Position numbers and translations under genes: made by a program. A stretch of DNA of 64,000 nt, from positions 6,750 through 70,749 of the forward strand of contig JBBCGE010000003.1 of the NCBI GenBank assembly GCA_037200545.1. The letters are read 5' to 3'. Shown piece after piece: positions 1 to 64,000 of the stretch. How positions within the stretch are numbered: position 1 is the stretch's first letter; each line of letters begins with the position of its first letter. Origin of the DNA: Limisphaerales bacterium. Its GTDB lineage: Bacteria > Verrucomicrobiota > Verrucomicrobiia > Limisphaerales > UBA11358. The notes below the pieces were generated by a model. That model was given only the letters and a program-made list of their open reading frames with translations, made no database searches and was not told the DNA's origin.

Positions 1-290
1 GCGAGGTTCGCATAAACTTCATCGGCGGCGGCGGCCAACTGGTCGGGATTGCCGGACTTCACACCCACGTCAATGTAGACGCGGTCAATCTGCCGGAACT
101 TGCGGATCGTGTAACGATACTCGTCCACGATCTGGTCGCGTTGCGGCAACGTCGCAAGAATGTCCTCCTCCAGATCCACCCGTGATGAAATCACCAGCGC
201 GACCACGGCGATCAGCAGCGTCACCCCCAACGCCAGCCAACGGTGCGCCACCAGCCAGAGATGCAGTCGTGTGTATAAATCGGGCTTCAT
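1..290 (-). CDS. membrane protein, N-terminal part only (possible MMPL/RND-type exporter of the adjacent cluster); runs off the window start
   Basis: A reverse-strand ATG at 288-290 opens a frame that stays open to position 1 (MKPDLYTRLHLWLVAHRWLALGVTLLIAVVALVISSRVDLEEDILATLPQRD...). It has one N-terminal TM helix and an ATGA stop/start overlap with the GT2 gene at 287-290. It is absent from the ORF track because it is truncated by the window edge. The exporter assignment is inference from context only. Confidence 0.45.
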   Translation of the reverse strand, partial: MKPDLYTRLHLWLVAHRWLALGVTLLIAVVALVISSRVDLEEDILATLPQRDQIVDEYRYTIRKFRQIDRVYIDVGVKSGNPDQLAAAADEVYANL

Positions 291-1408
291 TTTTTATGCA
301 CGAGCCGCGCCACGAGGTAAGTCAAAATGGTTCCCGCCGCGCCCATAAAAGTTGCGAGTGCGAAGCTGCCGAAAAACCATTGCCAGAAATATTCACGGAC
401 ATGCGCCCAAGTCGTCTGGCTGGGCGAAATCTCTAAAACCCGGCCAGTGAACAGCCAGTGTCCCAGCAGCAGCGCGCTAAACAGAATGAACGGCATCAGC
501 GGTGGAATGGAAATGTTGCTCGCCAGCAGCGTGATGGTTTTGTTCAGCCGCAGACGATGCGCGACCGCCGCCGCCGCAATCATTTGAAAACCCCAGATCG
601 GCGTGATGCCAAAAAACAATCCCAACCCCACCGCGCCCGCCAGTTGCGCCGGTTCATGCGCGTGGTCGGTGAAAAATTCGCTGATCGTCCTACGCCATGA
701 CTTTCGCTCACCAAACGACCACGCGGTGCGCAACGCGAGCGGCACGAACCATGATTGCAACACCAGCCCGATGTTCATGATGGTGATGTGCGCGAGGTCT
801 TTGACGGGACGGAAATGCGAGTTCCGGATGCCGTCAGCATAGGTGCATTTCACCGGCACGGCGACGATCGGCGTCCCGACCCAGGACGCGCGCACCATGA
901 ATTCCAATTCAAACGCATAGCGGCCTGACCGCGCCTTCAGTCGTTGCGCCAGCGCGAGCGGGTAACAACGGAAGCCGCATTGCGTGTCGCCGAGCCGCAC
1001 GCCCGTCTCCACACGAAACCAAAAAGTCGAAACCGCGTTGGAACGCCGGCGATGCGTCGGGCAACCGGCGGCAAAAAAATCGCGCACACCGACGACGAGC
1101 GCGTCCGGTCGCGCGGTGATGGCGGCGAAAAACCTTGGCAGATCTTCGGCGAAATGCTGACCGTCAGCGTCCATCGTAATGGCGTGCGTAAAGCCCAGTT
1201 CGGCGGCGCGTTGAAAACCGGCGCGTAATGCCGCGCCTTTGCCACCATTCGGTTTTAAGCGGAACACCGTGCAGCCCGGCAGCTCGGGCAGCGGCAAGGT
1301 CGAGCCGTCATCCACGACCAAAACCGGGAAGATTTCCTGCGCCGAACGCGCGACGGCGGCCACGGTTGAGGCGTGGTTGAAGCACGGGATGACAACGCAA
1401 ACTTTCAT
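287..1408 (-). CDS. family 2 glycosyltransferase fused to a DUF2062-like membrane domain
   Basis: 373-aa ORF with a GT2-type N-terminus (VVIPCFNH, VVDDGS, MDADGQH). The C-terminal multi-TM part resembles DUF2062 (GITPIWGFQMIAAAAVAHRLRLNK). ATGA overlaps occur at both ends. Confidence 0.85.
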   Translation of the reverse strand: MKVCVVIPCFNHASTVAAVARSAQEIFPVLVVDDGSTLPLPELPGCTVFRLKPNGGKGAALRAGFQRAAELGFTHAITMDADGQHFAEDLPRFFAAITARPDALVVGVRDFFAAGCPTHRRRSNAVSTFWFRVETGVRLGDTQCGFRCYPLALAQRLKARSGRYAFELEFMVRASWVGTPIVAVPVKCTYADGIRNSHFRPVKDLAHITIMNIGLVLQSWFVPLALRTAWSFGERKSWRRTISEFFTDHAHEPAQLAGAVGLGLFFGITPIWGFQMIAAAAVAHRLRLNKTITLLASNISIPPLMPFILFSALLLGHWLFTGRVLEISPSQTTWAHVREYFWQWFFGSFALATFMGAAGTILTYLVARLVHKK

Positions 1409-2622
1409 CTCAAATCTACGAACATCCTTCGTTTCCGTGCCGACGGCGGCATTTGCAGGGCCTCAATTTCCTCACGAGTGGTGTGCCGGATTTGTGGTGC
1501 GATCTTCGCCCGCGCCTGCAAGGCTTCACGCAACGTCTCGGCCGGGGCATCGCCGTGAACCAATACTTCGATTGAATCCGAAAGCTCGCTTTCCTTCCGC
1601 GCGATGATGGCAAAGCTATTCACGCCCGCCGTCTCCTCCAGCACGGCTTGCAACATAACGGGAAACAACGAAGCGCCCTTATATTTTAATTTTTGATTTT
1701 TCCGTCCCAGGATCGGGCCCAGCCGCGGTGTGATGCGACCACACAGACACGGCTCGCGAAAAATCGCGGCGCAATCACCGGTGCGATAGCGGATCAGCGG
1801 CATCGCTTCGACGCCGAACGTCGTCGCCACTACTTCGCCGATTGCGCCATCGGGCACCGCATTGCCAGCGTCGTCGAGAATTTCGATGTGCAGTTGTTGG
1901 TCGTGTAGATGCCCGCCCATGCCCGCTTCACATTCGCATAGTGAATTCGTTAGTTCGGTCACGCCGTAAGTGGAAAACACTTTTGCGCCCCATGCGTTTT
2001 CAATGGCATGGCCAGAGGCATTCAACGCAAACGCGTTATCACGAATGGGTTCGCCGATACAGATCGCCTTTTCCACCGGAGAATTCTTCAGGTCGAAACC
2101 AGCTTCGCGCGCTTTGTCGGCAACGTGCCGGAGAAACGACGGCACGGCGATGATGGCCGTGGGCTGCACATGCTGGATGGTTTCGAGAATGAGCGTGGCC
2201 GACGATGGCCCAGTGCGAACACTGGCACAACCCAGTTCGCGCAGGCCGGTCATGTAAGCAAGCCCCGCGATGAAGCAACGATCCAGCGCTACCGCAACCA
2301 GTACTGTGTCGTGCGCCGTCAAACCGGCGCACTCGAAGGAAATTTTTTCATTCAACGCCAGCCGCCGCGCGTCCGCTTCGGTCAGCATCCACAATAACGG
2401 CTGGCCGGTCGTGCCGCTCGTGGTGGCAATTTCGATTATTCGTTCGCGCGGCACGCAAAGAAAATCCAGATTCCGCGCGGATAAAATATTTTTATCCACC
2501 GTCGGCATTTCATTCAATGGTGGTGCGGTATTCATGCCGCGAAACCATTCGCGGTAAAACGGCGAATATTCCTTCGCGTAACGAAAGGTCTCGGTCCAGA
2601 GTTGTTGAGCGTCGCGGGTCAT
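1405..2622 (-). CDS. phenylacetate-CoA ligase / coenzyme F390 synthetase-like adenylating enzyme
   Basis: The track ORF extends to 2853, but its first 77 codons overlap the upstream gene. The ATG at 2622 makes an ATGA overlap with that gene's stop at 2619. The protein carries the TSGTTGQP adenylation motif and a PaaK-like overall layout. Confidence 0.8.
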   Translation of the reverse strand: MTRDAQQLWTETFRYAKEYSPFYREWFRGMNTAPPLNEMPTVDKNILSARNLDFLCVPRERIIEIATTSGTTGQPLLWMLTEADARRLALNEKISFECAGLTAHDTVLVAVALDRCFIAGLAYMTGLRELGCASVRTGPSSATLILETIQHVQPTAIIAVPSFLRHVADKAREAGFDLKNSPVEKAICIGEPIRDNAFALNASGHAIENAWGAKVFSTYGVTELTNSLCECEAGMGGHLHDQQLHIEILDDAGNAVPDGAIGEVVATTFGVEAMPLIRYRTGDCAAIFREPCLCGRITPRLGPILGRKNQKLKYKGASLFPVMLQAVLEETAGVNSFAIIARKESELSDSIEVLVHGDAPAETLREALQARAKIAPQIRHTTREEIEALQMPPSARKRRMFVDLR

Positions 2623-3707
2623 TTTGCGTGGGCGGATTCTAGATGGCTCGCGGCCAGATTGCCAGCCGCCTCGCCCGTCGCCAGACAAATGCCCATCACG
2701 CGCGCACTGGCGATGGCATCCACGTCGGCGCTGATGGTTTTGCCGGCCATAAAGAGATTCTCCACATTCGCCGCGCGCAACGAGCGGGCGGGAATTTCGT
2801 AGTGCGTGCCGGGCGGCAAATACTTGTAACGCACTACTCCGTCCGCGTTCCACTGCTCAATCGGCCATGCACCACTCGCGATTTTATCGGGAAATTTTTT
2901 ACCGGCCAGGATGTCGTCACCGGTCAAAAGATGCTGGCCGATGATCATGTGCCCTGCGCGCCGGGCTTCAGTGAATTCTTTGAGTGGAGTCGAACAATTT
3001 TCAAAGCCGGCGATGTTGGCGCGCAAGAATCGGATCACGTCCGATACTTGATCCGTGCGCCCGGTGAATTTTACCGTCAATGTGTTTGGTTCGAGGCTAG
3101 CTTGAAAATTCAGTGGCGGAAACCCTGCGCGGGCGAGCGGAAGCAAAACGTGGGCGGCATCGGCCGGTGAATAAAATTCACGCGCGACGTGCTGCAGCGG
3201 AAAAATCACAGCGGGCGCCTGGGTGGACGCGTCGGTCATCAGGCAATCCGCGCCGACCGACCGCGCAACTTCCGCCGTGCCAGTGCAATCAATTACGGCG
3301 CCAACCTGGATTCCATTGATGCAAACGATGTGGTTGTTTTCAAGAACGACAGCTTCTAGCAGCGTGTTCCAGCGTGTTTGAAGATTGGGCGTTGAAGTCA
3401 GAAACTTTTCAGCGGCGGCCCGGAATTTTTCCGGACGATAAGGCAGCACCCAGACTTTTCCCATTTGCACCGGAGCGGTTTCCGCGATGGCTTCGGCGAA
3501 CTCACGTGCAAAACCGGCATTAAGAAAATTTCCTTTGTCGTCGAACAGGCCGCAGAGCGTGGTAAGTCCGCTGAATCCGCCCGTGCCGCCGCTGGAATTA
3601 TTTTTATCGAGCAACAGCGTTGAGCAGCCAGCTCGCGCGGCACAAACCGCAGCGGCGATGCCCGCCGCGCCACTGCCGATGATGGCGATGTCCACGCGCT
3701 TGTTCAT
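2619..3707 (-). CDS. FAD-dependent oxidoreductase
   Basis: 362 aa with an N-terminal dinucleotide-binding motif (DIAIIGSGAAGIAAAVCAARAG). ATGA overlaps occur at both ends. Confidence 0.8.
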   Translation of the reverse strand: MNKRVDIAIIGSGAAGIAAAVCAARAGCSTLLLDKNNSSGGTGGFSGLTTLCGLFDDKGNFLNAGFAREFAEAIAETAPVQMGKVWVLPYRPEKFRAAAEKFLTSTPNLQTRWNTLLEAVVLENNHIVCINGIQVGAVIDCTGTAEVARSVGADCLMTDASTQAPAVIFPLQHVAREFYSPADAAHVLLPLARAGFPPLNFQASLEPNTLTVKFTGRTDQVSDVIRFLRANIAGFENCSTPLKEFTEARRAGHMIIGQHLLTGDDILAGKKFPDKIASGAWPIEQWNADGVVRYKYLPPGTHYEIPARSLRAANVENLFMAGKTISADVDAIASARVMGICLATGEAAGNLAASHLESAHAK

Positions 3708-4975
3708 GGGGTGAGCAAGCGGGTGCGGAGGCTGGCAGAGAATTTGACCGCCTCGGCTTCATTGAGAACCTTGAGCGAATGCAGAATGGTCACGCGCAGT
3801 TCGCCCCTGAAAGAATAAAAAATGACGCCGATGCCGGGCGCGGGTGTGACGGGAGCCGCGTGGGTAAAATCCTCAACCACCACGGCCAAAAAACTGGTCA
3901 GATGCGGATTGACGGCGGCGATATCGCCGTAAAACAGGGAAGAAATTTCACCGCGTAATCCCTGCTTGAGGATACTCATGTAAACGGGCAGCGGTATGAA
4001 ACGGGAAATTTTCCCAAGCTCAACACCGCTGTCCAGCAGGCCCGCGCGTAATGCCTGCGAGGTCTGTTTTTTCAAAGACTCGACGGCGGTGGCGACAGAC
4101 TCAAGCTGGTCAGGTAGAAACTGGAGCATGAGCATGGAGATCTGGTTGCTGAACACCGGCTCGCTCGTTCCTTTCGGCCGCAACCCGACGGCGACCGGCA
4201 GCACATAGCTTGGCGTGGCCGCATCGAGGCGTTGATGCAAGTGGTGCAATTCCATCATCGCCGCCGCTGCGTGAAACTGCGCGTCGCCAAGGATGCCACC
4301 GAGGTGCTGGCCATGGGCGCGGATGCGCGCCGTTTCTTCGCCGGTAAATTTTACGACGTGATAACGGAGCTGTGCCGGTGCGGCAGGGTGACGGATACCG
4401 GGTGAACAGGGCGCGACTTTGCCAAATTGTTCAATCTGGTAGAGACATTTCCAGGCGAGCCGGAAACGTTCCTTCAACCGCAACGGCACGGGGCGCGATG
4501 ACGGCAAAGCCAAGACTGGCAAGGGCAATTCTTCGTGGCCGAGAATCGCCAGAAATTGTTCCGCGCCCGGCGCGTCCATCAATGCATGCGCCCAGGTGAA
4601 AACCAGCGTCATGCGTCTGTCATCGTGTTCGATCAGATCAAAGCGCAAGAGCTCGCCGCGCCGGCTGGCGAGCGGCTCATTAAATAATTTCTGCTGAAGC
4701 CCGGGTTCGTGACGGTGAACGCGGACTTGCGGGTAAGCGGTTGCGCTGCGCACGGTTTTCCATTTTGGAAAAATGATTCCACCGGGACGGGTGCGAAGGA
4801 CGGGATGGCGGTTGACCAAAACCGCGAGCCGTTGCCGGAGCAGGGCGGGTGAAATGGCCGCGCCCAGTTCAAGCGTGATCTGACAGGAGTTGCCCGCGAA
4901 TCCGTGCCGCCGCAGTTCATGATCGAAGGCGAGCATGAGATAATCGTTGCCGTTGAGATGCAAGTTACCGCTCAT
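3704..4975 (-). CDS. stand-alone condensation-domain-like acyltransferase
   Basis: The track ORF is 3704..5122. I chose the ATG at 4975 (MSGNLHLNGNDYLMLAFDHELRR), which gives only an 11-nt overlap with the ACP gene. The motif WAHALMDAPG resembles the HHxxxDG catalytic motif of condensation, PapA5 and WS-DGAT enzymes. Confidence 0.6.
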   Translation of the reverse strand: MSGNLHLNGNDYLMLAFDHELRRHGFAGNSCQITLELGAAISPALLRQRLAVLVNRHPVLRTRPGGIIFPKWKTVRSATAYPQVRVHRHEPGLQQKLFNEPLASRRGELLRFDLIEHDDRRMTLVFTWAHALMDAPGAEQFLAILGHEELPLPVLALPSSRPVPLRLKERFRLAWKCLYQIEQFGKVAPCSPGIRHPAAPAQLRYHVVKFTGEETARIRAHGQHLGGILGDAQFHAAAAMMELHHLHQRLDAATPSYVLPVAVGLRPKGTSEPVFSNQISMLMLQFLPDQLESVATAVESLKKQTSQALRAGLLDSGVELGKISRFIPLPVYMSILKQGLRGEISSLFYGDIAAVNPHLTSFLAVVVEDFTHAAPVTPAPGIGVIFYSFRGELRVTILHSLKVLNEAEAVKFSASLRTRLLTP

Positions 4976-5219
4976 TGAGGAGGCGGGCCACGGTAGCGGC
5001 CAATGTGCGAAGATTGCGCAGAGCGTCGCCTGTGATTTCGCCTTCGGGAATCCACAGGCCGTAGTTGGTCTCGATGAACACCAGTGTGCGCACGAGCGAC
5101 ATGGAATCGAAACCCGCCGCAACCAGGTCGGTTTCCGGCGTCAACGAAACTTCCGGCGCGAAGACTTCACGTTGCAGGAAAGATTGGAGTTGGGCTTCAA
5201 TATCTTTAGTTGGAATCAT
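4965..5219 (-). CDS. acyl carrier protein (phosphopantetheine-binding)
   Basis: 84 aa with the GFDSMSLV serine attachment motif in the usual helix-II position. Confidence 0.85.
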   Translation of the reverse strand: MIPTKDIEAQLQSFLQREVFAPEVSLTPETDLVAAGFDSMSLVRTLVFIETNYGLWIPEGEITGDALRNLRTLAATVARLLNER

Positions 5220-5220
5220 G

Positions 5221-6645
5221 CTAGGCGGCCACGACCGCCCGGCGAATCTTACCCGTGGCGGTGGTGCGGGGCAAGGCGTTGACGCGGTGGAAGTTCACCG
5301 GAATTTTATAATCAGCGAGGTGGGTGCGGCAAAAAGTGCGAAGCGAATCCAAGTCGGCAGCCGGCTGATCCGGCACTATTTCCGCTTCAACAATTTCGCC
5401 CAACTGCGGATGGGCACGGGCATAAACGCGGGATTCGCGCACGGCGGGATGCCGGTTGAGCACGGCCTCGATCTCTTCCGGGAAAATTTTTCGCCCGGCC
5501 AGATTGATCACTGCGTTTTTTCTGGAAATCAAAAATAAAAAACCCTCGTCATCCAGCCGCGCAATGTCACCGGTGTGGAACCAGCCGTCCGGCGACACCG
5601 CTTCACGCGGCAGCCAGGGCGCGACATATGCGTCAAAAAAACCCGGACCTGCGACCGACAATTCGCCGCAGCCATTTTCGTCCGGCGCGTTTATGTTTAT
5701 CTGATGACCGGACACCAGACGGCCGACCGAGTTCCAGCGCCCGCGCGGGTCGCCAGTATTTAAGCTGACCAAACCGAGTTCGATGATGCCCAGCGCCTGC
5801 ACCAGCGGACGGTCAAACCGTTTGTAAAAATCTTCCGCCACGTCCTGCGAGAGCGCACAGGTGGTGGAAACAGCGAGCCGCACGGAATCTAGCCGCGCTG
5901 GGGAATTATCCCGCGCCAGCAGTGCATAATGAAACGGCGCGGCATAAAGGAACGTTCCTTGCCAGCGATTCACCGCTTTTAAAAACGGCTGCGCCAAAAC
6001 GTGTCGCGCGAACACGACGGTCGCGCCTTCGCTCAAATACAAAATGATGGTGATGAGAAAATGGTGCGCCATTGGCAAACACCACATCACCGTGTCGGTA
6101 GAATTGATGCCGAGCGCCTGATTCGCCGTGGTGACGCGGTCGCGAACGGTTTCATGCGTCAGCGCCACGCCTTTGCGCGCGCTGGTCGTGCCGGAAGTGA
6201 AGCGAATGAACGCGAGATTCAGGCCGTGGTTATCTGGCGGCACCGTGGGTGCCAGCCGGGTCAGAAAACATTCCGGCGATAAAACTGCACTTTGCCCGAT
6301 GGCTTTCTGGCTTAAAATTACTTCCAACTGCATTGCCGCCGCGATGTCAGAAATTTCCACCGCGGTGCATTCCATTGGAATCGGAACCACCACGGCATTC
6401 ACCCGCCAGAGCGCAAAGGTGAGTGCGACATAATCAATACTGTTCGGATAGAACAGCCCCACGCGGCAACCTGGAGATAATTTGAACAACTGTAATTGTG
6501 AAGCAAATCGGGCGGCTTTCTCAACAAGCTGAACGTAAGAAACAATGATATCGCCTTCGACCAGCGCCGGTTTTTCCGGCCATCGGCAGGCAGCGCTGTC
6601 TAGTAATTCGGCAAGATTCATACTTCCTACAATCTGTCGGATCAA
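5221..6645 (-). CDS. AMP-dependent synthetase/ligase (fatty acyl-AMP/CoA ligase type)
   Basis: 474 aa with the FTSGTTSARKGV core motif and a C-terminal GKIRR-type motif. Its stop lies 1 nt from the ACP start. Confidence 0.85.
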   Translation of the reverse strand: MIRQIVGSMNLAELLDSAACRWPEKPALVEGDIIVSYVQLVEKAARFASQLQLFKLSPGCRVGLFYPNSIDYVALTFALWRVNAVVVPIPMECTAVEISDIAAAMQLEVILSQKAIGQSAVLSPECFLTRLAPTVPPDNHGLNLAFIRFTSGTTSARKGVALTHETVRDRVTTANQALGINSTDTVMWCLPMAHHFLITIILYLSEGATVVFARHVLAQPFLKAVNRWQGTFLYAAPFHYALLARDNSPARLDSVRLAVSTTCALSQDVAEDFYKRFDRPLVQALGIIELGLVSLNTGDPRGRWNSVGRLVSGHQININAPDENGCGELSVAGPGFFDAYVAPWLPREAVSPDGWFHTGDIARLDDEGFLFLISRKNAVINLAGRKIFPEEIEAVLNRHPAVRESRVYARAHPQLGEIVEAEIVPDQPAADLDSLRTFCRTHLADYKIPVNFHRVNALPRTTATGKIRRAVVAA

Positions 6646-6662
6646 ATCTAGGCTGACATCAA

Positions 6663-7250
6663 TCAGCTTTTGGCTTTGCGCGCGGCGGCCAGCTCCGCCT
6701 TCGTCGCCGCCTGGAGCTGGTCAAGTTCGTCGCGGAATTCTTCCTTTATCTTCCGTTCCATGCGGTCAATGAACAAGATGCCGTTCAAGTGATCGGTCTC
6801 GTGCTGGATGGCGCGAGCAAGCAGGCCGCCGCAACGGAATGCAATCGGCTTGAAATTTTTGTCCAGCGCCTTCACGTCCACGGATTCCGGCCGCGAAATT
6901 TCCGCGTAAATTTCCGGGAAGCTCAAGCAACCTTCGCCGCCCGCCGCCGACTCATTCACGGGCGTGACTTCAGGATTGATGAGCACCAGCGGCATGATTT
7001 CGTCCACGTCGGCGGGTTTGCCCTTGAGTTCAAGCGTGGAGGGACGGTCTTTGGCGACTCCCCGCACGTCAATCACCGCGAGCTGCAACGCGCGCCCGAT
7101 CTGTTGCGCCGCCAGCCCGACGCCGTGGCTTGCTTCCATCGTCTCGAACATGTCGGCGATAAGCTGCTTTATCTCCGGCGTGATGCTTTCGATGCGCGCG
7201 CCTTTTTGCCGCAATGCCGGATGACCAAATTTGACGATTGGTAAAATCAT
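6663..7250 (-). CDS. def: peptide deformylase
   Basis: All three PDF motifs are present: GVGLAAQQIG, EGCLSFP and QHETDHLNG. Confidence 0.95.
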   Translation of the reverse strand: MILPIVKFGHPALRQKGARIESITPEIKQLIADMFETMEASHGVGLAAQQIGRALQLAVIDVRGVAKDRPSTLELKGKPADVDEIMPLVLINPEVTPVNESAAGGEGCLSFPEIYAEISRPESVDVKALDKNFKPIAFRCGGLLARAIQHETDHLNGILFIDRMERKIKEEFRDELDQLQAATKAELAAARKAKS

Positions 7251-7264
7251 GTGGGAAAATCAAA

Positions 7265-8206
7265 CTAATCCGCCTTCACGCCGAGAATCTGTAAAATCCT
7301 TTCGAGTTCCGCATCGCTGTAAAAGGTGATCTCCACTGCGCCTTTGCCTTGCGCGTAATGCAACTGCACTTTCGTCGCGAACACCTCGCGCAACTTTGAT
7401 TCAACATCGGCGATGTGTGGATCGCCGCCGGGCGCGGACACGGTTTCCGGTTTGGCGGCAGCCACGCGTGAACCGCGCGTTTGCAGCTTGGCGACCAAAC
7501 CTTCCGTCTGGCGCACGTTCAAGCCTTCCTTGATGACACGTTCGGCGGCAAGATTTTGATTTTTCTCATCGGTTAAACCGAGGATCACCTTGGCGTGGCC
7601 GACGGAAATACGGCCTTCGCGCACAAACTTCTGCACCGCCACGGGAAGTTTCAACAGGCGCGTTGCGTTCGCCACGGAGGCACGGCTCTTGCCGACCTTG
7701 AGTGCGATCTCTTCCTGCGTGAGTTGAAATTGTTCCGCCAACTGTGCGTAACCTTGCGCCTCTTCCAGCGCATTCAGATTCTCGCGCTGCAAATTTTCGA
7801 TGAGCGCCAATTCCAGCAGTGAGCGGTCATCAGCTTCGCGCACGATCACCGGCACTTCCGGCAGCGAGATAAGCTGCGAAGCGCGCCAGCGGCGTTCGCC
7901 CGCGATGAGTTCATAGAAGCCGTCGCGTTCGCGCACGATGAGCGGCTGCACAATGCCTTGTTCGCGGATGGAATCGGCCAGTTCGCGCAAAGCTTCGTCA
8001 GAAAATTCCTTGCGCGGTTGCAGGGCCGAGGCGCGGATTTTGTTCAACGGCACGCGCAGGACGCGTTCGCGATCGTCTGGCGCGGGCGGCGGTGGAATAA
8101 TTGCGACCTCCGGTTGAGGGAACGACGGAGCGGGGGCGGATTGCGTGACCGGCGGATTGCCGCCCAACAAAGCGCCCAGACCGCGTCCCAATGCAGGTTT
8201 TGCCAT
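7265..8206 (-). CDS. parB: chromosome partitioning protein ParB/Spo0J
   Basis: The protein starts with MAKPALGRGLGALL at the ATG at 8206 (the track starts at 8251). It has the ParB box LIENLQRENLN and an HTH region. No parA lies upstream. Confidence 0.9.
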   Translation of the reverse strand: MAKPALGRGLGALLGGNPPVTQSAPAPSFPQPEVAIIPPPPAPDDRERVLRVPLNKIRASALQPRKEFSDEALRELADSIREQGIVQPLIVRERDGFYELIAGERRWRASQLISLPEVPVIVREADDRSLLELALIENLQRENLNALEEAQGYAQLAEQFQLTQEEIALKVGKSRASVANATRLLKLPVAVQKFVREGRISVGHAKVILGLTDEKNQNLAAERVIKEGLNVRQTEGLVAKLQTRGSRVAAAKPETVSAPGGDPHIADVESKLREVFATKVQLHYAQGKGAVEITFYSDAELERILQILGVKAD

Positions 8207-8249
8207 GCGAGCAGGGTGTCGCAGGGCAGGGAAGTTGTCAATTTGAAGC
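8148..8249. repeat. direct repeat copy A: parB 5' end plus leader (partner at 14119..14209)
   Basis: A 42-nt perfect core (8168-8209, caaagcgcccagaccgcgtcccaatgcaggttttgccatgcg) is identical to 14139-14180. A second 17-nt identical block (agttgtcaatttgaagc) and weaker similarity lie on both flanks. Confidence 0.85.
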
Positions 8250-8300
8250 ACGACTTCAAGTTGGCGACTCTTAGCGCACGAAAGCGGCGGTCAACCACAC

Positions 8301-8359
8301 GCAGTCCAGACGCTCCGCGCGATTCGATAGCGTTGTTGAGCGCGAAGCGTCTGGACTGC
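8301..8359. repeat. long palindromic hairpin (20-bp arms, 1 mismatch)
   Basis: The arm gcagtccagacgctccgcgc (8301-8320) pairs with gcgcgaagcgtctggactgc (8340-8359), leaving a 19-nt loop. It lies upstream of parB. Confidence 0.6.
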
Positions 8360-8422
8360 GACTGCTTCAGCACCGCTTACGACTATCGCGACCGCCACTC
8401 TGGCCAAACCAGGACACTGCTC

Positions 8423-8560
8423 TTGGCCGTTGCGGCGGAAGAACGCATCCGCCTCCCGCATGGCATCGTCGGTATAATCGAACGACACGAAGAAACCTTT
8501 TTCGCAATCTTCGCGCGTGAAATTTGATAGCGTCAATACTGGTATGAAAATTGCCCTCAA
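8423..8560 (-). pseudogene. possible remnant of a DNA methyltransferase C-terminus
   Basis: Only about 35 residues (NFTREDCEKGFFVSFDYTDDAMREADAFFRRNG) recall the C-terminal region of some N6/N4 methylases. The rest of the 89-aa ORF is featureless. This is weak and recognised from memory only. Confidence 0.2.
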
Positions 8561-8566
8561 GGGCGA

Positions 8567-9400
8567 ATGTCGCGCCGCAAAAAATCAAAAGAAACCGCTA
8601 TTTTCGAAGCCATCGCCGGTTTGGCTGGCCTGTCAATTTTCCTTTGGGTGTTTGTGCCTGCCTTCCGGGAATTGGTCCAAGTGATTCTGCTTTTGGGCGT
8701 CATCACGGTGCTGATTGGCGTTGCCATCCGCCTTTTGATCAAATTTATCGAAGCGAAACCTACGGCCGGTTATAAAACCATCTATGCGGAGACAAGTCCG
8801 ACATCCAATCAGTTCCATGCTCGAGCACCCATCGTGGTAACGGAACCTTACCGGCCCAAACCTGAGCCTTCCATTTCAGAAAAGTTGCGGAAGATTGACT
8901 GGTTCCAATTTGAGAAACTGATGGGATTGATTTATCGGCATCGCGGTTATTCCGTCAAGCGATCAGGCGGTGCAAATCCTGATGGTGGCGTGGATTTGAT
9001 TGTGAGCCGTGACAACGAAAAATTCCTAGTGCAATGCAAGCATTGGCGGAACTGGAACGTGGCCTTGAAGGACATGCGGGAATTTTTAGGCGCGTTGACT
9101 GACCAAAAAGTCGGCAAGGGAGTTTATGTCACATTGCACGGCTACACCCAGGAAGCGCGGCTATTCGCCGATAAACATGGTATCGATCTGCTTGATGAGA
9201 CGGACTTGATTAAAATGCTGAACGATTCGGGACTGGCTTATTCGCGTGAGGTGTCGGAGTTGTTTGCCAGCAAGGAGAAGTGTTGTCCGAAGTGCGGCGA
9301 AAAAATGGTGGTCCGCACGGCGAGGTTGAACGGGAATAAATTCTGGGGCTGCTCCACTTTTCCACGTTGCCGTTACAAAATGGATTACGCAGCGGCGTAG
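8567..9400 (+). CDS. membrane-anchored Mrr-type (PD-(D/E)xK) restriction endonuclease domain protein with C-terminal topoisomerase-type zinc finger
   Basis: It has two N-terminal TM helices. The Mrr_cat-like core reads FEKLMGLIYRHRGYSV...DGGVDLIV...LVQCKHW...KGVYVTLHGYTQEA. The C-terminus reads CPKCGEKMVVRTARLNGNKFWGCSTFPRCRY. Confidence 0.8.
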   Translation: MSRRKKSKETAIFEAIAGLAGLSIFLWVFVPAFRELVQVILLLGVITVLIGVAIRLLIKFIEAKPTAGYKTIYAETSPTSNQFHARAPIVVTEPYRPKPEPSISEKLRKIDWFQFEKLMGLIYRHRGYSVKRSGGANPDGGVDLIVSRDNEKFLVQCKHWRNWNVALKDMREFLGALTDQKVGKGVYVTLHGYTQEARLFADKHGIDLLDETDLIKMLNDSGLAYSREVSELFASKEKCCPKCGEKMVVRTARLNGNKFWGCSTFPRCRYKMDYAAA

Positions 9401-9500
9401 CTGTCGTCTTGGGCTTTGTAGTATTCGGCCTTTAGCCAGATTTATTGAGCCATAGGCTCGACGCTACAAGTTTCGCAGCCGTGGGCTTGAAGACGGCAGC
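9400..9500. repeat. imperfect long palindrome (REP-like) between convergent genes
   Basis: The outer arms are gctgtcgtctt (9400-9410) and aagacggcagc (9490-9500). Inner complementary blocks are tgtag/ctaca and gagcc-ata-ggctc. It probably acts as a bidirectional transcript end. Confidence 0.5.
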
Positions 9501-9584
9501 GCTTAAATTTCTACACCGTTTGACTCTTTAGACATTGCTGCGCCCGGGACGGACGCACTCCGTCGAACAGACTGCCCTCATTTT

Positions 9585-12500
9585 TCAAGGCGAGCGCAGG
9601 CGATAAAAACGTCCGGGATAACCGGATGGATCGCTGAAGGTGGACGTGCCGCTGGCGGAAAGAGTATTGGTGGCGACGGGCAGCCACACGGGATTGATCA
9701 GATTGGTGCAGGCTTGCACCACAACGACCGTGCTGGCGGAACCGGTGAGGTTGAATCCAAAATGTCCGCCGATTACGGCACTGCCTGTGATGGCCAGGGG
9801 AGCCGGCGGTGAAATCATCATCGTCGGGGCGCCGCCGAACGTCGCACCCCAGCCAGTGGTGCCGGCCAAGTAATAGACTGTGGCCGGACTGCCGGGAAAA
9901 ATGCTTCCACCGCTCGACGGGGCGTTCTCTTGAAAATATACGCCCGTCAGGCTGCTGCAGCCGGCAAAGGTATTAAAGCCGACGGCGGTGACGCTGCCGG
10001 GAATGGTGATGTTCCCAAGACTGGAGCAAGCTGCAAAGGTGGAATCCGCGATGCTCGTGAGGCCGTTGGGAAGAGTCACGCTGGTCAAGCTGCCGCAGAG
10101 CGCAAACGCCGCCACACCGATGCTGGTGACACTGTTGGGAATGATCACGCTGGTGATCGTCGTGCAGTTGGCAAACGCCTGGTCGCCGATGGCGGTGACG
10201 GGCACGCCAAAGATCGTGGCGGGAATCACGACCGCACCACCGCTACCGTTGTAGCCGATGATGGTGATGCTGGTATCGTTGATCACCTGACAAAGCAAGT
10301 CGGGGTAGGCCACTGCCGTCGGAGCATAGCCATACGTTGAACCCCAGCCGGTGGTGCCGGCCAGATAATATACCGTGGCTGCCATGGCATTCCCGAAAAC
10401 GCTGCTATCAGCGGACGGCGCATTCCCCAGAAAACAGGCGGCGGTCAGGCTGGAGCAGCCTTGAAAGGCATAAGATCCGATGCTGGTAACGCCGGAGCCA
10501 AAGGTCACGTTCGTCAAACTGGTGCAGTAAGCAAACGCGTCGCCTCGGATAGTGGTGATGTTGGCTGGAATGATCAGGCGCGTCAGATGGTAGCAGTAGT
10601 AAAACGCGGAATCCCCGATGTTGGTGACGCCGCTGCCAAAGATAACGTTTACCAAATGATAACAATCGGTAAACGTGCCGTCCCCGATGGTTCTGACGCT
10701 ATTGGGAATGATCACATCCGTCAGGCTGATGCATAGTTTAAACGCAGAATTGCCAACATTGGTGACGCCGCTGCCGATGGTTGCGCTCTCCAGGCTGGTG
10801 CAGTTGTAAAACGCGCCATCCCCGATGCTGGTGACGCCATTTCCGATGATCACGTTCGTCAGGCTGCTGCAATTAAAAAAAGCATAATTCCCAAGATTGG
10901 TAACGCTGTCGGGAATGGTGATGCTCTTAAGATTAGAGCAGTCATGAAACGCACTCTCGATGATGGTGGTGACACTGCTGGGAATGGTCACATTGGTGAC
11001 ATTGGTGACTTCAAATGCAGAATTTCCGATGGTGTTGACCGGATAGCCAAACATTGTGCTAGGGATCACGACATTGCCGCCCGTACCGATATAGCCAGTG
11101 ATGGTAATCTTGGCATTGTTAACGACTGTGTAAGTAAAATTAGGGTCGGCCCAAGTGGCCGTGGAAACACCGCCAAACGTCGAGCCCCACCCCGTGATGC
11201 CCGACACATAATACACAGTTGCGGGAGTGCCCGAAAAAATGTCCGCGCCAATGGCCGGCTGATTCCCTGAAAAATTGACGGACGTCAGGACCGGGCAGGA
11301 AGCAAATGCATTGTCTCCGATAGTGGTGACGCCATTCCCAATGGTGACACTCATCAATTGGGAACAGCCGGCGAACGCATAATTGTCGATATTGGTGACG
11401 GTGTTGGGAATGATGATGCTTGTCAGGCTCGCACTGTAAAATGCGTAATCCCCGATGCTGATAACCGTGTTGGGAACGGTGTAACTGCCGGTCACACCGG
11501 CCGGAAATTCGACCAGCTTGGTTTGCGCCTTGTTGAGCAGAATCCCGCCCACGCTGCTGTAAGCCGGATTGGAAATATTCACCGCGATATTCGTCAGGCC
11601 GGTGCAATAAGCAAATGCCATATATCCGATGTTGGTGACGCCGGCGGGGATGACCATGCTTCTTAAACTGGAGCAACCCTGAAACCCGCCAGTCCCGATG
11701 CTGGTGACGCTACTAGGCAGGGTCACGTTCGTCAGACTGACGCAGTTGGCAAATGACCCATTGCCGACGGTGCTGAGGCCATTGGGCAGGATCACATTTG
11801 TCAGGCTGAAGCAATTGGCCAGCGCGTTGTCCGCGATCTGGATGACACTGTTGAGCAAGGTGTAACTGCCGGTCCGGCCAGCGGGAAAGAAGAGCAAGGT
11901 GGTTTGTGCCTTGTTGTGCAAAACACCGTTAACGCTGCTATAGGTCGCGTTGGCCGCACTCACCGTCACGTTGGTCAGGCCGGAGCATTCGCTAAACGAA
12001 CCGCGTTCCATGCTGGTGACGCCGCTGCCGATGGTCGCATTCTTCAGCCTCACACAGAATTGAAACGCATTGTCCTCGATGCTGAGGACGGTGTTGGGGA
12101 TGATGACATTCGTCAGGCCGGAACAATAACCAAACGTATAACTCCTGATGATGGTCAGACCGCTGCCAAAGGTCACATTCGTCAACCCAAGGCAGCTATA
12201 AAAGGCATAATCCCCGAGGCTGGCAAGGCTGTTCGGCAGGGTCAATGTTTTCAGCCCGGAGCAGTTATAGAACGCTTGATTCCCGAGGCTGACAACCGTG
12301 TTGCCGAGGGTCACGTTCGTCAAGCCATGGCAATTTTGAAACGCGCCGGACCCGATGCTGGTTATGCTGTCAGGAATGGTCATGCTTGTCAGGTTTGTGC
12401 AGAGGGTAAACACATTGTTCCCGATACTGGTGACGCTATTGGGAATATTGATATTCGCCAGATTGTAGCAATTGTAAAATGCGGTGTCTCCCAGGTTGGT

Positions 12501-14072
12501 GACGCTATTGCCGATGATCACATTAGCCAAACTCCTGCATTCATAAAATGTTTGAGCGCCAAGGCTGCGAACGCCGTTACCGATGCTCACCGTCTTGAGG
12601 TAGGGGCTGCTGTAAAACACACTTTGTCCCATGCTGGTGACACTGTCCGGGATGGTCACATTGGTCAGGACAAAACTAGCGGCAAACGCCAGGTTTTCTA
12701 TCCGGGTGACGTCTAGGCCAAACATCGTGCTGGGAACGACCAGGTCGTCACTGGAACCGTTATAGCCCGTGATGGTGATATTGGTGCCTCCGACGACTGA
12801 ATAATTAAAACCAAGGTAAGCCCAGACAGCGGTCGGGCGTCCCGCAAATTGTGAACTCCAACCCGTCCTAAAAGATACGTAATAGATGGTTGCCGGAGTA
12901 CTGGAAAAAGCACTTGCGCCAACAGATGGGGCGTTCCCTTCAAAATAGACTGCGGTCAAGCTGTTGCAGGAGGCAAACGCAGAATTCCCAATGCTGCTGA
13001 CACTACCGGGAATGATCACGCTTGCCAGCGCATCGCAGTTGTTGAACGCATTATTCCCGATGCTGGTAACGCTGTTGGGGATAATCACATTCGTCAAACT
13101 GGAGCAGGAACTGAACACGGAAACTCCTATGCTGGTGACGCCATCGGGAATGATGAAGCTTTTCAACTGGGCGCAGGAGCTAAAGGCGCTATTACCAATG
13201 CTGGTGACGCCAGCAGGAATGGTTAAACCCGCCAGACTCGCACAGTTGTTAAACGCTTGTGCCCCGATATTAGTGACGTTGTTAGGGATGATCACATTCG
13301 TCAGGCTGGAGCAGGAATTAAATACACCATTGCCAATGCTGGCGACGCCACTGGGAATGATCACGCTTTGCAACTGGGTGCAGGAGTTAAATGCACTGTT
13401 ACCGATGCTGGTGACGCCGGTGCCAATGCTCACGGTCTGCAGGGCGCTGCATGATGAAAAAGCACTGGTTCCGATGCTTGTAACGCCATTGGGAATGGTC
13501 ACGTTGGTGATGCTGCTTTTGGATACGAATGCACTGTTTCCGATGCCGGTGACGTTCAGACCAAACATGGTGTCAGGAATGACCACGGTATTGCTGGAAC
13601 CGGTATAGCCGGTGATGAAGATGCTAATTCCATTGGTGACCGTGTAGTTAAAGTTTGGGTCAGCCCAGACCGCCGTTGGACGACCGCTAAATGCCGGAGT
13701 CCAACCGGTGTTGCCCGCCAGGTAATATATGGTTGCCGGACTGTTTAAAAAAACGGTCGTCCCGATGGACGGTGCATTCCCGTAAAAATAGGCAGACTTC
13801 AAATTGGCACAACCAACAAACGCAGAATCCCCCAGGTTGGTGACACTGTTGGGAACAGTCACATTGGTAATGTCGCTGCCGCCGAAAGCAACAGCCCCGA
13901 TCCGGGTGACCGGATAGCCGTTGGTGCTGGCGGGAATGACCACCGTCAGGTTGGTGCCGGTGTAGAACGTGATGGTGATGGCACCACTGTTGGTTGTGAA
14001 ATTGAACTGCGCCTGTACAAGCTTGGGCAAAGCCAGACATGCCAGCGTTAAAAGCAGATGGTGAATTTTCAT
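9585..14072 (-). CDS. secreted BspA-type leucine-rich repeat (LRR_5) protein, about 1,495 aa
   Basis: The ATG at 14072 is preceded by GGAGGT. The signal peptide is MKIHHLLLTLACLALPKLVQA. Dozens of ~23-aa units follow the pattern (IPNSVTSIGNSAFSSCSSLTNV). Five super-modules are each closed by YF.GNAPS...PATIYY..G.TGW. The protein ends with a W...FYRL tail. Confidence 0.9.
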   Translation of the reverse strand: MKIHHLLLTLACLALPKLVQAQFNFTTNSGAITITFYTGTNLTVVIPASTNGYPVTRIGAVAFGGSDITNVTVPNSVTNLGDSAFVGCANLKSAYFYGNAPSIGTTVFLNSPATIYYLAGNTGWTPAFSGRPTAVWADPNFNYTVTNGISIFITGYTGSSNTVVIPDTMFGLNVTGIGNSAFVSKSSITNVTIPNGVTSIGTSAFSSCSALQTVSIGTGVTSIGNSAFNSCTQLQSVIIPSGVASIGNGVFNSCSSLTNVIIPNNVTNIGAQAFNNCASLAGLTIPAGVTSIGNSAFSSCAQLKSFIIPDGVTSIGVSVFSSCSSLTNVIIPNSVTSIGNNAFNNCDALASVIIPGSVSSIGNSAFASCNSLTAVYFEGNAPSVGASAFSSTPATIYYVSFRTGWSSQFAGRPTAVWAYLGFNYSVVGGTNITITGYNGSSDDLVVPSTMFGLDVTRIENLAFAASFVLTNVTIPDSVTSMGQSVFYSSPYLKTVSIGNGVRSLGAQTFYECRSLANVIIGNSVTNLGDTAFYNCYNLANINIPNSVTSIGNNVFTLCTNLTSMTIPDSITSIGSGAFQNCHGLTNVTLGNTVVSLGNQAFYNCSGLKTLTLPNSLASLGDYAFYSCLGLTNVTFGSGLTIIRSYTFGYCSGLTNVIIPNTVLSIEDNAFQFCVRLKNATIGSGVTSMERGSFSECSGLTNVTVSAANATYSSVNGVLHNKAQTTLLFFPAGRTGSYTLLNSVIQIADNALANCFSLTNVILPNGLSTVGNGSFANCVSLTNVTLPSSVTSIGTGGFQGCSSLRSMVIPAGVTNIGYMAFAYCTGLTNIAVNISNPAYSSVGGILLNKAQTKLVEFPAGVTGSYTVPNTVISIGDYAFYSASLTSIIIPNTVTNIDNYAFAGCSQLMSVTIGNGVTTIGDNAFASCPVLTSVNFSGNQPAIGADIFSGTPATVYYVSGITGWGSTFGGVSTATWADPNFTYTVVNNAKITITGYIGTGGNVVIPSTMFGYPVNTIGNSAFEVTNVTNVTIPSSVTTIIESAFHDCSNLKSITIPDSVTNLGNYAFFNCSSLTNVIIGNGVTSIGDGAFYNCTSLESATIGSGVTNVGNSAFKLCISLTDVIIPNSVRTIGDGTFTDCYHLVNVIFGSGVTNIGDSAFYYCYHLTRLIIPANITTIRGDAFAYCTSLTNVTFGSGVTSIGSYAFQGCSSLTAACFLGNAPSADSSVFGNAMAATVYYLAGTTGWGSTYGYAPTAVAYPDLLCQVINDTSITIIGYNGSGGAVVIPATIFGVPVTAIGDQAFANCTTITSVIIPNSVTSIGVAAFALCGSLTSVTLPNGLTSIADSTFAACSSLGNITIPGSVTAVGFNTFAGCSSLTGVYFQENAPSSGGSIFPGSPATVYYLAGTTGWGATFGGAPTMMISPPAPLAITGSAVIGGHFGFNLTGSASTVVVVQACTNLINPVWLPVATNTLSASGTSTFSDPSGYPGRFYRLRSP

Positions 14073-14118
14073 TACCTCCGGTTCATCATACATATGGTTT
14101 TAATCATGGGAAATTATT

Positions 14119-14209
14119 TGTTCCAAATTGTCGCCACACAAAGCGCCCAGACCGCGTCCCAATGCAGGTTTTGCCATGCGCGCAGGACAGGGAGTTGTCA
14201 ATTTGAAGC
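14119..14209. repeat. direct repeat copy B: displaced parB 5' remnant (encodes MAKPALGRGLGALCGDNLEQIISHD*)
   Basis: See copy A. The minus-strand ATG at 14174-14176 opens a 25-codon remnant that stops at 14100-14102, 27 nt upstream of the LRR gene start. Confidence 0.85.
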
Positions 14210-14264
14210 GGAAAAGTGACTTGGCAAAATCAACAGCCGGTGGTTCAATTATTAAAGACGCCAA

Positions 14265-15488
14265 ATGAAAATCCTGCTGTCAGCCCTGATAGTGTTCTGT
14301 GATCTGTTCACCACGGTGAATCCTGCGTTTGCTCAAACTTGGACGCAGACCAGCGCGCCCATTACCAATTTGCTTTGGCAATCGATTGTTTCATCTGCAG
14401 ATGGAAGTCAAATTACGGCAGTAGCGCAAACTTCTGCCCAACCCCTAACCGGTCCAATTTATAGCTCGTTTGACTCTGGATTAACCTGGACTTCCAACAC
14501 ACTTTCCCCGAAAGCCTGGATTGCGATTGCCTCATCGGCAGACGGCACAAAATTGGTATCATTGGTTCGTAACGGGTTAGGATATGCCTCAACAAATTCA
14601 GGATTTTTTTGGAATAATTCATTGCCCAATGCGAATTGGTATTCAGTCGCTTCGTCGGCGGATGGCACCAAATTGGTAGCAGTGGCAGGAACAGGAAGCA
14701 TTTACACCTCCACGAATTCGGGAAACAACTGGTTCCTTATCTCTGGCACGTCCGGCATGTTCTGGCGCTCGGTTGCTTCCTCAGCGGACGGCAAAAAACT
14801 GGTGGCGGTTAATCGCCGGTCGGGATCCCCTGGCGGTTCAATTTACACTTCTACTGATTCAGGAGATTCATGGATTTCGAATAATGCACCCAATTTAATT
14901 TGGGTTTCCGTGGCGTCTTCTGCTGACGGAAATATTCTGGCGGCGGCACCCGGTGGATTTAATCTAGGCAATGGTCCGATTTGTGTTTCGACAAATTCTG
15001 GTTCAACTTGGATGACCAACAGCTCCCCGATTCTGGCGTGGACGACCATCGCTGCTTCGGCAGATGGAAGAAAATTAATTGCAGCAGCGCTAAAGGCTGA
15101 CGGAAACTCGGTTTTTTCAAATTCGATTTTTACTTCTACTGATTTTGGCGCAACTTGGGTTTCCAATAATGTTCCGGCGCTGAATTGGTCTTCAGTTGCC
15201 GTTTCTGCGGATGGTAACAAATTGGTGGCAGCAACGATTTATGGCGGCATTTGGACTTCGCAAACTACGTCCTCACCGCAATTAAACATTGAGACTTCAT
15301 CCACCAACCTCATGTTCTCTTGGGTCGTTCCTTCAATGAATTTCGTATTGCAACAGAATGCAGACTTAATAATAACGAACTGGGTCACATTAACGAACGA
15401 ACCCGTGTTGAATCTCACCAATCTGAACAACGAGCTGGTTCTTTCTCCATCCAACAGCAGTGGTTTGTTCAGGTTGATTTCGCAATAG
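14265..15488 (+). CDS. secreted BNR/Asp-box beta-propeller protein
   Basis: The signal peptide ends AFAQT. Repeated W.S(I/V)ASSADG.KL(V/I)A blades and Asp-boxes are present (SFDSGLTW, STNSGNNW, STDSGDSW, STNSGSTW, STDFGATW). The protein ends with a W...FRL tail. Confidence 0.85.
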   Translation: MKILLSALIVFCDLFTTVNPAFAQTWTQTSAPITNLLWQSIVSSADGSQITAVAQTSAQPLTGPIYSSFDSGLTWTSNTLSPKAWIAIASSADGTKLVSLVRNGLGYASTNSGFFWNNSLPNANWYSVASSADGTKLVAVAGTGSIYTSTNSGNNWFLISGTSGMFWRSVASSADGKKLVAVNRRSGSPGGSIYTSTDSGDSWISNNAPNLIWVSVASSADGNILAAAPGGFNLGNGPICVSTNSGSTWMTNSSPILAWTTIAASADGRKLIAAALKADGNSVFSNSIFTSTDFGATWVSNNVPALNWSSVAVSADGNKLVAATIYGGIWTSQTTSSPQLNIETSSTNLMFSWVVPSMNFVLQQNADLIITNWVTLTNEPVLNLTNLNNELVLSPSNSSGLFRLISQ

Positions 15489-15593
15489 AACTTTTGCCTT
15501 TGGGGGCTTTAGCTTCAACCGCCAGCTATATTCTTTAATCGAAAATGCTGCTTGGAAAAAATATTGAAAAATGGTTTAACTGGCCATAATCAG

Positions 15594-16775
15594 ATGAAAA
15601 ACCTGCTGATCGATGCCATTCTTTTCTGTGCAATAATCACAGTTGCAAGTTTTGCTTATGCTCAAACTTGGAGCCAGTCAGGCGCTCCTTTGGGTTTAAT
15701 ACTTTCTGGAGCCATGTCTGCCGATGGATCCAAAATAATCGCCGTAGGATCAGGTAACCCAGTTGTTTCATTAGATTCGGGAAAGACTTGGGCAACAATC
15801 GTTGACACTAATCCAGCAATAAATTTTGAATTTCAACATTTTACCCAAATTGCTTCGTCCTCACTTGGGAAAAAATTAATGACTGTTCAAGGTTATGCAC
15901 CATATTCCAATTCAATCTATCTTTCAGAAGATTTTGGGCTAACGTGGACGCCACGCTCGCCGAAACAACTTTGGCGGTTCTGTGCAATTTCGGCTGATGG
16001 GAGCAAACTTTTCGCGGGTGTGAACGGCGGGTTGATTTATAAATCGACCGATTTTGGAACCAATTGGATTCCCACCGGTGCGCCTAGTGCTGGATGGTCG
16101 TGCATCACTCTTTCGGCTGACGGAACTAAGCTTGCAGCAGGCATAGGGCAAACTACAACAGGTAAAATTCACATATCAACCAATTCGGGAATCACATGGA
16201 CAGCGACGAGTGCCCCCAGTAATTTTTGGTATAGCATCGCTTCATCGGCTGACGGAAGTCATCTCGTGGCGACGAGCAGCAGCGGCACTTATGTTTCGAC
16301 GAATTCGGGAAGCAGTTGGATACAATTCAGCTTCCCGGGTTTATCGGCAGCAGTTTCAACCGATGGAAGCAAATTGATCATTGGCAACATAGTGAATAAT
16401 GGGAAGATTTATACTTCGACTAATTTTGGGATGAATTGGGCAACAAATGTTGTTCAAAATATTTCAAATGTGAGTTGGAGAAGTGTGGCCTCTTCCGCAG
16501 ATGGATCTTTATTGCTGGCTGGAACTGACGGTGGGCTTTGGATTTATCGAGCAATATCATCACCGCAATTAAATTTAAAAGCATCCCGCGCCAACCTTGC
16601 TTTTTCTTGGTTGATTCCTTCGACAAACTTCGTATTGCAGCAGAACGTAGATTTGGTTACGACAAATTGGGTGACGTTGACCAACGAACCCACGCTCAAT
16701 CTCACCAACCTGAACAACGAGCTGGTTCTTTCTCCATCCAATAACAGTGGCTTTTTCAGGTTGATTTCGCAATAG
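15594..16775 (+). CDS. secreted BNR/Asp-box beta-propeller protein (paralog of 14265..15488)
   Basis: I prefer the ATG at 15594 (MKNLLIDAILFCAIITVASFAYAQT signal) over the track's TTG at 15552. The blade architecture is the same, and the last ~75 codons are almost identical to the upstream paralog. Confidence 0.85.
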   Translation: MKNLLIDAILFCAIITVASFAYAQTWSQSGAPLGLILSGAMSADGSKIIAVGSGNPVVSLDSGKTWATIVDTNPAINFEFQHFTQIASSSLGKKLMTVQGYAPYSNSIYLSEDFGLTWTPRSPKQLWRFCAISADGSKLFAGVNGGLIYKSTDFGTNWIPTGAPSAGWSCITLSADGTKLAAGIGQTTTGKIHISTNSGITWTATSAPSNFWYSIASSADGSHLVATSSSGTYVSTNSGSSWIQFSFPGLSAAVSTDGSKLIIGNIVNNGKIYTSTNFGMNWATNVVQNISNVSWRSVASSADGSLLLAGTDGGLWIYRAISSPQLNLKASRANLAFSWLIPSTNFVLQQNVDLVTTNWVTLTNEPTLNLTNLNNELVLSPSNNSGFFRLISQ

Positions 16776-16820
16776 AACTTTTACCTTTGGACTTCGAGCT
16801 TTGGACTTTAATCTTCATCC

Positions 16821-17246
16821 GTGAGTCATAAAAGCGCCCGCATCGCCGCAATGATCGGATCCTTCCAAGGACATAAACTCGACGCGCATTATCTTGGTTA
16901 TTTCGATTGCTTCAACCGTCAGCTTTTTTACGAGGCGCACGATGTGTTGGAGGATTTATGGCTCATAGATAGACACGGCCCGGATGGGAATTTTTACAAG
17001 GGACTTATCCAGCTGGCCGGCGCGTTTGTGCACCTGCAAAAGAACCGGTTGCGCCCGGCGGCGGCGCTTTTCAAGCTGGCCCAGGCGAACTTTGAAAAAT
17101 ACCCGCCCGTCCATCATCATCTGGATTTAAGGGCGGTTTATGCCTTGGCCCGGAACTGGCTGCTGGAATTGGAGCGGGACGGCTTTGCTGGCAACCCGCT
17201 CACGACGGCGAATGTGCCGCAGTTGACATTGTTGACTCTGAAATAG
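16821..17246 (+). CDS. DUF309 domain protein
   Basis: The protein contains FNRQLFYEAHDVLEDLW...FYKGLIQLAGAFVHLQKNR, which is the typical DUF309 helical pattern. It uses a GTG start. Confidence 0.7.
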   Translation: MSHKSARIAAMIGSFQGHKLDAHYLGYFDCFNRQLFYEAHDVLEDLWLIDRHGPDGNFYKGLIQLAGAFVHLQKNRLRPAAALFKLAQANFEKYPPVHHHLDLRAVYALARNWLLELERDGFAGNPLTTANVPQLTLLTLK

Positions 17247-17256
17247 ACGGTCTCAT

Positions 17257-18171
17257 ATGAAAATGAAACGCATCCTGTTGGCGGGCGGCAGCGGCTTTAT
17301 CGGCCGGGCGCTGGCCAAGGCGCTGATCGTGCGCGGTTACGAAGTGATCATATTGACGCGCACTCCACGTCGGGGTACAGGTTTCCGCGAGGTGGAGTGG
17401 AGCGGCGCGCATATCGGCGAATGGATTCAGCATTTGAATGGAGCGGAAGCGGTGGTGAATCTTACCGGTCGAAATATCAACTGCCCGCACACGAAGGAAA
17501 ATCTTCAGGAAATTTTGGAATCTCGCGTGAATTCCGTCCGTGCCATCGCACAATCTTTTCCGCATGTCAAAAAAGCGCCACGCGTCTGGGTGCAGGCGGG
17601 AGCGGTGGGTTTTTATGGCGACACGGGCGACAGGCTATGCGAGGAGGTTTCGCCGGTCGGCGATGACACGCTGGCGGATATCTGCAAACAATGGGAGGAT
17701 GCTTTTAATTCTGCCGACACTCCCAAGACGCGCCATGTTTTGTTGCGGATCGGTTTTGTGTTGGGTAACGACGGCGGGGCCTTGCCGGTTTTAACCAAGT
17801 TGACCAAATGGTTTCTCGGTGGTGCCGCCGGCAAGGGCAAACAATACATCAGTTGGATTCATATAGCAGATCTGGTGCAGATGTTCATCGCCGCCATCGA
17901 GCGTGATGATTTGACCGGAACATACAATGCGGTCGGCGCCAGCCCGGTGACCAATGCAGAATTCATGAGCGAATTGCGCCATGCCCTCCGTCGTCCCTGG
18001 AGTCCGCCGGTGCCGAAATTTGCCATCCGCATCGGTGCCAAGAAAATGAAAAGCGAACCTTCGCTCGTGCTGGCCAGCCAATGCTGCGCCCCCATCCGTT
18101 TTCTGGAAGCGGGGTTTGAATATGAATTTCCCAAGCTGCGCCCCGCTTTGGAAAATCTTCGTCGCGGATAA
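17257..18171 (+). CDS. TIGR01777/YfcH-type NAD-dependent epimerase family protein (with DUF1731-like C-terminus)
   Basis: The N-terminus carries a Rossmann motif (LLAGGSGFIGRALAKAL). The C-terminus reads RFLEAGFEYEFPKLRPALENL. Confidence 0.85.
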   Translation: MKMKRILLAGGSGFIGRALAKALIVRGYEVIILTRTPRRGTGFREVEWSGAHIGEWIQHLNGAEAVVNLTGRNINCPHTKENLQEILESRVNSVRAIAQSFPHVKKAPRVWVQAGAVGFYGDTGDRLCEEVSPVGDDTLADICKQWEDAFNSADTPKTRHVLLRIGFVLGNDGGALPVLTKLTKWFLGGAAGKGKQYISWIHIADLVQMFIAAIERDDLTGTYNAVGASPVTNAEFMSELRHALRRPWSPPVPKFAIRIGAKKMKSEPSLVLASQCCAPIRFLEAGFEYEFPKLRPALENLRRG

Positions 18172-18386
18172 AGTTTTCACTTCCAACGCATGGGCACGCG
18201 CTGATCCGTTGCGAATTTTCAACACAATCCATCCTGCCGGTTCCATTAATTTGTCTGTCATCCGGATAATTTCAATTGTGAAGAAGTCACCATTGACAGA
18301 ACGTAGCGTCGTCGGTTACAAACGGCGCAAGGTTGTATCTGGGATTTTTTGATTCACAAGTTGTACGTCGGTGGCCGCTGAAACTT

Positions 18387-21300
18387 ATGAAAAAAATCGA
18401 GCCGGTGCATGTTCTCGGACGGATTTTCCTCTTCGCATTTGCCACTTCAAGTTTCCCACTCGAAACGGAAGTCGAGGCTGAAACCGAAACCGATCGCACC
18501 AATCTGGCCGTGATCGTCCGGCACGCTCCGAGCCTGAACGGCGGAACCATCCAAGGCTCGCTCCAGCAGCTTAACGGCGAGAATATGACGATCAACAGCG
18601 GCTTTACCATGACTGGCGATCTGCTTGTGCCCGGCGTGCCGACAGTTGTATCGAATGGAAGGCCCGTTTATTCAGGAACCATTTCCGGAACCGGTGCCGC
18701 GTCGCCCACGGGATACAGGGTTACTTTTAATGGCAATACTTCCCTGCGTTATTTGCGGACGCGGACCACCCCGGTTTCATTGCCCACTGTTTCAGTTCCA
18801 CCTTCGCCCGCCGGCACCCGCACAGTGAACATCAACAGTGCCGGGCAATCTTATGGCGATGCCAGTACATTGCGCAATCTGACTCTTAACGGGAACGTCG
18901 GCATGATCGCGGTGCCGCCTGGCACTTATGGAAGTTTTACGGCAAATGGCGGTTCAGGATTTGTGCTGGGGGTCGTGGGCGGACTTCAGGCAATGAATTA
19001 CAATTTACAAAATCTGAATTTGAACGGCGGTTCCACTTTAAAAATAACTGGTCCTGTGGTGTTGACCCTCGCCAATGGATTCAATGGCAATGGAGCGATG
19101 GGCGCGTCCAATAATCCGGCGTGGTTGCAGCTTCAACTGGCCAATGGAGGATTCACGCTCAATGGAGGCTGCGCGTTCTACGGGCAGGTGTTGGCGCCGA
19201 ATGGAACGGTGATCATAAATGGCAACTCGACGTTGATTGGCACTTTAATCACTGACCAGTTTATATTAAATGGCGGCGGCATGGTGCAGCGGGGCGGGGC
19301 GGTCACACAAACGAATCAACCGCCGGTGGCCGCTCCGCAAAATATCACGCTGCCGGAAAATAGTTTGACCAACATCACCCTGACGGGGTCTGATCAACAA
19401 GGGAGAACGCAGGTGTTTACACTTCTGACACCGCCGGCACACGGAACGTTGAGCGGCGCACCGCCGAATGTAACCTACAAACCGGCGACAAATTATTTCG
19501 GCAGCGACACGTTCACTTTCAAAGTAAATAATGGCATCTTGGATTCGCCACCGGCGACCATTTCACTGAATGTCACAAGAGTCTATTATCCGCCTACGGC
19601 CTTCTCGCAGACTGTCACAAATTATCAAAATACGGCCCTGCCCGTGACATTGACCGGTTCTGATCCGCAGGGATATTCCTTGAATTACTTTGTGATGACA
19701 CAGCCCGGTCATGGAACATTGAGCGGGCCGACGCCCAATCTAATTTACCGGCCCGCCACAAATTATTATGGCAACGATTCCTTTACCTTTCGGGTCAACA
19801 ATGGAATAACCAATTCACCTGCCACCGTCATCAACATCACCAACCAGCCGGTGGACTACCCGCCAATTGTCGTGGCCGGGCCGGATCAATTGATCATTTT
19901 GCCAATCAGCAGTGTCACGCTTAATGGCTCAGTTTATTTTTCTCCTTATCCCAGAACAACAAACACAATTGTTTGGAGCAAGGTGAGTGGTCCTGGTGCC
20001 GTCATTTTCAGCAATCCTTCAAACAGCCTGACATCGGCGACTTTCAGCCAGTCCGGCGTGTACAAGCTTCGCCTGTTTGCCACGGATTCATTTTTAAGCA
20101 ACAGCAACGATCTCACAGTTATTGTGGATGCACCGCCAGTAGTCAACGCAGGACAAGCCTTGACGAATAATTTTCCGGGCACGATCACCTTGACGGGATT
20201 CGCCAGTGACGACGGCTTGCTCACCAATGCACCATTGACCGCGATTTGGAATAAAATCAGCGGGCCGGGCACGGTCACGTTTGGAAACGCAGCAGCAACA
20301 AATAGCGCGGCTATTTTCAGCACTAACGGAATTTATATGCTGCGCCTCACAGTGGACGACGGCATTGCCACCAATCACTCTGATATAACTGTCATCGAAA
20401 ACTTGCCGCCACTCGTCAACGCCGGTTCCACTCAAACAGTGAATTTTGGCGCAACAGTCACCTTGGCCGGGATGATCGCTGACGACGAATTGCCGGATAG
20501 CATTCTTACCAGCGTCTGGAATAAAATTAGCGGGCCGGGCAATGCTGCGTTTGCCAATGCGACTGCAACCAACACCACGGTTATCTTCGATCAATCCGGC
20601 ATCTACGTTTTAAGTCTCACGGCCGATGATGGCTTCTCCACGAACAGCAGCAATGTGACTGTCATCATCAATCAGCCTCCAACCGTTTCTGTCATGGCAG
20701 ATGAATTAATGGTGCAATTGCCATCCACTGCCACTTTGAGCGGTATTGTTTCAGATGACGGTATTCCAAATGGGATATTGAATAATACTTGGAGTCAAGT
20801 CAGCGGACCCGTCACGGCCCTTTTCAGTAATGTCAGCGGGACGAACACGACCGCCAGCTTTAGTCAGCCTGGCATTTATATCTTAAGACTAACGGCAGAC
20901 GATACGATGGCAACTAGCAGCGGCGAAATCTCCGTGAATGTATTGCCAGTGTTAAACGCCAACCACGCGCCACAAGCCTTTGGGCAATCGTTGAACGTAA
21001 ATGAAGGCGAACCCTTGGCGATCACGCTCAATGGAATGGATCCCGACGGCGATGCTTTGACTTTCAACGTGATAATTCCACCCACTCACGGAACGTTGAG
21101 CGGGTCGGCATCAGACCTGATATATCTTCCGGAGACCGGCTATACCGGTGATGATGCATTTGTGTTTGTGGCCAATGATGGGAAAGCTGACTCAGGGCCG
21201 GCAATTGTTTACATTTTGATTAATCCGTTAAACTATGCTCCCATAATTTCTGTTCCAGCAGATCAAACGGTCACTGAAAATCCGATTCTCCAATTTGACA

Positions 21301-24300
21301 TTTATAAAGCCATCTCAGTTTTCGATGCGGACGCAGGCAGTGACTTGCTTCAACTTTCGCTTGCGGTTACGCATGGCACACTGATTTTAGGGACGACCAG
21401 CGGTTTGCTTTGGGTCACGGGAAGCAATGGTTCAAGCAACATTGTGGTGAAAGGTTCGTTGGACGATCTTAACAACTCGCTGGCTGGGCTTACCTACATC
21501 GGGGCTACAGGCTTCGTTGGTTCTGATAGCCTTGAAATAAGTGTTGATGATCTTGGCCATGCCGGGAGCGTTGGAAACCAGGTTGATTCAAAGTCCATAA
21601 CCATCATCATAAACCCAGCCGTTCACTTTTCAAAGTCGGCCACCGCAGGCACTAATTTTTGGGTCGCCCGGCTGCCGGGCCTAGGAACTACCCGGATGCG
21701 CTGGATCATGCTGCTGGCTGAACAGGATACAAGCGTAACCGTGATCGTGCCTGACCGATATACTCAATTCCACGACGATGGAACTTTTTCGACCGCGCCG
21801 GGAGGAACTTCTACAATAGAACTACAGGCAGGGGTGCCCTTCATGGGGGCATTGGAGCAGTTGAACAGGTTTTCGCCAGTCCTCACTTCTGGCACGATTA
21901 CAAATTCGGCTTTTAAAATATCTTCCACCGAACTCGTCTCCGTATTTGTCACCGACTTTTCGTTCAATGATTCCGACGCGTTTCGTGCTTTGCCGACAGA
22001 AGTGCTGGGCACCAATTACGTCATTACGGCATATGGCAACTTTCAATTGTTCCCCGGAAATGTGTTTGGCAGTCAGTTCTCGGTTACGGCTGCGGAGAAC
22101 GAAACCGAGGTTGTGATTGTGCCCGCTGTTTCCACAGGCGATCATCCCGCAGGCCAGCCTTTTACCGTGACGTTGCAACAAGGGCAAACCTTCGGCCTTC
22201 GTCACACCGAGACGGCCACGGGCGACCTCACAGGATCTACGTTGACGGCCAGCAAGCCCGTTGCCGTGCTCGCAGGCAACGCCTTTGCGACCATACCGCC
22301 GGGCGAAGGTTCAGCTTCCGATATTTCCGAACAACTGATGCCGGTGGAGCATTGGGATTCCGAGTATGTGGTCACACACCTCGCTGGTCGCGCCAGTTAT
22401 GCCATGCGTGTAGTGGCCGCTTATGATGGAACAGCCGTTCAGCTTTCCGGTCTTGGCGAAACCAATTTGAATCGCGGTCAATTTTGTGAATTGCTTCTGA
22501 CGAACGATCTTCATGTGATTGTCAGCCAGCCGGTGGCCGTCTGCCAATATGCACTTGGTGATCCATCTGACAGTTTGCCGGGAACTCCCACCATGATCTG
22601 TGTGCCGGGCGTGCATCAAGGTTTGACCGACTCACAATGGATGACCTCGGAAGCAGTTCAGACCGTCAATTTTGGCGGCAGATTCTCTGCTGTTCCTCTT
22701 TATACGAACTTTGTCAATCTCGTGGTGCCCGGCGGCGCATTTGCCAGCCTGAGGATCAATGGCGACCCTTTGCCGTCCGATGCTTCTTGGAACATCGTCG
22801 GTAACGGCGAGTTCATTGATGTTTGTTTACCGGTCACCAATGGTGTTTACCACATTCATTGTTCGGAACCGGTTGTGACGATCAACTATGGTGTGTTCGA
22901 GAATGTGGCCGGTTATGGACTGGGTTCTTATGGACTGGCCGGACCATTTTCGCTTCCTGTGTTCCCATTGAATGTTCAAGTCGCAGTGGCATCACCTACC
23001 AATGGAAGCGTGGTCATCGCTGGTGTAGAAACATCCGTCGTAGCTAACATCTCCGATCCGCAAAATCTGGTGACCAATGTGGAATTTCGTGTCGACGGCA
23101 ATAAAATTTCTGAAGGCGCAACCACTAACTTTACGTGGACTCCCGTGCAGGCCGGTAATTATGCGCTTCAATTCGTTGCGTCCGCCTTGACTGGCGATAG
23201 CGTCACTTCCTCACCGGTGAATGTGACTGTCAGTTATGATTTCACATCCCAGGGCGTGTTGATTGTCAGCCCGTATGATGGCGAATCCGCCTATGTCAAC
23301 GGCCTGACGCTCATTGCCCTTGATTTTGATGATCCGCTCGGCCTGTTTGATTACGCGGAGTTCTTTGCCAATAATGTAAGTCTAGGGGAGACAACTAATA
23401 CGGTCTTTAACTGGGTTCCATCGAGCACTAATGACTATGTGCTGTCAGCCATCATTTATGATTTTCTCGGCAATGCTTACCCTGCAACCAACACCGTCAT
23501 GGTCCATGCGATCCTGCCGCCGCGTCCGCAGCTGGCTATCACCTCTCCCACCGATGGCAGCCGGGTGCGGGTCGGCGTTGAATCAGTTATCATCGCCAGC
23601 CTGTTTGACCCGGGAAATCTGACGACCAACGTGCAATTCTTTGCGGATAGTGTAAAAGTTTCTGATAACTCCACCTACTACTCGTGGACGCCGGCCCAAA
23701 TTGGCGGTCATGCATTGCAGGCCATTGCTTTGACTTCCGATGGGGAAAACGTCTCTTCTGCAATCGTCAACGTCACCGTCGCCGAGATGTTTCCGCCGGT
23801 GGTCAATCTGCTGTCACCGACCAACAACCAATTGTTCGCCTCCGGCATTGCTCCATTGTTGAGTGCGCAGGCAGTTGATTCAGATGGCTTGATCACCAAT
23901 CTGACACTGACGCTGGACAACACAACGGTGGCGGAAACGAATCTCGCCTTTTTGTCAGTGACCGCCACGAACGCCAGGCCAGGTTGGCATCAAGCAGTTG
24001 CGGAAGCCGCCGACAATGACGGTCTGACCGCCTCGTCGGAGATCGTTTCTTTCTTCGTTGAGCGGAGCGTGAACACCGCGTTACCGGTACCCGGCCAGTT
24101 TGCAGCCCGTGCACTTTCCGCCACGGAAATTGAATTGTCATGGTCACCAGTCGGCACCAACGGACTCCCCCAAAACATACTTGTCCAACGCTGGGATTTT
24201 ACCGGTTTGCAATGGATTGAAATCACTCAAGTTCCAGTTGTCAGTACGAACTGCCTCGATTCGGCCCTCGATCCCGAAACGTATTATCGCTATCGCATTG

Positions 24301-27300
24301 CATGCATTGATGGCAATGGCAACCGGTCCGCCTTCACGGCGGAAACCAACGCCACGACACGCACGGTGGTCCCGAACTACGCGGTCATAGATTTGTCCAC
24401 CGCCGTCGCCAGTTCACTCACCAACCTCGTTCCGGGCGGCAGCCTTCTCACCAACGCCGGCCTCACGCAATTTGACAGTCGTCGAACTGTGCCACTTGGA
24501 ACGCTCCACGCGGAATCTATTCTCGGCAGCAAAGCAGCCGTTCTTCGCCAGGCAGTTGCCCGCTTCACAGAACAATGGCCGCAGATTCAACTGGATTACG
24601 ATCCGATATTGCTGTCGCCTCATTCCATCATGCCGCGCGTCGGCTATCTCACCGGTCCGGGCGGAGCGGGCATGACCGTGTCCGCTGCCACGGCACAAAT
24701 GTTTGATCCAGCGGATACAAGCCAGCCGGTTAAAGCATTTCTTAAGGAGCACCAAGATTTGTTTGGATTCGGCCCGGAAGAAATCACCAACGCCGTTGTG
24801 AACCGGGATTATATTTCGGCATTAAACGGAGCGCGGACAACCGTGTGGCAACAACAAGTCGGCGGTATTCCAGTATTTAACGCGCTTTTTATCGGCCACA
24901 TGACCAGTGTCGGTGAACTGGCCGCAGTGGCCTGTGATTTCATCCCAGCCCCGGCGCAGTCAGCCAATTCCAATGTTCTGACAGCGGTGCAGAACAGTTA
25001 CAGTTTGCCACTGACGGGCGCGCAGGCATTACAGGCTGCCGTGAATAACGTCGGCGACGTTTTTGCGCCGGCTGACATCATTAGTCAGAGTGTGATTCAG
25101 GGAATAGCACGCAGTCAAAGTTATGTCGCCGCAAAAGGAATCAAGGGTGCTGCCCATGCAGGCTTGACGTGGTTTCCCGCCAGCCGCAACGAATTAAAAC
25201 TCGCCTGGCAGGTCACCTTCACCAGCCAGTGGCGGAATGAAATGTATCTCGCATTGGTTTCCGCCGAAGACGGCGAAATTCTTTATCGCCGGAATCTCAC
25301 CGCTGACAGTTCAGATGCCAGCTATCGTGTTTATACTGATTCCAGTCCCGCACCGATGTCGCCGGGCTGGTCCATGCCGGGCAACGTCCAGCCACCCTTG
25401 GTTGATCGTTCCTTGGTGACAATCACTGCATTGGACACCAATGCCTCGCCTATTGGCTGGATCAATGACGACGACAACCAAACACTCGGCAACAACGTAG
25501 ATGCGCGTCTGGATCGTAACGACGATAATTTGCCTGATCTGCCACGTCCCGTCGGCAATCCATCGCGCGTTTTTGACTTCGGATTGGATCTTGGATTAAA
25601 TCCAGTCACCTATGGCGATGCGTCGGTCGTGCAATTATTTTATTGGGATAATTGGATGCACGACGTGTTATATGGGTTGGGTTTCACAGAAGCCGCCGGT
25701 AATTTTCAGTCGGATAATTTTGGCCGTGGCGGGCAGGGCGGGGACTCCTTGCAAGCTGATGCCCAAGACGGCTTGAGCCTTACCGACAGGCGTTACCGTA
25801 ATAATGGCAACATGTCCACACCGCCCGATGGTCACACGCCGTTGATGCAGATATATGTGTTCGATGGCGCGAACCCCGCCCGCGACGGCAGTCTTGATGC
25901 GGAAATAATCCTTCACGAATATACGCATGGCTTGAGCGCACGTTTCATCGGCGGTGGTGCGGGCATTGACGCGCAGCAAACCATGGGCATGAGTGAAGGC
26001 TGGTCGGATTTTTTTGCACTGGCATTGTTAAACGATCCATCAGCGGATCCTGACGCCGCCTATCCAGTCGGCAGTTACGTTGCCTACCATGGCTTTGGCA
26101 CCATGTTCGATGAGAATTATTATTATGGCATCCGGCATTATCCTTATTGCACGGACACGAACAAAAATCCCCTGACGTTCGCAGATATTGATCCCGGCCA
26201 AGCCAGCGCTCATGCCGGAGTGCCATGCAGTCCGTTGACCGGCCCCCTCAATCCCGCGTTGGCCGACGAACCGCATGTGGAAGGTGAGATATGGTGCATA
26301 ATGCTCTGGGAGATGCGGGCCGCGTTGATCCACAAACTGGGAGCGGAAGCAGGCAACCGGCTGGCGCTGCAACTGGTGACAGATGGCATGCGTCTCTCGC
26401 CGCCTAATCCAAATTTTGTGCAGGCGCGCAATGCGATTTTACTGGCGGACCGGATATTGTCCAACGATGCAGAAGCGCCGGAGATTTGGGCAGCCTTCTC
26501 GAAACGCGGCTTGGGATACGATGCCAAGGCACCATACAGTTACACTACGGCCGGCGTGCAGGAATCGTTCTCGTCCGCGCCTGCGCTGGTTGTGGAGCAG
26601 ATTGTCATTCAAAGCGACGACGGAAGTGCGAATATTGGCACGAATACGGATTTTAGCCTGTTCATGGCTGTTTATAACCAAGGTACAGCCACGGCCCAGC
26701 AAGTCGCCGCCCAAATTACGACCACAACACCGGGCGTTCAAATTCTGCAATCGCAATCTGCATACGGTGACATTCCACAAAATCAGTCGCGCGGCAATTC
26801 GGTTTTGCTACAAGTCCATACATTGCCCGGATTTGTGGCGGGCACACTGATCGATTTGAATTTTACAATTAATTCTGTTCCGCACTCGGTCACAAGCAGA
26901 CATCGTCTTTACACAATTAATTTAGACCCGGTTCTGCCAAATAATGACAATTCTTCTGCGGAGCCAACTTCTGACTCCGCTGTCCCGAAGGATTTGACGC
27001 CATACGATCTCGGCAATCTGGAACCGTTGTGGATGGCAGATGATGCAAGCTGTTTACTGAAGGCGGGACTAGGCAAATATATATTGTGGCGGCCCGGCGT
27101 AGAATCAATACCGATGATTAACCCGAATTTTCTGGCGCATCGATTGACGCGGCATGGGATTGTCGTTGGTGAATTGGTAGTAAGCGTGGATCACGACATC
27201 TTCGGCGATATGTTCACCAACACAGTCGGTGCCAAGTGGATTCCCGGCCAAACGGTGCCAACGCCGCTAACCGCCGGTTTTTATGCATATCCCAAAGATT

Positions 27301-28415
27301 CGTTAGTTGGACAGAATGTGGGGCTGGCATACGATTTGATTAATCTTACGGCGGGCTTGCCAACTTATTTAGGCGGTGTGGCCAGATACCCTGAATTTCA
27401 CTCGGTGTGGGATATGAATGACAATGGTCAATCGGCCGGAGCCGCCTCGGTGTATTTACGCCCGTCAGATCTGGATGAAGATGGGTTTATCGGCACCAAT
27501 GACGTGCGCTTTGGTACATTGCAGCAGAGTGAATTCGATGCCCAAGGCCGGATAGATTGGATGCAATCAGATGAGCGCACGCTGTCTGCAGGCCATTCTG
27601 GGTCGGCGATCAGACGGGTCGATTACAATGCGCTATTGACTACGGCGACACGTTTCGAGACTGATGCGACTTGGAATTGGGTAGGCCCGATTAATTTCAG
27701 TGGTGGTTCGGTCTTTTCAGTAGGGCTGCTCATCAATGACCAAGGTGATGTTGCTGGCACGGGAGCGACCCGCACGGGCAATGCTCTTTTTGATGCCTCT
27801 AGTCCGACCCGCGTATTTAGATGGAATTCCAGTGACGGTGAATTTTCTTTAGGCGGACCTCATGTACATGAACTGGAACCTTTGCCCGGCGGACAACATG
27901 CATTTCCGCTGGCGATGAATCAGGCGGGTGATATCGTGGGCTATTCAGACCAGAATATCTATGATTTGAATCAAAACAAGATTCACGCCACCTATTGGAG
28001 CGCGGCGACCACCAGCATCCAAGACTTGGGAACTCTTGGAATGACACCAGGCAACAGTCAGGCTTTTGCCATTGATGACAGCCAGCAAATTGTGGGAGTT
28101 TCACAAAAAGCTGACGGCAACCCTGCAGCTGTACTTTGGCGATTCAATCACAACACCAACAGTCCTGCCGGAAATGGCTTTTGGGAGAGCACGGATCTTA
28201 ATGGTCGTTCATCCGAGAATAGTTGGGATCTGCTTAATGCAGTGGGCATTAATACTGACGGCCTGATTTTGGCATACGCTAAAAATACAGCGGGCGAAAA
28301 CCACGCGGTGCTGCTGGCAACTCCACAATTGGCAGTGGATAATGATCGTGATGGACGATTACATTTGACGATCCAGACAAAACGCCAGCCAACAAGCCTT
28401 ATCGTTTTTGGCTAA
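18387..28415 (+). CDS. giant secreted multidomain protein with M36 (fungalysin) metallopeptidase domain; main reading frame
   Basis: The ATG at 18387 starts a signal-like MKKIEPVHVLGRIFLFAFATSS. Domains in order are: an Asn/Gly-rich beta-helix-like region; cadherin-like/VCBS ~95-aa repeats (..GSD.QG......P.HGTLSG....Y.P...Y.G.D.F.F.V.NG); at least 5 PKD-like repeats (W.K.SGPG..); an IgGFc-binding-like region (DLTGSTLTASKPVAVLAGN); Ig-like repeats; and FN3 (LSATEIELSWSP). These are followed by an FTP propeptide and the M36 catalytic core (HEYTH 25914-25928, EGWSD 25995-26009), then HAF-type repeats at about 27400-28330. Confidence 0.9.
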   Translation: MKKIEPVHVLGRIFLFAFATSSFPLETEVEAETETDRTNLAVIVRHAPSLNGGTIQGSLQQLNGENMTINSGFTMTGDLLVPGVPTVVSNGRPVYSGTISGTGAASPTGYRVTFNGNTSLRYLRTRTTPVSLPTVSVPPSPAGTRTVNINSAGQSYGDASTLRNLTLNGNVGMIAVPPGTYGSFTANGGSGFVLGVVGGLQAMNYNLQNLNLNGGSTLKITGPVVLTLANGFNGNGAMGASNNPAWLQLQLANGGFTLNGGCAFYGQVLAPNGTVIINGNSTLIGTLITDQFILNGGGMVQRGGAVTQTNQPPVAAPQNITLPENSLTNITLTGSDQQGRTQVFTLLTPPAHGTLSGAPPNVTYKPATNYFGSDTFTFKVNNGILDSPPATISLNVTRVYYPPTAFSQTVTNYQNTALPVTLTGSDPQGYSLNYFVMTQPGHGTLSGPTPNLIYRPATNYYGNDSFTFRVNNGITNSPATVINITNQPVDYPPIVVAGPDQLIILPISSVTLNGSVYFSPYPRTTNTIVWSKVSGPGAVIFSNPSNSLTSATFSQSGVYKLRLFATDSFLSNSNDLTVIVDAPPVVNAGQALTNNFPGTITLTGFASDDGLLTNAPLTAIWNKISGPGTVTFGNAAATNSAAIFSTNGIYMLRLTVDDGIATNHSDITVIENLPPLVNAGSTQTVNFGATVTLAGMIADDELPDSILTSVWNKISGPGNAAFANATATNTTVIFDQSGIYVLSLTADDGFSTNSSNVTVIINQPPTVSVMADELMVQLPSTATLSGIVSDDGIPNGILNNTWSQVSGPVTALFSNVSGTNTTASFSQPGIYILRLTADDTMATSSGEISVNVLPVLNANHAPQAFGQSLNVNEGEPLAITLNGMDPDGDALTFNVIIPPTHGTLSGSASDLIYLPETGYTGDDAFVFVANDGKADSGPAIVYILINPLNYAPIISVPADQTVTENPILQFDIYKAISVFDADAGSDLLQLSLAVTHGTLILGTTSGLLWVTGSNGSSNIVVKGSLDDLNNSLAGLTYIGATGFVGSDSLEISVDDLGHAGSVGNQVDSKSITIIINPAVHFSKSATAGTNFWVARLPGLGTTRMRWIMLLAEQDTSVTVIVPDRYTQFHDDGTFSTAPGGTSTIELQAGVPFMGALEQLNRFSPVLTSGTITNSAFKISSTELVSVFVTDFSFNDSDAFRALPTEVLGTNYVITAYGNFQLFPGNVFGSQFSVTAAENETEVVIVPAVSTGDHPAGQPFTVTLQQGQTFGLRHTETATGDLTGSTLTASKPVAVLAGNAFATIPPGEGSASDISEQLMPVEHWDSEYVVTHLAGRASYAMRVVAAYDGTAVQLSGLGETNLNRGQFCELLLTNDLHVIVSQPVAVCQYALGDPSDSLPGTPTMICVPGVHQGLTDSQWMTSEAVQTVNFGGRFSAVPLYTNFVNLVVPGGAFASLRINGDPLPSDASWNIVGNGEFIDVCLPVTNGVYHIHCSEPVVTINYGVFENVAGYGLGSYGLAGPFSLPVFPLNVQVAVASPTNGSVVIAGVETSVVANISDPQNLVTNVEFRVDGNKISEGATTNFTWTPVQAGNYALQFVASALTGDSVTSSPVNVTVSYDFTSQGVLIVSPYDGESAYVNGLTLIALDFDDPLGLFDYAEFFANNVSLGETTNTVFNWVPSSTNDYVLSAIIYDFLGNAYPATNTVMVHAILPPRPQLAITSPTDGSRVRVGVESVIIASLFDPGNLTTNVQFFADSVKVSDNSTYYSWTPAQIGGHALQAIALTSDGENVSSAIVNVTVAEMFPPVVNLLSPTNNQLFASGIAPLLSAQAVDSDGLITNLTLTLDNTTVAETNLAFLSVTATNARPGWHQAVAEAADNDGLTASSEIVSFFVERSVNTALPVPGQFAARALSATEIELSWSPVGTNGLPQNILVQRWDFTGLQWIEITQVPVVSTNCLDSALDPETYYRYRIACIDGNGNRSAFTAETNATTRTVVPNYAVIDLSTAVASSLTNLVPGGSLLTNAGLTQFDSRRTVPLGTLHAESILGSKAAVLRQAVARFTEQWPQIQLDYDPILLSPHSIMPRVGYLTGPGGAGMTVSAATAQMFDPADTSQPVKAFLKEHQDLFGFGPEEITNAVVNRDYISALNGARTTVWQQQVGGIPVFNALFIGHMTSVGELAAVACDFIPAPAQSANSNVLTAVQNSYSLPLTGAQALQAAVNNVGDVFAPADIISQSVIQGIARSQSYVAAKGIKGAAHAGLTWFPASRNELKLAWQVTFTSQWRNEMYLALVSAEDGEILYRRNLTADSSDASYRVYTDSSPAPMSPGWSMPGNVQPPLVDRSLVTITALDTNASPIGWINDDDNQTLGNNVDARLDRNDDNLPDLPRPVGNPSRVFDFGLDLGLNPVTYGDASVVQLFYWDNWMHDVLYGLGFTEAAGNFQSDNFGRGGQGGDSLQADAQDGLSLTDRRYRNNGNMSTPPDGHTPLMQIYVFDGANPARDGSLDAEIILHEYTHGLSARFIGGGAGIDAQQTMGMSEGWSDFFALALLNDPSADPDAAYPVGSYVAYHGFGTMFDENYYYGIRHYPYCTDTNKNPLTFADIDPGQASAHAGVPCSPLTGPLNPALADEPHVEGEIWCIMLWEMRAALIHKLGAEAGNRLALQLVTDGMRLSPPNPNFVQARNAILLADRILSNDAEAPEIWAAFSKRGLGYDAKAPYSYTTAGVQESFSSAPALVVEQIVIQSDDGSANIGTNTDFSLFMAVYNQGTATAQQVAAQITTTTPGVQILQSQSAYGDIPQNQSRGNSVLLQVHTLPGFVAGTLIDLNFTINSVPHSVTSRHRLYTINLDPVLPNNDNSSAEPTSDSAVPKDLTPYDLGNLEPLWMADDASCLLKAGLGKYILWRPGVESIPMINPNFLAHRLTRHGIVVGELVVSVDHDIFGDMFTNTVGAKWIPGQTVPTPLTAGFYAYPKDSLVGQNVGLAYDLINLTAGLPTYLGGVARYPEFHSVWDMNDNGQSAGAASVYLRPSDLDEDGFIGTNDVRFGTLQQSEFDAQGRIDWMQSDERTLSAGHSGSAIRRVDYNALLTTATRFETDATWNWVGPINFSGGSVFSVGLLINDQGDVAGTGATRTGNALFDASSPTRVFRWNSSDGEFSLGGPHVHELEPLPGGQHAFPLAMNQAGDIVGYSDQNIYDLNQNKIHATYWSAATTSIQDLGTLGMTPGNSQAFAIDDSQQIVGVSQKADGNPAAVLWRFNHNTNSPAGNGFWESTDLNGRSSENSWDLLNAVGINTDGLILAYAKNTAGENHAVLLATPQLAVDNDRDGRLHLTIQTKRQPTSLIVFG

Positions 28416-30251
28416 ACGACGATCAGGATGAATCCTACAGTGAATTGCAATGGACTGAAAATAGCCCTGAGATATACGAATATCCGCCCAGACATCATGA
28501 TTTTGACGACCGGATTATCAACAGCCCCCGTGACTGCGAAGATTTAACCAGATTGTGGTTGGATGCAGGTAATATGTTGAATTCTCTTAAAAATCAAGAT
28601 GGCGACATGTATATTGGACTTAAGTGGGAAAATACGGGCAATACCACTCCATCCATTCGATTGTTCCAATCCGCCGACACTAATGGCGGCCTTGGTCATA
28701 TCAAGAATGCGATGATTGCTGCTAAACAAGCTGATTCAGCAAGCGAATTTAGTTACTGCTTGACGAGCATGGGTACTGGCGTTGATCAAGTTCGCCCCGG
28801 CGGTCGCACGGCAGATTTTATTTTTAGCAAAAGCATGTTTGCCGAATTGACCGGGTCTCAATCAAAGCTTCATCTCCTGTTTGAAGGTGTTAGTGAAGGC
28901 AAAGGAGAGCTTCGGCTTATTTTGCTGAAAAGAACCGGTGAGGATTCTTGGATAAGTTTAGGCGAATGTTCCAGCATTTGGCTGGATTTAAAAAATATCC
29001 GGCGCATGTATATGCGGCCTACAGCACTCCTTTGCCTGAAAACTTTCCGCTGCCCTGGCAGGTACAAGCTTGGGATTCTTCTCCTGCAAAATTCCCTTAT
29101 CTAAAAACTGCGGATGGTTCGCTGGCCATCCCGCAGACCAATCTTGGATATGGCATTGGTGATAGCCGGGAAGTTGGCTCGCAATATCCGTTCGATCCCC
29201 CGCCCGATGAACAAAGGAAATGCGTGGTGTTTGTACATGGCATTGACTTGGATGTCCCCACTCAGCAAGGATATGCACAGTCATTCTTCAAAAGGCTGTG
29301 GTGGGAAGGTTATAAAGGAAGATTAGCGGCATTCCGTTGGGCTACAACACTGACAGATGGGGCCGACTTTTTAAAACTGGGCAGGGAAAACATTTCGATT
29401 TACAACTCGGGAGAATATCGTTCGTGGAAAGGCGGGACCTCTCTTAAAAATATGTTGATGCTCTAAGATCGGGATTGGGGAATGATGAAATCATCAGCAT
29501 AGCGGGACACAGTTTGGGCAATGCTTGTGTGGGCGAGGCCTTCCGTCAAGGAATGAAGGTGAATAGTTACGTGGCCATGGAGGCCGCAGTTCCGCTCAGT
29601 TGTTATTATCCGGAAACAGAAAACCCACCGATAGAGTCAAGTCTGGTTTTGGCCGATGTTAATAGTCCTACACCAAAATATGCCCAAAGACTGGGTTATC
29701 ACGGATATTTGAGCGATATTGGCGGCAACATGAATAATCGTGTCAGTTATTATAACCAATTAGACTTTTGGCTTATGACCGGAACATTGAATCCAAGCAT
29801 AGAAATTGCGATGGGAACGGTGGTGGATCAGGCTTTGCATTGGCCTCTTGGTTCTAACATGGTGTCTTTAGCATTCAACATTGTGAAAAATGTCGACTGG
29901 ATCACAAATCAAAAACGTAAGCCGGACAACAGAATCGGCAATGGCCGATATAAATTTGACACAATACCCCGCTTTTTCACTGGACCCTACACCCGCCCGG
30001 TTGCTGATCCACACGAGGGCATGTCCTTTGTTGCCAGATCACGAACCAGACCATTGGGAGGAGGCGAGCCGCCTCCTGATTTTCAAGATTTAAATCTAAA
30101 AGAGATTTATAGATTTGATGATCAGCGTTCTTGCCATAGCGGTCAGTTCCAACGCAATATCCAGTTGATGTATGGTAATAACGACGGCATTCAATGGAGT
30201 GAACCATTCTATCACCGAATGATGTCTGATCTCCGAGTCTCTCCTAATTAA
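28354..30251 (+). CDS. C-terminal continuation of the giant protein (three frame breaks): uncharacterised domain plus DUF900-like alpha/beta hydrolase (lipase-type)
   Basis: The track fragments are 28445..29104, 28948..29466 and 29475..30251. The sequence reads through as ..DNDRDG|ITFDDPDKTPANKPYRFWLNDDQD.., then ..IWLDLK|KYPAHVYAAYS.. (A-run 28990-28995), then ..GGTSLK|KYVDALRSGLGNDEIISIAGHSLGN (A-run 29446-29450). VVFVHG and GHSLG (29505-29519) form a serine-hydrolase nucleophile elbow. Confidence 0.7.
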
Positions 30252-30254
30252 CTT

Positions 30255-31364
30255 ATGAATAAACGAATAGTTAATTCGGTTTTTTGTGCCGTCATCGCAT
30301 TATTGTTGGGATTTTGGTTCTTTCGAGGGGTCGCTCCGCGCGAAAATGCTCCCGTTCCGCTGGCCGCGACCAGTAATGATATGGTCAAGGCAATCAATAT
30401 AACCAACCTCGCGAATCTGGCTGCAACACTATCCGCTGTCACCTCAAAGCTGGTCTATTACAAGGGCGGATTGAAAAGCGTTTATCTTTTTAAATCCACC
30501 AACTACCCGCCGCAAACCGCCGGAGAAAAGGCCATGTGGGAATGGTGGGATGCCATGGATAAGGCTGATCCCCAGTTCCAGTGGAAGATGCCGATTGAGT
30601 TTTACGGAAAAGTGGTGGATCAGTTTGGCGAACCCGTGCCGGAGGCGATGGCAGAGTTGGGTTTGGACAACGGTCATCGGCCTCGTTCCAGACCCAAAAA
30701 TAAAAGTGGTTGCCGACGCGAACGGAAAGTTTGAATTGAAGAATGTACAAGGTAAAATTTTAGGCGTATTTCTTTCAAAAAGTGGATATATTTTTGGGCA
30801 TAATTCGCAAGGAGATTTCGAATATGCTTCATTTTATCAAGATAACTTCCATGTTCCCGACCCGAATCATCCAGTCCTCTTTCACCTGCAAAAACTGACA
30901 GGGGCGGAACCGATGTATAAATATCTACCGTACGGTGAGATTCCACTGAGGGGATCACCGCTAGTTTTGGATGTGAAAAAAGGAAAGGTGTCAAGTACAG
31001 GCGACCTGGCTTTTCTGTAGTTTTGGGAAAAACCAACCGGTATGGTTCGGATTTCACAGTCATCATGCAGGGGCTGAACGGATCAGGTTTTGTTTTAAGC
31101 GATGATGAGTTTCTTTTCAAAGCGCCCGAATCGGGTTATCAAAATTCTTTTACTGTAATTCACAATGATCAAGTTCCTAATTACAGGCCACAGCAAATGC
31201 TACGATTTTATGTGAAGACTGGCACGGGCAAATATGCCGCTGCTGAAGTTACCATCAGCGTGTGGGGTGATTTGTCCCGGGCTGACTTTAGATCGATTCT
31301 CTATTACAATCCCAGTGGTTCGCGGAATTTGGAGTTCGATCAGGACAAATGGATAAATCGCTGA
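30255..31364 (+). CDS. membrane-anchored protein with carboxypeptidase-regulatory-like beta-sandwich segment (two frame breaks)
   Basis: It starts 3 nt after the giant gene's stop. The N-terminal anchor is VFCAVIALLLGFWFF. The fragments 30255..30734, 30550..31020 and 31023..31364 join as ..PDPKIKVVADANGKFELKNVQGKILGVFLSKSGY.. and ..STGDLAF|SVVLGKTNRYGSDF.. (T-run 31011-31014). Confidence 0.6.
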
Positions 31365-31419
31365 ATTAAATTCAAATTTGGTTGCTAACCAAGAACACCA
31401 GTTCCCGATAACACATTGA

Positions 31420-32927
31420 AAAACACTTTGTCACAGCCAGCACCGCCAGAGAGCCAAGTTGATTCGCCACTTTGGCAACCAGCGATTGACGTTCACGAAC
31501 GCGACTGGAACGTATGTGAATTTCCGTTATGATTCGATTGGCCAGTTGAAGGTGGCGGACAGCACGGTGAACACGGAAGACCGGGGTTATCAATATGACA
31601 CGGCATGGAACCTGAACCGGCTTACAAACAACGGGTCGCCCGCAACTTTCAGCGTGGACGGAAAAAATCAATTAACCACGATTGGAAGCGGCCATTACTA
31701 TTATGATGGCAATGGCAATCTCACGAACGATTCCAGCCTGCATGTCGCCACCAACTATTATGCCTATGACGACGAAAACCAACTGATTGCGGTGCAGCCT
31801 TTTGGGGGGGGCGACGATGCAGTTTGTTTATGACGGCTTAGGCCGGCTGCGCGCACAACTACAATGGCAGACAAATGCCATCGGTGGCGGTGGCGGCGGG
31901 GGCGGTGACACAGATGCCATGCGGGGCGGGGCCACGACCGACAGCGATGGGCCAATAGGCGACGTGTCCTTGATGAGCGGCATTTATTATATTTACGATG
32001 GGCATCGGGTGATTCAGGAGCGGGACACCAACAACACGCCGACGGTGAGCTATACGCGGGGAAAGACTTGTCAGGCAGCCTAGGAGGCGCGGGCGGGGTT
32101 GGTGGATTGCTGGCACGCTCGGATACTTTTTATTCCGGCAACTTCACGAGCCATGCTTTTTATCATGCAGATGGAAACGGGAACATCACTTACCTTGTTG
32201 ATGGCAGTCAGGCTTTGGCTGCGAGCTATCGTTATGATGCGTTTGGCAATTTGCTCAATTCCAGTGGCCCGCTGGCCAGCGACAACACCTACCGCTTTTC
32301 CAGCAAGGAATGGGTTCCAAGCGTGAATGGGTATTATTATCTTTACCGCTTTTATCGGCCAGATTTGCAGCGATGGTTGAATCGCGATCCGATTGAGAAT
32401 GGGGAGGCTTCAATCTCTATGGATTCATTGGAAACGATCCATTAAACTGGGTAGATAAATATGGTTTAATTATTACAATTTGCGGCAGTATGTCTTTTAT
32501 GGAAAAAGTGAACGAGGCTCTTAAGGAACTTCAAAATTCGAAGCGTGGGAAGGAATTATACGACGAAGCACTAAATAGTACGAACACTTTGACAATTAGT
32601 GAAGGTGAAAATTCTCTCGGAGGGGGTGATATTCGTTTCTTTGATTCTTCTGTCTGGCTTAATCCTGAGTCGCCGAATTTCCTGTCGTCAGGCCAACAAA
32701 AAGCAAGTGAAAAAGACGGTGAACAAGTACCAAACACTTCTCACGGTGGTGTCGTTGTACTCGCACACGAAATGGGCCATGCGGCGGGGTATTCAGATGA
32801 TCCTAACAATTCTAATGCAAGAGGTAATAACATCTTGGAAAATGAAAACCCAGTTAGGGATTATTATCATTTTGATAAAAGGACAACAACTAGCGGAGCT
32901 TCAGTTTATCCGAGGAACAAAAAGTAA
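31420..32927 (+). pseudogene. 5'-truncated Rhs/YD-repeat C-terminal fragment with HExxH toxin tip (three further frame breaks)
   Basis: YD repeats are present (YYYDGNGNLT, YAYDDENQLIAV, FVYDGLGRLR, YIYDGHRVIQE, YRYDAFGNLL), as is the core-end motif YRFYRPDLQRWLNRDPIGE.GGFNLYGFIGNDPLNWVDKYGL once the frame is corrected near 32395. A 145-aa tip follows (32490-32927) with VLAHEMGHAAGY. The frame opens only at 31420, so there is no Rhs N-terminus or shell start. Confidence 0.75.
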
Positions 32928-32937
32928 AAATGTTAAA

Positions 32938-33384
32938 ATGATGAAAACAAGACACTTTGTTTACTATATTTCCAGCTTGGCAATAATTTTTTCAGGGTGT
33001 GTGTGCCAGCATCCTATGGAAAAAGAGACTCCCATGGAGAAGGAGTTTCTAAGAAAAGAACTCTCAGGTGATTTACGGCAAATTCTAGTCAGTGAGGCCG
33101 AGATTCAAAAATTGTCGAATGAGGGGAATTGCCTGATGATCTACGGCCTTCACATAAACGAAAAAAAATATTGGCGCAATCTGTCAGTAGGAACTGGTAA
33201 ACAATTAGAAGATGTTCTAAATTATTATGGAAATAGTGCTTTTGTTTGGGATTCTGCTTTAATCGTGGCGAAAAAAGATATGATTTTGCGGAGGCCAGAT
33301 TGGCACGAACGCGTGAGTACAAACTTCAATAAAGTAATAATAACTCCGGCGATATACTTCGGTTTTTTCCACTCGAATAAATGA
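32938..33384 (+). CDS. putative immunity lipoprotein for the Rhs HExxH tip
   Basis: An ATG ATG start lies at 32938, 11 nt after the toxin stop. The lipobox-like signal is MMKTRHFVYYISSLAIIFSGC. The sequence is visibly AT-rich and matches no family I recognise. The upstream part of the track ORF (32599-32937) is out-of-frame overlap with the toxin. Confidence 0.55.
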   Translation: MMKTRHFVYYISSLAIIFSGCVCQHPMEKETPMEKEFLRKELSGDLRQILVSEAEIQKLSNEGNCLMIYGLHINEKKYWRNLSVGTGKQLEDVLNYYGNSAFVWDSALIVAKKDMILRRPDWHERVSTNFNKVIITPAIYFGFFHSNK

Positions 33385-33556
33385 CGCAGCCAATAATCGC
33401 TTTGCGTTTTTCTTTCCTTTCCGTGAATTCAATGTTCAAACAAACGTGACCGTTTGGCTTCACTAAGGGCACAATGAGTTTCGCTTGCCATTCCACGCAA
33501 GTTGAGAATGGAATGCCTTTTAGTGAGCGAATTTCTGAAATGAATTTTGAATGTCC

Positions 33557-33600
33557 GCAAAAAAGCGGCCTCCGTTTCCAGAGGCCGCTTGGCGTTTTTT
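33557..33600. terminator. bidirectional Rho-independent terminator
   Basis: The stem is aagcggcctc (33563-33572) paired with gaggccgctt (33581-33590), with an 8-nt loop. A-rich sequence lies 5' and a T-run 3' on both strands. It sits between convergent genes. Confidence 0.8.
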
Positions 33601-34320
33601 AGAACTTTATTTTAATCCGGCGATGTTGCCGGAGCAGGGCCGGTGCCGGAGGCGTAGTCGTGGTCGGCGGCGTTGTGGCGGTCACCTTCTGACGTGCCGT
33701 GCGTTCGATGTGCGCGGCGGTCAACCAAGCCGCCATCTTCGCCGGCTGGCTGCCATATTTATTGTGCATGATGGCATCCAGCGTGGTCAGCGCTTTCATG
33801 CCCTGCGCAATCAACTGTCCAATGGTGGTGGTCGCGCCCACGCCGGTTTCGCGGGTGTTTTCTACTTGGGCCTGTGTGGTCATCACCGCGTTGCGATCAT
33901 TTTGCAGCAGCGTCACAAAATTCGCGCCCATTTCGTGCGCGGTGAATTTCGCCACCAGTGTCGGTTGTCCTGTGAGTTGTTGCAGGAACTTGTCAGCGGT
34001 GGTCAGGATCACCGCTTCGTTGGTGTTCACCGGCGGCCGGAAGCTGTCGGCAAAGCCCGGCTGGGTCTGGGCAATGGCGGTCGCGGTGCGGGTGATGTTT
34101 TTGGATGTCCAAGCGCACGGCATCCAGCAGGACTTCCTTGCTGGTGTTCTTGCCGGGCTTTTGGATCGCCTTCGCCGCATCCAATCCCGTGAATCACGGA
34201 GCTGATGGTGGCGAAGTTGGTGGCGGCGATGCTGCCGGCGGTAAAGTCGGCAGCGTAGGTGGTCCCGAATGTTTTGACGCGTTGAAAAGCGTCGTATCTG
34301 CGTGTTTCCCTGTCGTCCAT
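33599..34320 (-). CDS. hypothetical helical protein with Thr/Pro-rich C-terminus (two frame breaks)
   Basis: The ATG at 34320 is preceded by AAGGA. The three track fragments (34027..34416, 33993..34184, 33599..34180) join as MDDRETRRYDAFQRVKTFG...VIHGIG|LDAAKAIQKPGKNTSKEVLLDAVRLDIQ|NITRTATAIAQTQPGF... I recognise no family. Confidence 0.5.
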
Positions 34321-34449
34321 ATCGAATCCTTTTGGTTCGTGGTTGATGGTTAACTGCATTTCATTCCCGCAAGTGGGCCTGAACCCTGAAAAACACGCAT
34401 TTTCTCCAAAAATCATGAAAACTTGGGCTTTTCATTGATAATTTACGGG

Positions 34450-34659
34450 GTAACGGAAGGAATTAAGCAAGCAACACGCCAAATTTAAGGTTTTCAGGGC
34501 AAACGGGGCGGGTCGCACGTCAAATTAAACGGGTTGCACGTTCAACCGAGCGGCTCGCACATTAAATTCATGGGGCGGTCTGGGAAATTTAGAAATCTAC
34601 AGGCCAAATTTGACGAGTTGCGCAAGCAATTTAACTGGTCACGCGGCTTTGTGAAAAGC
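34450..34659. promoter_or_regulatory. array of about ten 21-bp phased units (TYGCRC-N3-4-AAATT type)
   Basis: Units start at 34513 (tcgcacgtcaaatta), 34534 (ttgcacgttcaacc), 34555 (tcgcacattaaattc) and 34618 (ttgcgcaagcaattta). AAATT tracts lie at 34482, 34522, 34564, 34585, 34606 and 34628, giving spacings of 21, 22, 40 or 42 nt. The array is in the non-coding gap upstream of the 33599..34320 gene. Confidence 0.6.
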
Positions 34660-34680
34660 CCGGTGACGGAAGCATGTGCT

Positions 34681-34813
34681 GGTAGGGATGCCGCGCTGCG
34701 GCGTCCCGAAGCGAAGGGCGGAACGAGCGTGGTAAAACACATGCGTTGGCTGATGTTCCGTCGCCTGACGCTGCGCTCGGCGACGGGACCAGCGCAGCGC
34801 GCTGTCCCTACCT
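34681..34813. repeat. 133-bp imperfect palindromic element (REP/MITE-like)
   Basis: The outer arms are ggtagggatgccgcgctgcg (34681-34700) and cgcagcgcgctgtccctacc (34794-34813). Nested complementary blocks are gtcccg/cgggac and cggaac/gttccg. It lies directly after the M42 peptidase stop. Confidence 0.6.
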
Positions 34814-35902
34814 TTCATTTCGTGAGTTTAAATCTTCACCTTGAACGCTTCGCCTTTTTTCACCGATTGCACGAAGGCGGGCCAGCAGTTGGGGGATCAG
34901 TTCCAGGTCTTTCAGGCTCACCACTTCCACAGGTGAATGCATGTAGCGGTTCGGCAGGCTGATGAGCGCGCTGGCGATGCCGCCACGCGTCCAGAAGATC
35001 GCGTCCGTGTCTGTGCCGCTGGTCGCGGACATCGCTTCGTGTTGCAGCGGGATTTTTTTCTTCGCCGCGACTGCCTCCAATCGCTTCACCACTTCGGGAT
35101 GGTTGCAGCCGCCATGCGTGAGCGGACGGGCCTTTGCCAATCTTGATGTCGCCATGTTGCGCCTTGCTGACGGTGGGATAATCCGTGGCGTGCGTCACGT
35201 CCACGACCAGCGCAATGTCTGGCTTGAGCGAATACGCGATCTGCCGCGCGCCACGAGCAGGCCGACTTCCTCCTGCACGTTTGAGACGGCACAGACTTCG
35301 GCGTTTAATTTGACTTTGGATTCCTTCAACAGCCGCAATGTTTCTGCCACGGCAAAAGTTCCAATGCTATTGTCAAATGCCCGCGCCACGGCGAGGTCGC
35401 CGCGCAAAATATCAAATTCAGCGGCCAGCGTGATCGGGTCGCCGATGCGGACAAGTTTCTGCGCGTCCTTGCGGCTGCTGACGCCGATGTCGATGAACAG
35501 GTCGTGAATCTTCGGCGGCTTGGGTTCGCCATCGTGTTTCATCAGATGCGGTGCAACATTGCCGACCACGCCGTTGACTGCGCCATCGCGCGAATGGATG
35601 ACAACGCGTTGCGCCTTGGTGATGGCTGCATTAACGCCGCCCATTTTGCGGACATAGATGAAACCATTGTCGTCAATGTAATTGACCGCCATTGCGATTT
35701 CGTCGGCGTGGGCGGCGAGCATGATGCGCGGTCCGCCGCCTTTGTTCAGAACGGCCACGCAATTGCCGTAGGTGTCGGAGAAAGTTTCGTCGGTGAACTT
35801 TTTGGCGTAGTTGAGCCAGACTCGTTGTCCGCGGGTTTCGTGGCCGACCGGGCTGGGCGTGTTGACTAGGGTGCGAAGAAAAGCAAGTGAAGCCTCATTC
35901 AT
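34808..35902 (-). CDS. M42 family aminopeptidase (FrvX/CelM-like), with 2-3 frame breaks
   Basis: The sequence reads MNEASLAFLRTLVNTPSPVGHE...MLAAHADEIA...; the fragments 35195..35902, 34860..35204 and 34808..35155 join as ..EEVGLLGARQIAYSLKPDIALVVDVTHATDYP..DIKIGKGP|LTHGGCNHPEVV.. The 3' end is uncertain: an A6/T6 run at 34855-34860 may shift the true stop to 34828. Confidence 0.8.
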
Positions 35903-35959
35903 GGCATCAGGCTAACCAATCGAAAAACAAAAGGCCAGTTTTCGCAAGCGCGACTGACT

Positions 35960-37254
35960 TCAAGGTTTGGCTTCCGGGGTTTCAAGATTTTCCGCCTTCC
36001 AGCGCATGGCAGTGTGGATGCGGGTGGCACCACTGGGATGATCGTAGAAAAACCATTCCTCAAAAGGAGTCGGTTCCATCTTCCGATATTCAGACAGCTT
36101 GAGCGCGGCCTGTGCGAAACCATCCGGCTGGCGTGCTGCATTCAAGCCAAACATATCAGCCTCCATTTCGAGGGTCCGGTTAAAGGTGTTCATCACCGGC
36201 GTGAGCAGGAAGAAATAGGTTGAAAGCATCAGCATCGCCAGCGGCAGAACCGCGACATCCCCGATGTCCGAAATTCCCCAACGCGGACCGCAGCGGGCGA
36301 TGAACCACTCCGTCGTAAAGCGCAGGAAGGCGAAGCCGACCACGATGACCACGCCGAGGAATAAAACTATTTTATAAATATGGTTCATCACATAATGACC
36401 CATCTCGTGCGCCATGACCGCCTCGATTTCCGGCAGCGAGCATTTGTTGAGAAGGTTGTCATTGAGGTGATGCGCATCGTGCCGAGAATGCCGCTTACGT
36501 TGGCGCTGACCCTGGTGGTCTGGCGCGAGGCATCCATGACATACACCTTGTCGGTGGCAATCCCATTGGCATGTGCCAGCCTTAGGATGGGATTCGAAAC
36601 CTTGGGATCGGACAGCAAGGTATATTTGTTGAACAACGGAGCGATGAACACGGGACTGATCACAATGCCAATAATGGTGAATGCCAGTGCGACGACCGCG
36701 CCCCAGATGTGCCAGGTGTTACGCAGCCGGCGGATGATTCCCATTAGCACGATAATCAGCAGCGTGCTAAAAAACAGACTAAGCGACAGTCCTATGATCT
36801 GCTCTAAAAACCATCCGCCAAATTTTTGGTTGGCCATTCCATATTGATGCTCACGGAAAAAATCAGTGTAAACCGCAAGGGGAAATGTCAAGACAGCCGT
36901 CAGCAGGATGTATAAGATAGCATAGATCGCAGTCTGGATTGGCTTGAAGCGAACCAGTCGAGTCCCTAGATCACGCATCCGTGCAGAAAGTCGGGTTTGT
37001 AACAGCAGCAGCGCAATGCCCGCGCCCCACAGATATTGCCAAAGCTGAATCCAATAACCGCCTTCAAAATACGCATCGCTCCGCGCCTTTTGTGCAGGTG
37101 TGAGTTGATCCAGATAAGCCCGCGTTGCTGTCTCAACATTGAAAGCAGCTTGTGAATTGGTCGTGGGAGGAACGATATCGGCTCCTCGCACTGTTTGGAA
37201 TGCGAGCAGCCAGACCAATGCGATATATTGGAAAAGCCGGCAGAGTTTTTGCAT
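35960..37254 (-). CDS. M48 family (Ste24/HtpX-like) zinc metallopeptidase, one frame break
   Basis: The signal/TM N-terminus is MQKLCRLFQYIALVWLLAF. HEMGHYVMNH is the HExxH motif. The fragments 36388..37284 and 35960..36415 join as ..GILGTMRIT|LNDNLLNKCSLPEIEAVMAHEMGH.. near 36466. Confidence 0.8.
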
Positions 37255-37306
37255 GTTCAGTGGTGCCTTAATCAGCCATGTCAAATCAGGTTGACGGAAT
37301 GGAATG

Positions 37307-40192
37307 CTAAGTTTTGGGCACCTTATCCGGTTCAGGAATCACGGGAGCGGCGTTGGTTTTAAAACTTCCCGCAGTGACAATGAACAGATGGTTCGGATCG
37401 ATATATTTTTTAAGGGCGGCATTGACCTGATCGGGAGTCAGAGCCTGAATGTTCTTATCCATTTCTGCTTCGAAAGCCGCAGTGCGGTCCAGGCTTCGCA
37501 AACGCGACAGCATTCCAGCCAGAGATTGGTCATCGGCACGACCGATTTTCCGCGCCTGCAAATAGCCATCGCGGGCTTTGTCCAGTTCCTCCTGCGTCAC
37601 GCCATCGCGAAGCAGCCGTTCGAGTTCTTCACGTGCCGCCACCTCGACACGGGGAACGTTTTTTGGATTGGAGATGGCCGAGATGTTAAGTATCGCCCGC
37701 TGATCCCACGAAGAGGCGCTCAAGCCGGAATTGACGCCGTAGGAAAGACCTTCTTTCTGCCGGATGCGGTCGCCGAGCCGTGATGATAGAGCGCCGCTGC
37801 CCAAGATATAATTGCCAATCACCAGCGAGGGATAGTCTGGCGAATCATCACGCAACGGGAAGACCAGTCCGGCAACATAAGTCGCATTCGCCTTGTCGGG
37901 CGTATTGATTTCATGTTGACCGCCTGCGAGTCCGGCAGGAACCGTATTGGTGATGCGGGCATAAGGTTCGGCGGCTTTCCAACCGGCGAAAGTGGCTTTG
38001 AGAATTGCCAGATTTGTCTGGCTGTCGAAATCGCCGATGATGGTCAGTTCACCGGATTGTGAGCCGAGATAATTTTTATAAAGATCAACAACCTGCTGGT
38101 AGGTGGCATCGTGCAGGCGTTCCAATGATTCATCGAGAGTAGGGATATAACGCACGTCGTCCTTGGGATGGGGGCTCAACTGGCGCTGAAGGAAGCGGGG
38201 TGCCAGGGCGTTCGGCTCGCTGCGCTGTTGTTCCAAGCCGGCGATCCTTTCGCGCTTGAGCAATTCAAACTGATCTTCCGGCAATGCGGGTTCCCGCAGC
38301 ACCTGCTCGAATATTTCCAGCACCGCCGGCAGCGTCTCACGCTTGGCCTGGATGGAGAAAGTCATATCACCCAAGGATCCGCCGCCGCCTCTTCCACCAC
38401 GACCACCACCGGCGCTAATAACGGCGTTAAGCTGGTCGAGTTCATCGCGTAATTGTTGGTAGGAAAGTTTTTTAGTGCCGCGCAACATGAGTTCGGGCAG
38501 CAGCCCGGTCGCCACGTCCATGCCCTTGAGGTTGTCTTCATTGCCGTAATGCAGGGTGAGCAACAGACGAACTTCCTCACCGCGCGATTTTTTGGGCAGC
38601 AATGTCACCTTGATGCCTTCGGGCAGCATCAAGCGTTTAACGCGCGCCTCGATATTTTCTGGCGTCGCATCGAAAGCTTCACCTTGCGCAATCAGCGCCC
38701 GGCCTTTGTAATCAGCGACCAGCTTTTCCAAATCGGGTGCAGCCGGAATGTCAACTTGTTCTGTTTTTTCAGAAGGAATGAAAAGTCCGACAGTGCGGTT
38801 CTCGCGATGAAGATAGCGGGCGGCCGCAGCCTGCACCGCCGCAGGCGTAACTTTCTCAATCCGATCACGATTTATAAAATAAAGCCGCCAGTCGCCTTGC
38901 GCGGTCCACTCGCTCAATGCAACCGCGATACGGCTGGTGTCGTTGGCGGCCAGCTCGCGTGCCTTGAGAATCTGCTGTTTGGCGCGGGCGACTTCCTCGG
39001 CAGAAACGCCGTTGGTACCGATGGATTCAACCGTGACAATGAGGGCGTCACGGACTTCCTCAAGTGAATTGTCGCTTGGCACTTCGGCGTCCACGGTGAA
39101 TAGTCCCGGATCATGTTCCGAGTCGGCATCGGCACCGGCGCTCGTGGCCTTTTTGGTTTCAACCAATGAGCGATAAAGACGTCCCGAAGGCTGCGTGCTT
39201 AAAATGCGTGCCAGCACCTCGAGGGCGGCGTTGTCTTCGTGTGAGCCAGATGGAATATGATAACCGGCCATGACAATTCCAACATCGCCAATTCGCCGCA
39301 GCACCACAGAACGTTCGCCATCCTGCGGAGGCTCCTCGGTATAGGTGGTATTAAGCTGCCGGGCAGGGCGGGGGATGCTGCCAAAGTATTTTTGGATCAG
39401 GTCCAATGCCTTCGCTTCCTCGAACTTGCCGGCAACAATAAGGATGACATTGTCGGGCTGGTAATATTTCCGGTAGAACGCCTTGAGATTTTCCACCGGC
39501 ACATGCTCGATGTCGCTGCGGTTGCCGATGGTGGGTTTGCCGTAATTATGCCAGTTGTAGGCGGCAGCAACGACGCGCTCTTGAAGAACTCTTTCGGGCG
39601 AATTTTCACCGCGTTCAAATTCATTGCGCACGACAGTCATTTCGGAATTCAGATCCTCGCCCTTGATGTAACTGTTGACGAGCCGGTCGCCTTCAAGATC
39701 AATGGCAAATTCGAGATTCTCGTCAGTCGCCGAAAGCGTCTCGAAATAATTAACCCGGTCGGTGGACGTGCTGCCGTTGAATTGAGCGCCATGTTCCTGC
39801 AATGCCTTGGGAATTTTCGGATGCCGGGGCGTGCCTTTAAAAACCATGTGTTCGAGCAGATGCGCCATGCCAGTTTCGCCATAGCCTTCCTGCCGCGAAC
39901 CAACCAGCACCGTCAAGTTCACGGTCACTTTGGATTGCGATGCATCAGGAAAGAGCAGCACGCGCAGGCCGTTCTCAAATTGATATTCCGTGATGCCCTC
40001 CACCGAGGCGATTTTACGCGGGCCTGAATCTGGGGCGGGCACGTTGGATAAAACTGTTGCCCCGGCTGCCGCACCCGTCGAAGAGATTGTGGGACTGGCA
40101 TTTTGTGCGGCAGCCCAAACTCCGCAAAGCATCAATGTTACCAGCGAAGAAATCCAAGGTGTGATGTTTAAAAGCGGACGTTTCAATTTCAT
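37307..40192 (-). CDS. tandem M16 (pitrilysin/insulinase) family zinc peptidase
   Basis: The ATG at 40192 starts MKLKRPLLNITPWISSLVTLMLCGVWAAAQ, a signal peptide. The inverted zinc motif is HLLEHMVFKGT. The second half repeats the M16 fold without the motif. Confidence 0.9.
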   Translation of the reverse strand: MKLKRPLLNITPWISSLVTLMLCGVWAAAQNASPTISSTGAAAGATVLSNVPAPDSGPRKIASVEGITEYQFENGLRVLLFPDASQSKVTVNLTVLVGSRQEGYGETGMAHLLEHMVFKGTPRHPKIPKALQEHGAQFNGSTSTDRVNYFETLSATDENLEFAIDLEGDRLVNSYIKGEDLNSEMTVVRNEFERGENSPERVLQERVVAAAYNWHNYGKPTIGNRSDIEHVPVENLKAFYRKYYQPDNVILIVAGKFEEAKALDLIQKYFGSIPRPARQLNTTYTEEPPQDGERSVVLRRIGDVGIVMAGYHIPSGSHEDNAALEVLARILSTQPSGRLYRSLVETKKATSAGADADSEHDPGLFTVDAEVPSDNSLEEVRDALIVTVESIGTNGVSAEEVARAKQQILKARELAANDTSRIAVALSEWTAQGDWRLYFINRDRIEKVTPAAVQAAAARYLHRENRTVGLFIPSEKTEQVDIPAAPDLEKLVADYKGRALIAQGEAFDATPENIEARVKRLMLPEGIKVTLLPKKSRGEEVRLLLTLHYGNEDNLKGMDVATGLLPELMLRGTKKLSYQQLRDELDQLNAVISAGGGRGGRGGGGSLGDMTFSIQAKRETLPAVLEIFEQVLREPALPEDQFELLKRERIAGLEQQRSEPNALAPRFLQRQLSPHPKDDVRYIPTLDESLERLHDATYQQVVDLYKNYLGSQSGELTIIGDFDSQTNLAILKATFAGWKAAEPYARITNTVPAGLAGGQHEINTPDKANATYVAGLVFPLRDDSPDYPSLVIGNYILGSGALSSRLGDRIRQKEGLSYGVNSGLSASSWDQRAILNISAISNPKNVPRVEVAAREELERLLRDGVTQEELDKARDGYLQARKIGRADDQSLAGMLSRLRSLDRTAAFEAEMDKNIQALTPDQVNAALKKYIDPNHLFIVTAGSFKTNAAPVIPEPDKVPKT

Positions 40193-40261
40193 TTGATTGA
40201 TCAGGTTAAGTTGAGCGGCTGCCGCCAGTCTGCCAGTTTCAAATTTAAAAGCATTCAAGCA

Positions 40262-40293
40262 TTAAAAAGGCGACCGGGTTCAACCCGGTCGCC
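40262..40293 (-). terminator. Rho-independent terminator after the LamG gene
   Basis: The 10-bp GC-rich stem is ggcgaccggg (40269-40278) paired with cccggtcgcc (40284-40293), with a 5-nt loop. On the minus strand it is followed by TTTTT (plus-strand aaaaa, 40264-40268). Confidence 0.8.
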
Positions 40294-40330
40294 TAGTCAT
40301 CAGTTATTTCGTGGTGTCATGAATCAAGGA

Positions 40331-43300
40331 CTATGGTCCGACACCGTAGAAGGTGTTCGTCGCACTCGGAGTCAGTTGATAGAACGGCGCGGTAGCCCCC
40401 GGCACCGGGGTCCACGGACCGGTGACGCTGCCCGATTGTTTGAGCGTGCCACTGTTAACCGGCCATGCGATGCCAACCTTGCCGCCTCCCACCGGGGTGA
40501 TCACAACATTGACCGGACCAAACGTGTCAAACGACTTGCCATAGTTCTGGCCGGCGAAGAAAACGCTCTCCGCTTCGATGTCCGTCAATTCCCGGTTCCA
40601 CATCCCGATATCATCGAGGATGAATCCGCCGGATTCCGCATACACACCGTCAGAACCCTGACCGATGTTGAATGGACCACCAGAATCAATGCTGCCGATG
40701 CCGCTGATGGGCGAGGCGCTCACAAACACGCCGTCAAGATACGTCTTGCCGGAACCGGTGCGATTGAAGGTCTCAACCACGTTATGCCAGTTGCCATCAT
40801 TGATCGAATTGTCGGGGCCATACAGACCTGCGCCCGTACCAGCGGAATTGTCAAGCGACCAGGACCAGCCGCCGCGTTGATAAGACGGGGCGATCGTTAT
40901 GCCAAACCCACCGTAGGAAGTGGCCGAACTTGAAAAGAAGGGCAGGTCGCCTTGCGCATAACCCACTGGCAGCTTCACCCAATAAGAGAAGGAAAAGTTG
41001 CCGCCCGATCCAAACTGGAAGTCAGCCGGATTTCCAAACGCCAGGTAGTTGTATATGCTGTTGGTCGTATCCGTGGAAACACTCACCGCTTGATTGCCGA
41101 TTTTGCCAGTGACAAGGGAAGGTGATCCGACCGGCGTGCCGTTGTTACCGTGGCCGGACGTATCGTTGTAGTTGCCTTCAAATGTCAGGTGCAATATGAG
41201 GCCATTTGTCAGGTTGGCATAGGCCGGCGGCGGATAGACGCTGATCACTGCATTAGTGCTCAGAGCGAACCCATATGCGTTTGTGGCCGCAACGGAATAA
41301 GTATCATTGTAGGCCGCATATGAAACATTGCTTACCACCAAGGTGGAATTAGTCTGGCCAACCAGATTAACGCCGTTTTTCTTCCACTGGAGTGTGATGG
41401 TGGGAGCGCCTACTGAGGAAGCAGAAAAGACGACGGTCTGACCCGCAAACGCATTCTGCGAAAACGGTTGCGTGACAAGAGTGGGCGGTGAAGTGCCGAA
41501 TGCAGCCGTGTAATGTGCCAGAATCTGGGCGGCCGTCAGGCTCTTGCTGCCGTAGAATGCCACTTCATCCACTGATCCGACAAAATAACGCGTCAAGACG
41601 CTGGCCACGCCGCTGCCAAGGCCGCCGATGATGAACGGCTTGCTGGCATTTAGCGACGTACCACCGTTACCCCAGATGAAACCATCGGTCAGTCCGTTGA
41701 CATACATCTGATAAGGGTAAGTAGGGTTGCCGGTGTTACCATACAAAAGAACCAGATGCGCCCATTGGCCTCCTTGAATGGTTGGATTGTAGTTCGTATT
41801 GTTTGGTGCGGCACCGCCGCCGGGAGCCGATCCAAATGTGCCCCCGCCATTCTCGCCAATCCAGTAAGAACCGGTTCCTAGGCCAAAGCCAGCCGCGCCG
41901 CCCACTGTATCCCAAGAGGAGGCCATTGTTGTATTATTAACCACAGTGGTTTGCTTGGCCCATAATTCAAAGGTAAATGTTGAACTGCTCAAAGTGGAGA
42001 AATAAGGAATGTATCCATAGCTTCCATCGCCATTAAATGTTGCCGCCGTGCCGGCGATGCCGCCAATAATGGCTCCGGGAGTCAAAACAGTGAGACCGCC
42101 ATTGTTGGTATAAACACCGTTATGATGATTCATGGCATCGCTTAAGAGCGCTCCATTGGTGGCCACCGTATCATCCAAACGCCACCATGCGTCCGGTGCA
42201 TTGGAATCCACCAATTGGGCATAAGAGCCTGCCACGAGGAATGGCACCGTGATCACGGCCGGGCCCAAGTTGGTTGCACCCAAGGAATTGGTCACACTGA
42301 CAGTGTAAGATCCGGAGTTATTAGTGGTGACGCTGGCAATGACATAAGAAGAACTGGTCGCACCGGGAATGGATACCCCGTTTGTTTTCCACTGATACTT
42401 AAGGCCGCCACCCGTGGCGACAACTTTCAAGTTCAAAGTCCCGCCAGGATAGATGGTGGCTCCAACCGGTCCGGAGATAATCACCGGAGCAGTAGCGAGC
42501 TGGCCGGTAACGACCGCCACGCCGCTCGTGGCCGAGCCGAAATTATTGGTGACGATCACAAAATAGTTTCCCGAATCACCAGCGATGCTGAAATTTGGCT
42601 TGGAATAAACACCGGCATTGGCCCCGGGAATGGCAACACTGTTCGAGAACCATTGATAGCTCAGGTCTGGTGTGCCGCCCGCATTCACGGTAAGTGTCAA
42701 CGTATCGCCGACTACGATAGGCTGATCCGGGCTGGCGGGACCGGAGAAAACAATCGGCGCAAGACCGCCCACGGCCGAAGCGTATTGACTGTAAAGCTCG
42801 CCTGAACTCAGGGAACGGTTCCAAATCGCCACTTCGTCAATGGCGCCATTGAAACTGAAATCAGGATCACCCGCGTCAGTACCGACCAGGGTGGGGCCAG
42901 CAAATGCCTGGTTGACGTGAACCACAAAGTTGGTGGCGCTCTGGAAACTGGCACCGTTGTTGGTGGTGGCGATGTAAATATCCGCCTCATTAGGCTGAAC
43001 TACCAATGCCACATAAGCCCAATCCGAATCTGGAAGCGTTGCCAGACCATAGAGCGTTGTCGGGCTCCAATTATATGTATTCGCCGTGTTGTTCCAATAA
43101 TAACCAATTCCAAGACCGCCATGTGCACCGTCAATGATCAGGCCGGCACCGGTGGTGCCAGAATCACATACTACTAGTCCTGCACCGGGATTCTGCAGGT
43201 TGGTTGCGTTGACCCATCCGGAAATGGTGACGGTATTGGTGTTAAAGTTGAACGGAGGCAACCGTACTGCACCGCCTTGCGCGACGAAGGCGGCTGATTT

Positions 43301-44276
43301 GTTCACTGCGGAGAAACCCGGATAAGTGGGAGATTGCGGACCAGGCGAACCGGCGATGGCGGGCGCGAGGTAAATTCCGTCGCCTGCACTGCCCAACGTG
43401 CCCAAGTTCGGTGCTGGCGGAGTAGGCGGCGCTTGATAACGGTCATAAAGTACCGGAGAACTTGCCAACACGGTTGAAGCATAAGTGGCCGGTGCTGTGG
43501 TGGCTGCCGCATAGTGGGCAGCTATGGTGCCAGCGGAAAGAGCGGTGGGATACAAGGCAGGCTCGGCTACGTTGCCGGGCCAGGGGAAATTAAGCGAACT
43601 GCGGATGCCAACTGTGAACGGCGCATCCGTAGTCGGCACATAAGTGGATTCCAGATGCATCATTGGTGCTTTGGCAAAACACACCATTGGTATAAATCTT
43701 GAGGCTTGTGCCGTCAAAAGTTACGGCAAGATATGTCCAGCCGGGAGTGACCGGTGCCGCCACGGTGAACAAAGGGTTGGCCGCATTTTGATTGAACGTA
43801 CGGAATACCCAGGCCGAGCCTAAAGCAAAGGTGCTTCCGTCGTCTTGAGCAAAATACCACCCGGAACGGGGGGAATTAAGCTGGGCGGAGGAAGACATGT
43901 AGGCAAACTTGGGAATTGTTGCCGGATTGACCCAGATTTCATAGGTGAACGTAGCTGTATTAAGCCCGGCTGTAACCGGGGTATTGATGTATTGCGACGT
44001 GCCATCCAGACCAATCGAGACACTGCCCGAAAACGGCCCCGGCGCATTGAGAGTGGGCAAAGCAACAAAGGTTCCATTGGCGGCGGCACCGAGCGAGCCG
44101 GAGTTGGTCGCCCCGCCATTGGGCTGCGGTGACAAGGTTCCATCCAACCGATAAAAACCGGACGGATTCTGCGACAGCACAGTGGACTGATAGTCTGCGC
44201 GTGCTGTCAATGTGGCGGACAGGGCCAGCAGCAAAGTGCTGCCGAGCCGGACGACGTTTTTATGGATTGGTTTCAT
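40331..44276 (-). CDS. secreted LamG (concanavalin A-like lectin) / Ig-like multidomain protein, about 1,314 aa, one frame break
   Basis: The signal peptide is MKPIHKNVVRLGSTLLLALSATLTARA. Several Laminin_G_3-like units end with IDEVAIW / VDEVAFY / LDDIGMW motifs, and Ig-like repeats are present (YQWFSN.., YQWKTNG.., LQWKKNG..). The fragments 43590..44276 and 40331..43717 join as ..GTSLKIYTNGV|LAKAPMMHLESTYVP.. at the run 43676-43679. Confidence 0.8.
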
Positions 44277-44415
44277 ATCGGGTCTGTTTCTTTGTTACTT
44301 TTCTTAGTTTTTAGGTTGCACTATATTGTCTGTAAATTAACCGGTTTGACCGGCCGACGGTTCAGAATGAAGATTTTGTATCGCGTTGATGGCATTAAAA
44401 CATTAAGCGGTGTTA

Positions 44416-45360
44416 TTATTTGGCGCGCGTTGAATGGTCTTGGATCCAATAAACGTCGTCGTTATTTTGCCCGTACGAACTAGTGTCGATGCCCTCAGAA
44501 GTAAAAGTTTTTCCGGGAGGTAAAAGATTCGGCGTGGTCTTACCATTCAACCATTTGTGAATCTCGGAATGGCCATCGGAAAATGAAAAACCAGCCGCCC
44601 GATTATGATACATGCCGGGCATGTCGCCCAAAGTCCATTGAGCCTTGCTATAAGGATCATAGCCGGTCATGTCCTGCATGAAATTGCTCCAGTTGACCGA
44701 GTCTTCACGCATGTCTAAAAACACAAACATGCTGGACGGGGAAACAACACTTGAAAGCTTTGAAAATATCCGGTATTTATCAGCAAAGGCCCAGCCACCG
44801 GCCCAGCCTAAAACAGTCCCACTGTTCGGTTGCGGAGCGAAACCACCCATATACAAGTTCATGGACATGGTTAAAATACGAGGGACGGGATTATTAGCTA
44901 AATTCGAAACCATGGAGGTGTCGGAAGGGCATTTGTAAAGTTTTTGAGACTTGGTATAAGCCCACAATGGTCTCTTTTGCATGTCATATGTCACATCGTA
45001 ATTGGCTAGATTCCCGCTGCTATAATCCATGTGAGCACCAGACCAGGCAAAGTCGTCTGGTTTATTTCCTCCTACTGACACAGGAACACTTCCGCCCGAA
45101 CGCCCGCCACCGCCAAGAGTGCTCGCATAAACCAAGGTGTCATTATTATCCTCCGCATACATGCGCCACGCCAAGGCGAGCTGTTTGTGCTGGTTCATGC
45201 ACACTATGCCCTGTGCTTTTTGTTTGGCTTTAGTGAGGGCCGGGAGAAGCATTGCCGCCAAAATCGCAATGATGGCAATAACCACCAACAATTCAATCAG
45301 AGTAAAGCCTGACATTGTGGTTTTAGTCTGATAAATTATCCTTGATTCATTTCGCAACAT
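44416..45360 (-). CDS. prepilin-type N-terminal cleavage/methylation domain protein (DUF1559-like)
   Basis: [25 protein letters not shown] is the class III signal, and the C-terminus has a FSFSDGHSE motif. The start is uncertain: ATG at 45393, 45360 or 45315. Confidence 0.8.
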
Positions 45361-45917
45361 GTTTTCACCCGCCTTGTTTTTTTTCATATGCATAATTTAA
45401 AATTAACAATCACACCTTGGTTCGGTGTAACACTGCTGTAACGCTCCTTTAACGAGATTGTTTTTAACACAGATGCGCATCGCTGTCCACAAATTTTTAA
45501 AAATGGACAAACCCAATACAGTCATTGATTGACCCCTTTGAGATGAAAATCAAGTTCGTTTTTATTACCGGGATCAGAATTGCTGGCGAGGGCTCTGTCA
45601 ACTTCATAACAAATGGCTGATATAAAACAGGATGTAGTAGAGCTTTTCGTGGGTGAATTGCAAAAATTGTCGTTTTAAAATTCAGTTGCGGGCGATGCAA
45701 CACCGGACGTTCTAAAGAAAAATTAGTTTATTTTTTGCCGACATATACCGACATACTTTGAATGCAGCGCGAAAATTCTTGTCGCGTTCAAAACTCTTTT
45801 GGGGAAGGAGCAATTTCAAATGACGATTGAACATTTATCTTGAAGAAAATTGGAAAGCCGAATTGACATGCCCGCTGCCATTCCGCTAGCTTCTTCCGGC
45901 AAAGAACCCGCGCTTTG

Positions 45918-45946
45918 CCCCGGATAAGCATCCGGGGATTTTTGTT
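45918..45946 (+). terminator. terminator-like hairpin in the purA upstream region
   Basis: The stem is ccccgga (45918-45924) paired with tccgggg (45931-45937), with a 6-nt loop, followed by atttttgtt. It lies ~75 nt after a 7-codon mini-ORF (45820-45843) that has a GGAAGGAG Shine-Dalgarno. Confidence 0.5.
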
Positions 45947-45984
45947 GCCGCTGTGCGGCTTGGCGGGCGAAGACAAATCCGTGA

Positions 45985-47340
<1,356 letters not shown>

Positions 47341-47427
47341 GCGTTACATCGTTGTAATTGTTAAATCATCGCATTGTGGCCATCGTGCTTTGGCCGATGC
47401 AACGATTCACGATTCATAGTTCAACAA

Positions 47428-48165
47428 ATGAGTGTAGCCACAAACCAATTAAGTTCTGAAGCCGCTGCCAATCTTCCGCGCCACGTCGCGGTGATCATGG
47501 ACGGCAACGGGCGCTGGGCGAAGTCACGGCACTTGCCGCGCATCGAGGGCCACCGGCGTGGTGCGGATTCGGCGCGGGAAATCATCCGCACGGCGGGCGA
47601 ACTCGGCATCAAGTATCTTACGCTTTACGCCTTTTCCGCCGAGAATTGGAATCGTCCCAAGGATGAAGTGGACGCATTGATGAAGTATCTCGTCCATTAT
47701 CTCAAAACCGAAACAAAGGATTTGAATAAAAACAATGTCCGGCTCGAAGTTATTGGCCAGATTCACCGCCTGCCCGACAACGTGCAGGAACATCTTGCAA
47801 AATCCATTGCCACGCTTTCTAAGAATAACGGCCTGACGCTCGTCATGGCGTTAAGCTATGGGAGCCGGATTGAGATTGTGGAAGCGGTGCGCGTGATTGC
47901 GGAGAAAGTGAAGCAGTGCCGACTTGATCCGGCTGACATCACGGAGAAGGTAATTTCCGATCATCTCTGGACGCGGAATGTGCCCGACCCTGATCTGCTC
48001 ATCCGCACCAGCGGCGAGATGCGGGTGAGTAATTTCCTGTTGTGGCAAATTTCCTATGCGGAACTGGTCGTCACGTCCACGCTCTGGCCTGATTTCAAGC
48101 GGCCGCAATTCTGTGCTGCACTGGAGGAATATGCCAAGCGTCACCGGCGATTTGGTGGAGTTTGA
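47428..48165 (+). CDS. uppS: undecaprenyl diphosphate synthase (isoprenyl transferase)
   Basis: HVAVIMDGNGRWAK, LTLYAFSAENWNRP and RTSGEMRVSNFLLWQ are present. I prefer the ATG at 47428. Confidence 0.95.
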   Translation: MSVATNQLSSEAAANLPRHVAVIMDGNGRWAKSRHLPRIEGHRRGADSAREIIRTAGELGIKYLTLYAFSAENWNRPKDEVDALMKYLVHYLKTETKDLNKNNVRLEVIGQIHRLPDNVQEHLAKSIATLSKNNGLTLVMALSYGSRIEIVEAVRVIAEKVKQCRLDPADITEKVISDHLWTRNVPDPDLLIRTSGEMRVSNFLLWQISYAELVVTSTLWPDFKRPQFCAALEEYAKRHRRFGGV

Positions 48166-48190
48166 AGTCCAGTTGAATAGTTTTGTATTC

Positions 48191-50674
48191 TCAATTGCCG
48201 GCTGGCTTTTCTATCCTTAGTGGTTTCCCGCTGTCTTTGTTCAATCGAATGCGTTCAATCAATTCTTGCATTCGTCTTGCTTGATCAGGTTCGTCATTTT
48301 GCGATGCAACATCCCGAGCGTTTTCGGCCAGGGCCAAGGCCTTCTCAGTTTGCCGGGCATTGGCAAAGGCCACGATCAAAGTGTCCACCATGTCGGCTTT
48401 TCCGTAGCCAGTCAGTTGACAGGCGCGCTCGGCGAGTTTTACCGCGTATTCGGCTTCGTCTTTGGGACCGACGGCAAAGATCTTGGCAAGGGTGAAAAGT
48501 GAGTCTGGTGAATCCGGGCAGATGGCCAAAGCTTCGAGGTATTGCTGAAGGGCTTCTGCTTGCTTGTCCTGCCCTTGGAACGCTTCGGCCATAATGCACC
48601 GGCTGACAAAATCATCGGGCTTGAGCCGCAATGCCTCGGTAATGTTTGTAATAGTTTCCGGGAAATCCTGTTGCTTGAGCTGGACAAAGGCCCGGGCCCG
48701 CCAGGTTTCAAAATTATTCGGGCGTATCCAGTAGGTTGTATAAGCCGTGAATGACCAAATGATGACAACCAGCCAGAGGAAGTTTCGCAAAAGCCGGTTT
48801 TTCTTCGCCAGCCAATTCCAGCCCGTTGCGACCATGGCACAGAATGGCACCAAAGCCGGGAAGGCATAGAAAGCCTTCACTTCAGCCGCCCACGGGGCCA
48901 GCAACGTCAGACACACAATCGCCATGAGATAACTGAATATGAGCGCCGGCATCACGAACCATTCTAATTTCAGCAGATGTCGGAATTTCTGAAGTGAAAT
49001 CACCATGCCGCCAACGGCCAGGATTGTGATGGCCAGACTGAAAAAATAACAGGCGTTCATCAAGTCGTAGTTCCAAGGTGGACGGAAAGTGATTTTGGAT
49101 GCGCCGCTGATCAAGCCATCACCCCAAAGCGTTGAATAAATGCCGTCAGCAAAGCTGTAAAGCCCGCTGAACAGGGGAGAGACCAGGACATGGCCAAAAT
49201 TTAAATAATAACTTGCCGTTCGAAAACCCGGCTCCTGCCACCAACTGGTGCTTTGACTGTTTGGCACGGCAATCACTCCGGTTTGCTGCCAGACCCGCCC
49301 ATAATGCCAGCCGCAAACGACTGCAAATATTAACGCCACCAATCCCACCCCTCGCAACCAGTAAAGCGCGGATTTTTTTTGAAGCAAAATCATGCGCCAG
49401 ATCAAGGCGAGAAAAAAAACCGGCACGGCGGGCATGGCGGTCAGCTTCGTAAGCATGGCGGCACCGAGCGTCAGGCCGATGCCGGCATAGTACCAGATGT
49501 TTTCCGTTTCCGACTGGAGCACGCGCAAAAGAAAATAGAACGCCGTCGTCACCAGCAAACCTGTCAGCGGATCATTGGTTATACCCATGAACAGATACAA
49601 ATGCGGCGGTAAAAAAGCGGCCAATAACAACCCGACGACTTGTGCGGACGGATTTTCCGGAAAGAGCCGGCGCAGGCAGACCAACGCCATCCAACAGTTG
49701 ATAAATCCGAGAATGCCATTGATTGCGCGCAAAGGAATCACGGCATTTTCCTGACCAACAGAAAATCCGGTGAGATTCATGACCATTGCAGAACCGAAAT
49801 AATAAAGCGGCGGTTGATGCGTCTCCCAACCGGAATCAGAAGGTGGCAGCGCTTGTTTCTCCTGGATGAATTTTATGTAGTCTTCATGACCTTTGGTATC
49901 GAAGCCTGTCCAATGTGAAAGGCCGCTCATATCGTTGATGAACAGCGCCGTCCGGGCAACAACGACCAAGATAAAAATAAAACAGACCGGTTTTATCTCG
50001 GGCCGGGCCGACAGCCAGCGGCCCCCCAGAAAAACCAATCCGAAAGCGGAGGCGAGGAAAAAAACCAGTTCTTGCCAGACATTTCGCAAGGAATCAAAGA
50101 CGTTGTGATTGTCATACAACGGACTCCAACCCGGAAGCGTGAGCGGTTGCGAAGCGATGCGGGCATTTTGCCAGGCCGCACCCGCGAGCGATACTTGCCA
50201 AGTTGCATCACTGCCAATGGACAAGGTATCGGTCTGCAATCGCAACCAAAGTGTCGGCGGTCCGGTTTGGTTGGTCACGCAAACCGTGATGGTATTGGTT
50301 CCTGCTTGCAATTCTCCCGCGATGCTGGCTGTGGCGGGCGTCTTCCAGTTTTTGCCATCGCATTTCAGCCCGGCGATGTGTTGTCCATTGATGAAAACAG
50401 TTGCCGTTTTGAACGCACGGACAGCCAGTGTTGCGTTAGCAGGCAGTTTGTCCAATGTGAAGGAGTATACGAAGACAGCTTTGACGGGCCGGCTTAAGCG
50501 TACACCGTTTTCCGGTGGAACCGGATCCATAATCCATTCAGCCCCTGCCTTGGCCGGCAGGAATGCCAGTGAATCACTCCGCTCGCAAAGCCACCAACCT
50601 CCGCCAGCTGCCGTCAATAATACGGCCAGAAGGGCAGCTATGATGAGTCGAGACCGGAAACAAAAGGATTGCAT
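48191..50674 (-). CDS. GT-C type (ArnT/PMT_2-like) membrane glycosyltransferase with N-terminal beta-sandwich and C-terminal TPR repeats
   Basis: 827 aa. An N-terminal anchor is followed by a ~200-aa soluble region, then about 12 TM helices in a pattern typical of dolichyl/undecaprenyl-phosphate-sugar transferases. C-terminal TPR-like helices are present (AFVQLKQQDFPETITNITEALRLKPDD...). The family call is from pattern only. Confidence 0.65.
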   Translation of the reverse strand: MQSFCFRSRLIIAALLAVLLTAAGGGWWLCERSDSLAFLPAKAGAEWIMDPVPPENGVRLSRPVKAVFVYSFTLDKLPANATLAVRAFKTATVFINGQHIAGLKCDGKNWKTPATASIAGELQAGTNTITVCVTNQTGPPTLWLRLQTDTLSIGSDATWQVSLAGAAWQNARIASQPLTLPGWSPLYDNHNVFDSLRNVWQELVFFLASAFGLVFLGGRWLSARPEIKPVCFIFILVVVARTALFINDMSGLSHWTGFDTKGHEDYIKFIQEKQALPPSDSGWETHQPPLYYFGSAMVMNLTGFSVGQENAVIPLRAINGILGFINCWMALVCLRRLFPENPSAQVVGLLLAAFLPPHLYLFMGITNDPLTGLLVTTAFYFLLRVLQSETENIWYYAGIGLTLGAAMLTKLTAMPAVPVFFLALIWRMILLQKKSALYWLRGVGLVALIFAVVCGWHYGRVWQQTGVIAVPNSQSTSWWQEPGFRTASYYLNFGHVLVSPLFSGLYSFADGIYSTLWGDGLISGASKITFRPPWNYDLMNACYFFSLAITILAVGGMVISLQKFRHLLKLEWFVMPALIFSYLMAIVCLTLLAPWAAEVKAFYAFPALVPFCAMVATGWNWLAKKNRLLRNFLWLVVIIWSFTAYTTYWIRPNNFETWRARAFVQLKQQDFPETITNITEALRLKPDDFVSRCIMAEAFQGQDKQAEALQQYLEALAICPDSPDSLFTLAKIFAVGPKDEAEYAVKLAERACQLTGYGKADMVDTLIVAFANARQTEKALALAENARDVASQNDEPDQARRMQELIERIRLNKDSGKPLRIEKPAGN

Positions 50675-50751
50675 TCTTTTCCTCGTGATAGTGCCTTGCG
50701 CCTTGGTTAAAGGAAAGATACGAATCAGCGGAAACGCTACACTGGCCGAAG

Positions 50752-52433
50752 TTAGATTTGTTCACGCTTCTTGCGACGAAAGATTTTGGCAAACAGCAAA
50801 CCGGTCATAACCACTCCACATGCCCACCCAAACCAGTCGCCATGACGATTGTAAAATGTCGGAGCCGGTTTTTCATCGGGCATAGGCAGGTCAAACGCCA
50901 GCGCGCCGACGCCATAAATGCCGCCGGTTGCATCTTTAAAAACCTGCCGCACTGCACCATGTGCATCTATCCAGCAGGTCACACCATTGTTGCAGGCGCG
51001 GACAAGCGGGACGCCATTCTCCACCGCGCGAAAGACTCCGGAGGCGGCCTGCTGCCATTGTTCCGCGCCTTCGCCGAACCAGCCGTCGTTGGTCAGGTTC
51101 ACCAGAAAATCCGTGTCGCTGTTGACGGACTCCCGCGCGGTTTGCGGAAACATGTCTTCAAAGCAGATCAACGGCGAAATGTTTATCATATTATGAAGCG
51201 AAGTTCTTTCCAGACCATTATTCAATTCAATGACCGGTTCAGGCGGACGGCGGTTCCAGTCGTGAATTGCAAAAGTCGCCGGCTTGTCACCCGCTTCAAA
51301 ACCTCCCTGAATAGGGGTGAACCATTTTACGAAAGGCAACCAGCGCACGAGCGGAATATATTCGCCGAATATGACCAGGTTGCGCTTCCGATAAACGCCG
51401 GCAAAAGTCCCATCCGGTGCGAGCAAAAACGCGCTGTTAAAATAAATGCTTTTCTGCGAGTCGGGTTGCCACACGGCTTCATCGGCGTTGAAAATCATCC
51501 ACAGATGGTGTGTGCAGACAAGGTTTGTGATGGCGGTATAGCTGGCTTCGTCAAATTCCGGCAGAGCGGCTTCGGGCCAGATGAGCAAATCTGTGCGGTT
51601 TGTCAGCGCTCTTTCTGTGAGCGCAATTAATTCTTGGAAACGATTCGAATTTGCGCCTGAATCCCAAATCATGTTTTGCGGCACGCTCGGCTGAATCAGC
51701 GTGATACGCAATGGGCGGCTGGGAAGTGTTCGTCTTGACTTCTAATCGCATTTGCACGCTGCCATAGGCGAACAGAAGCGCCACGACCAGCAGCGGTAGA
51801 AAAATCTCCGGCTGCCAGGCGAAGCGCGAACTGGGTTTTGAAAAAATGGCGCGCACTGCCGAGAACATCGCCAGCGAAACCCACACGACCAGGAATGAAA
51901 CGCCATAGACATCCGTGACCGAGGCGATCTGGATTAGTGGCGTGAGCTGATATTGCGATGTGCCGAGCAGATTCCACGGAAAGCGCCGAGAAAATGGGAG
52001 CGAAAGATTTCCAGGCCCACCCAAACCGCTGCGCCGGCCAGCGACCAAAGGTTGCGTTGCGTCCAAGTCCCGACGCCAATTTTCCCGGAAAGCAGCCAGG
52101 TCCAGGCTCCAAAATAAATCGCCATGAACGCGCTCAATGCAATCCAGCCGAGAACCGGAAAGCCCGCCACCGGAATCAACAGCAGCCAGCAGAGCGATGC
52201 CAGCCAGAACGAAATTCCGGCAACGTAGCCGACGCGAAAAGCATCACCAGATTTTTTTGCCTGTGCCGCAAAAGAATCAAGGCTGGCGCGATCCAGGCGA
52301 AACCGGCGATGCCGATATTTGGAAACGCCGCCGCCAGCAATAGTCCGGCGACGATTGCCAGCAAATAGCCGCTGCGGATGAACAGTTCGTTCAGAACACT
52401 CTTGGGAATCGCGAAGGGCGAATAACCATCCAT
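50752..52433 (-). CDS. lnt: apolipoprotein N-acyltransferase, three frame breaks
   Basis: The C-terminal CN-hydrolase domain is intact (LLIWPEAALP..., PLICFEDMFP, LVNLTNDGWFG). The N-terminal TM region is spread over the track ORFs 52176..52433, 51934..52707 and 51551..52066. It joins as ..PALIL|FAAQAKKSGDAF.., ..SHFLG|GFPWNLLGTSQYQ.. and ..SQPPIA|LRITLIQPSVPQ.. Confidence 0.8.
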
Positions 52434-52471
52434 GAAGGTCGGGCCGAGCCGGGTGCATTGTGCGGCCTGCT

Positions 52472-52990
52472 TCAGGACCGCCGACTGGCATTGACCACGA
52501 TGGCCTCGCGCGAGCCGCGCCAGACGGCGAAATCGGCGGTGGAATTTCCGGCATAATCAAAACCGCGCGCGCCGAATTTTTCCGTGAGCGCCCCCAGTTT
52601 GTTCTCACTGCGCAAATTCGTTTTGCCGTCGCTGCCGAGAACTTCATCGAAAAGTCCGATATGGCTGGCGACAGGCAATGCCATTTGGCGATCAGATGCA
52701 GTGGCAAGAATGAGTTTCCTCCCGGCAGATTTTTGCTCGCGAAGAAATATCAGGAATTTTTCATGATAGGGCAGGGTGGCGGGATCAACGGTGACACGCC
52801 GGGCCAGTTGCTTTTTCAGGAAGGCGCGTCCCCGTATCCACCAAAATAAAATTTGAAAAATCCAGAACGGATTTCGGCGGAGCAGTCGCGCCAGATGCTC
52901 CCACATCATGTCCGTTCTGATCAGCGTGCCGTCCAGGTCCACGGCGAGCGGGACTTGATTTGCGGGCAGCACTTCAGGGATTGGCGACAT
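52472..52990 (-). CDS. HAD-superfamily (subfamily IB-like) hydrolase
   Basis: Motif I is LAVDLDGTLIRTD, and LILATASD and a later GNSTAD motif follow. 172 aa. Confidence 0.7.
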   Translation of the reverse strand: MSPIPEVLPANQVPLAVDLDGTLIRTDMMWEHLARLLRRNPFWIFQILFWWIRGRAFLKKQLARRVTVDPATLPYHEKFLIFLREQKSAGRKLILATASDRQMALPVASHIGLFDEVLGSDGKTNLRSENKLGALTEKFGARGFDYAGNSTADFAVWRGSREAIVVNASRRS

Positions 52991-52998
52991 GGCTTTGA

Positions 52999-53640
52999 TT
53001 AGCCGTTGAGGGCGCGTTGGAGCAAGTTTTTTTCATGTTCGTCGTAAGGCAGCTTCAATGCCTCGGTGCGCGCGGCTTCAGTCATCTTGTCCCAGCTTTT
53101 CTGAAGCGCATTGATGGTTTTATCCTCGGCAGTCTTGACGGCGAGATCGGCGAATTGAAACTGGAGAAATACCAAGCAGAGCGCGTCTTCGAGTGTCCGA
53201 GTATCAGCATCAGCGGGGAAATTTTTCTTTAGGTTCAAGTCCTGGACGCGGCGGATGGTTTCCTCGTCGTAGCCAACTTCCTGAAGAATCGCGCCGGATT
53301 TCCCGGCATGAAATTTTTTAAGATCAGCACGCCATTTTAAATATCCGGGCCGGGTCATGGGATAATTTTCGCGCGGGCTTTCCCAGCGGCAGATGTGCTG
53401 GCAGCGCGCAGCGAGGCGCCGTAAAACCCAGTCAGTCAGTCGTTGCGCATAAAGCAATTCTCGAGGATAGGAAATATCATCAACAGTTTCATGGTTTGGA
53501 TCGCGGGAATTCTCCTCATCGAACCGGCGCAAGGCGGCCTCAAATTTCTTCGGGTCGTGTGGTTGGAAAGTCTCTGGCACGGCGGCAGTTTTGCGGAAGC
53601 GCGCCCAAGCGCAAGGCGGATTTACTTCACCGTAAAGCAA
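52999..53640 (-). CDS. DUF4202 domain protein
   Basis: YPRELLYAQRLTDWV...AARCQHICRWESPRENYPMTRPGYLKWRADLKKFHA...TLEDALCLVFLQFQF matches my recollection of the DUF4202 pattern. Confidence 0.6.
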   Translation of the reverse strand: MLYGEVNPPCAWARFRKTAAVPETFQPHDPKKFEAALRRFDEENSRDPNHETVDDISYPRELLYAQRLTDWVLRRLAARCQHICRWESPRENYPMTRPGYLKWRADLKKFHAGKSGAILQEVGYDEETIRRVQDLNLKKNFPADADTRTLEDALCLVFLQFQFADLAVKTAEDKTINALQKSWDKMTEAARTEALKLPYDEHEKNLLQRALNG

Positions 53641-53690
53641 AAGGTGCGTCCAGCAACGGCCAGACGCACCTGAAGTTATTCAGAATTATC

Positions 53691-54089
53691 TTAATGATGA
53701 CAGCCGCAGCCGCTGCCGCAGGAACCTTCTTCCAGATCTTCCGCGCTGGGAATGCGCCCGAGTTCAAGCGTCTTGGCTATGCGTTTTTGAACACCGCCTT
53801 GCAGTTCGTGGATTTCTTCCTGGGCGGTCAGGAAGCTGGAGGCAACGGGATTCTTGAGCAGTGTTTCCCGGTCTTTTTCAAACGCGGAGATTTCCGCCGG
53901 TTCAAGCGTCTGGCCGTGATGTTGTTTTTCCTGGAGCGCCTGGCCCTTGCTCATCAGTGCGTCATACTGGCCGCGCGTGCTGGTGTCGGCCAGAAAAGTG
54001 TCAATGCGTTGGCGAATGCCGCCGGTCTGGATTTGTTCAAGGATGGCTTCGCACAGTTCCTGTGTCTTTGCTTCAATTTTTGATGTCAT
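53691..54089 (-). CDS. YlbF/YmcA-like helical protein with Cys/His-rich C-terminal tail
   Basis: The ATG at 54089 starts MTSKIEAKTQELCEAILEQ. The protein is helical with an FL.AQEE..ELQ pattern and ends EEGSCGSGCGCHH. Confidence 0.45.
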   Translation of the reverse strand: MTSKIEAKTQELCEAILEQIQTGGIRQRIDTFLADTSTRGQYDALMSKGQALQEKQHHGQTLEPAEISAFEKDRETLLKNPVASSFLTAQEEIHELQGGVQKRIAKTLELGRIPSAEDLEEGSCGSGCGCHH

Positions 54090-54143
54090 AAAAATAATTT
54101 TGCCCGTGTAATAAACCACAAGTCATGCGCGAAAGCAATTGGA

Positions 54144-54172
54144 TTGACACTCATCATCTGAATCGTTAAATC
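54144..54172 (+). promoter_or_regulatory. possible sigma-70-type promoter for the SSS transporter gene
   Basis: TTGACA (54144-54149), then a 17-nt spacer, then TAAATC (54167-54172). The -10 match is weak and the ATG is only 13 nt downstream. Confidence 0.25.
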
Positions 54173-54184
54173 ATCGTTCACGCT

Positions 54185-56146
54185 ATGCAACCAATTCACC
54201 TCGCTTGGATAGATTACACCATTCTCCTGGCTTACGTCGCTTTCGTTATTGGCATCGGCTGGACGCTGGCACGCTACATGAAAACGTCATCGGACTTTCT
54301 CACGTCGGCGCGTTCGATTCCGACCTGGGTGACGGGACTTGCTTTCATCTCGGCAAATCTCGGAGCGTTGGAACTTGTCGGCATGGCCGCCAGCGGCGCG
54401 AAATACGGCATCAGCACGGCGCCACTTTTACTGGGTCGGCGCGATTCCGGCGATGATTTTTCTGGCCGTGTTCATGATGCCATTTTATTACGGCTCGAAA
54501 GCCCGCTCGGTTCCTGAATACTTGAAAATGCGTTTTGATGAACGTGTTCGTGCTTTGAACTCAGTCGCTTTCGCGGTCATGACGATTTTCGCCTCTGGCA
54601 TTTCGATGAACGCGCTGGCGAAACTTCTGAATTCACTGCTCGGCTGGAATTATCACGTCGCACTCTGGATCTCTTCCGGCGTTGTGTTGCTTTACGTTTT
54701 GAAGGGTGGTTTGACCTCGGCGATCTACACTGAAGTGCTGCAATTCTTCATGATCGTTCTCGGTTTCGCGCCCGTCGTTTATCTCGGCTTGAAAGATGTC
54801 GGCGGCTGGGGTGCGATGAATCATTCGCTTCAAGGCGTGGCCGTTGATCCTTCAGCTTATTATCTCAAAGATCCGGGCATCACTTTTGCTCCCGATGCTT
54901 GGACAAGTGCATGGAAACCGGTGTTGGCCGGTGCAACGCATAATCCCATGGGCGTGGACTGGTTCGCGATGATCTTCGGTCTCGGGTTCGTTCTCTCGTT
55001 CGGTTACTGGTGCACCAACTTCCTCGTCGTGCAACGCGCCATGGCGGCAAAGAACATGACCGCCGCGCGCAACACACCGCTGGTTGCCGCCGTGCCGAAA
55101 ATGTTCTTTCCATTCCTGGTCATCGTGCCCGGCATGATCGCCATCGCGTTGACCGCGATACCGAGCAAAGATTATCGCATTCCGCCGCCGATTGTTTCCG
55201 ACGCAAACTATACCAAGGCGATTGATGCGGTAAAGGCCGCCAGTCCGGCGGATTCCGCCGCAGGTGTTAAAGCCGTGGGCGAAGCGCTGGGTAAAAAAAT
55301 TGCCGATGATAAAATCGCTTCGCTCATTGCCGCCAATGCTGTGAGCAAGTTATCTGACGAACAGATCAAGCAGGGACTTTACAACAGCATTGCTGAAAAC
55401 GATTACGACCAGGTCATTCTTTCGCTGGTTAAAAGATATTGCCCTGCCGGCCTGTTAGGCTTGGCGTTGACGGCTTTGCTGGCCTCGTTCATGTCCGGCA
55501 TGGCGGGCAACGTCACGGCGTTCAACACCGTCTTCACCTACGATCTTTACCAGGCCTATTTTGCGAAGAACAAAAGTGACAATCACTATTCTGGATGGGT
55601 AAATTCATCACCGTCGTGGGCATTGTTTTGAGCATTGCCGCCGCGTATTTCGCTTCGATGTTTTATAACGCAATGGATGTCATCCAGCTTGTGTTCGGTT
55701 TCGTAAACGCGCCATTGTTCGCCACGTTCCTGCTCGGCATGTTCTGGAAGCGTACCACCGGCACTGGCGCATTTATCGGGTTGTTTGGAGGAATCGCCAG
55801 TTCGGCCCTGTTCCACGCATTGACCACCGTGCCTAGTAACTTGGATGCTAATGGCCACATCATCAGTGTTTTCAAAGGTGGTTACATCAAGGTTGTTGAG
55901 AAATTCCAAAGCGAAATGGCGCAAAATTTCTGGCTCGCCGCCTTTGCATTCATTACTTGCTTCACTTTGACTTTGGTGATTTCGCTGGCGACCGCCCGCA
56001 CCAAGTCGGATGTGGAGTTGAAAGGCCTGGTGTATTCACTAACGCCGAAAATCAAGTCGGACAATCTGCCATTCTACATGCAGCCGGGCGTGGTGGGCGT
56101 GGCCTTGTTGATTGTCTGTGTCGTCCTTAACATCATTTTCTGGTAA
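54185..56146 (+). CDS. sodium:solute symporter family transporter (SGLT-like), two frame breaks
   Basis: The fragments 54185..54517, 54339..55631 and 55595..56146 join as ..GAKYGIST|AHFYWVGAIPAMIF.. and ..KNKSDNHY|L.MGKFITVVGIVLS.. The TM pattern is typical of SSS transporters, and the gene lies next to galK. Confidence 0.85.
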
Positions 56147-56175
56147 ACCCGGATTATTTCAACCAAACTAAATTT

Positions 56176-56379
56176 ATGGGACTCGATATCCGCTGGCCGA
56201 TTGGCCTCATGTTCACACTCATCGGCGTGTTGCTGGCCATCTATGGCGCAGTTGACCGTTCCGGCTCGCTCTCGCTCGGCATTAACATAAATCTCATTTG
56301 GGGCATCGTTCTGCTCGCGTTCGGCGTGTTGATGCTCGCAGGTGCGGTGCGTGGTGGTAAAAACCCGCCTTCAGCCTAA
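56176..56379 (+). CDS. small two-TM membrane protein
   Basis: 67 aa (MGLDIRWPIGLMFTLIGVLLAIYGAV...IWGIVLLAFGVLMLAGAV). It lies 29 nt after the transporter stop. Confidence 0.5.
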   Translation: MGLDIRWPIGLMFTLIGVLLAIYGAVDRSGSLSLGININLIWGIVLLAFGVLMLAGAVRGGKNPPSA

Positions 56380-56397
56380 CCATTCAACTTCAATGGC

Positions 56398-56423
56398 CGG
56401 GGAACCCTGGTTGCCCGTTTTTT
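56398..56423 (+). terminator. Rho-independent terminator-like hairpin
   Basis: The hairpin is cggggaacc/ggttgcccg (one G-G mismatch, 56398-56417), followed by T6 (56418-56423). It ends only 7 nt before the galK ATG. Confidence 0.5.
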
Positions 56424-56429
56424 ATTCTC

Positions 56430-57607
56430 ATGACCAGCCTGCAAAAACTCGCAGCAGAAACTGCCCAGCAATTTGCCAAAACCTACGGGCGCCCGCCGCG
56501 CTGGATCGTCGCCGCTCCCGGACGTGTCAATGTGATCGGCGAACACACCGATTACAATGACGGCTTCGTCCTGCCAATGGCCATCGAACATTACGCCGTC
56601 ATGGCCGCCGACCGTTCGGCCGATGGTAAGAGTATTTTTCAAATTCGTGACGCTTCCGGTGCCGAACCATTGTCGGTTGATTTGTCCACGACCATCACGA
56701 CGGGTCTGCCGAAGTGGGGCAATTATCCGCGCGGCGTCATCGCCGGCTTTCTGGCGCGCGGCATGAATCCCGGCGGCCTTGACGTGTTATTGCATTCCAC
56801 CGTGCCATTGGGCGGCGGTTTGAGCAGCAGTGCCGCACTGGAAGTCGCCACGGCGACCCTGATTGAAACCGTGACCGGGAAAAAAAATTGATCCGGTTGA
56901 AAAGGCGCTGCTTTGCCAGAAGGCGGAAAATGATTTCGCCGGCGTGCCGTGCGGGATCATGGATCAATTCATCTCCGTGATGGGCCGGCAGAACCATCTG
57001 CTGCTGCTTGACTGCCGTTCGCGCAAGACCGAGCTGGTGCCGATGAGCGACGCCGCCGTTTCGTTGATGATCATCAACACGAACGTCAAACATGAACTGA
57101 CCGGCGGCGGTTATGCCCAGCGCCGCATCCAATGTGAAATGGCCGCGAAGATTCTCGGCGTTCCGGCCTTGCGCGATGCGACGGCGGAAATGTTGGAATC
57201 TGCCAGGGATAAAATGGACGAAGCCGTTTTCCGCCGTGCACGCCATGTCATCGGCGAGATCGAGCGCACCGTCCATGCGGCCGAGGGCGTGCGCGCCTCG
57301 AATTGGCCTACGGTTGGCCAGCTCATGTATGCGAGCCATGCATCGTTACGCGATGATTATGAAGTGAGCTGTCAGGAACTTGACGTGGTGGTCGAGATCG
57401 CGGAGGACATCAGTTTCAAGGGCGGGGATTTATGGCTGCCGCATGACCGGCGGCGGCTTTGGCGGCTGCGCCGTGGCCTTGGTGAAAACCGAACTGGTTG
57501 AAGCCATTTCCGAACGGATCGCCGCCGACTACAAAAAGAAGACCAAGATTGAAGCGACCATCTTTGTTTCCCGCCCGGCGGCCGGCGCCACGGTCATCAA
57601 GGCTTGA
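56430..57607 (+). CDS. galK: galactokinase, two frame breaks
   Basis: GRVNVIGEHTDYNDGFVLPMA is the galactokinase signature, PLGGGLSSSAALEVA the GHMP motif, and MTGGGFGGC is also present. The breaks are at the A8 run 56880-56887 (..TGKK|IDPVEKALLCQKAENDFAGVPCGIMDQF) and the G4 run 57424-57427 (..KGG|IYGCRMTGGGFGGC). Confidence 0.9.
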
Positions 57608-57896
57608 ATTTTTTTAGCCGAGTCCCCTGGGCCATCATCAAAGCCCGGGCAATGATGATGGCTAAAACGCCAGCCCAAAAAACTGTCCCGACCGCCGCGC
57701 AGACCACGCCCCAAATCCGGTAGGGCCGTGCCGCATTCCAAAATAATTTTTCTTTGGCACGAACCCGTCCTGATATCCACAGCGCCGAAAGCGCAAAGGG
57801 GAATCCAATAACCGGGATCAAACCCAGCAGTCCGAAAACAAGACAGCGGCTTGAGCCGGTGAGCATTTTGATTTTAGCGTTCGCGTCCTGATTCAT
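57597..57896 (-). CDS. small membrane protein, last gene of the pseudopilus-like operon
   Basis: 99 aa with two or three TM helices. Its ATG forms an ATGA overlap with the upstream gene's stop. Confidence 0.5.
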   Translation of the reverse strand: MNQDANAKIKMLTGSSRCLVFGLLGLIPVIGFPFALSALWISGRVRAKEKLFWNAARPYRIWGVVCAAVGTVFWAGVLAIIIARALMMAQGTRLKKFKP

Positions 57897-58093
57897 GGGG
57901 AAAGTGATCCGAAAATGGTCACGCTGTTCGTTTGCGATGCGTTCAAACGTTTGATTTGCTGTTGCTCCAGAAACCTCACCTCGCGGCGCAGGTGAAGCAG
58001 CGCACGACTTTCCGCAGTGACGAGGATCATCATTATCGCCAGCAACGCCATGAAGACAACGGTTGCTGAACCGCTTTCATTTTGCGCCAGCAT
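57893..58093 (-). CDS. small pseudopilin-like protein (GspK-like N-terminus)
   Basis: I prefer the ATG at 58093 (MLAQNESGSATVVFMALLAIMMILVTAESRALL...). It has a hydrophobic N-terminal helix and no other recognisable domain. Confidence 0.4.
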   Translation of the reverse strand: MLAQNESGSATVVFMALLAIMMILVTAESRALLHLRREVRFLEQQQIKRLNASQTNSVTIFGSLSP

Positions 58094-58140
58094 TTGGCGG
58101 TTGCCGCTGTCCTGCCGGATGTAATGCCTGAGTTGGATTT

Positions 58141-58644
58141 TCACGGTTTTGGTTGCACCGCCTCGAAGGTGAACAGCAGTGGTAAATGGGTTTCTGAGCG
58201 GCGTTGCGTCAATTCCAATTCCCAACGCCACGCGCTGACAGTGTCGCGTACTTCGGCTTTCATGTATGATGTTTTGACTTTTGGCAGCAGCAATTGTGAA
58301 TTGTTCAAGCCGGAGATCTCACGCCGCACACCGCCGGATTCAAAGCGATAGAAAATGTCCTTCTCCTTGCCGGGAATCCGTACAATTTCCCCCTCCAGCG
58401 TTGACTCGACGGAAATGGTCCGCGTTGCGGCGCGCACGTCCGCCCGCCAGCGTTCGCCGGCGCGCAGGGCGGAGGCGATGTCATCCGTCGCCATGATCAC
58501 CGCCTTCGAATGGTCCCAGCAGAAATAAAAAACCGCCGTGCCGATGCCGAGCAGGATGACGAACACGGCGACATAGACGAGGCATTCTGTGAGCAAAATG
58601 CCCGCCTGACGTTGCCGTCGTGAAATATTTTTTCGCACGTTCAT
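58141..58644 (-). CDS. pseudopilin-like protein
   Basis: The ATG at 58644 overlaps the upstream stop as ATGA. In MNVRKNISRRQRQAG|ILLTECLVYVAVFVILLGIG, Gly precedes the hydrophobic helix and Glu sits at +5, as in class III signals. Confidence 0.55.
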   Translation of the reverse strand: MNVRKNISRRQRQAGILLTECLVYVAVFVILLGIGTAVFYFCWDHSKAVIMATDDIASALRAGERWRADVRAATRTISVESTLEGEIVRIPGKEKDIFYRFESGGVRREISGLNNSQLLLPKVKTSYMKAEVRDTVSAWRWELELTQRRSETHLPLLFTFEAVQPKP

Positions 58645-59031
58645 TTGACGGTGGTTTCGCGAATGACGGCACCTATGCCGCGTTTCTCGTCCGAGTTCCA
58701 TTCTAGCTGCACGCGGTTGCCGATTTTGGTCAGTTGAAAATGGCCTGCTGGCAGATGGGCGGCAGCCCGGCTTTGGACGGGATAAGTTTGCACTCCGTCG
58801 GGAAAAGTTTTCCAATATCCAGCGGCGAGGATTTCCATTTCGCCATCAACGATTTCGCTGACGACGCTGCGATAGTATTCGATCTTGAGAACCTGCCTTT
58901 CGTGGGCAAAGGAAAAATCCAAGCGGAATGATGGCCAGCGACAGGATTGCCAGGCCCACCAGTAAATCCACTTCCAAAATGCCGCGCTGGGAATGGCGGC
59001 TGCCGAGTAGTTGTGATGATTGTATTTTCAT
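58641..59031 (-). CDS. pseudopilin-like protein, one frame break
   Basis: The ATG at 59031 overlaps the GspF-2 stop as ATGA. The N-terminus is MKIQSSQLLGSRHSQRG|ILEVDLLVGLAILSLAII. The fragments 58846..59031 and 58641..58922 join at the run 58914-58918 (..IPLGF|SFAHERQVLKIEYY..). Confidence 0.5.
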
Positions 59032-60237
59032 TCAGATGCCATTCCGTTTAAAACTGCCATCAGGATGCCGAACATGGCCGTAGCAATCAGCGCCACCAGC
59101 AGACCGTTCAAAATCACAAGTCCGCTCGTAATGGTATGCGCCGCCGCTTCCTCCTGTTGGAACGCCTTGGCATCCAGCGCCTGATGCCAGCCATGCAACG
59201 CATTTAAAAACCACCGCGTGCGTGGATCGCATTGGTCAAGCGCCAGCGGAATTCACCGTGGTCATCGAAGGCGTGAACGGCAACATCCAGTTTTGCACCT
59301 TGTTCCATCGCGGGCAATGACGTGCTGCGAACGCTGGCGGCAGATTTGATTAGCCGTGCAATCTCCCGCAAGCCTGACGGCCTCAGTTTCCGCCACGCCA
59401 CTGTCAAGCAAAACGGCGAGCATGGCGGAAAATTGTCCTTTGCAGCCGCTTTTGCTTCCATGGCACGTGCCAGGCAATCCAATCGACGACGGGCAGTCCG
59501 CGAAATTGAAACCAACGGACAAACCCCGGTCCGCCGATATAGAGCAAAGTAGCCAGCAGCATCATTATGGTGATGATCAACTCGGAAGCGATCAGCCAGC
59601 TGGTATGGGTAAAGACAAATTGCGCCATGAGCGGGAGATGAATGCCCATTCCGGCAGCGACTTCTTTGAATTTGGGAATGACGAAGACCATGGTCATCGT
59701 CACCACAAAAATGAAGACCGGTGAGAAAAGTAAAACGACGAAGATCAGATAATGCATGGCGCTCCGAACAGCGGCTGGGCGGTCCAGTAATAGTTCGCGG
59801 CAGGCCGGCAGCACTTTTTTCGGGTCGCCAAGTTTTTCACCTGCCCGGAGGATGGCGCTGATTTGTGGAGGTAAAAAGCGCGGAACCTTTTCCAAGGCGT
59901 CGCCAAATCTTGACCCGCCTTCGACATAGGCTGCCAGCAGATGAAAACGCATACCGATGGTGCGGTCGCGGCTGCTGGCCAGGGAAAGGATCATCTCTTC
60001 AACCGCCTGGCCGCGATTGAGCGCGCTCACAACCAAGTCAAGAAACAACCGTGCGCGTTCCATGCGACGCATCGGCAGTGAGAAAAAAAAGTGAATCAGA
60101 AAAACAAATGCGGCGATGGCGGCCAGCCAAAGGCCGAAGATTAGGGAGCTTTCAAAGAATTTCAATATTGCGGGTAAAATCGATGATCGAAAGCCATTAT
60201 CTACATCAAATAAATAGCCATCGTCAATCTGACCCAA
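59028..60237 (-). CDS. GspF/PilC-family platform protein, second paralog (three frame breaks)
   Basis: Two T2SSF-like halves are present: RARLFLDLVVSALNRGQAVEEMILSLAS...ISAILRAGEKLGD, and FSAMLAVLLDSGVAETEAVRLAG...GGFLNALHGWHQALDAKAFQQE, ending in a TM helix (LVILNGLLVALIATAMFGILMAV). The start is uncertain (TTG at 60237). Confidence 0.65.
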
Positions 60238-60266
60238 TCAGTGATGAAATTTTTGCACTCATCTGT

Positions 60267-61269
60267 TTATTCCATAGAGCCACCGATGGATTGAAGAAAT
60301 CCGGTCAATGCCACGAACACAGGTGAAATTTGCGATGCTATCATGATTGCCAGCGTGAGGATTGAACAAGGCAACACCGAATACAGTAGCATTTCGATGC
60401 GGTAGAGAGCGCGTGCCTGATATAATTCCGCCGCCCGCTGAAAGCCAGCGGTCAAATCTTCACCCGCCTGCGCAACCGTCCAGATGAACAGCGGCGGAAA
60501 CACGCTGCGACGTGATCCATCAGACGCAATCGTCAGGTCCGCAAATTTTCCTTGGCCGGAAGCCAGACGCTTCCGCCATTCGATGATTTCTTTTTCGGCA
60601 AGCGTTCCTTTTCAAGCTGCTCGGTGAGAGCCAGCGCATCATCAAGCGGAACATTATTCTTCAACATCAGCCACATGGCGGAAGCGACCTCTGCGAGACT
60701 GGCTTCACGAAAAGCGGGCAGTCGCCCATCTTAATTTCCGTCGTGCTGGGGAAACGCAGATGGCAACCAGTGCTGCGGCCAACGCCAGGCCGATAAAAAC
60801 CGGTGACATCCACAGGCCTGCAGATACAACCGGAAGCATGTGATTGCCGACGAGCGATTGCAGATTGTTCCAAATAAACGTGCTTAGAATGAAAGCGAGA
60901 AAGCCTGAAATCAAAAATGCCAAAACCAAAACGATGACCGGATAAACCATCAATCCTTTTAAACGTGTCCAGATGTTATTCTGCCGGTGAAAATAATCCG
61001 CGAGCATTATCAGCGCACCTGGCAGGTCGCCGCTTTTGACGCCGACCAGAATCATGCGTTTATACAGTTCGGGAAGCTGACGCGGCTGTAACGCGTCAGT
61101 CATCGGGCGTGCCCTTAGCAAAATCGGCTTCTAGTGACTGCAATTCCGTGCGCAACGTGCTATCGCGCATCTCCTGGCAAAGCCTGCGTATAGCGCCTTC
61201 AAGCGGGATGCCATCACGCAACATTGCCGCCAATTGCTGGTTGAAAAAGGCAAATTCGTCGTCTTTCAT
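60267..61269 (-). CDS. GspF/PilC-family platform protein, first paralog (three frame breaks)
   Basis: The ATG at 61269 overlaps the gspE stop as ATGA. The N-terminus is MKDDEFAFFNQQLAAMLRDGIPLEGAIRRLCQEM..., followed by ..VGVKSGDLPGAL.. The second half reads ASAMWLMLKNNVPLDDALAL...LFIWTVAQAGEDLTAGFQRAAELY. Confidence 0.7.
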
Positions 61270-62369
61270 AAGCCAAAACCCCGTTTATATTCCGCTTCAT
61301 TGGTCACACCCTGGTTCACCAGCGAACGTGCGGACGTCTCAAGTGTCTGCAAGGGTGTTATCGCCGATAATTCGCGCCGCCGGATTTGTTCGCGCAAGGA
61401 TTCGTTCACTTGCAGCCATTCGACCAGCGGCAGACGGCCTTGATAACCTGTATGCAGGCAAGTTTCGCAGCCAGCACCCTCGCACGGGCGACAAACCTTG
61501 CGTACGAGACGCTGGTTCAAAACGAGTTGAACTGCGCTGGCGACGGCTGAATGGTCGGTGCACATGGCAAGCAGGCGTTCGAAAACGCCCCGACACGAGC
61601 CGGCATGCAACGTGGAGATTACAAGATGGCCGGTCAGTCCGGCGCGGACCGCCAGCTGGGCGGTGGCTTCATCACGGATTTCGCCAAGAATGAGAATTTG
61701 CGGGTCTTGTCGTAGCAGATGCCGGGCGGCACGGGCAAAATCGAGTCCGATGGCTTCATTGATTTCGGTTTGCATGGTGCCGGGAACGATCTGTTCAACC
61801 GGGTCTTCGACAGTGATGATGTGGCGTCCACCAAGTTCAGCCAGATGACGCAAACAGGCATAAATCGTCGTGGTCTTGCCGCTGCCAGCCGGGCCGGTCA
61901 GTAAAAGCAGGCCGCTCGTCTGGCGTAAAAAAGTTTCGAGTTGCGCACGAGCGTTTTCGGGAAATTCAATTTCATCCAGCGTTTTGACCACGGTGGAGTT
62001 GAACAGCCGCAGGACGATTTTTTCGCCGGTCACAGTTGGGTAAGTCGAGACACGGATGTCGTTTCGCCCTTTGAGTTCTTCATGGTCAATACGGCCGTCC
62101 TGTGGCAATGATTCCTGATACGTTTTCAGGCGTGCCAGGAATTTGATACGGCCAAAAACGCGCTCGGCGATTTCAGCAGGCAGTTCGCGTCCTGGCGTGA
62201 TGATGCCGTCCAGCCGAAAACCAATCTCGGCTGATTTTCCGCGCATCTGCAAATGGATGTCGCTGGCACCAGCGCGCTCGGCCATGTGGATGAGATTTTC
62301 CAGGACCTGCGGCGCCGAGGCTTCGGAATCATTTCTGTTTTCGACCGTTGTTATTTTTTCTTGCGGCAT
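61266..62369 (-). CDS. gspE: GspE/PilB-family type II/IV secretion ATPase (short form)
   Basis: Walker A is LLLTGPAGSGKTTT. The Asp box and Walker B are QDPQILILGEIRD, and the His box is GHLVISTLHA. A tetracysteine cluster reads CRPCEGAGCETC. There is no long N1/N2 extension. Confidence 0.9.
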   Translation of the reverse strand: MPQEKITTVENRNDSEASAPQVLENLIHMAERAGASDIHLQMRGKSAEIGFRLDGIITPGRELPAEIAERVFGRIKFLARLKTYQESLPQDGRIDHEELKGRNDIRVSTYPTVTGEKIVLRLFNSTVVKTLDEIEFPENARAQLETFLRQTSGLLLLTGPAGSGKTTTIYACLRHLAELGGRHIITVEDPVEQIVPGTMQTEINEAIGLDFARAARHLLRQDPQILILGEIRDEATAQLAVRAGLTGHLVISTLHAGSCRGVFERLLAMCTDHSAVASAVQLVLNQRLVRKVCRPCEGAGCETCLHTGYQGRLPLVEWLQVNESLREQIRRRELSAITPLQTLETSARSLVNQGVTNEAEYKRGFGL

Positions 62370-62373
62370 GGGT

Positions 62374-62724
62374 CTATTCCTTTTCGGCGATCAAGTGATG
62401 CATCCCGTGTTCGTCCTGCATGAAGACATGCAGCTTGGTTTCAAACTGTGCGAATTGGTTGCGGAAATGTTTTTCGTTTTTTGAGAGGGCAACGGCCGCG
62501 ATTTTGAGCGGCTTGAACTGGGCGCACCAGATTCCCAAAATCAAGACCAACGCAAAACCGCCGGCCCAGGCAAGACGGGGCAGCCAGAAGCTATTGGGCG
62601 CTGGTCGCATGGCGGCGCGGTGCAGGTTCAAGCGCACCTGCGCTGGGAAATTCTCCCAATAATCCTCGGGACGTTCGGGCAGGGGAACGTCTTTTAGTTT
62701 TGATTCGAGATCAAAGTCATTCAT
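62374..62724 (-). CDS. single-pass membrane protein, putative anti-sigma factor
   Basis: The ATG at 62724 follows GGAGG and overlaps the sigma stop by 8 nt. It has one TM helix (LAWAGGFALVLILGIW). The function is inferred from position only. Confidence 0.45.
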   Translation of the reverse strand: MNDFDLESKLKDVPLPERPEDYWENFPAQVRLNLHRAAMRPAPNSFWLPRLAWAGGFALVLILGIWCAQFKPLKIAAVALSKNEKHFRNQFAQFETKLHVFMQDEHGMHHLIAEKE

Positions 62725-63271
62725 GCGCACCTCCAATAGTGGTAAGCCAGCCTTTTAATTTCCTCCGCGCGGCGAATACGCGCCAGGAAACGGTGGTTTC
62801 CGAACAACCCAAAATCTTTGCGGCCTCGGCGTGATTCAGACCATCATAAATTGTCAGTACGATTGCAGCGCGTTGTTTGGCAGGCAATTTTAGCAATGCG
62901 GACTGGACCTGTTCACACGCCCCGTTTTTTGCGGCAGCGTTCGTCTCATTGTTTTGCCGGCTGCAAAATTCATCGGCACATTCGGTTTGAAAGTGATATC
63001 GACGGGCCTCGCTTTGCTTCCAGTTCAAGCAGGTATTGATGGCGATGCGATAGAGCCAGGTGGAAAATTTCGCCGTGCTTCGGAACGAGCCGATCTGGTC
63101 GTAGGCGCGGATGAACGTCTCTTGTGCGAGATCCTCGGCGTCCGCCAAAGAACCGGTCATCCGAAATGTCAGCGAGTGAATCATGCATTGATGGTTGCGA
63201 ACCAGCGATTCAAAAGCCGTCGGGCTGCCATTTTGAGTTTGCAACACCAGTTCTGAGTCGGCGTCGGCCAT
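62717..63271 (-). CDS. ECF-type RNA polymerase sigma-70 family factor
   Basis: Region 2 reads FESLVRNHQCMIHSLTFRMTGSLADAEDLAQETFIRAY...FSTWLYRIAINTCLN. Region 4 reads LPAKQRAAIVLTIYDGLNHAEAAKILGCSETTVSWRVFAARRKL. The start is either 63271 or 63397. Confidence 0.85.
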   Translation of the reverse strand: MADADSELVLQTQNGSPTAFESLVRNHQCMIHSLTFRMTGSLADAEDLAQETFIRAYDQIGSFRSTAKFSTWLYRIAINTCLNWKQSEARRYHFQTECADEFCSRQNNETNAAAKNGACEQVQSALLKLPAKQRAAIVLTIYDGLNHAEAAKILGCSETTVSWRVFAARRKLKGWLTTIGGAHE

Positions 63272-63514
63272 GCGGCTTTCTTTTACTAACTTCGACAAAC
63301 GCGGAGACGAAATCCTTTGAATTATTTTTAGAGCATCATCTGGCGGGCCAGCCATGACCCGGCCGAGCGCTGAAACGGATGACATCTGCGAAGTCATGGG
63401 GAGGGAAATTCACCGGGCAGATGGCTGTTGTGCCGGTTCGTGCGACCTGATTGAAGGATGTCGGGCATGTCGCGGTAAAGCGACTCTACTCCTGCGAAAA
63501 CCGATTGCAAACCT

Positions 63515-63534
63515 TATCCGGCAGAAACCGGATA
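63515..63534 (-). terminator. weak hairpin after grpE
   Basis: The 7-bp stem is tatccgg/ccggata with a 6-nt loop. The downstream U-tract is poor. Confidence 0.3.
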
Positions 63535-63543
63535 ACAACGGAT

Positions 63544-64000
63544 TCAGCCGCCGGCTTTTTTGGCGACGATCACGGCGGAGGGGCGCAGCAGGCGCTCGCG
63601 GAATTTGTAGCCTTTGCGGATTTGCTGGAGCACCTGGCCTTCGGGCACCGTGTCGCTTTCTTGTTGCGAGACGGCTTCGTGAAAAGTCGGGTCAAATGGC
63701 TTGCCGCTGGCGTCCAATTCTTCCAAGCCGCTTTCGGCCAGCGCGCTCTTAAGCTGCTGCTGGATCATGGCAATCCCGGTTTGCAGGGAGGCGAGCTTGT
63801 CGCCCTGTGCACCTTGAGCGGCGGTCTGGGCCATTTCAAAATTATCGAGGATGGGTAGTAGTTTTTGGAGCAGGGAGGCGTTGGCAAATTGCGCGGCCTC
63901 GGTCTTTTCACGCGCGGCGCGCTTCTTGAAATTTTCAAAATCGGCGGTGACGCGCAGCAGGCGTTCCCAGTTTTCATCAGCCTTGGCGGCGCGGGACTGA
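63544..64000 (-). CDS. grpE: nucleotide exchange factor GrpE, C-terminal part (5' end outside window)
   Basis: The frame is open from 64000 down to the stop at 63544: ..ENWERLLRVTADFENFKKRAAREKTEAAQFANASLLQKLLPILDNFEMA...FDPTFHEAVSQQES...VLQQIRKGYKFRERLLRPSAVIVAKK. Confidence 0.9.
   Translation of the reverse strand, partial: QSRAAKADENWERLLRVTADFENFKKRAAREKTEAAQFANASLLQKLLPILDNFEMAQTAAQGAQGDKLASLQTGIAMIQQQLKSALAESGLEELDASGKPFDPTFHEAVSQQESDTVPEGQVLQQIRKGYKFRERLLRPSAVIVAKKAGG

Follow-up and report, generated by a model that had tools for sequence, protein, structure and literature searches.

A 5.9-kb patchwork insertion in the start of parB in an uncultured verrucomicrobial genome: a probable scar of ordinary recombination at a variable hotspot

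Approximately 5.9 kb of patchwork DNA lies within the start of parB in an uncultured verrucomicrobial genome, of which we analysed a 64-kb stretch, referred to here as the window. On its far side, this insert is bordered by the original parB start, now dead, and on the side next to parB by a copy that works; the patchwork between them consists of an LRR gene, an Mrr gene, the relic of a methylase gene (107 nt) and hairpins. The insert is no recognisable mobile element, and we read it as a scar that ordinary recombination has probably left at a variable hotspot. The explanation that we prefer, at a probability of about one-half, is that DNA of a related donor was joined to the first codons of parB by homology-facilitated illegitimate recombination (HFIR), also described as additive integration. 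The comparison set comprised ∼170 related parB loci, and the arrangement is known from the present genome only.

The intact parB gene (7265–8206, minus strand) encodes a protein of 313 residues in which Pfam identifies the ParB_N, HTH_ParB and ParB_C domains, as expected for a chromosomal ParB/Spo0J protein. Its N-terminus, MAKPALGRGLGALL, includes an LGRGL-type motif and is kept in all relatives, and def follows directly downstream (6663–7250), an order preserved in the ∼170 related loci. The working promoter module (8207–8249) consists of TTGACA followed after 29 nt by the ATG, with no Shine–Dalgarno sequence. TTGAC stands 29 nt ahead of the parB ATG in 110 of 150 loci, and GGAG, GAGG or AGGA within 20 nt upstream of the ATG is found in none of the 150. 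The fixed promoter–ATG distance and the missing Shine–Dalgarno sequence fit the sequence pattern of a leaderless mRNA, which parB is predicted to produce. From −43 to +77, a span of 120 nt, the working copy is identical to that of a close relative, L168, while third codon positions elsewhere are ∼0.70 identical. By this comparison, the promoter/5′ block is the best-conserved stretch in the locality, and if diverged genomes were to undergo RecA-type pairing, this is where it would most probably occur.

A repeat search of the window returned two pairs of direct repeats, one of 60 nt and 93% identity (8156–8215 and 14127–14186) and one of 20 nt and 95% identity (8230–8249 and 14190–14209). Their spacings, 5971 and 5960 nt, differ, so the stretch separating the blocks must be 11 nt shorter in one copy than in the other. 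Within these pairs are a perfect 42-mer (8168–8209 and 14139–14180) and a perfect 17-mer (8233–8249 and 14193–14209), each present exactly twice in the 64 kb against expectations from shuffled sequence of 0.00 and 0.01, respectively. The 42-mer is the conserved parB start itself and is single-copy in every related locus except the present one. A reading of the window made earlier from the sequence alone (the sequence-only reading) had described this direct duplication and its two perfect blocks, and both are borne out, although the limits that it gave, 8148–8249 and 14119–14209, need trimming because similarity begins at 8156 and, in the distal copy, at 14127. Its estimate of ∼13 codons and a leader of ∼45 nt holds for the coding part, in which codons 1–13 match perfectly and codons 14–17 at 9 of 12 bases; the leader is longer in the working copy (43 nt) than in the distal one (32 nt). 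The upstream edge of the repeat (8249 and 14209) coincides with the edge of the promoter block conserved across the clade.

The working copy (8156–8249, minus strand) thus comprises the 43-nt promoter module and parB codons 1–17. Its distal counterpart (14127–14209, minus strand) comprises a damaged 32-nt promoter (14178–14209) and codons 1–17 (14127–14177), and its reading frame is dead, as had been recognised: translation from 14177 to 14100 on the minus strand gives 25 codons, MAKPALGRGLGALCGDNLEQIISHD, and then a stop. Relative both to the working copy and to L168, the distal copy has 7 substitutions and 2 deletions. One deletion, of 10 nt between CTGCG repeats, takes out a −10-like block, and the total loss of 10–11 nt includes the most conserved −10-like block. 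Homology to parB ends abruptly at 14126/14127, the 9 matches in 12 bases falling near the joint, and it is here that the relic would have been joined illegitimately to the insert.

That the distal copy is the original follows from its surroundings. The 55 nt beyond it (14210–14264) are the ancestral BNR–parB intergenic flank, still joined to the relic; they align with the intergenic region of L168, L010, L003 and L004, in which ...GATTTTGCCAAGTNAC(A)TTTTC abuts GCTTCAAATTGACA. Beyond the flank stand the ancestral left-hand neighbours, all on the plus strand and assigned by Pfam: BNR1 (14265–15488), BNR2 (15552–16775), DUF309 (16821–17246) and Epimerase (17257–18171). The ancestral order, seen in most of the ∼170 related loci, is Epimerase–DUF309–(BNR) and then parB–def, with the left-hand group divergent from parB. 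Judged by ParB, the closest relatives are L169 (95% identity), L168 and L171 (94% each), with L003 and L004 at 88–89%. The search for an empty site that the sequence-only reading had called for gave a clear answer. In L168, Epimerase, DUF309 and BNR are followed by an uninterrupted promoter, parB and def, and its positions 9797–10051 are colinear with 14370–14127 of the window at 82.7% identity, spanning the 5′ end of BNR1, the intergenic flank and the relic; in L171 likewise, BNR adjoins an uninterrupted parB. Given these uninterrupted loci and the ancestral order, the 5.9 kb must have been inserted, and what remains of the first parB start is the distal copy. None of the other ∼170 related loci has a second parB start or the same insert or junction, and an LRR gene or a close Mrr homologue at the insert position was found in none of them except L162, which has the Mrr gene.

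The site is prone to change. Across 88 loci, DUF309 and parB are between 85 and 6150 nt apart (less than 300 nt in 41), as against 8615 nt here, and the cargo varies; from this variability we conclude that the gap is a hotspot. Integration and defence hotspots lie between conserved core genes, and their cargo is exchanged by homologous recombination in the flanks. The present gap resembles them in its conserved flanks, DUF309/Epimerase and parB/def, in being empty in about half of the relatives and filled with varied cargo in the others, and in that this cargo includes restriction-type genes. It differs in that the commonest cargo is secreted BNR-repeat proteins rather than defence genes and in that the right-hand border is a promoter block rather than a gene body. 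Promoter relics occur in three of the ∼170 loci, the window, L003 and L004, each beside a BNR gene with the same flank. In L003 and L004, the relic is followed by different cargo, a rhodanese gene and filler, respectively, and then by a full promoter. Their relics end at about −8 and about −20, whereas the relic of the window extends to about +41 to +51; the crossover site is therefore not fixed. Varied junction positions of this kind are what illegitimate joins would be expected to leave.

The part of the insert nearest to parB has the clearest history. The Mrr gene (8567–9400, plus strand) is predicted to encode a membrane-anchored endonuclease, as first supposed, with Mrr_cat and zinc-ribbon domains identified by Pfam and two hydrophobic helices at the N-terminus. 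With its flanks, it forms a cassette (8513–9476) that is 89.5% identical in DNA sequence to positions 9947–10910 of L162, and in both genomes the cassette lies divergently upstream of parB; in L162 the Mrr gene is directly upstream of the parB promoter, with neither LRR gene nor duplication. Between the window and L162, third-codon identity is 0.85 for Mrr and 0.59–0.68 for def, parB, DUF309 and Epimerase, and from this excess over the flanking genes we conclude that the cassette has moved between lineages. The two genomes share no similarity in the DNA separating Mrr from the promoter (263 nt in the window, 160 nt in L162), and at the same position L050 has an Mrr_cat gene of 29% identity only.

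Between the Mrr cassette and the working promoter lies the 107-nt relic (8410–8516, minus strand; ∼35 codons) of an N6/N4 DNA-methylase-type gene, of which it represents the C-terminal, Mrr_cat-like domain. The 78 library proteins that it matches do so at residues 16–50 of its open reading frame only; among ten of these scanned, seven match Mrr_cat and one also N6_N4_Mtase. Its DNA is 89.7% identical to positions 9900–10005 of L167, downstream of a fragmented N6_N4_Mtase gene, and the methylase remnant that had been put forward as possible is therefore real. In L169, only 17 nt separate the parB promoter from the end of an intact gene of this methylase–REase-type family, and the relic agrees with that gene in family, place and orientation, though at no more than ∼58% protein identity. 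The window thus combines a left half of L168 type with a right half of L162/L169 type.

Most of the insert is the LRR gene (9585–14072, minus strand), which encodes a secreted BspA-type protein of 1495 residues with a signal-peptide-like N-terminus, an LRR_5 match in Pfam at E = 9e-274 and a 69-nt repeat periodicity in the gene. It has no close homologue, the best matches being 29–41% identical. Its GC3 of 0.67 is like that of host genes; on composition, then, the gene looks native, and the evidence for an origin in a related genome comes from the Mrr cassette. The ATG at 14072 is 27 nt past the stop of the relic, as had been stated. The AT-rich region upstream (14073–14126, minus strand), whose left edge is the putative illegitimate junction, has no homologue in any related locus; it contains a promoter-like site, TTCCCA-16 nt-TATGAT (14112–14085), and the GGAGGT (14079–14074) that precedes the ATG. 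An earlier suggestion was that the duplicated leader might now drive the LRR gene. We think this improbable: the relic has lost 10–11 nt, including the −10-like block, and so probably does not drive the gene, which has a promoter-like site and a Shine–Dalgarno sequence of its own.

The sequence of events that we favour would begin from an ancestor in which BNR1 was divergent from parB, ∼55 nt away, with the promoter–ATG module at its fixed spacing. The donor would have been a related bacterium with a different order upstream of parB, ending in Mrr, methylase, promoter and parB. On one side, recombination would have passed through the extremely conserved promoter/5′ block, and on the other an illegitimate join would have formed inside the resident parB, placing ∼5.9 kb after codon 13–17. 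The old promoter and codons 1–17 would thereby have been left beside BNR1, the relic then decaying with loss of the −10-like block, while the intact second promoter and 5′ end at the parB-proximal edge would have kept parB working. Under this mechanism, the replacement 5′ end is the homologous anchor and no adaptation of a mobile element. The insertion could also have taken place in several steps. The parB-side border lies in the 120-nt block identical to L168, where donor and recipient versions are indistinguishable; the proximal copy is of L168 type with no positive donor mark, and parB beyond +77 is no closer to L162. A donor with the order LRR–Mrr–methylase–promoter–parB was not found among the related loci. 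The native composition of the LRR gene and its want of close homologues, the unrelated Mrr–promoter spacers of the window and L162 and the low protein identity of the methylase relic to the L169 gene likewise count against this scheme.

HFIR or additive integration has been proposed for the sequential displacement of T6SS effector–immunity modules and for Rhs orphan arrays, and both accounts describe displacement that leaves relics (PMC3240628; PMC5361080); for HFIR, PMC5361080 cites de Vries & Wackernagel 2002 and Prudhomme et al. 2002. As in those systems, a conserved stretch bordering a variable region would serve as the anchor, a recombinase gene would be unnecessary, and DNA would be added rather than swapped, so that the old conserved end is displaced and left as a relic. 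Unlike in the T6SS and Rhs cases, the anchor here would be the promoter and first codons of an essential-type housekeeping gene and the relic is a dead gene start; both the donor and the illegitimate joint are deduced from the sequence arrangement.

The strongest competitor, which we regard as possible although distinctly less probable, is an internal duplication of the parB start. It could have come about through unequal exchange between sister strands, a template switch at microhomology during replication or staggered-break repair, with DNA of the same genome filling the gap between the copies either then or afterwards. Both copies are indeed of one sequence type, the proximal equal to L168 and the relic differing by decay-like changes only, and the GC3 of the LRR gene suits host DNA. 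In addition, the 10-mer AACCGGAGGT (14074–14083), which could be the microhomology of a template switch, has one other copy in the window, at 8106–8115; the two sites lie 40 and 43 nt past the repeat, and neither the rest of the window nor 2 Mb of loci contains a further one (shuffle p ∼0.0005–0.005). An internal duplication leaves unexplained, however, why a close homologue of the L162 Mrr cassette should stand beside the new promoter copy, as it does beside the L162 parB promoter, and why a relic of the methylase family should occupy the site of the intact L169 gene; moreover, no second copy of any insert segment is present in the window.

A site-specific integrative element in the 5′ end of parB, with the two copies as attL and attR and an integrase lost or acting in trans, was the interpretation offered by the sequence-only reading, and we consider it unlikely. 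Its model is the dusA islands, in which foreign DNA occupies the 5′ end of a conserved gene between direct repeats of that end, and the insert-side copy, with promoter-like sequence, keeps the gene intact (PMC4482086). In all of this the present locus is alike, its distal copy being truncated after codon 17, and the insert holds restriction–modification debris typical of island cargo. The dusA islands, though, always have a tyrosine integrase at the edge, their att repeats of 21–28 bp occupy the same fixed position throughout hundreds of genomes, and they excise as circles (PMC4482086). Here no integrase stands at the edge, and a repeat of 94 nt, far longer than those att sites, is found in one genome only. 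As had already been noted, integrase and transposase are missing: Pfam detected no integrase, transposase, resolvase or other recombinase domain in the insert genes or in 39 other long open reading frames of the window, a subset of those of at least 150 residues. The variable relic ends in L003 and L004 leave no fixed crossover core, the upstream repeat edge is simply that of the clade-wide block, insert and junction do not recur in the comparison set, and L162 has the Mrr cassette in the same place without repeats or LRR gene. What is supported of that interpretation is the insertion and the restoration of an intact parB by the proximal 5′ end; the attL/attR element is not.

We give still less credence to an old promoter duplication common to L003 and L004, with cargo swapped repeatedly and the insert lost through the repeats in L168 and L171. 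It would account for the restriction of relics to the window, L003 and L004, all beside BNR with the same flank, and for a weak likeness in the flank before the working promoter between the window and L004 (ACTTGAAGTCGT against ACTTCAAAGGTC). Against this, ParB places L168, L169 and L171 nearer to the window than L003 and L004, and in at least two of the three the locus is uninterrupted; several independent, precise losses would be needed; and the three relics end at different points. It is marginally more doubtful again that the parB promoter/5′ block is a dedicated landing pad for block-carrying cassettes inserted by an unrecognised recombination system. Were this so, the L003 rhodanese, the L004 filler and the present Mrr/methylase/LRR segment would be cassettes, each with its own copy of the block, in an integron-like arrangement with a gene start as attachment site and a recombination system possibly acting in trans. 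Finally, an assembly chimera of two co-occurring related genomes joined at the conserved parB start is very improbable, since, although the same assembly (GCA_037975565.1) holds a second related genome, L162, with the shared block, and several window genes look frameshifted, indicating imperfect sequence quality, such a join would give a normal-looking parB and not a relic whose promoter lacks 10 nt and which runs on into unique AT-rich DNA and an LRR gene, the relic keeps its ancestral BNR flank within 32 nt, and the contig is 485 kb long.

Two further features of the locus deserve comment. The sequence-only reading had found the lack of an adjacent parA unusual; in those of the ∼170 related loci whose contig reaches upstream of parB, there is no parA but DUF309, BNR or other genes on the opposite strand, and its absence is therefore a trait of the clade and no consequence of the insertion. 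The canonical parS, TGTTNCACGTGAAACA, is absent from the window at up to 2 mismatches, a consensus from which the clade's own parS may differ.

The hairpins of the insert are of two kinds. Directly upstream of the working parB promoter is a long imperfect inverted repeat (8279–8381) with two 42-nt arms that are 81% complementary and a predicted fold of −78.4 kcal/mol (z-score −5.5); it has no homologue in the related loci. The spacer between the Mrr and LRR genes (9401–9584) contains two short hairpin repeats of dispersed type, at ∼9439–9469 and ∼9532–9562. These have matches of 24–31 nt and 90–92% identity in the intergenic DNA of relatives, at three sites in L043 and in L036 and L001, a recurrence that lends slight substance to the REP-like palindrome originally described.

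The promoter region and first codons of parB (7265–8206, minus strand, with def downstream), spanning 8156–8249, are present again in direct orientation at 14127–14209. The two copies align in a 60-nt block that is 93% identical and a 20-nt block that is 95% identical, with one copy 11 nt shorter in between, and perfect blocks of 42 nt and 17 nt each occur twice in the 64 kb, where the expectation is approximately zero. The duplicated parB 5′ end described in the sequence-only reading is thereby confirmed. The distal copy translates as MAKPALGRGLGALCGDNLEQIISHD followed by a stop codon, 27 nt beyond which the LRR gene starts. Relative to both the working copy and the related locus L168, it carries seven substitutions and has lost a single nucleotide at one place and 10 nt at another; the 10-nt deletion lies between two CTGCG repeats and takes out the best-conserved −10-like block.

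The comparison drew on 79 loci from species representatives and 80 from metagenomes, supplemented by several look-ups for the nearest ParB proteins, and revealed a conserved order, Epimerase(−) DUF309(−) [BNR(−)] | parB(+) def(+). The closest long relative, L168 (ParB 94%), has an uninterrupted Epimerase-DUF309-BNR|promoter-parB-def arrangement, as does L171 (ParB 94%), so that the empty site sought by the earlier reading exists. Moreover, L168 9797–10051 is colinear with window 14370–14127, through the 5′ end of BNR1 (the BNR-repeat gene adjoining the distal copy), the intergenic flank and the distal copy itself. Because BNR lies directly against promoter-parB in these two relatives and L168 is colinear with the distal copy and its flank, we conclude that the 5.9 kb between the copies is an insertion, as had been proposed, and that the distal copy is what remains of the ancestral parB start, still at its own site. 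No second parB start was found in the collected loci, and none of them apart from L162 carries an LRR gene or a close Mrr homologue in that position; L050 has a Mrr_cat gene there that is only 29% identical. The lack of an adjacent parA, which had been considered unusual, is a trait of the clade, and a search of the window for canonical parS found nothing.

In the parB direction, the insert consists of an AT-rich LRR leader (14073–14126), the gene for a secreted 1495-aa BspA-type LRR protein (9585–14072), a spacer containing small hairpin repeats, a gene in divergent orientation for a membrane-anchored Mrr_cat and zinc-ribbon protein (8567–9400), a relic of an endonuclease domain of the methylase-associated kind (107 nt; 8410–8516) and, between this relic and the working parB promoter, a long hairpin (8279–8381). 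In the closest relative of all, L169 (ParB 95%; a 1.67-kb contig), an intact gene of methylase-REase type stops 17 nt short of the parB promoter, where the window has the relic of the same family. The hairpin, an inverted repeat with 42-nt arms, a 21-bp perfect stem, a free energy of −78 kcal/mol and a z-score of −5.5, has no further copies in the window or the related loci; it may act as a transcription insulator or be what is left of a small element. Searches with the LRR protein gave repeat-level matches alone (29–41% identity) and no close homologue, and so did not trace the origin of its gene, and a distant blastn search of 8148–9600 against plasmids gave no match. The suggestion that the duplicated leader now drives the LRR gene is not supported. 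Such drive is unlikely because the 10-nt deletion removes the −10-like block from the relic, and the gene has a promoter-like site of its own, TTCCCA-16 nt-TATGAT (a consensus match only), together with GGAGGT. GC content was rejected as a marker of the insert, the low-GC stretch being the BNR genes, which lie outside the repeats and are low in GC in all relatives. In the window (14265–16775) and in L003, L010 and L015, which differ in overall GC, GC3 of the BNR genes beside parB is 0.37–0.47 against 0.63–0.80 in their neighbours, with the BNR gene of L006 (0.53) as the exception.

The repeated segment contains a highly conserved promoter module. The sequence GCTTCAAATTGACAACTTCCCTGCCCTGCGACACTCTGCGCGC-ATG is strongly conserved throughout the clade, CTGCGACA is nearly invariant upstream of the parB ATG (window 8207–8249; L001–L161), and 110 of 150 loci have TTGAC exactly 29 nt ahead of the ATG. 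The fixed TTGAC–ATG spacing, together with the absence of a Shine–Dalgarno-like motif from the last 20 nt before the ATG (0/150 loci), suggests that a fixed module in this clade may give rise to a leaderless parB mRNA. Window 8130–8249 and L168 9958–10077 are identical throughout their 120 nt (parB −43 to +77), whereas identity at third codon positions elsewhere is only about 0.70, which argues for either nucleotide-level constraint on the first ~25 parB codons or recent homogenisation. Set against the same third-position scale, the ~8% divergence of the relic suggests, as a rough estimate, that the event took place about a quarter to half of the way back to the split between the window and L168. 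The upstream boundary of the repeat (8249/14209) is the upstream edge of the module, and homology with L162 and all other relatives ends at the same base; the boundary is no recombination core.

The distance between DUF309 and parB ranges from 85 to 6150 nt in 88 loci, the gap being effectively empty in 41 of them, and reaches 8615 nt in the window. Its cargo includes BNR proteins, small ORF families, the Mrr_cat gene of L050 and a rhodanese in L003, which marks the gap as a gene-exchange hotspot in Limisphaerales-like Verrucomicrobia. The spacing between parB and def also varies, from ~10 nt to ~2.7 kb (L017, L019, L023, L029, L033–L037, L043, L046, L170 and others), with a 23S_rRNA_IVP-type gene in L170, which hints that parB may be bordered on its def side by another small hotspot for insertions.

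L162 is arranged def-parB-promoter | 160 nt | Mrr | 65 nt | DUF309-Epimerase, and LRR, BNR and the duplication are all absent from it. Its Mrr DNA is 89.5% identical to that of the window, and since third-position identity is 0.85 in this gene against 0.59–0.68 in def, parB, DUF309 and Epimerase, the Mrr cassette has a more recent, lateral history than the flanking genes. Overall, the window resembles a composite of a left half of L168 type and a right half of L162/L169 type. L162 (contig JBBCBH010001778.1, GCA_037975565.1) belongs to a second related genome in the assembly to which the analysis assigned the window. Its parB and def share ~82% DNA identity with the window genome, so that this 'MAG' (GCA_037975565.1) mixes no fewer than two related organisms. 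L162 also has many short gene calls, suggesting frameshift errors.

We infer from these comparisons that the insert arose by recombination between versions of this locus that differed in arrangement. Homologous pairing would have been anchored in the conserved promoter/5′ block, whereas the incoming DNA would have been joined illegitimately at its far end, within the resident parB, as in homology-facilitated illegitimate recombination, also called additive integration (PMC3240628; PMC5361080). A donor arrangement with the LRR gene was not found among the loci examined, and donor and resident origins of the proximal block are indistinguishable by sequence. Close relatives are about equidistant on both sides, with no switch of nearest relative between def/parB and DUF309/Epimerase of the kind that would mark a recombination tract. 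The likeness of the proximal promoter flank to L019, L048 and L069, examined as a sign of another lineage, amounts to only ~13–25 extra bases and is not convincing.

Template switching that duplicated the parB start internally is a real alternative. In the window, the 10-mer AACCGGAGGT occurs only at 8106–8115 and 14074–14083 (minus strand), 40 and 43 nt past the repeat end in the two copies (shuffle p ~0.0005–0.005), and is absent from 2 Mb of related loci; it encodes QPEV of ParB in one copy, lies in the LRR Shine–Dalgarno region in the other, and could be the microhomology used in such a switch. The att-site reading proposed earlier, in which a mobile element integrated into the 5′ end of parB, is not supported. 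The insert differs from the dusA islands (PMC4482086), which bear integrases and occupy a gene 5′ end, in that no recombinase domain was found in it or in the tested long ORFs of the window and no junction recurs; an element of that kind is further disfavoured because the insert is a patchwork and its Mrr part is present at this site in another genome that has no repeats. Neither an Rfam search of 7000–15500 (E up to 1) nor a scan of the entire window for tRNAs gave a hit, and a tRNA- or RNA-type attachment site was rejected. A chimeric assembly is unlikely, as the structure of the relic speaks against it.

Only two other duplications were found among ~170 loci. In L003 (ParB 88%), a promoter copy beside BNR ends at about −8 and is followed by a rhodanese gene and then the full promoter and parB; in L004 (89%; 9566–9828), only 23 nt of the promoter remain next to BNR, and 256 nt of filler rich in hairpins separate this stub from the full promoter. 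The relics of the window, L003 and L004 have the same BNR-side flank and a different end base each. The small hairpin repeats of the L004 filler also occur in intergenic DNA of many related loci. L003 contains interleaved repeats (6901–6998, 9214–9270, 9282–9379 and 9826–9889): two promoter copies, 92% identical, flank the rhodanese gene, and 98 nt at the 3′ end of the rhodanese gene recur at 90% identity in a paralogous 216-aa gene adjoining DUF309. The latter repeat was rejected as a second scar because it belongs to a paralogous gene sharing that domain.

The window locus is a recombination scar of an ordinary sort, though well documented, in a hotspot that varies between relatives, and reveals neither a new kind of mobile element nor a new function. 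It offers a worked example of how recombination between diverged genomes can be anchored in a short and extremely conserved promoter/5′ block that borders a variable region, leaving a datable relic of a housekeeping gene start.

Elsewhere in the window, several genes look split or truncated (35195–37284, 51934–52707, 54339–56146 and 56430–56891). Peptidase_M48 appears as two overlapping ORFs, a sodium:solute symporter as two ORFs, and LNT also looks split or truncated; Peptidase_M42 matches the first 174 of 292 profile positions only, and galactokinase is cut at 153 aa. These are either assembly indel errors or pseudogenes. A 3360-aa ORF at 18333–28415 encodes an M36 metallopeptidase of the fungalysin type together with IgGFc-binding, PKD, cadherin-like and Ig-like domains, and its homologue in L168 is cut short beside a rve-type transposase.

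Follow-up and report, generated by a model that had tools for sequence, protein, structure and literature searches.

A predicted beta-sandwich domain placed almost always last in unrelated exported proteins of Verrucomicrobiota, with a possible role in docking to the cell surface

In the window (the whole stretch of 64,000 nucleotides analysed here) a BspA-type LRR exoprotein of 1502 aa is encoded on the reverse strand at 9585..14093, as read from its translation and from a Pfam LRR_5 match with E 1e-273. It consists of a signal peptide, four LRR_5 modules and a C-terminal tail domain. The probable Sec signal peptide, identified by sequence at 14010..14072 (-), is MKIHHLLLTLACLALPKLVQA followed by QF, and its end matches the pattern of the homologs, in which ..AQA is followed by QFTF. 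The tail domain, of the LRR type (AITGSAVIGGHFGFNLTG...WLPV...FSDPSGYPGRFYRLRSP, then the stop codon), occupies 9588..9794 (-); its HMM match (E 2e-22) reaches the last residue of the protein and its AlphaFold model (pLDDT 86.8) has six beta strands.

On the forward strand lie two genes for propeller proteins, BNR-1 and BNR-2. Translation, Pfam and AlphaFold describe BNR-1 (14265..15488, +) as a signal peptide (14265-14333, +), a seven-bladed BNR/Sortilin-type propeller and a tail domain; the full-length model has a pLDDT of 91.2, and its Foldseek matches are Ycf48 and GH74 propellers. The tail domain, of the BNR type (PQLNIETSSTNLMFSWVVPSMNFVLQQNADL..NW...LFRLISQ, then the stop codon), is at 15276..15485 (+), and in the full-length model its strands are residues 341-344, 349-354, 360-365, 381-383, 388-393 and 401-406. 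BNR-2 (15552..16775, +) is by its sequence a paralog of BNR-1. Its translation probably begins at the ATG at 15594, from which the signal peptide is counted (15594-15662, +), and its BNR-type tail, ending in FFRLISQ and the stop codon, is at 16563..16772 (+). The HMM E values of the two BNR tails, 2.5e-17 for BNR-1 and 2.8e-17 for BNR-2, were obtained with a mixed seed that already contained both tails.

Since BNR-1 and BNR-2 are paralogs over their full length (46% identity), we considered them as one independent case. Their identity is 79% in the tail and 45% in the body. Synonymous differences at 37% of the identical codons mean that recent gene conversion alone is insufficient to account for this likeness, and we rejected a very recent conversion as its sole cause. 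In the wider BNR family, whose members were picked by whole-protein similarity, the tail is likewise more conserved than the propeller (pairwise identity 56% vs 48%; entropy 1.37 vs 1.90 bits).

A LamG/Ig multidomain protein is encoded at 40331..43717 (-), as judged from Pfam matches and overlapping ORFs. The ORF at 43590-44276 (-), which encodes the signal peptide (44196-44276) together with a further Laminin_G_3 domain, probably belongs to the same gene, split by a frameshift. The putative tail of this protein (...KVGIAWPVNSGTLKQSGSVTGPWTPV...TFYGVGP, then the stop codon, 40334..40492, -) received 14.9 and 12.3 bits from HMMs that did not include it, corresponding to a single-test E of about 1e-6 to 1e-5, and was not recovered by the HMM scan of the whole window. 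By its sequence it is possibly a weak and divergent match to the tail family, and it may also be a chance resemblance. Similar C-termini had been described on four exoproteins of the window in a sequence-only reading; all four were found again, with the same places and sequences, and the claim that they share one tail holds for the LRR protein and both BNR proteins, with LamG contributing only this weak match.

The LRR and BNR tails are 65-75 residues long and follow the scheme (L/F)x(L/F)xW ... (F/Y)x(L/V)(Q/E)xSxxL ... W ... F(Y/F)R(L/V)-xx-(P/Q)-stop, and tails from both subfamilies align into one architecture. The models of the two types are confident and all-beta, with six strands in identical order. 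As modelled, the tail is thus a small folded beta-sandwich of six strands, in which a central Trp is conserved and the last strand reads F-(Y/F)-R-(L/V). The predicted structure is a complete autonomous domain (AlphaFold pLDDT 87-91) and not a short C-terminal signal.

The LRR and BNR tails are joined transitively through many intermediates, not by direct comparison. Their pairwise BLASTP likeness is not significant, and neither is the direct hhalign comparison of the narrow LRR-type and BNR-type profiles (probability 2.3%). Iteration of an HMM seeded only with BNR-type tails picks up intermediate tails such as '..LTWSATTGQSYQLQYTANLGSTGWINL..ATDVIGANAQRFYRVVLAP' before the stop codon and leads to the LRR protein with E 6e-14; the iteration started from LRR-type tails alone never arrived at the BNR tails. 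Tail subtype tracks body type, the LRR type being found on LRR bodies and the BNR type on BNR bodies. In the related loci, the motif [FYL][FY][RKQ][LVFI] at most 7 residues away from the stop codon was found in 111 ORFs against 5.7 expected, about 80 of the 111 coming from loci that had been fetched with the tail.

None of the domain libraries searched covers this tail, in agreement with the earlier statement that no named sorting system was known for it. Neither Pfam nor NCBIfam gave a tail match on whole proteins at E<=1, and a profile search of the PDB sequences found nothing better than E 0.1. When 22 tails were compared with Pfam at E<=10, just four scattered single-member matches were obtained, all with E>0.1, and no Ig, FN3, Big, CBM, PPC or dockerin model detected the tail. 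No description of it was found in the literature searched. The tails are copies of one extracellular domain absent from these libraries.

The tail profile matches up to 9,203 protein clusters (50% identity), a number to be read as an upper bound because the profile took in part of the LRR cap; a homolog search with bare tails gave short fragments only. The genome loci with a tail are nearly all from Verrucomicrobiota, and the domain is abundant in members of the Limisphaerales/Pedosphaera type; its carriers are soil and freshwater Verrucomicrobia.

The position of the tail was evaluated in 1.27 Mb of related loci, fetched with a narrow LRR-type alignment and hence biased to LRR proteins. About 98% of the copies end no more than 4 residues before the stop codon (110/112 and 119/121 in two counts, and again 119/121 with a generic HMM), and in the BNR homologs all 116 of 116 tails are C-terminal. 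The terminal copies also end in a regular way: in 223 of 241 the protein ends exactly three residues past F(Y/F)R(L/V), and among 30 non-redundant tails 25 have Pro or Gln as their final residue, compared with a background of 13%. Pro or Gln at this +3 position is also frequent in internal copies (14/43), and the regular ending may be only a natural domain boundary.

The tail is C-terminal on no fewer than 12 unrelated Pfam body types, a number that rises when bodies lacking a Pfam match are included; among them are LRR_5, the BNR propeller, Ig, RCC1, tachylectin, malectin, phosphoesterase, Kelch, TIG and cadherin/Big. Nearly all carriers have Sec signal peptides: a crude rule recognised signal-peptide-like N-termini in 94 of 110 complete tail ORFs, and several others were recognised by eye. 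The bias toward the C-terminus, the unrelated cargo and the signal peptides that had been proposed from the window all hold in the larger sample, which shows that the tail is appended nearly always as the last domain to Sec-exported, mostly binding-type bodies (LRR, propellers, lectins, Ig).

A few percent of the copies are internal or tandem: the protein P0128 has five copies in tandem, and internal copies occur within [LRR+tail]x3 proteins. In one family of FGE-sulfatase proteins the domain is N-terminal, directly after the signal peptide. The sequence-only reading had named an Ig/FN3-like domain that also occurs internally, and a lack of C-terminal bias, as observations that would speak against a sorting signal; such copies do occur, but the bias is strong. 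With at least 12 independent C-terminal architectures against two or three non-terminal ones, shared descent alone does not explain it.

We also searched for a partner of the tail by clustering the neighbour genes in 20-kb loci, and no partner, receptor, processing or secretion gene was found near the tail genes. The clusters consisted of alternative-frame ORFs and one orthologous synteny block, in which aspS is followed by the LRR gene and an alpha/beta hydrolase gene, with ECF sigma and kinase genes nearby.

[quoted passage not shown] T9SS is served in its host by PorU, PorV, Sov and other proteins, and PorU cleaves the CTD. The CTD is an Ig-like beta-sandwich of 70-100 residues, as the tail by its models may also be, and both stand at the extreme C-terminus of unrelated Sec-exported cargo, including BspA-type LRR proteins, with the strongest motif conservation in the last strands (PMC5445135, PMC8869499); in fact BspA, the archetype of the LRR_5 body, bears a T9SS CTD in Tannerella (PMC8869499). 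It differs in having about seven strands where the tail model has six, in being exclusively C-terminal and single-copy, and in its phylum, Bacteroidota rather than Verrucomicrobiota. The tails, which end in F(Y/F)R(L/V)xx(P/Q), match neither TIGR04183 / PF18962 (in NCBIfam and Pfam) nor the PxGxYVV and KxxxK motifs expected of a CTD in its last 22 residues.

PEP-CTERM signals, made up of a short motif, a transmembrane helix and then a basic (Arg/Lys) cluster, are, like the tail, C-terminal tags on secreted Verrucomicrobia proteins of the same loci, where a regular expression found them in 8 other proteins. A homologous glycine-rich body carries the tail domain in one locus (L014) and a PEP-CTERM tail in another (L025). 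The tail differs in being a soluble all-beta domain without a hydrophobic helix, and an exosortase-type signal was rejected for lack of the PEP motif, the transmembrane helix and the Arg/Lys cluster. The LPXTG motif, hydrophobic segment and basic tail of sortase substrates are likewise absent from the tail sequences, and a BAM beta-signal was rejected since the tails have no terminal aromatic residue. Dockerins are Ca-binding helical duplicated segments with a cohesin partner. Dockerin-type modules resemble the tail in size (about 70 residues) and in being mostly C-terminal on unrelated extracellular proteins and occasionally elsewhere or duplicated, and the docking reading proposed below takes them as its model; they are helical and cohesin-bound, whereas the tail is all-beta and without a Pfam dockerin match. 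The best structural neighbours of the tail, all weak, are BIg (e.g. SiiE) and FN3 domains (Foldseek E 0.01-0.3, TM 0.5-0.6). Such bacterial Ig-like and FN3-like domains are also small beta-sandwiches that can occur in tandem. Ig-like domains that serve as spacers typically occur at various places along a protein; the tail stands out by its extreme preference for the last position and by a conserved signature of its own, W and FYR(L/V).

The near-exclusive C-terminal place on secreted adhesin-like proteins suggests cell-surface targeting. The reading that we favour, tentatively and at somewhat less than an even chance, is that the tail domain is a position-dependent module that docks or anchors Sec-exported cargo to a common envelope partner. 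After Sec export and folding, the tail would bind this partner, which could be an outer-membrane protein, a surface protein or a glycan, and docking would either keep the adhesin-like cargo on the cell or pass it to an outer-membrane step. The function would depend on position; the tail would not be a short linear signal, cleavage would not be required, and the domain could fold and act in internal, tandem or N-terminal positions as well. Of the sorting or anchoring signal first supposed, the position, the cargo and the signal peptides are thus retained; the modelled tail is a whole domain, and no partner gene was found nearby. The LRR and BNR subtypes are too divergent for direct profile-profile detection, a point that does not sit easily with one receptor common to both.

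A serious rival, which we consider doubtful, is that the tail is a generic Ig/FN3-like structural or ligand-binding module (a spacer, a stabiliser or a carbohydrate-binding domain) that has no sorting role and stands last only through family history. The predicted autonomous fold, its weak likeness to BIg and FN3, the dependence of subtype on body type and the neighbourhoods without a partner gene are all consistent with such a module, as are the tandem, internal and N-terminal copies. It does not readily accommodate a tail that is terminal in about 98% of copies across at least 12 unrelated body types, that in the BNR family is more conserved than the propeller body, and that finds no Ig, FN3 or CBM model in Pfam even at E<=10. 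The same non-terminal copies argue against a T9SS-CTD-like export signal, in which an outer-membrane translocon would read the last strand and the free C-terminus and then cleave the tail or swap it for an anchor. We regard this as improbable: no candidate machinery was seen in the tail-gene neighbourhoods, no T9SS CTD model or motif matches the tails, and T9SS has been reported from Bacteroidetes only (PMC5445135). The size, predicted fold class and conserved last strands shared with the T9SS CTD (PMC5445135) speak for it, together with the uniform ends of the terminal copies and the position that the tail shares with the T9SS CTD on BspA-type LRR proteins and with PEP-CTERM on the glycine-rich body.

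Chance or compositional likeness of unrelated low-complexity Ser/Thr/Asn-rich C-termini would fit the direct LRR-BNR comparisons, none of which is significant. For the LRR and BNR tails it is effectively refuted, and we give it hardly any weight, by the many intermediates that join them, the same predicted number and order of strands in both subfamilies, the thousands of homologs and the excess of the terminal motif over expectation. A further reading, which we hold to be unlikely, is that the tail is the cargo tag of a Verrucomicrobiota-specific outer-membrane export or attachment system, i.e. a PVC counterpart of T9SS and its CTD. If this were true, each genome would encode dozens to hundreds of substrates of such a system, and the surface proteome of these bacteria would be defined by the tail.

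Soil, peat and fresh water harbour large numbers of Verrucomicrobiota of this type, most of them uncultured, which have many large adhesin-like or lectin-like proteins. A profile of the tail would annotate up to several thousand C-termini now called hypothetical, would mark a large share of the likely surface or secreted proteome and would give phylogenetic profiling a definite starting point in the search for a receptor or secretion machinery that goes with it. Should there be such machinery, it would amount to a new route of protein sorting in one of the major bacterial phyla; otherwise the tail remains a new domain family whose unusually strict preference for the last position calls for an explanation.

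Translation of the window gave the C-termini of four proteins exactly as quoted and located by the sequence-only reading, which had proposed their shared tail as an unrecognised sorting or anchoring signal. The carriers are a 1502-aa protein with BspA-type LRR_5 repeats (9585-14093, minus strand), BNR-1 and BNR-2, whose bodies are Sortilin/BNR-type propellers, and a Laminin_G_3/Ig multidomain protein (LamG); clear signal peptides are present on the first three. The four tails are all present, but since BNR-1 and BNR-2 are paralogs with 46% identity along their entire length, they represent three independent cases in the window. The LamG tail, described as a looser version, is a marginal match: its end reads TFYGVGP before the stop codon, not PFYQL, and it was not reported by an HMM scan of the entire window, whereas in a single pre-specified test it scored 14.9 and 12.3 bits against two HMMs that excluded it (E about 1e-6 to 1e-5).

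The LamG gene is apparently split by a frameshift into an upstream ORF (43590-44276, minus strand), encoding a signal peptide and a Laminin_G_3 domain, and a long ORF (40331-43717, minus strand) that lacks its own signal peptide and is overlapped at its 5' end by the former; it is either a pseudogene or the result of a sequencing error. Next to it, a gene of a kind typical of PVC genomes (44416-45393, minus strand) encodes a protein whose N-terminus bears a prepilin-type methylation motif (type II secretion or pseudopilin-like). The window also encodes a 3360-aa exoprotein (18333-28415, plus strand) with an M36 fungalysin peptidase, an IgGFc_binding domain and PKD, cadherin and Big repeats, lacking the FYRL tail. 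The ORFs after it (28445-35507) had no Pfam matches, and YD/RHS-like sequence was seen within 31909-32445.

The C-terminal positional bias on which the sequence-only reading depends was borne out in 1.27 Mb, represented by the window and 80 related genome loci fetched with an LRR-type tail profile, in which 110/112 copies ended at most 4 residues from the stop codon; about 40 of the copies surveyed were not themselves the sequences by which the loci were fetched. On the same 1.27 Mb a broader HMM gave 119/121 terminal copies and a generic HMM with BNR tails as its only seed gave 119 terminal versus 2 non-terminal ones, and sub-threshold matches (E 0.001-1) were also mostly terminal, with the same pattern. 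The tail was found in 116 of the 120 best BNR-1 homologs, picked by whole-protein similarity, always as a single terminal copy. In 223 of 241 terminal copies the protein ends precisely three residues beyond F(Y/F)R(L/V). Of 30 non-redundant tails, 19 end in Pro and 6 in Gln, against a background of 13% for the two together (binomial p about 1e-17, uncorrected for relatedness); of the 116 BNR homologs, 62 end in Pro and 39 in Gln. Internal copies have Pro or Gln at +3 less often (14/43), yet more often than the background, so part of this signal may simply mark a domain boundary.

Among the 150 best metagenome cluster representatives, the last copy lay at most 5 residues from the C-terminus in 142, and at least two copies were present in 32, in a list ordered by summed score and hence favouring multi-copy proteins. 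Two copies lie side by side in P0039 and five in tandem in P0128, P0037 consists of three LRR-plus-tail modules with neither a stop codon nor a signal peptide between them, and internal copies also occur in the loci L044 and L070. N-terminal placement was found in L036 (1-435, minus strand; E 1.4e-13), in the order signal peptide, domain, FGE-sulfatase (SUMF1-like), and the same order, with a weaker match, in L079 (4973-6358, plus strand). Four LRR proteins (P0037, P0041, P0035 and P0105) are built of repeated units of mature LRR module and tail, in which every internal tail leads, within a few residues, into 'QFTYT.NNG.ITITGY', the usual start of a mature protein; their appearance is that of tandem paralogs fused in frame, with loss of the stop codon and signal peptide. 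From the internal, tandem and N-terminal copies we conclude that the tail domain can fold and persist away from the C-terminus. Nearly all copies are terminal, but other positions, which the sequence-only reading had named as evidence against a sorting signal, were found for a few percent.

No significant similarity was seen between the LRR and BNR tails, either pairwise or in a direct hhalign alignment of their two narrow subfamily profiles (probability 2.3%). Their link is transitive, via intermediate tails: an HMM iterated from BNR-type tails alone collected generic forms (e.g. '..LTLTWSATTGQSYQLQYTANLGSTGWINLGGT..ATDVIGANAQRFYRVVLAP', followed by the stop codon) and got to the LRR protein by the fifth round (E 6e-14). 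All tails, once aligned, have a common architecture, namely a first strand, (L/F)x(L/F)xW, (F/Y)x(L/V)(Q/E)xSxxL, an invariant Trp, Gxxx(F/V)x(D/V) and RF(Y/F)R(L/V)xx(P/Q) before the stop codon. Chance resemblance of the LRR and BNR tails is excluded.

As modelled, the tail is a complete small domain rather than a linear signal. AlphaFold predicted six beta strands, the last being FYRLR, for the LRR tail with 22 aligned tails (pLDDT 86.8), and for full-length BNR-1 with 92 homologs (pLDDT 91.2, pTM 0.89) a seven-bladed propeller followed by six tail strands in the same order. Foldseek returned no PDB match for the tail at E<=1e-3, the nearest folds being Ig/FN3-like sandwiches, including SiiE BIg domains and FN3 (TM 0.5-0.6). 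No Pfam or NCBIfam model covered any tail of the window, and nothing was found with Pfam at E<=10 on 22 tails, with a profile search of PDB sequences or in the literature; the names of carriers at NCBI reflect only their bodies (e.g. 'leucine-rich repeat domain-containing protein', 'cadherin-like domain-containing protein'). By these searches (Pfam 2025, NCBIfam 2026, PDB sequences, literature) the domain family appears to be undescribed. Among 1.84 billion representatives, the 22-tail profile matched 3,780 clusters (50% identity) at E<=1e-10 and 9,203 at E<=1e-3, the latter being an upper bound because the 94-position profile partly covered the LRR cap. With full-length BNR-1, 5,494 relatives were found. 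A genome scan gave 172 confirmed matches, the best 80 of which were almost all in Verrucomicrobiota MAGs (Verrucomicrobiae, Limisphaerales, Pedosphaera, 'subdivision 3'), with two Kiritimatiellia and a few MAGs bearing other labels. MAGs labelled Bifidobacteriaceae, Myxococcales, Pseudomonadales, Sulfotelmatobacter, Binatia or Baltobacteraceae carry LRR-plus-tail genes of Verrucomicrobia type (L004, L049, L056, L070, L073, L077, L006, L025, L028, L029, L042, L053), likely through mis-binning or mislabelling. The tail is a real, autonomous and taxon-restricted beta-sandwich family, overwhelmingly the last domain of its protein.

It is attached to Sec-exported proteins with unrelated, mostly binding-type bodies; the sequence-only reading had likewise described the carriers as unrelated secreted proteins. 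Signal-peptide-like N-termini were recognised by a crude rule in 94/110 complete ORFs, the failures being fragments or, in several cases, proteins visibly having one. In the 400 residues upstream of the tail LRR_5 was found in 81/121 cases, a share explained by the way in which the loci were collected; the remaining bodies included Ig_3/I-set, RCC1, Sortilin/BNR, tachylectin, YDG/MBG, phosphoesterase, malectin, Big_5/7/9, Kelch, TIG, cadherin with a GH88-like region and DUF5122 propellers, and several had no Pfam match. Common descent of a single family cannot account for this use as a last domain, because a terminal tail follows 12 or more unrelated Pfam body types, and still others if those without a match are counted, against two or three non-terminal architectures.

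The tail is conserved at least as well as the bodies. In the BNR family it is better conserved than the propeller (mean pairwise identity 56% vs 48%; mean column entropy 1.37 vs 1.90 bits), and between BNR-1 and BNR-2 identity is 79% in the tail and 45% in the body. Recent gene conversion was rejected as the simple cause of this likeness, since 21/57 identical tail codons differ synonymously (73/137 in the body). LRR-type tails are 62% identical versus 44% for the adjacent LRR region, in a sample biased by selection on tail score.

No recurrent partner gene emerged when all ORFs in the loci were clustered; what recurred was alternative-frame ORFs and a single block of orthologous synteny. Tail-bearing genes often form small paralog clusters, of three or four in the window and in 7/80 loci. 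Genes for an ECF sigma factor and a Ser/Thr-kinase-like membrane protein recur near LRR-plus-tail genes in six loci (L015, L021, L030, L041, L047, L049), which may be a regulatory neighbourhood or orthologous synteny only.

Among known systems, the T9SS C-terminal domain is the nearest working analogue; it is a seven-strand Ig-like sandwich that carries its signal (PxGxYVV, KxxxK) in the last two strands and is reported from Bacteroidetes only (PMC5445135). Membership of that family was rejected: model and motif matches are absent, the phylum differs and the tail is not exclusively terminal. PEP-CTERM and LPXTG signals were rejected because the tail has no transmembrane helix, and it did not match the Pfam Ig, FN3, CBM, PPC or dockerin families. 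Eight classical PEP-CTERM tails are encoded in the same loci. One glycine-rich secreted body carries the tail domain in L014 (9086-10222, plus strand; a gene broken by an in-frame stop) and PEP-CTERM in its homolog in L025 (10553-11485, minus strand), with 59% identity over 46 residues (E 1.6e-7), a swap of C-terminal modules between proteins of one body type. Tannerella BspA, the archetypal LRR protein, bears a T9SS C-terminal domain (PMC8869499). From this and the swap we conclude that the tail domain fills the slot of recognised sorting domains on similar bodies.

We infer that the tail domain serves a position-dependent function common to all cargo. We tentatively propose, as the most likely function, that it docks or anchors the cargo to a common envelope partner, which would keep adhesin-like proteins on the cell. 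A cleaved export signal of T9SS-CTD type would suit the same slot, but it is improbable because of the internal, tandem and N-terminal copies. A generic structural or ligand-binding Ig-like domain is supported by these non-terminal exceptions, by the tail subtype, which follows the body type, and by the failure to find a partner gene in the loci; such a domain is a serious rival to docking, less probable than it, and has against it the many unrelated bodies that share the terminal slot. With a function that is putative, the tail shows the hallmarks by which other C-terminal sorting domains were recognised.

Follow-up and report, generated by a model that had tools for sequence, protein, structure and literature searches.

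T6SS lipase effectors (Tle) are alpha/beta-hydrolases with a GxSxG motif, and their periplasmic immunity proteins (Tli) are adjacent extracytoplasmic partners, often multicopy. The locus described here likewise pairs a GxSxG alpha/beta-hydrolase, whose predicted targets are membrane lipids, with an adjacent extracytoplasmic partner that is often multicopy. However, its hydrolase does not fall in the Tle families (1 of 35 homologues gave a marginal Tle3 match, E 0.025) and, with no T6SS genes present, would cap a giant Sec-exported protein. Polymorphic toxin systems (CdiA-CT/CdiI, Rhs-CT/RhsI, MafB and others; PMC3482391) offer a second comparison: the locus resembles them in its large constant secreted scaffold, whose enzymatic C-terminal tip is exchangeable, in an abrupt fall of identity at a conserved junction with a downstream gene that changes with the tip, and in its orphan tip and partner cassettes, partner arrays, lower cassette GC and a peptidase N-terminal to the tip. 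Zhang et al. 2012 (PMC3482391) include the hydrolase toxin families Tox-ABhydrolase1-3 and make no mention of M36/fungalysin or HAF. By contrast with these systems, the giant protein contains no recognised toxin-trafficking domain (TPS/FHA, Rhs, PAAR, LXG/WXG, MafB-N or PVC-metallopeptidase element), its scaffold combines an Ig/cadherin adhesin, M36 and a HAF propeller, and the tips mostly belong to one alpha/beta-hydrolase superfamily behind a peptidylarginine deiminase (PAD)-like domain.

The archaeal protein cinquedea is a secreted phospholipase A that kills bacteria. It consists of a single domain of 260 aa, is a Tat substrate and is annotated as DUF726; among its archaeal homologues, 69% carry DUF900 (10.64898/2026.06.10.730825). 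Compared by description, it is likewise secreted and an alpha/beta hydrolase, with its nucleophile in an xHSxG motif, and relatives of the module studied here match DUF900, a domain still given as function unknown in 2024 (PMC11878206). By analogy, cinquedea suggests that hydrolases from this part of the fold can be bactericidal via phospholipid hydrolysis, although it has no partner gene and, as a single-domain Tat substrate, is unlike the giant protein.

The locus lies on the forward strand of the window, the whole 64,000-nucleotide stretch of DNA that was analysed. With moderate confidence, we read it as encoding a polymorphic lipase-type effector on a giant secreted scaffold together with a periplasmic immunity partner. 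The effector would be one Sec-exported giant surface or extracellular protein of ~3,955 aa, running from a signal peptide through an ice-binding-like beta-helix head, an Ig/cadherin/PKD stalk, an IgGFc_binding domain, FTP and M36, and a HAF propeller to an exchangeable effector module. The gene was found as four ORFs, 18333-28415 (frame 0), 28445-29104 (frame 2), 28948-29466 (frame 1) and 29475-30251 (frame 0), the first encoding 3360 aa from a mechanical TTG start at 18333. The likely start is ATG 18387, which opens a signal-peptide-like sequence (MKKIEPVHVLGRIFLFAFATSSF); the intact frame-0 part extends from there to 28355, and repair of three frame breaks gives a protein of 3,314 + 641 = 3,955 aa. 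The window holds no second copy of the C-terminal module or of the partner.

Pfam and NCBIfam scans upheld the M36, HAF, cadherin-like, PKD, IgGFc_binding, Ig and fn3 calls of the sequence-only reading, whose positions for HEYTH (25914-25928), EGWSD (25995-26009), GHSLG (29505-29519) and the stop at 28413-28415 proved exact. An N-terminal beta-helix head (18510-19322), similar to pAdhesive_15, DUF7305 and bactofilin, leads into a stalk of three Big_9, cadherin-like and four K319L/PKD repeats (19314-21932), followed by an IgGFc_binding domain (PF17517; 21975-22892, E 1.6e-48) and three Big_7 Ig domains with a weak fn3 (22977-24338). An FTP fungalysin/thermolysin propeptide motif (24798-24929; E 1.1e-3, 19.2 bits, slightly below the 21-bit cut-off), present in the related locus L004 too, precedes the Peptidase M36 catalytic domain (25410-26525, E 1.3e-101). 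The post-M36 and HAF-repeat region (26610-28328) contains one HAF repeat above cut-off (TIGR02913; 27912-28040, aa 3194-3236, 24.1 bits vs 22.65), the surroundings of which are conserved in close relatives only, and ends in a conserved ...NHAVLLATPQ right before the exchange junction. The module itself comprises PAD-N/middle-like Ig domains of predicted Ca-binding type (28329-29017) and a DUF900-related alpha/beta hydrolase domain (29140-30251, stop 30249-30251).

The sequence-only reading had held that the ORF runs on past 3360 aa through three breaks. Alignment to ten intact homologues set the position of each break, and each proved to be a single missing base. At 28355/28356, GGA[A]CG gives DGTITFDD as in the homologues; at 29017/29018, where one G is missing, CGG[G]CC gives RMYMRAYSTPLPE; and at 29446-29450 an A5 run stands where A6 is expected, A6 giving SLKKYVDALRSGL. 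An alternative site for the second break, the A6 run at 28991-28996, was ruled out by the same alignment. The repaired 641-aa tail aligned end to end with continuous proteins (45-62% identity, 100% coverage, E down to 1e-245), which rules out the downstream fragments as separate genes. A search for homologous architectures found the same domain order unbroken in relatives, as the claim of a single polypeptide with adhesin repeats, M36 protease, HAF repeats and a terminal serine hydrolase had implied. Locus L005, from an Illumina-assembled MAG, encodes it in a 4,037-aa single ORF; L004 has a continuous ORF of 1,976 aa, the L002 gene is unbroken between M36 and the hydrolase end, and six more metagenome loci are also continuous.

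Elsewhere in the window, lnt is split into three collinear ORFs (two breaks) and an SSF transporter gene into two (one break); thus, the assembly itself carries indels. Indeed, the window comes from a long-read-style assembly in which housekeeping genes carry indels, and its gene calls should be treated accordingly. Two relatives on long-read-style contigs, L001 and L002, have breaks at positions other than the window's, and short-read assemblies have none. We rejected programmed frameshifting because the break positions differ between assemblies and the short-read relatives are continuous. Were the breaks real, the module, the partner and a neighbouring Rhs tip would be a graveyard of decaying cassettes, and the functional product would be the 3,360-aa adhesin-M36-HAF protein ending at 28415. 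Decay is favoured by the clustering of eight indels in ~4 kb (28355-32395), when the 10 kb of the giant gene before them have no indel, and by several breaks in runs of just 2-4 bases, unlike classic sites of homopolymer error; toxin/immunity cassettes also frequently decay. Yet homopolymer runs of at least 5 bases are 3.6 times more frequent per kb in the cassette, which explains the break enrichment only partly; lnt and the transporter are broken as well; and the relatives break elsewhere or not at all, depending on the style of assembly. Moreover, repair leaves no in-frame stop in either gene and preserves every invariant residue, with 40/40 family-invariant and 52/54 near-invariant residues kept in the module and 21/21 and 40/41, respectively, in the partner. 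Decay therefore strikes us as rather improbable, and the three breaks of the giant gene are probably assembly or sequencing indels, not biology.

Across Verrucomicrobiota, the two-domain module always stands last in its host protein (79 genome loci). The system is widespread: at 50% identity, the PAD-like domain family comprises 782 clusters. The window's repaired tail matched no Pfam or NCBIfam family, even at E 10. The earlier DUF900-like label rests on homologues that match PF05990 (17/35, best E 1.3e-10; 15/23, best E 2.1e-12), DUF676 also being matched by 17/35, and not on the window's own tail, and the hydrolase would be a divergent DUF900 relative rather than a clear member. Its Ser-Asp-His triad is complete: Ser 29511-29513 (GHSLG), Asp 29763-29765 (DFWL) and His 30135-30137 (HSGQF) are invariant in the 35- and 23-sequence alignments, and all three are present in the window. 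Judged by this triad and a fold match, the terminal domain is a serine alpha/beta hydrolase.

The fold match came from an AF2 model of the closest NCBI homologue (pLDDT 86.7). Foldseek placed PAD3/4/2 first (E 1e-7; PAD2/3/4 probability 1.0 over ~300-370 columns), then Lp-PLA2/PAF-AH, monoglyceride lipases and cutinase/PETases, so that the region once called uncharacterised has, by structure search on the homologue model, a known PAD-N/middle-like fold, joined to a lipase-type one. PAD_M (PF08527) was matched by 6/35 homologues, the best at E 0.0016 and under the gathering score. The likeness to peptidylarginine deiminases (PAD2/3/4, PAD_M) lies in the N-terminal/middle fold, in these weak but recurrent PAD_M matches and in conserved acidic motifs of Ca-binding type (VDxxRDG, FWxNxDxD and RDCEDLTR, all invariant). 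By contrast, the PAD-like domain precedes a serine hydrolase rather than a deiminase catalytic domain, and sequence scores stay below the Pfam cut-off. PDB sequence searches with the module profile and the partner profile returned chance-level matches only. The hydrolase is most likely a phospholipase or esterase that would attack bacterial envelope lipids, with a possible role for Ca.

The candidate immunity gene (30255-31364, forward strand) begins at ATG 30255 after a 3-nt gap from the hydrolase stop, and is the membrane-anchored partner that the sequence-only reading had seen there. It encodes 369 aa once two frame breaks are repaired, one an extra T in 30662-30664 and the other a T4 run at 31011-31014 where T5 is expected. 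The product combines an N-terminal TM helix with a disordered linker and two CarboxypepD_reg-like beta-sandwich domains, and bears the motif NPSGSRNLE at its C-terminus. A partner homologue stands directly downstream in 72 of the 79 module loci and in 72 of the 73 with enough downstream sequence; six of the seven loci without one have at most 535 nt downstream of the module, at a contig or locus end. Partner copies number two to five in 18 loci and seven in L002, and Roseimicrobium sp. ORNL1 has an orphan partner with no hydrolase. Foldseek on the partner gave only generic prealbumin/Ig-like beta-sandwich matches and no known immunity protein. We infer that the partner is a membrane-anchored beta-sandwich facing the periplasm, which probably binds and neutralises the hydrolase as its immunity protein.

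The early guess that the system is polymorphic was borne out. The M36-HAF scaffold is equally similar (49-53% identity) in all compared loci, whereas the C-termini are 63-64%, 24% or 14% identical to the window's. The identity switch sits at the junction, which carries the conserved motif ...NHAVLL-x5-AVDxxRDG, and alternative tips have different downstream genes and proteins. GC drops there from about 0.50-0.53 to 0.44-0.47 in the cassette. In L002, two C-terminal cassettes stand as orphans, with partner paralogues behind each. The alternative C-termini are mostly variants of one hydrolase superfamily, not diverse toxin types, and co-variation of module and partner identity, ambiguous among close relatives, is clear only across tip types. 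Recombination at this junction would let related strains exchange the cassette of module and partner, and such swapping at a conserved site argues for a polymorphic toxin system.

We also tried the N-terminal head as a probe for polymorphism. The search was uninformative because this generic adhesin head is common to many unrelated architectures: it heads many large Verrucomicrobiota surface proteins, and proteins with the same head and Ig stalks elsewhere carry glycoside hydrolase, lyase-annotated, lectin or other non-toxin domains. In the window protein, the N-terminus consists only of a signal-peptide-like start and this generic adhesive beta-helix head. Lipase-specific foldases are membrane-anchored, and their genes adjoin the lipase gene. 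A nutrient-acquisition or surface multi-enzyme reading, with the scaffold displaying a protease and an esterase/lipase for external substrates and the partner serving as a maturation, anchoring or steric-chaperone factor, draws on such enzyme- and lectin-bearing giants, on the like adjacency of lipase and foldase genes, and on fold matches that include cutinase/PETase-type esterases. Secretion-system and other toxin-delivery genes were not found in the 64-kb window, which also fits that reading. However, partner arrays of 2-7 copies and orphans without a hydrolase are odd for a foldase, the C-termini are exchanged as cassettes that include the downstream genes while the scaffold stays constant, L002 has C-terminal cassettes standing as orphans, and the cassette has lower GC and adjoins an Rhs toxin tip. 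We consider the nutrient reading unlikely and prefer the effector and immunity pair.

The peptidase part resembles bacterial M36 (fungalysin) metallopeptidases in its full-length catalytic domain, in its HExxH and EGWSD motifs and in its FTP propeptide. The PF02128 match is full-length (341 bits vs a 23.3-bit cut-off, profile positions 17-368 of 368), and both the zinc motif (HEYTH) and the downstream glutamate of EGWSD are present. The NCBIfam sortase/T9SS-dependent M36 families stayed below cut-off (NF038112, 466 vs 1500 bits; NF038113, 347 vs 885; NF038111, 306 vs 1700). Unlike members of these families, the window protein has no sortase-type C-terminal tag and ends in the effector module instead. 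M36 was absent from all 23 of the 23 more distant hosts of the two-domain module that we scanned.

The sequence-only reading had also likened the protein to MARTX toxins, in which case M36 and the hydrolase would be co-delivered and freed by autoprocessing in the target cell. The giant size of the protein, its secretion and its two catalytic domains would suit this idea, as would the proteolytic self-processing that the FTP propeptide suggests. The comparison did not hold up: RTX repeats, a cysteine protease domain, T1SS genes and an effector array were all absent (Pfam/NCBIfam matches and window), the more distant hosts have no M36, and the architecture is a scaffold with a single exchangeable tip. 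We therefore regard MARTX-like delivery as highly improbable. For the preferred effector and immunity pair, M36 may still act in autoprocessing.

The system looks like an undescribed bacterial toxin/immunity system. A wider proposal, which we put forward only tentatively and hold to be doubtful, is that it represents a Verrucomicrobiota-wide, undescribed group of antibacterial lipase effectors (a PAD-like Ca-switch plus a DUF900-type hydrolase) with a membrane-anchored beta-sandwich immunity family, delivered from the tips of giant Sec-exported adhesins by a route outside the known T5, T6 and T7 pathways of polymorphic toxins, with M36 as the releasing or processing peptidase in this clade. 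If the reading as an effector and immunity pair holds, it would add a new scaffold, toxin-tip family and immunity family to polymorphic toxin biology, in a phylum abundant in soil and water with hardly any such systems described so far, and would offer a function for DUF900-type hydrolases that can be tested. How a giant adhesin exported by Sec brings a lipase to a competitor would then become a question, and the PAD Ca-binding domains would gain bacterial relatives outside deiminases.

Downstream of the partner lies an orphan Rhs C-terminal fragment (31459-32927, forward strand), the Rhs toxin tip that the sequence-only reading had pointed out. It has YD repeats (RHS_repeat, E 3.3e-5), a core end read in the sequence as DPIGEWGG...NDPLNWVD and a Peptidase_M91-like tip (HEMGH; E 2.3e-8). 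It is a fragment only, without the N-terminal core, and contains three frame breaks (in a G8 run at 31804-31811, at ~32062-32064 and at ~32395). The presence of an orphan Rhs-M91 tip here marks the region as a site for toxin cassettes. The fragment is followed on the same strand by a small predicted lipoprotein gene (32941-33384, GC 0.39-0.42), whose product is a candidate cognate immunity protein for the Rhs tip.

The ORF map of the window placed a 3360-aa ORF at 18333-28415. Three more ORFs come after it on this strand, at 28445-29104 (frame 2), 28948-29466 (frame 1) and 29475-30251 (frame 0). Alignment to ten continuous homologues showed that one base is missing at each break: 28355/6, 29017/8 and an A5 run at 29446-29450. 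Once repaired, the product counted from the ATG at 18387 is 3,955 aa long, and its 641-aa tail matched continuous proteins from end to end (45-62% identity, E down to 1e-245). The motif coordinates of the earlier sequence-only reading were all correct, including the stop at 28413-28415, as was the 3-nt gap between the giant gene and the next ATG (30255). Pfam and NCBIfam matched its adhesin-repeat, M36 and HAF calls: M36 at aa 2360-2731 (E 1e-101), preceded by an FTP propeptide motif, together with an IgGFc_binding domain, four K319L-PKD, three Big_9 and three Big_7 domains, cadherin-like domains, weak fn3 and one HAF repeat scoring over its cut-off. Indeed, the proposed single polypeptide combining adhesin repeats, M36, HAF and hydrolase exists unbroken in a relative: a short-read-assembled Verrucomicrobiia MAG (L005) has one 4,037-aa ORF with PKD, Big and IgGFc_binding domains, M36 and the same tail. 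Another homologous locus (L004) holds an unbroken ORF of 1,976 aa, the metagenome contig L002 shows no interruption between M36 and the hydrolase end, and six further metagenome loci have a continuous gene. In a SPRUCE 541 MAG (L003, 3489-9169), a 1,200-aa N-terminal head and stalk is joined directly to a 712-aa part with the final HAF repeats and the module; M36 is absent and the ORFs overlap by 61 nt. This arrangement arose either by natural deletion or through a collapse in assembly.

We consider the frame breaks in the window to be quite probably assembly errors. The gene for apolipoprotein N-acyltransferase (lnt, 50752-52704, minus strand) is split into three collinear ORFs, the first two matching LNT_N at profile positions 31-122 and 121-158 and the third CN_hydrolase, and two frameshifts in a housekeeping gene point to assembly indels. 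A sodium:solute symporter gene (54339-56143, plus strand) is split as well, its two ORFs matching positions 43-260 and 343-406 of the SSF profile, likely through another assembly frameshift. Genuine recent decay of the giant gene in this genome, which would concern the state of the gene and not its function, seems rather unlikely, although the indels are clustered, with eight within 28355-32395 versus none in the 10 kb upstream. Homopolymer runs of at least five bases are 3.6 times more frequent per kb in the cassette, which accounts for only part of this excess. However, besides the damage to lnt and the symporter gene, the repaired module and partner retain all of their families' invariant positions (40/40 and 21/21) and nearly all near-invariant ones (52/54 and 40/41), with no nonsense codons in either; the related long-read-style contigs L001 and L002 are also broken, but at other positions. 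Elsewhere on the minus strand, at 35195-37284, the ORF at 36388-37284 matched Peptidase_M48_N only; the catalytic half is perhaps encoded by the neighbouring short minus-strand ORFs 35960-36415 and 35195-35902, which may reflect a further frameshift.

We modelled the closest NCBI homologue of the tail (P0005, 60% identity) with AlphaFold2 from 35 aligned sequences, obtaining a mean pLDDT of 86.7 and a pTM of 0.88. The top Foldseek matches in the PDB were PAD3, PAD4 and PAD2 (E ~1e-7, probability 1.0, 300-370 columns), followed by Lp-PLA2/PAF acetylhydrolase, monoglyceride lipases and cutinase/PETases. The DNDRDG...FWLNDDQD...RDCEDLTR region, previously labelled uncharacterised, is thus modelled as an Ig domain pair like the N-terminal and middle domains of PAD; it carries conserved acidic motifs of Ca-binding type. 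The DUF900-like assignment of the hydrolase is indirect: in two sets of homologues, 17/35 and 15/23 matched DUF900, and the window's own tail matched no Pfam or NCBIfam profile, which suggests a divergent relative of that family. DUF676 was matched by 17/35 homologues and PAD_M by 6/35 (best E 0.0016). The catalytic triad is complete: both homologue alignments show no variation at Ser (GHSLG), Asp (DFWL) or His (HSGQF), and the window has all three. A full-database phmmer search returned 782 clusters at 50% identity for the PAD-like part, which nearly always lies 350-430 residues from the C-terminus in proteins of 560-3,700 aa; a PDB search found no solved structure among module relatives. The function of DUF900 was given as unknown in 2024 (PMC11878206). 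[quoted passage not shown]

In GTDB species genomes we surveyed 79 loci with the module, nearly all from Verrucomicrobiota, and it formed the C-terminal end of the host protein in every one. Host stop-to-stop frames ranged from ~330 to ~2,400 aa, many being cut by contig ends, and reached 4,038 aa in L005. Repeats upstream of the module are diverse (TSP3, LamG, fn3, RCC1, Calx-beta, cadherin), and M36 is confined to the window's clade. A homologue of the window's partner, the gene next downstream of the giant gene, directly follows the module in 72 of the 79 loci; in six of the other seven, at most 535 nt remain downstream before the contig or locus ends, insufficient for the gene. Eighteen loci have two to five copies and L002 has seven. 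The window's partner (30255-31364) encodes 369 aa after repair of two indels, and searches returned over 530 database matches for its family, which are annotated at most as "carboxypeptidase-like regulatory domain". The predicted structure (pLDDT 85) has a TM helix at the N-terminus that a disordered linker connects to two beta-sandwich domains, and its fold matches are generic only. Judging by the basic N-terminus (MNKR), the body probably faces the periplasm. Roseimicrobium sp. ORNL1 (CP049143; L083, 10001-11038), a cultured Verrucomicrobium with a complete genome, has a partner homologue (38% identity) that is an orphan: no hydrolase module lies within 10 kb of it. Several unannotated genes come after it.

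The post-M36/HAF scaffold occurs in eighteen metagenome loci. When these are compared at a constant scaffold identity (49-53% over 776 residues), their C-termini fall into distinct types. Type A (L084-86, L090, L092, L096) has a window-like module, 63-64% identical, and a partner that also resembles the window's. Type B (L087, L088, L093) is 24% identical, with a PAD-like start and then a very divergent alpha/beta hydrolase, and is followed by genes for 290-321-aa signal-peptide proteins with weak CarboxypepD_reg matches; type C (L089, L097, L098), also 24% identical to the window, has the same features. Type D (L094, at 8174-10527, and L095), at 14% identity, has an unrelated ~400-aa domain with no Pfam match and then an unrelated 345-aa secreted protein, a candidate uncharacterised toxin/immunity pair. 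The switch sits exactly at ...NHAVLL-x5-AVDxxRDG, where GC falls from ~0.50-0.53 to 0.44-0.47. In L002 (1-19052; ENA ERZ25039479 contig_15835), the intact M36-to-hydrolase gene precedes an array in which two orphan C-terminal cassettes (5736-8627 and 10001-13704) alternate with seven partner paralogues, some of these coming after each cassette.

The earlier guess of polymorphic logic is supported by the tip switch on a constant scaffold, the downstream gene switching along, the orphan cassettes and the GC drop. Such features are hallmarks of polymorphic toxin systems in the definition of Zhang et al. 2012 (PMC3482391), a paper that lists Tox-ABhydrolase1-3 but makes no mention of M36/fungalysin or HAF. 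As that reading supposed, we found no literature description of the giant-protein architecture, nor of the module-partner pair. Giant gene and partner most likely belong to the known category of polymorphic toxin/immunity systems, to which they would add a new scaffold, a new tip and a new immunity family. We lean towards a Sec-exported, adhesin-like scaffold that would present or release an exchangeable, Ca-dependent, lipase-type effector, the periplasm-facing downstream protein serving as its immunity factor and cassettes being swapped by recombination at the junction. M36, with its propeptide, could process itself and release the distal part; because most module hosts lack it, an added enzymatic function is the likelier role, ahead of a releasing peptidase that the system requires. 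A digestive multi-enzyme with the downstream protein as maturation partner is a possible but considerably less probable reading, and the suggested MARTX-like multi-effector resemblance is disfavoured as very improbable. The window contains no secretion-system genes.

The reported Rhs toxin tip is present immediately after the partner as an orphan C-terminal fragment (31459-32927) with YD repeats, a core-end motif and a Peptidase_M91-like HEMGH tip (E 2.3e-8); no Rhs core lies upstream of it. A small predicted lipoprotein follows (32941-33384). This cassette (31459-33384) has three single-base frame breaks, and GC reaches its regional minimum over the tip and lipoprotein (0.39-0.42, with 0.53-0.56 in the YD-repeat part). 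The remaining window is ordinary chromosome, including purA, uppS, an M16 peptidase, AMP-binding enzymes and an LRR protein. The last, a 1,502-aa BspA-type leucine-rich-repeat protein (9585-14093, minus strand; LRR_5 E 1e-273), has its gene upstream of the giant gene's neighbourhood, in divergent orientation. Two tandem BNR/sortilin-like paralogues of 407 aa each occupy 14265-16775, and one has a marginal match to the T6SS immunity family Tli3 (E 0.007) that is probably due to chance.

Follow-up and report, generated by a model that had tools for sequence, protein, structure and literature searches.

An intact and widely conserved type IV filament-like operon with two GspF paralogs in soil and freshwater Verrucomicrobia

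The 64,000-nucleotide stretch of Limisphaerales DNA analysed here (the window) carries on its minus strand, between positions 57597 and 63397, nine co-directional genes that encode, in order, an ECF sigma factor, a single-pass membrane partner, a short GspE/PilB-type ATPase, two full-length GspF paralogs, three pilin-like proteins (P5, P6 and P7) and a protein with two transmembrane (TM) segments (P8). This operon is intact, widely conserved and previously unstudied in soil and freshwater Verrucomicrobia. We consider it probable, though well short of certain, that this locus encodes a working cassette for type IV filament (T4F) assembly that is conserved in, and specific to, Verrucomicrobia subdivision 3 / Limisphaerales. 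The initial annotation had described a compact T4F-like operon with an ECF sigma gene at its head, and the nine genes, their products and their order are as it stated. An intact cassette with the same order and constant gene sizes is present in about 45 genomes of Verrucomicrobia subdivision 3 / Limisphaerales and in metagenome contigs; since the identical order recurs in some 45 independent genomes, the nine-gene arrangement goes far beyond chance. Going from the sigma gene to P8, adjacent genes in the window meet at an 8-nt overlap, then a 4-nt gap, an ATGA, a spacing of about 30 nt and four further ATGAs, and a -4 overlap predominates at the junctions of relatives. The 3' neighbor of the operon is a galactokinase gene (galK), convergent with P8. 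A Pfam/NCBIfam scan of the operon genes found no secretin, prepilin peptidase, GspC/L/M or GspG-like gene, which bears out another statement of the initial annotation.

That annotation also counted seven frame breaks in the operon and raised the worry that they might be real and the operon decayed. Frameshift-aware alignment finds exactly seven, from 58914 to 61104. Every one is a single-base insertion or deletion at a homopolymer of 3-5 nt, and the corrected frames contain no in-frame stops and no larger deletions. The closest relative (L063, a nanopore assembly) has its own, different breaks and none in common with the window. Sequence beside and beyond the operon is affected likewise: two such breaks occur in galK, a housekeeping gene that is intact in L063, and an SSF symporter gene in the window is split into two overlapping ORFs. 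Because the corrected frames lack stop codons and the breaks all fall at homopolymers, are peculiar to the window and have counterparts in galK, the alignments identify them as assembly (sequencing) errors and not decay; intact orthologs are the rule. The contrary idea, that this organism carries GspF-1, GspF-2 and P5 as pseudogenes, could appeal to the clustering of seven breaks within 2.6 kb, when an ORF of 10 kb in another part of the window has none, and to the fact that the window's GspF proteins are merely 55-61% identical to orthologs of the L003 type. This low identity is explained by the existence of a second sequence type (B), which has intact members at 64-72% identity, and we regard decay as highly improbable.

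The extension ATPase gene (61266..62369; 367 aa; T2SSE 309.5 bits) is intact. Its product scores 318.5 bits against the GspE model, 295.9 against PilB, 239.7 against ComGA and 33 against the TadA family, all of these below the curated cut-offs and that for GspE at half of its cut-off. Among proteins in the PDB it matches PilF, EpsE and PilB at about 215 bits and PilT at about 99. Thus the ATPase is placed by its sequence in the assembly (GspE/PilB/ComGA) clade and not with PilT or Tad. It has no N1 domain and retains the tetracysteine motif CRPC-EGAG-CETC, in which the loop between the CxxC pairs is just 5 residues long. Hundreds of metagenomic homologs are 80-90% identical to it.

As predicted, the operon has two GspF paralogs together with pilin-like proteins that are very divergent. 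GspF-1 (60267..61269, about 331 aa, hence ComGB-sized; sequence type B) has two T2SSF domains and carries single-base errors near 61104 (+1), 60725 (+1) and 60610 (-1). Its intact orthologs have 325-341 aa, and the one from L003 contains two T2SSF stretches and matches GspF at 129 bits and ComGB, end to end, at 78 bits. GspF-2 (59028..60237, about 385 aa) has two T2SSF domains preceded by an extra hydrophobic N-terminal segment, with errors near 59432 (+1), 59312 (+1) and 59208 (-1); its start is uncertain, with a TTG at 60237 and homology from about 60177. Intact GspF-2 orthologs are 375-390 aa long, have two T2SSF stretches and score 71 bits against GspF. The distance matrices of the two paralogs correlate at r=0.90, so the pair behaves as a unit, and this pair occurs as two recombining sequence types. 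The Tad/Flp (type IVc) system is the sole well-known bacterial T4F with two platform genes per operon (TadB and TadC), and its pilins are very small, a likeness that bears on the 44-48 aa mini-prepilins of some relatives (below). However, TadB and TadC have one platform motif each, because they originated by gene fission, whereas the cassette paralogs have two each; the cassette ATPase is not TadA-like (33 bits, compared with about 300 on GspE/PilB), and the cassette has no TadE/F/G/Z/V or RcpA genes.

The ECF sigma factor (62717..63397; 226 aa) matches Pfam Sigma70_r2 (70.6 bits) and r4_2 (52.5 bits) and NCBIfam TIGR02937 (93.4 bits, cut-off 42.9). Its start had been placed at 63271; we move it to 63397, since the 42 upstream codons are conserved in the proteins of relatives. 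The resulting N-terminal extension of about 42 aa, with the motif (K)IIQRI, is conserved at the protein level in about 35 orthologs (all relatives). The adjoining gene (62374..62724, alignment A7) encodes a 116 aa single-pass membrane protein, a candidate anti-sigma factor. Its cytoplasmic N-terminus (MNDFxLESKLK..P.R..YW..FP) is conserved, as is the C-terminal part of about 45 aa (LMADEHGMHYL) beyond the single TM segment, and the protein matches no Pfam or NCBIfam family. In 36 of 39 loci its gene and the sigma gene share 4-8 nt, and the two strictly co-occur, both being present or both absent. The gap between partner and ATPase genes, 4 nt in the window, does not exceed 20 nt in 28 of 38 loci. 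The sigma linkage noted earlier is frequent but not a defining feature, as 11 of 49 loci, basal lineages among them, lack the pair. The arrangement resembles autoregulated ECF sigma/anti-sigma operons in that the sigma is made up of regions 2 and 4 alone, the single-pass membrane protein is translationally coupled to it and strictly co-occurs, and the target genes would lie directly downstream; unlike them, the partner has no recognizable anti-sigma domain (neither ZAS nor another Pfam family) and the sigma has its conserved N-terminal extension. Among the papers searched, none describes T4F genes linked in cis with an ECF sigma.

The three small proteins share a leader-Gly-hydrophobic helix N-terminus, in register with one another and with solved pilins. 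P5 (58641..59031; 129 aa; QRG/ILEVD; alignment A2), whose gene has one single-base error near 58915, has Gly at -1 and Asp at +5, both nearly invariant; position +5 is Asp throughout the Limisphaerales and Glu in the distant L064 ortholog. The intact P6 (58141..58644; 167 aa; QAG/ILLTE; alignments A1 and A3) has Gly at -1 and Glu at +5, both nearly invariant. P7 (57893..58144; 83 aa; ESG/SATVVF; alignment A5) has an invariant Gly at -1 and no Glu5, and consists of a TM helix and a short amphipathic helix. AF2 models of P5 and P6, each at pLDDT 85, have a long helix and a beta-sheet (helix 9-70 and 4 strands, and helix 9-71 and 8 strands, respectively). Family affinities are weak: GspI/XpsI matches occur in 4 of 46 P5 members (E about 0.04), pointing to GspI/ComGE, and ComGF is matched by 13 of 42 P6 members. 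One divergent P6 member (P0493) matches ComGF nearly full-length (118 of 139 model positions, E=3e-7), and divergent members of this family have canonical G/xTLIE N-termini; P6 is, judged from these profiles, a distant relative of ComGF/GspJ-type minor pilins. Against PDB profiles P6 matches pilin N-termini alone, in register, at E 0.017-0.06. P7 aligns with P6 in register by hhalign (E=6e-5), and its likeness to GspK/ComGG is confined to the N-terminus, the L064 ortholog matching the N-terminus of GspK at E=0.0035. The affinities from P5 to P7 follow the gene order GspI, ComGF/GspJ, GspK, which matches the published scheme in which I/J/K correspond to ComGE/GF/GG and the tip cap lacks Glu5 (PMC10191384). 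In the proposed check of these proteins for pilin folds, Foldseek searches with the P5 and P6 models gave no significant match to any solved pilin, so the fold search does not confirm such a fold. P5, P6 and P7 are likely, though not proven, to be pilins. The last gene of the operon encodes P8 (57597..57896; 99 aa; alignment A6), a conserved membrane protein found in about 43 loci, with invariant residues C18, G22, P28, G31 and N54 and no Pfam or NCBIfam match.

Might the three small proteins instead be bitopic assembly or alignment proteins that replace PilN/PilO/GspL/GspM/GspC, so that the operon supplies motor and scaffold and all pilins come from elsewhere? An N-terminal TM segment followed by a long helix and a small domain would fit PilN/O too, the operon has no other alignment proteins, every pilin-family HMM match of P5 and P6 is below its cut-off, the fold searches matched no solved pilin, and P6 profile searches collect 596 clusters, a self-contained family that stays separate from the pilin superfamily. 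We nevertheless think this unlikely: a Gly just before the hydrophobic helix with an acid exactly five positions on is a pattern that lines up in register among the three and with solved pilins, the divergent P6 members carry textbook pilin N-termini and include the nearly full-length ComGF match, the last of the three lacks Glu5 as tip-capping minor pilins do, and the PilN, PilO and GspM families gave no match. A related question is the source of the bulk subunit. The initial annotation saw no major subunit in the operon, which is true of the window's operon, but six relatives have a canonical mini-prepilin of 44-48 aa (TIGR02532 above cut-off) in or beside the operon. The window itself encodes a canonical prepilin-type protein 12 kb from the operon and outside it, beside LamG/Ig proteins (44416..45393, minus strand; MSG/ N-terminus by regex scan; Pfam N_methyl 27.4 bits, cut-off 21.2; TIGR02532 28.9 bits, cut-off 16.3; GspG N-terminus 36.9 bits). 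Its presence shows that proteins with class III signals are among those this genome makes, and it may be a subunit provided in trans. The operon could also be a self-contained minimal filament, with P5 as major subunit and P6 and P7 as tip. Mature P5 (about 113 aa) has the simplest layout, among the pilin genes its own comes directly after the platform genes, where comGC stands in Com operons, the distant ortholog has Glu5, and at most loci no further pilin is encoded in cis. We find this doubtful, given Asp and not Glu at +5 in Limisphaerales, the sole family affinity of P5 being with the minor pilin GspI, and the mini-prepilins or H-X9-DG pseudopilins that adjoin the operon in 10 relatives.

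With regard to function, the initial annotation proposed an envelope-stress-induced, T2SS-like machine exporting large exoproteins encoded nearby. Large proteins of this kind are indeed encoded in the window: an M36 protease of 3360 aa that contains Ig/PKD/cadherin domains, a BspA-LRR protein of 1502 aa and a LamG/Ig protein of 1128 aa. In addition, GspE and GspF are the models on which the ATPase and the platforms reach their highest scores, and the three pilin-like genes stand in the I, J, K order of the T2SS tip complex with the last lacking Glu5. However, the exoprotein genes are not beside the operon in any relative examined (L001, L002/L003, L004, L063, L064 and the P0012 contig), leaving the secretion proposal unsupported and the cassette with no evident substrate link. 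Compared with T2SS (GspD-O), the cassette is missing a secretin as well as GspC, L, M, G, H and O, its ATPase lacks N1 (the GspL-binding domain) and scores half the GspE cut-off, and P7 has 73-83 aa as against about 300 in GspK; we judge such a machine very unlikely. The earlier remark that the operon is nearer to Com-type systems than to a canonical T2SS holds for sizes and affinities. Like comGA-comGG of Firmicutes, it is a compact single operon with a seven-gene core, an N1-less ATPase (about 360 aa) that aligns over the whole ComGA model, a first platform (about 335 aa) that covers all of ComGB, and a run of small pilin genes of which the last lacks Glu5 and one belongs to a family whose best match is ComGF; neither has secretin or PilMNO/GspCLM genes. 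That the cassette builds a Com-like pseudopilus for DNA uptake, adapted to the diderm cell, nonetheless appears improbable. Its scores all stay below the cut-offs of the Com equivalogs (300, 240 and 80), equivalents of ComGC/ComGD are missing (just three pilin-like genes and the 2-TM protein are present), and annotated loci have no ComEA/ComEC/DprA nearby. The ATPase keeps its tetracysteine motif, the host is a diderm verrucomicrobium, and the second full-length platform and the ECF switch usually at the head are foreign to Com.

On balance we take the cassette for a novel T4F superfamily variant. The sequences show its gene content, conservation and intactness, the N-terminal motifs and the co-occurrence patterns; the working model that follows, from the processing of the small proteins to the biological output, is inferred. 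In most lineages it lies directly behind the ECF sigma gene and its membrane partner and is probably co-transcribed with them, as the gene junctions suggest; given this, an extracytoplasmic signal would switch on filament production, with the partner as the putative anti-sigma factor. A prepilin peptidase encoded elsewhere in the genome would cleave the three small proteins after the conserved Gly, and a hexameric GspE/PilB-type ATPase would drive a membrane platform of two diverged full-length GspF paralogs, probably a hetero-oligomer. The bulk subunit would come from elsewhere; in some relatives it could be the mini-prepilin in or beside the operon, and otherwise a genomic H-X9-DG pseudopilin or possibly P5 itself. 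P5, P6 and P7 would together make up a priming (tip) complex of the I-J-K kind on a short pilus or endopilus, in which P7, without an acid at +5, would cap the tip, with P5 (Asp5) and P6 (Glu5) below the cap.

The operon occupies 57597–63397 on the minus strand of the window, and its nine genes, which we defined by ORF listing and HMM scans, are co-directional and have the products that the initial annotation had given them. An ECF sigma gene (62717–63397; Sigma70_r2 70.6 bits, r4_2 52.5 bits, TIGR02937 93.4 bits versus a cut-off of 42.9) is followed on the same strand by genes for a 116 aa single-pass membrane protein (62374–62724), a 367 aa ATPase (61266–62369; T2SSE, PF00437, 309.5 bits), GspF-1 (60267–61269) and GspF-2 (59028–60237), both fragmented and both with T2SSF and GspF matches, the small proteins P5 (58641–59031), P6 (58141–58644) and P7 (57893–58144), and P8, a 99 aa protein with two transmembrane (TM) segments (57597–57896). 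The N-termini of P5, P6 and P7 are QRG/ILEVD, QAG/ILLTE and ESG/SATVVF, exactly as first written. From sigma to P8, the genes are joined first by an overlap of 8 nt, then across a gap of 4 nt, by ATGA, across about 30 nt and by four further ATGA overlaps, and 4-nt overlaps are the prevailing junction type over all loci. The 3' end of the operon converges on a galactokinase gene, and an Rfam scan of 57000–64000 gave no match.

Seven frame breaks had been counted in this region, and the same number, no more and no fewer, emerges when intact orthologs are aligned to the DNA by a frameshift-aware protein-to-DNA method: three in gspF-1 (at about 61104, 60725 and 60610), three in gspF-2 (at about 59432, 59312 and 59208) and one in P5 (at about 58915). 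If these breaks were real the operon would be decayed, and a metagenome scan with the window GspF-2, in which the best identity was only 61–64% and no close relative appeared, at first suggested as much; that low identity is explained by the existence of two GspF sequence types (described below). The breaks themselves argue against decay: each is a single base gained or lost at a homopolymer of 3–5 nt, and the corrected ORFs have no stop codons and read through in full. The closest relative, L063, which comes from a nanopore assembly and has 81% nucleotide identity and the same downstream synteny, is in frame at all seven window sites and carries other breaks of its own. The neighboring genes are broken in the same way (54339–57607); the window galactokinase is spread over three frames by single-base insertions at about 57427 and 56876, while that of L063 is intact at 398 aa, and the SSF symporter gene beside it appears as two overlapping ORFs, which is what homopolymer errors in long reads typically produce. 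The nine genes are all unbroken, and vary very little in length, in about 45 other genomes, most of which are short-read MAGs. Since the breaks have the signature of sequencing error and the orthologs are intact, decay is very unlikely; the practical lesson is that frame breaks in long-read MAGs can look like gene decay. Break density is uneven across the window: a 3360 aa ORF (18333–28415) is unbroken, and 28445–34200 (GC about 46–47%) and 50750–53640 consist of many short overlapping ORFs, for which local coverage, strain mixture and real decay are possible causes.

The window ATPase is 100% identical to a protein of one NCBI Limisphaerales MAG, and the other ATPase homologs, 119 among the matches listed, are 78–88% identical to it. 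A survey of the GTDB, with one genome for each species, gave 44 loci, nearly all of them in soil, peat or freshwater MAGs assigned to Verrucomicrobia subdivision 3, Limisphaerales or Verrucomicrobiia. Clustered at 50% identity, the P6 family has 596 members. Seven core genes (the ATPase, two GspF and four small ones) are retained in the distant locus L064, and the more distant L045 (57% ATPase identity) has the ATPase-GspF-GspF trio only. Ten GTDB representative MAGs among the carriers (L008, L011, L012, L017, L022, L026, L027, L031, L033 and L039) have titles that name unrelated taxa (Bifidobacteriaceae, Bifidobacterium, Methylomirabilota, Sulfotelmatobacter and Methylacidimicrobium fagopyrum); probably either the records are mislabelled or the contigs were mis-binned. 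A literature search on Limisphaerales and pili found nothing relevant, and the literature searched gave no description of the operon.

The sigma factor has regions 2 and 4 only (PF04542, PF08281), as an ECF (group 4) sigma factor does. Its start had been placed at 63271; the real start is 63397, and the stretch of 42 codons before 'MADAD' is conserved as protein in all orthologs and forms an N-terminal extension of about 42 aa with an invariant (K)IIQRI motif. The 116 aa partner protein crosses the membrane once, between a conserved cytoplasmic N-terminus and a conserved C-terminal part of about 45 aa, and it matched no anti-sigma family in Pfam or NCBIfam. It overlaps the sigma gene by 4–8 nt in 36 of 39 loci, lies no more than 20 nt from gspE in 28 of 38 (4 nt in the window), is present in every sigma-bearing locus and is missing from every locus without sigma; gene overlap, single-pass topology and this strict co-occurrence make it a candidate anti-sigma factor. 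On the ATPase tree the basal lineages L042, L064, L040 and L039 have no sigma pair, 37 loci of the main clade have it, and the other pairless loci are scattered. The ECF module is thus a frequent addition to the operon, probably a secondary one, and does not define the machine. In several pairless loci the operon begins right after the AhpC/ResA-like gene that elsewhere precedes sigma. This AhpC/TSA thioredoxin-fold gene (ResA-like, with CNHCP; for example L003:8256–8831) lies on the same strand directly upstream of sigma, or of gspE where there is no sigma, in most relatives, and in the window its position is held by another gene, GrpE-like by translation. A scan for sigma-70 promoters and terminators gave chance-level results, and a search for an ECF promoter identified none: the alignment upstream of sigma proved to be coding sequence, and k-mer pair enrichment recovered only the 3' end of the AhpC-like gene. 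We found nothing relevant in the literature linking ECF sigma factors to T2SS, type IV filament (T4F) systems or pseudopilins.

The ATPase scored 318 (318.5) bits on the GspE model, 296 on PilB, 240 (239.7) on ComGA, 151 on PilT and 33 on a TadA-family model, all of these under the curated cut-offs, and against solved structures it gave about 215 bits with PilF, EpsE and PilB and about 99 with PilT. Judged by these scores it is a member of the GspE/PilB/ComGA assembly clade, and its PF00437 match and the values for PilF, EpsE and PilB place it within the T4F superfamily. It has no N1 domain, aligning to GspE model positions 96–387 only (318 versus a cut-off of 630). Both CxxC pairs are kept, with a spacing of 5 residues (CRPC-EGAG-CETC), whereas the solved PilF and EpsE chains have roughly 20–25 residues between the pairs; the short loop is also found in L001, L003, L045 and L064.

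Each of the two GspF paralogs has two PF00482 (T2SSF) stretches in the intact L003 orthologs, which the window fragments match too, so that on the platform side as well the operon has T4F components, here as two full-length paralogs. GspF-1 is the size of ComGB and matches the GspF and ComGB models over their whole length, and GspF-2 is more divergent, with an extra hydrophobic N-terminal segment. The window GspF-1 and GspF-2 are 55–61% identical to the L003-type orthologs and 64–72% identical to those of a second type, found intact in ten loci (L008, L011, L021, L024, L027, L029, L034, L038, L046 and L049); cross-type amino acid identity is about 55%. The distance matrices of GspF-1 and GspF-2 are strongly correlated (r=0.90), whereas each correlates with that of the ATPase at only 0.44–0.63; the ATPase, P5 and P6 matrices are mutually correlated at r of about 0.8. 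Sister taxa on the ATPase tree carry different GspF types, and nucleotide identity between L011 and L003 is 87–93% across gspE and into gspF-1, and drops to 41–60% after ~270 nt of the latter gene. This mismatch with the tree and the sharp drop within gspF-1 indicate that the platform module has been exchanged repeatedly by recombination. The first ~90 residues of GspF-1, the part nearest the ATPase gene, stay linked to the ATPase, and the remainder is swapped between species, a pattern compatible with the two platforms having co-adapted as parts of a heteromer. Our search of the literature on two platform proteins returned Tad or archaeal systems only. In the TadB/TadC case the two platforms are single-motif halves that arose by gene fission (PMC10191384, PMC6668835), whereas those of the present operon are full-length GspF paralogs.

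The three small proteins align with each other in register at their N-termini (hhalign E of about 1e-4). Alignments of 40–46 orthologs show that in P6 Gly(-1) and Glu(+5) are nearly invariant; most P5 orthologs have Gly(-1), and their Asp(+5) is nearly invariant, with Glu(+5) in its place in the distant L064 ortholog; and in P7 the Gly ahead of the hydrophobic helix is invariant, position +5 is not acidic, and a short amphipathic helix comes after the hydrophobic one. Window P5–P7 fall below the TIGR02532 and PF07963 cut-offs, and Pfam and NCBIfam gave no usable match to them; the signal comes only from per-member scans and divergent relatives. P6 profiles match full-length solved pilins only (Shewanella PilA, geopilins and PilE1), in register at the cleavage site and with borderline E-values of 0.017–0.06. 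Close P6 orthologs touch ComGF in 13 of 42 cases and the generic prepilin domain (TIGR02532) in 8 of 42 (best E 0.0026), and divergent members of the family have textbook N-termini such as QRGG/ATLIE, SSG/TTLIE and AQA/FTMVE, one of them matching ComGF over 118 of 139 model positions (E=3e-7). For P5, 4 of 46 members touch GspI/XpsI (E of about 0.04), and the L064 ortholog of P7 touches the GspK N-terminus (E=0.0035). From these weak affinities the gene order therefore reads I, J, K, after the minor pseudopilins GspI, GspJ and GspK. In the confident AlphaFold2 models of P5 and P6 (pLDDT 85 each), a sheet of 4 strands (P5) or 8 strands (P6) comes after a helix of about 62 residues. A Foldseek search of the PDB with these two models gave nothing significant, and for this reason we call P5–P7 likely, and no more firmly than that, to be pilin-like; the rival reading is a scaffold resembling PilN, PilO or GspM. 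P8 is conserved, with two TM segments and no family match; with no more than these two segments and a length of about 90 aa, it was rejected as a prepilin peptidase.

The initial annotation had listed the secretin, the prepilin peptidase, GspC/L/M and a GspG-like subunit as missing from the operon, and we too found none of them among the nine genes; nor was a secretin, prepilin peptidase (A24), GspC/L/M, PilMNOP, PilT or GspG-like gene present within 10 kb in the Pfam-annotated relatives. A canonical prepilin is encoded elsewhere in the window (44416–45393, minus strand; 325 aa, MSG/FTLIELLVV, with a GspG-like N-terminus; N_methyl 27.4 versus 21.2, TIGR02532 28.9 versus 16.3), and since the window encodes such a protein, the genome should encode a prepilin peptidase somewhere. 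This prepilin gene is followed by genes for two LamG proteins of 228 aa and 1128 aa (the latter with Ig domains), all within 40331–45393 on the minus strand, and the three may form a separate pseudopilin-associated surface-protein cluster. Six relatives have a canonical prepilin of only 44–48 aa (for example MKPRNWG/LSLIELLCVMAIISILVAMYVGVIGKAFLHVKKVLGH), located between gspE and gspF-1 in L023 (~9449–9631) and L029 (9083–9229) and just upstream of sigma in L018 (~6560–6700), L024 (6693–6827), L027 (6667–6801) and L055 (2609–2743). All five of those scanned pass TIGR02532 (22–33 bits versus 16.3), and the mature product, about 37 residues long, amounts to little more than helix alpha-1. Such a mini-prepilin is a candidate bulk subunit and possibly the missing major one. 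Genes this small are easily missed by ORF-length filters; none was detectable in the window. Four other loci have H-X9-DG-type pseudopilins 0.7–2.5 kb downstream on the same strand, and this adjacency may be incidental, because H-X9-DG pseudopilins are abundant in PVC genomes.

Its ATPase and platforms put the system within the T4F superfamily, and it fits none of the T2SS, Com, Tad and T4aP classes. Against T2SS stand the lack of GspD, GspC/L/M and GspG among the nine genes and the ATPase without N1. Com proteins were matched below cut-off (ComGA 239.7 versus 300, ComGB 77.9 versus 240, ComGF at most 30.7 versus 80), and no equivalent of ComGC or ComGD was found. A Tad-like system was rejected since neither ATPase (33 bits on the TadA-family model) nor platform architecture (both two-motif) fits, and T4aP is not supported, there being no PilMNOPQ or PilT in the operon or annotated flanks and an ATPase closer to PilB than to PilT (~215 versus ~99 bits). 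Membership in the Verru_Chthon pseudopilin cassette was likewise rejected, the matches being sporadic and confined to the N-terminus. We propose only tentatively, as a possibility about which we have considerable doubt, that the operon represents an unclassified bacterial T4F branch, in which a GspE/PilB-clade ATPase would work with a heteromeric platform of two full-length GspF proteins and a reduced I-J-K-like priming set, with a helix-only pilin of ~37 residues in some lineages, and in which species would swap the membrane/periplasmic part of the platform pair, of which there would be two ancient allelic types. The model that we favor, as more likely than not, is that the cassette assembles a pilus or endopilus and is ECF-controlled in most lineages; the three small proteins would form the priming tip complex, and genes elsewhere would supply the prepilin peptidase, the bulk subunit and, if there is one, the conduit through the outer membrane. 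The output of the machine may be adhesion, secretion or DNA uptake. The initial annotation's suggestion that it secretes the exoproteins encoded nearby found no support, as the M36 protease, BspA-LRR and LamG/Ig proteins are not conserved neighbors in any relative examined. The first of these is the putative surface or secreted protein of 3360 aa on the plus strand (M36 fungalysin protease, IgGFc-binding domain, PKD, cadherin and Big repeats), and the second is a 1502 aa BspA-type leucine-rich-repeat protein (9585–14093, minus strand), also putatively surface-located or secreted.

Current models of T4F assembly assume that the platform is built from a single protein, probably as a trimer with six cytoplasmic domains to match the ATPase hexamer (PMC10191384). 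Two diverged full-length platforms in nature would offer a direct test of this trimer/hexamer stoichiometry, and such a system would show which platform surfaces touch the ATPase and which touch the pilins. The cassette is a near-minimal machine: it lacks an alignment complex, and its pilin-like proteins are only three and very small. It is abundant in uncultured Verrucomicrobia of soil, peat and freshwater, organisms whose surface structures are, to our knowledge, essentially unstudied.
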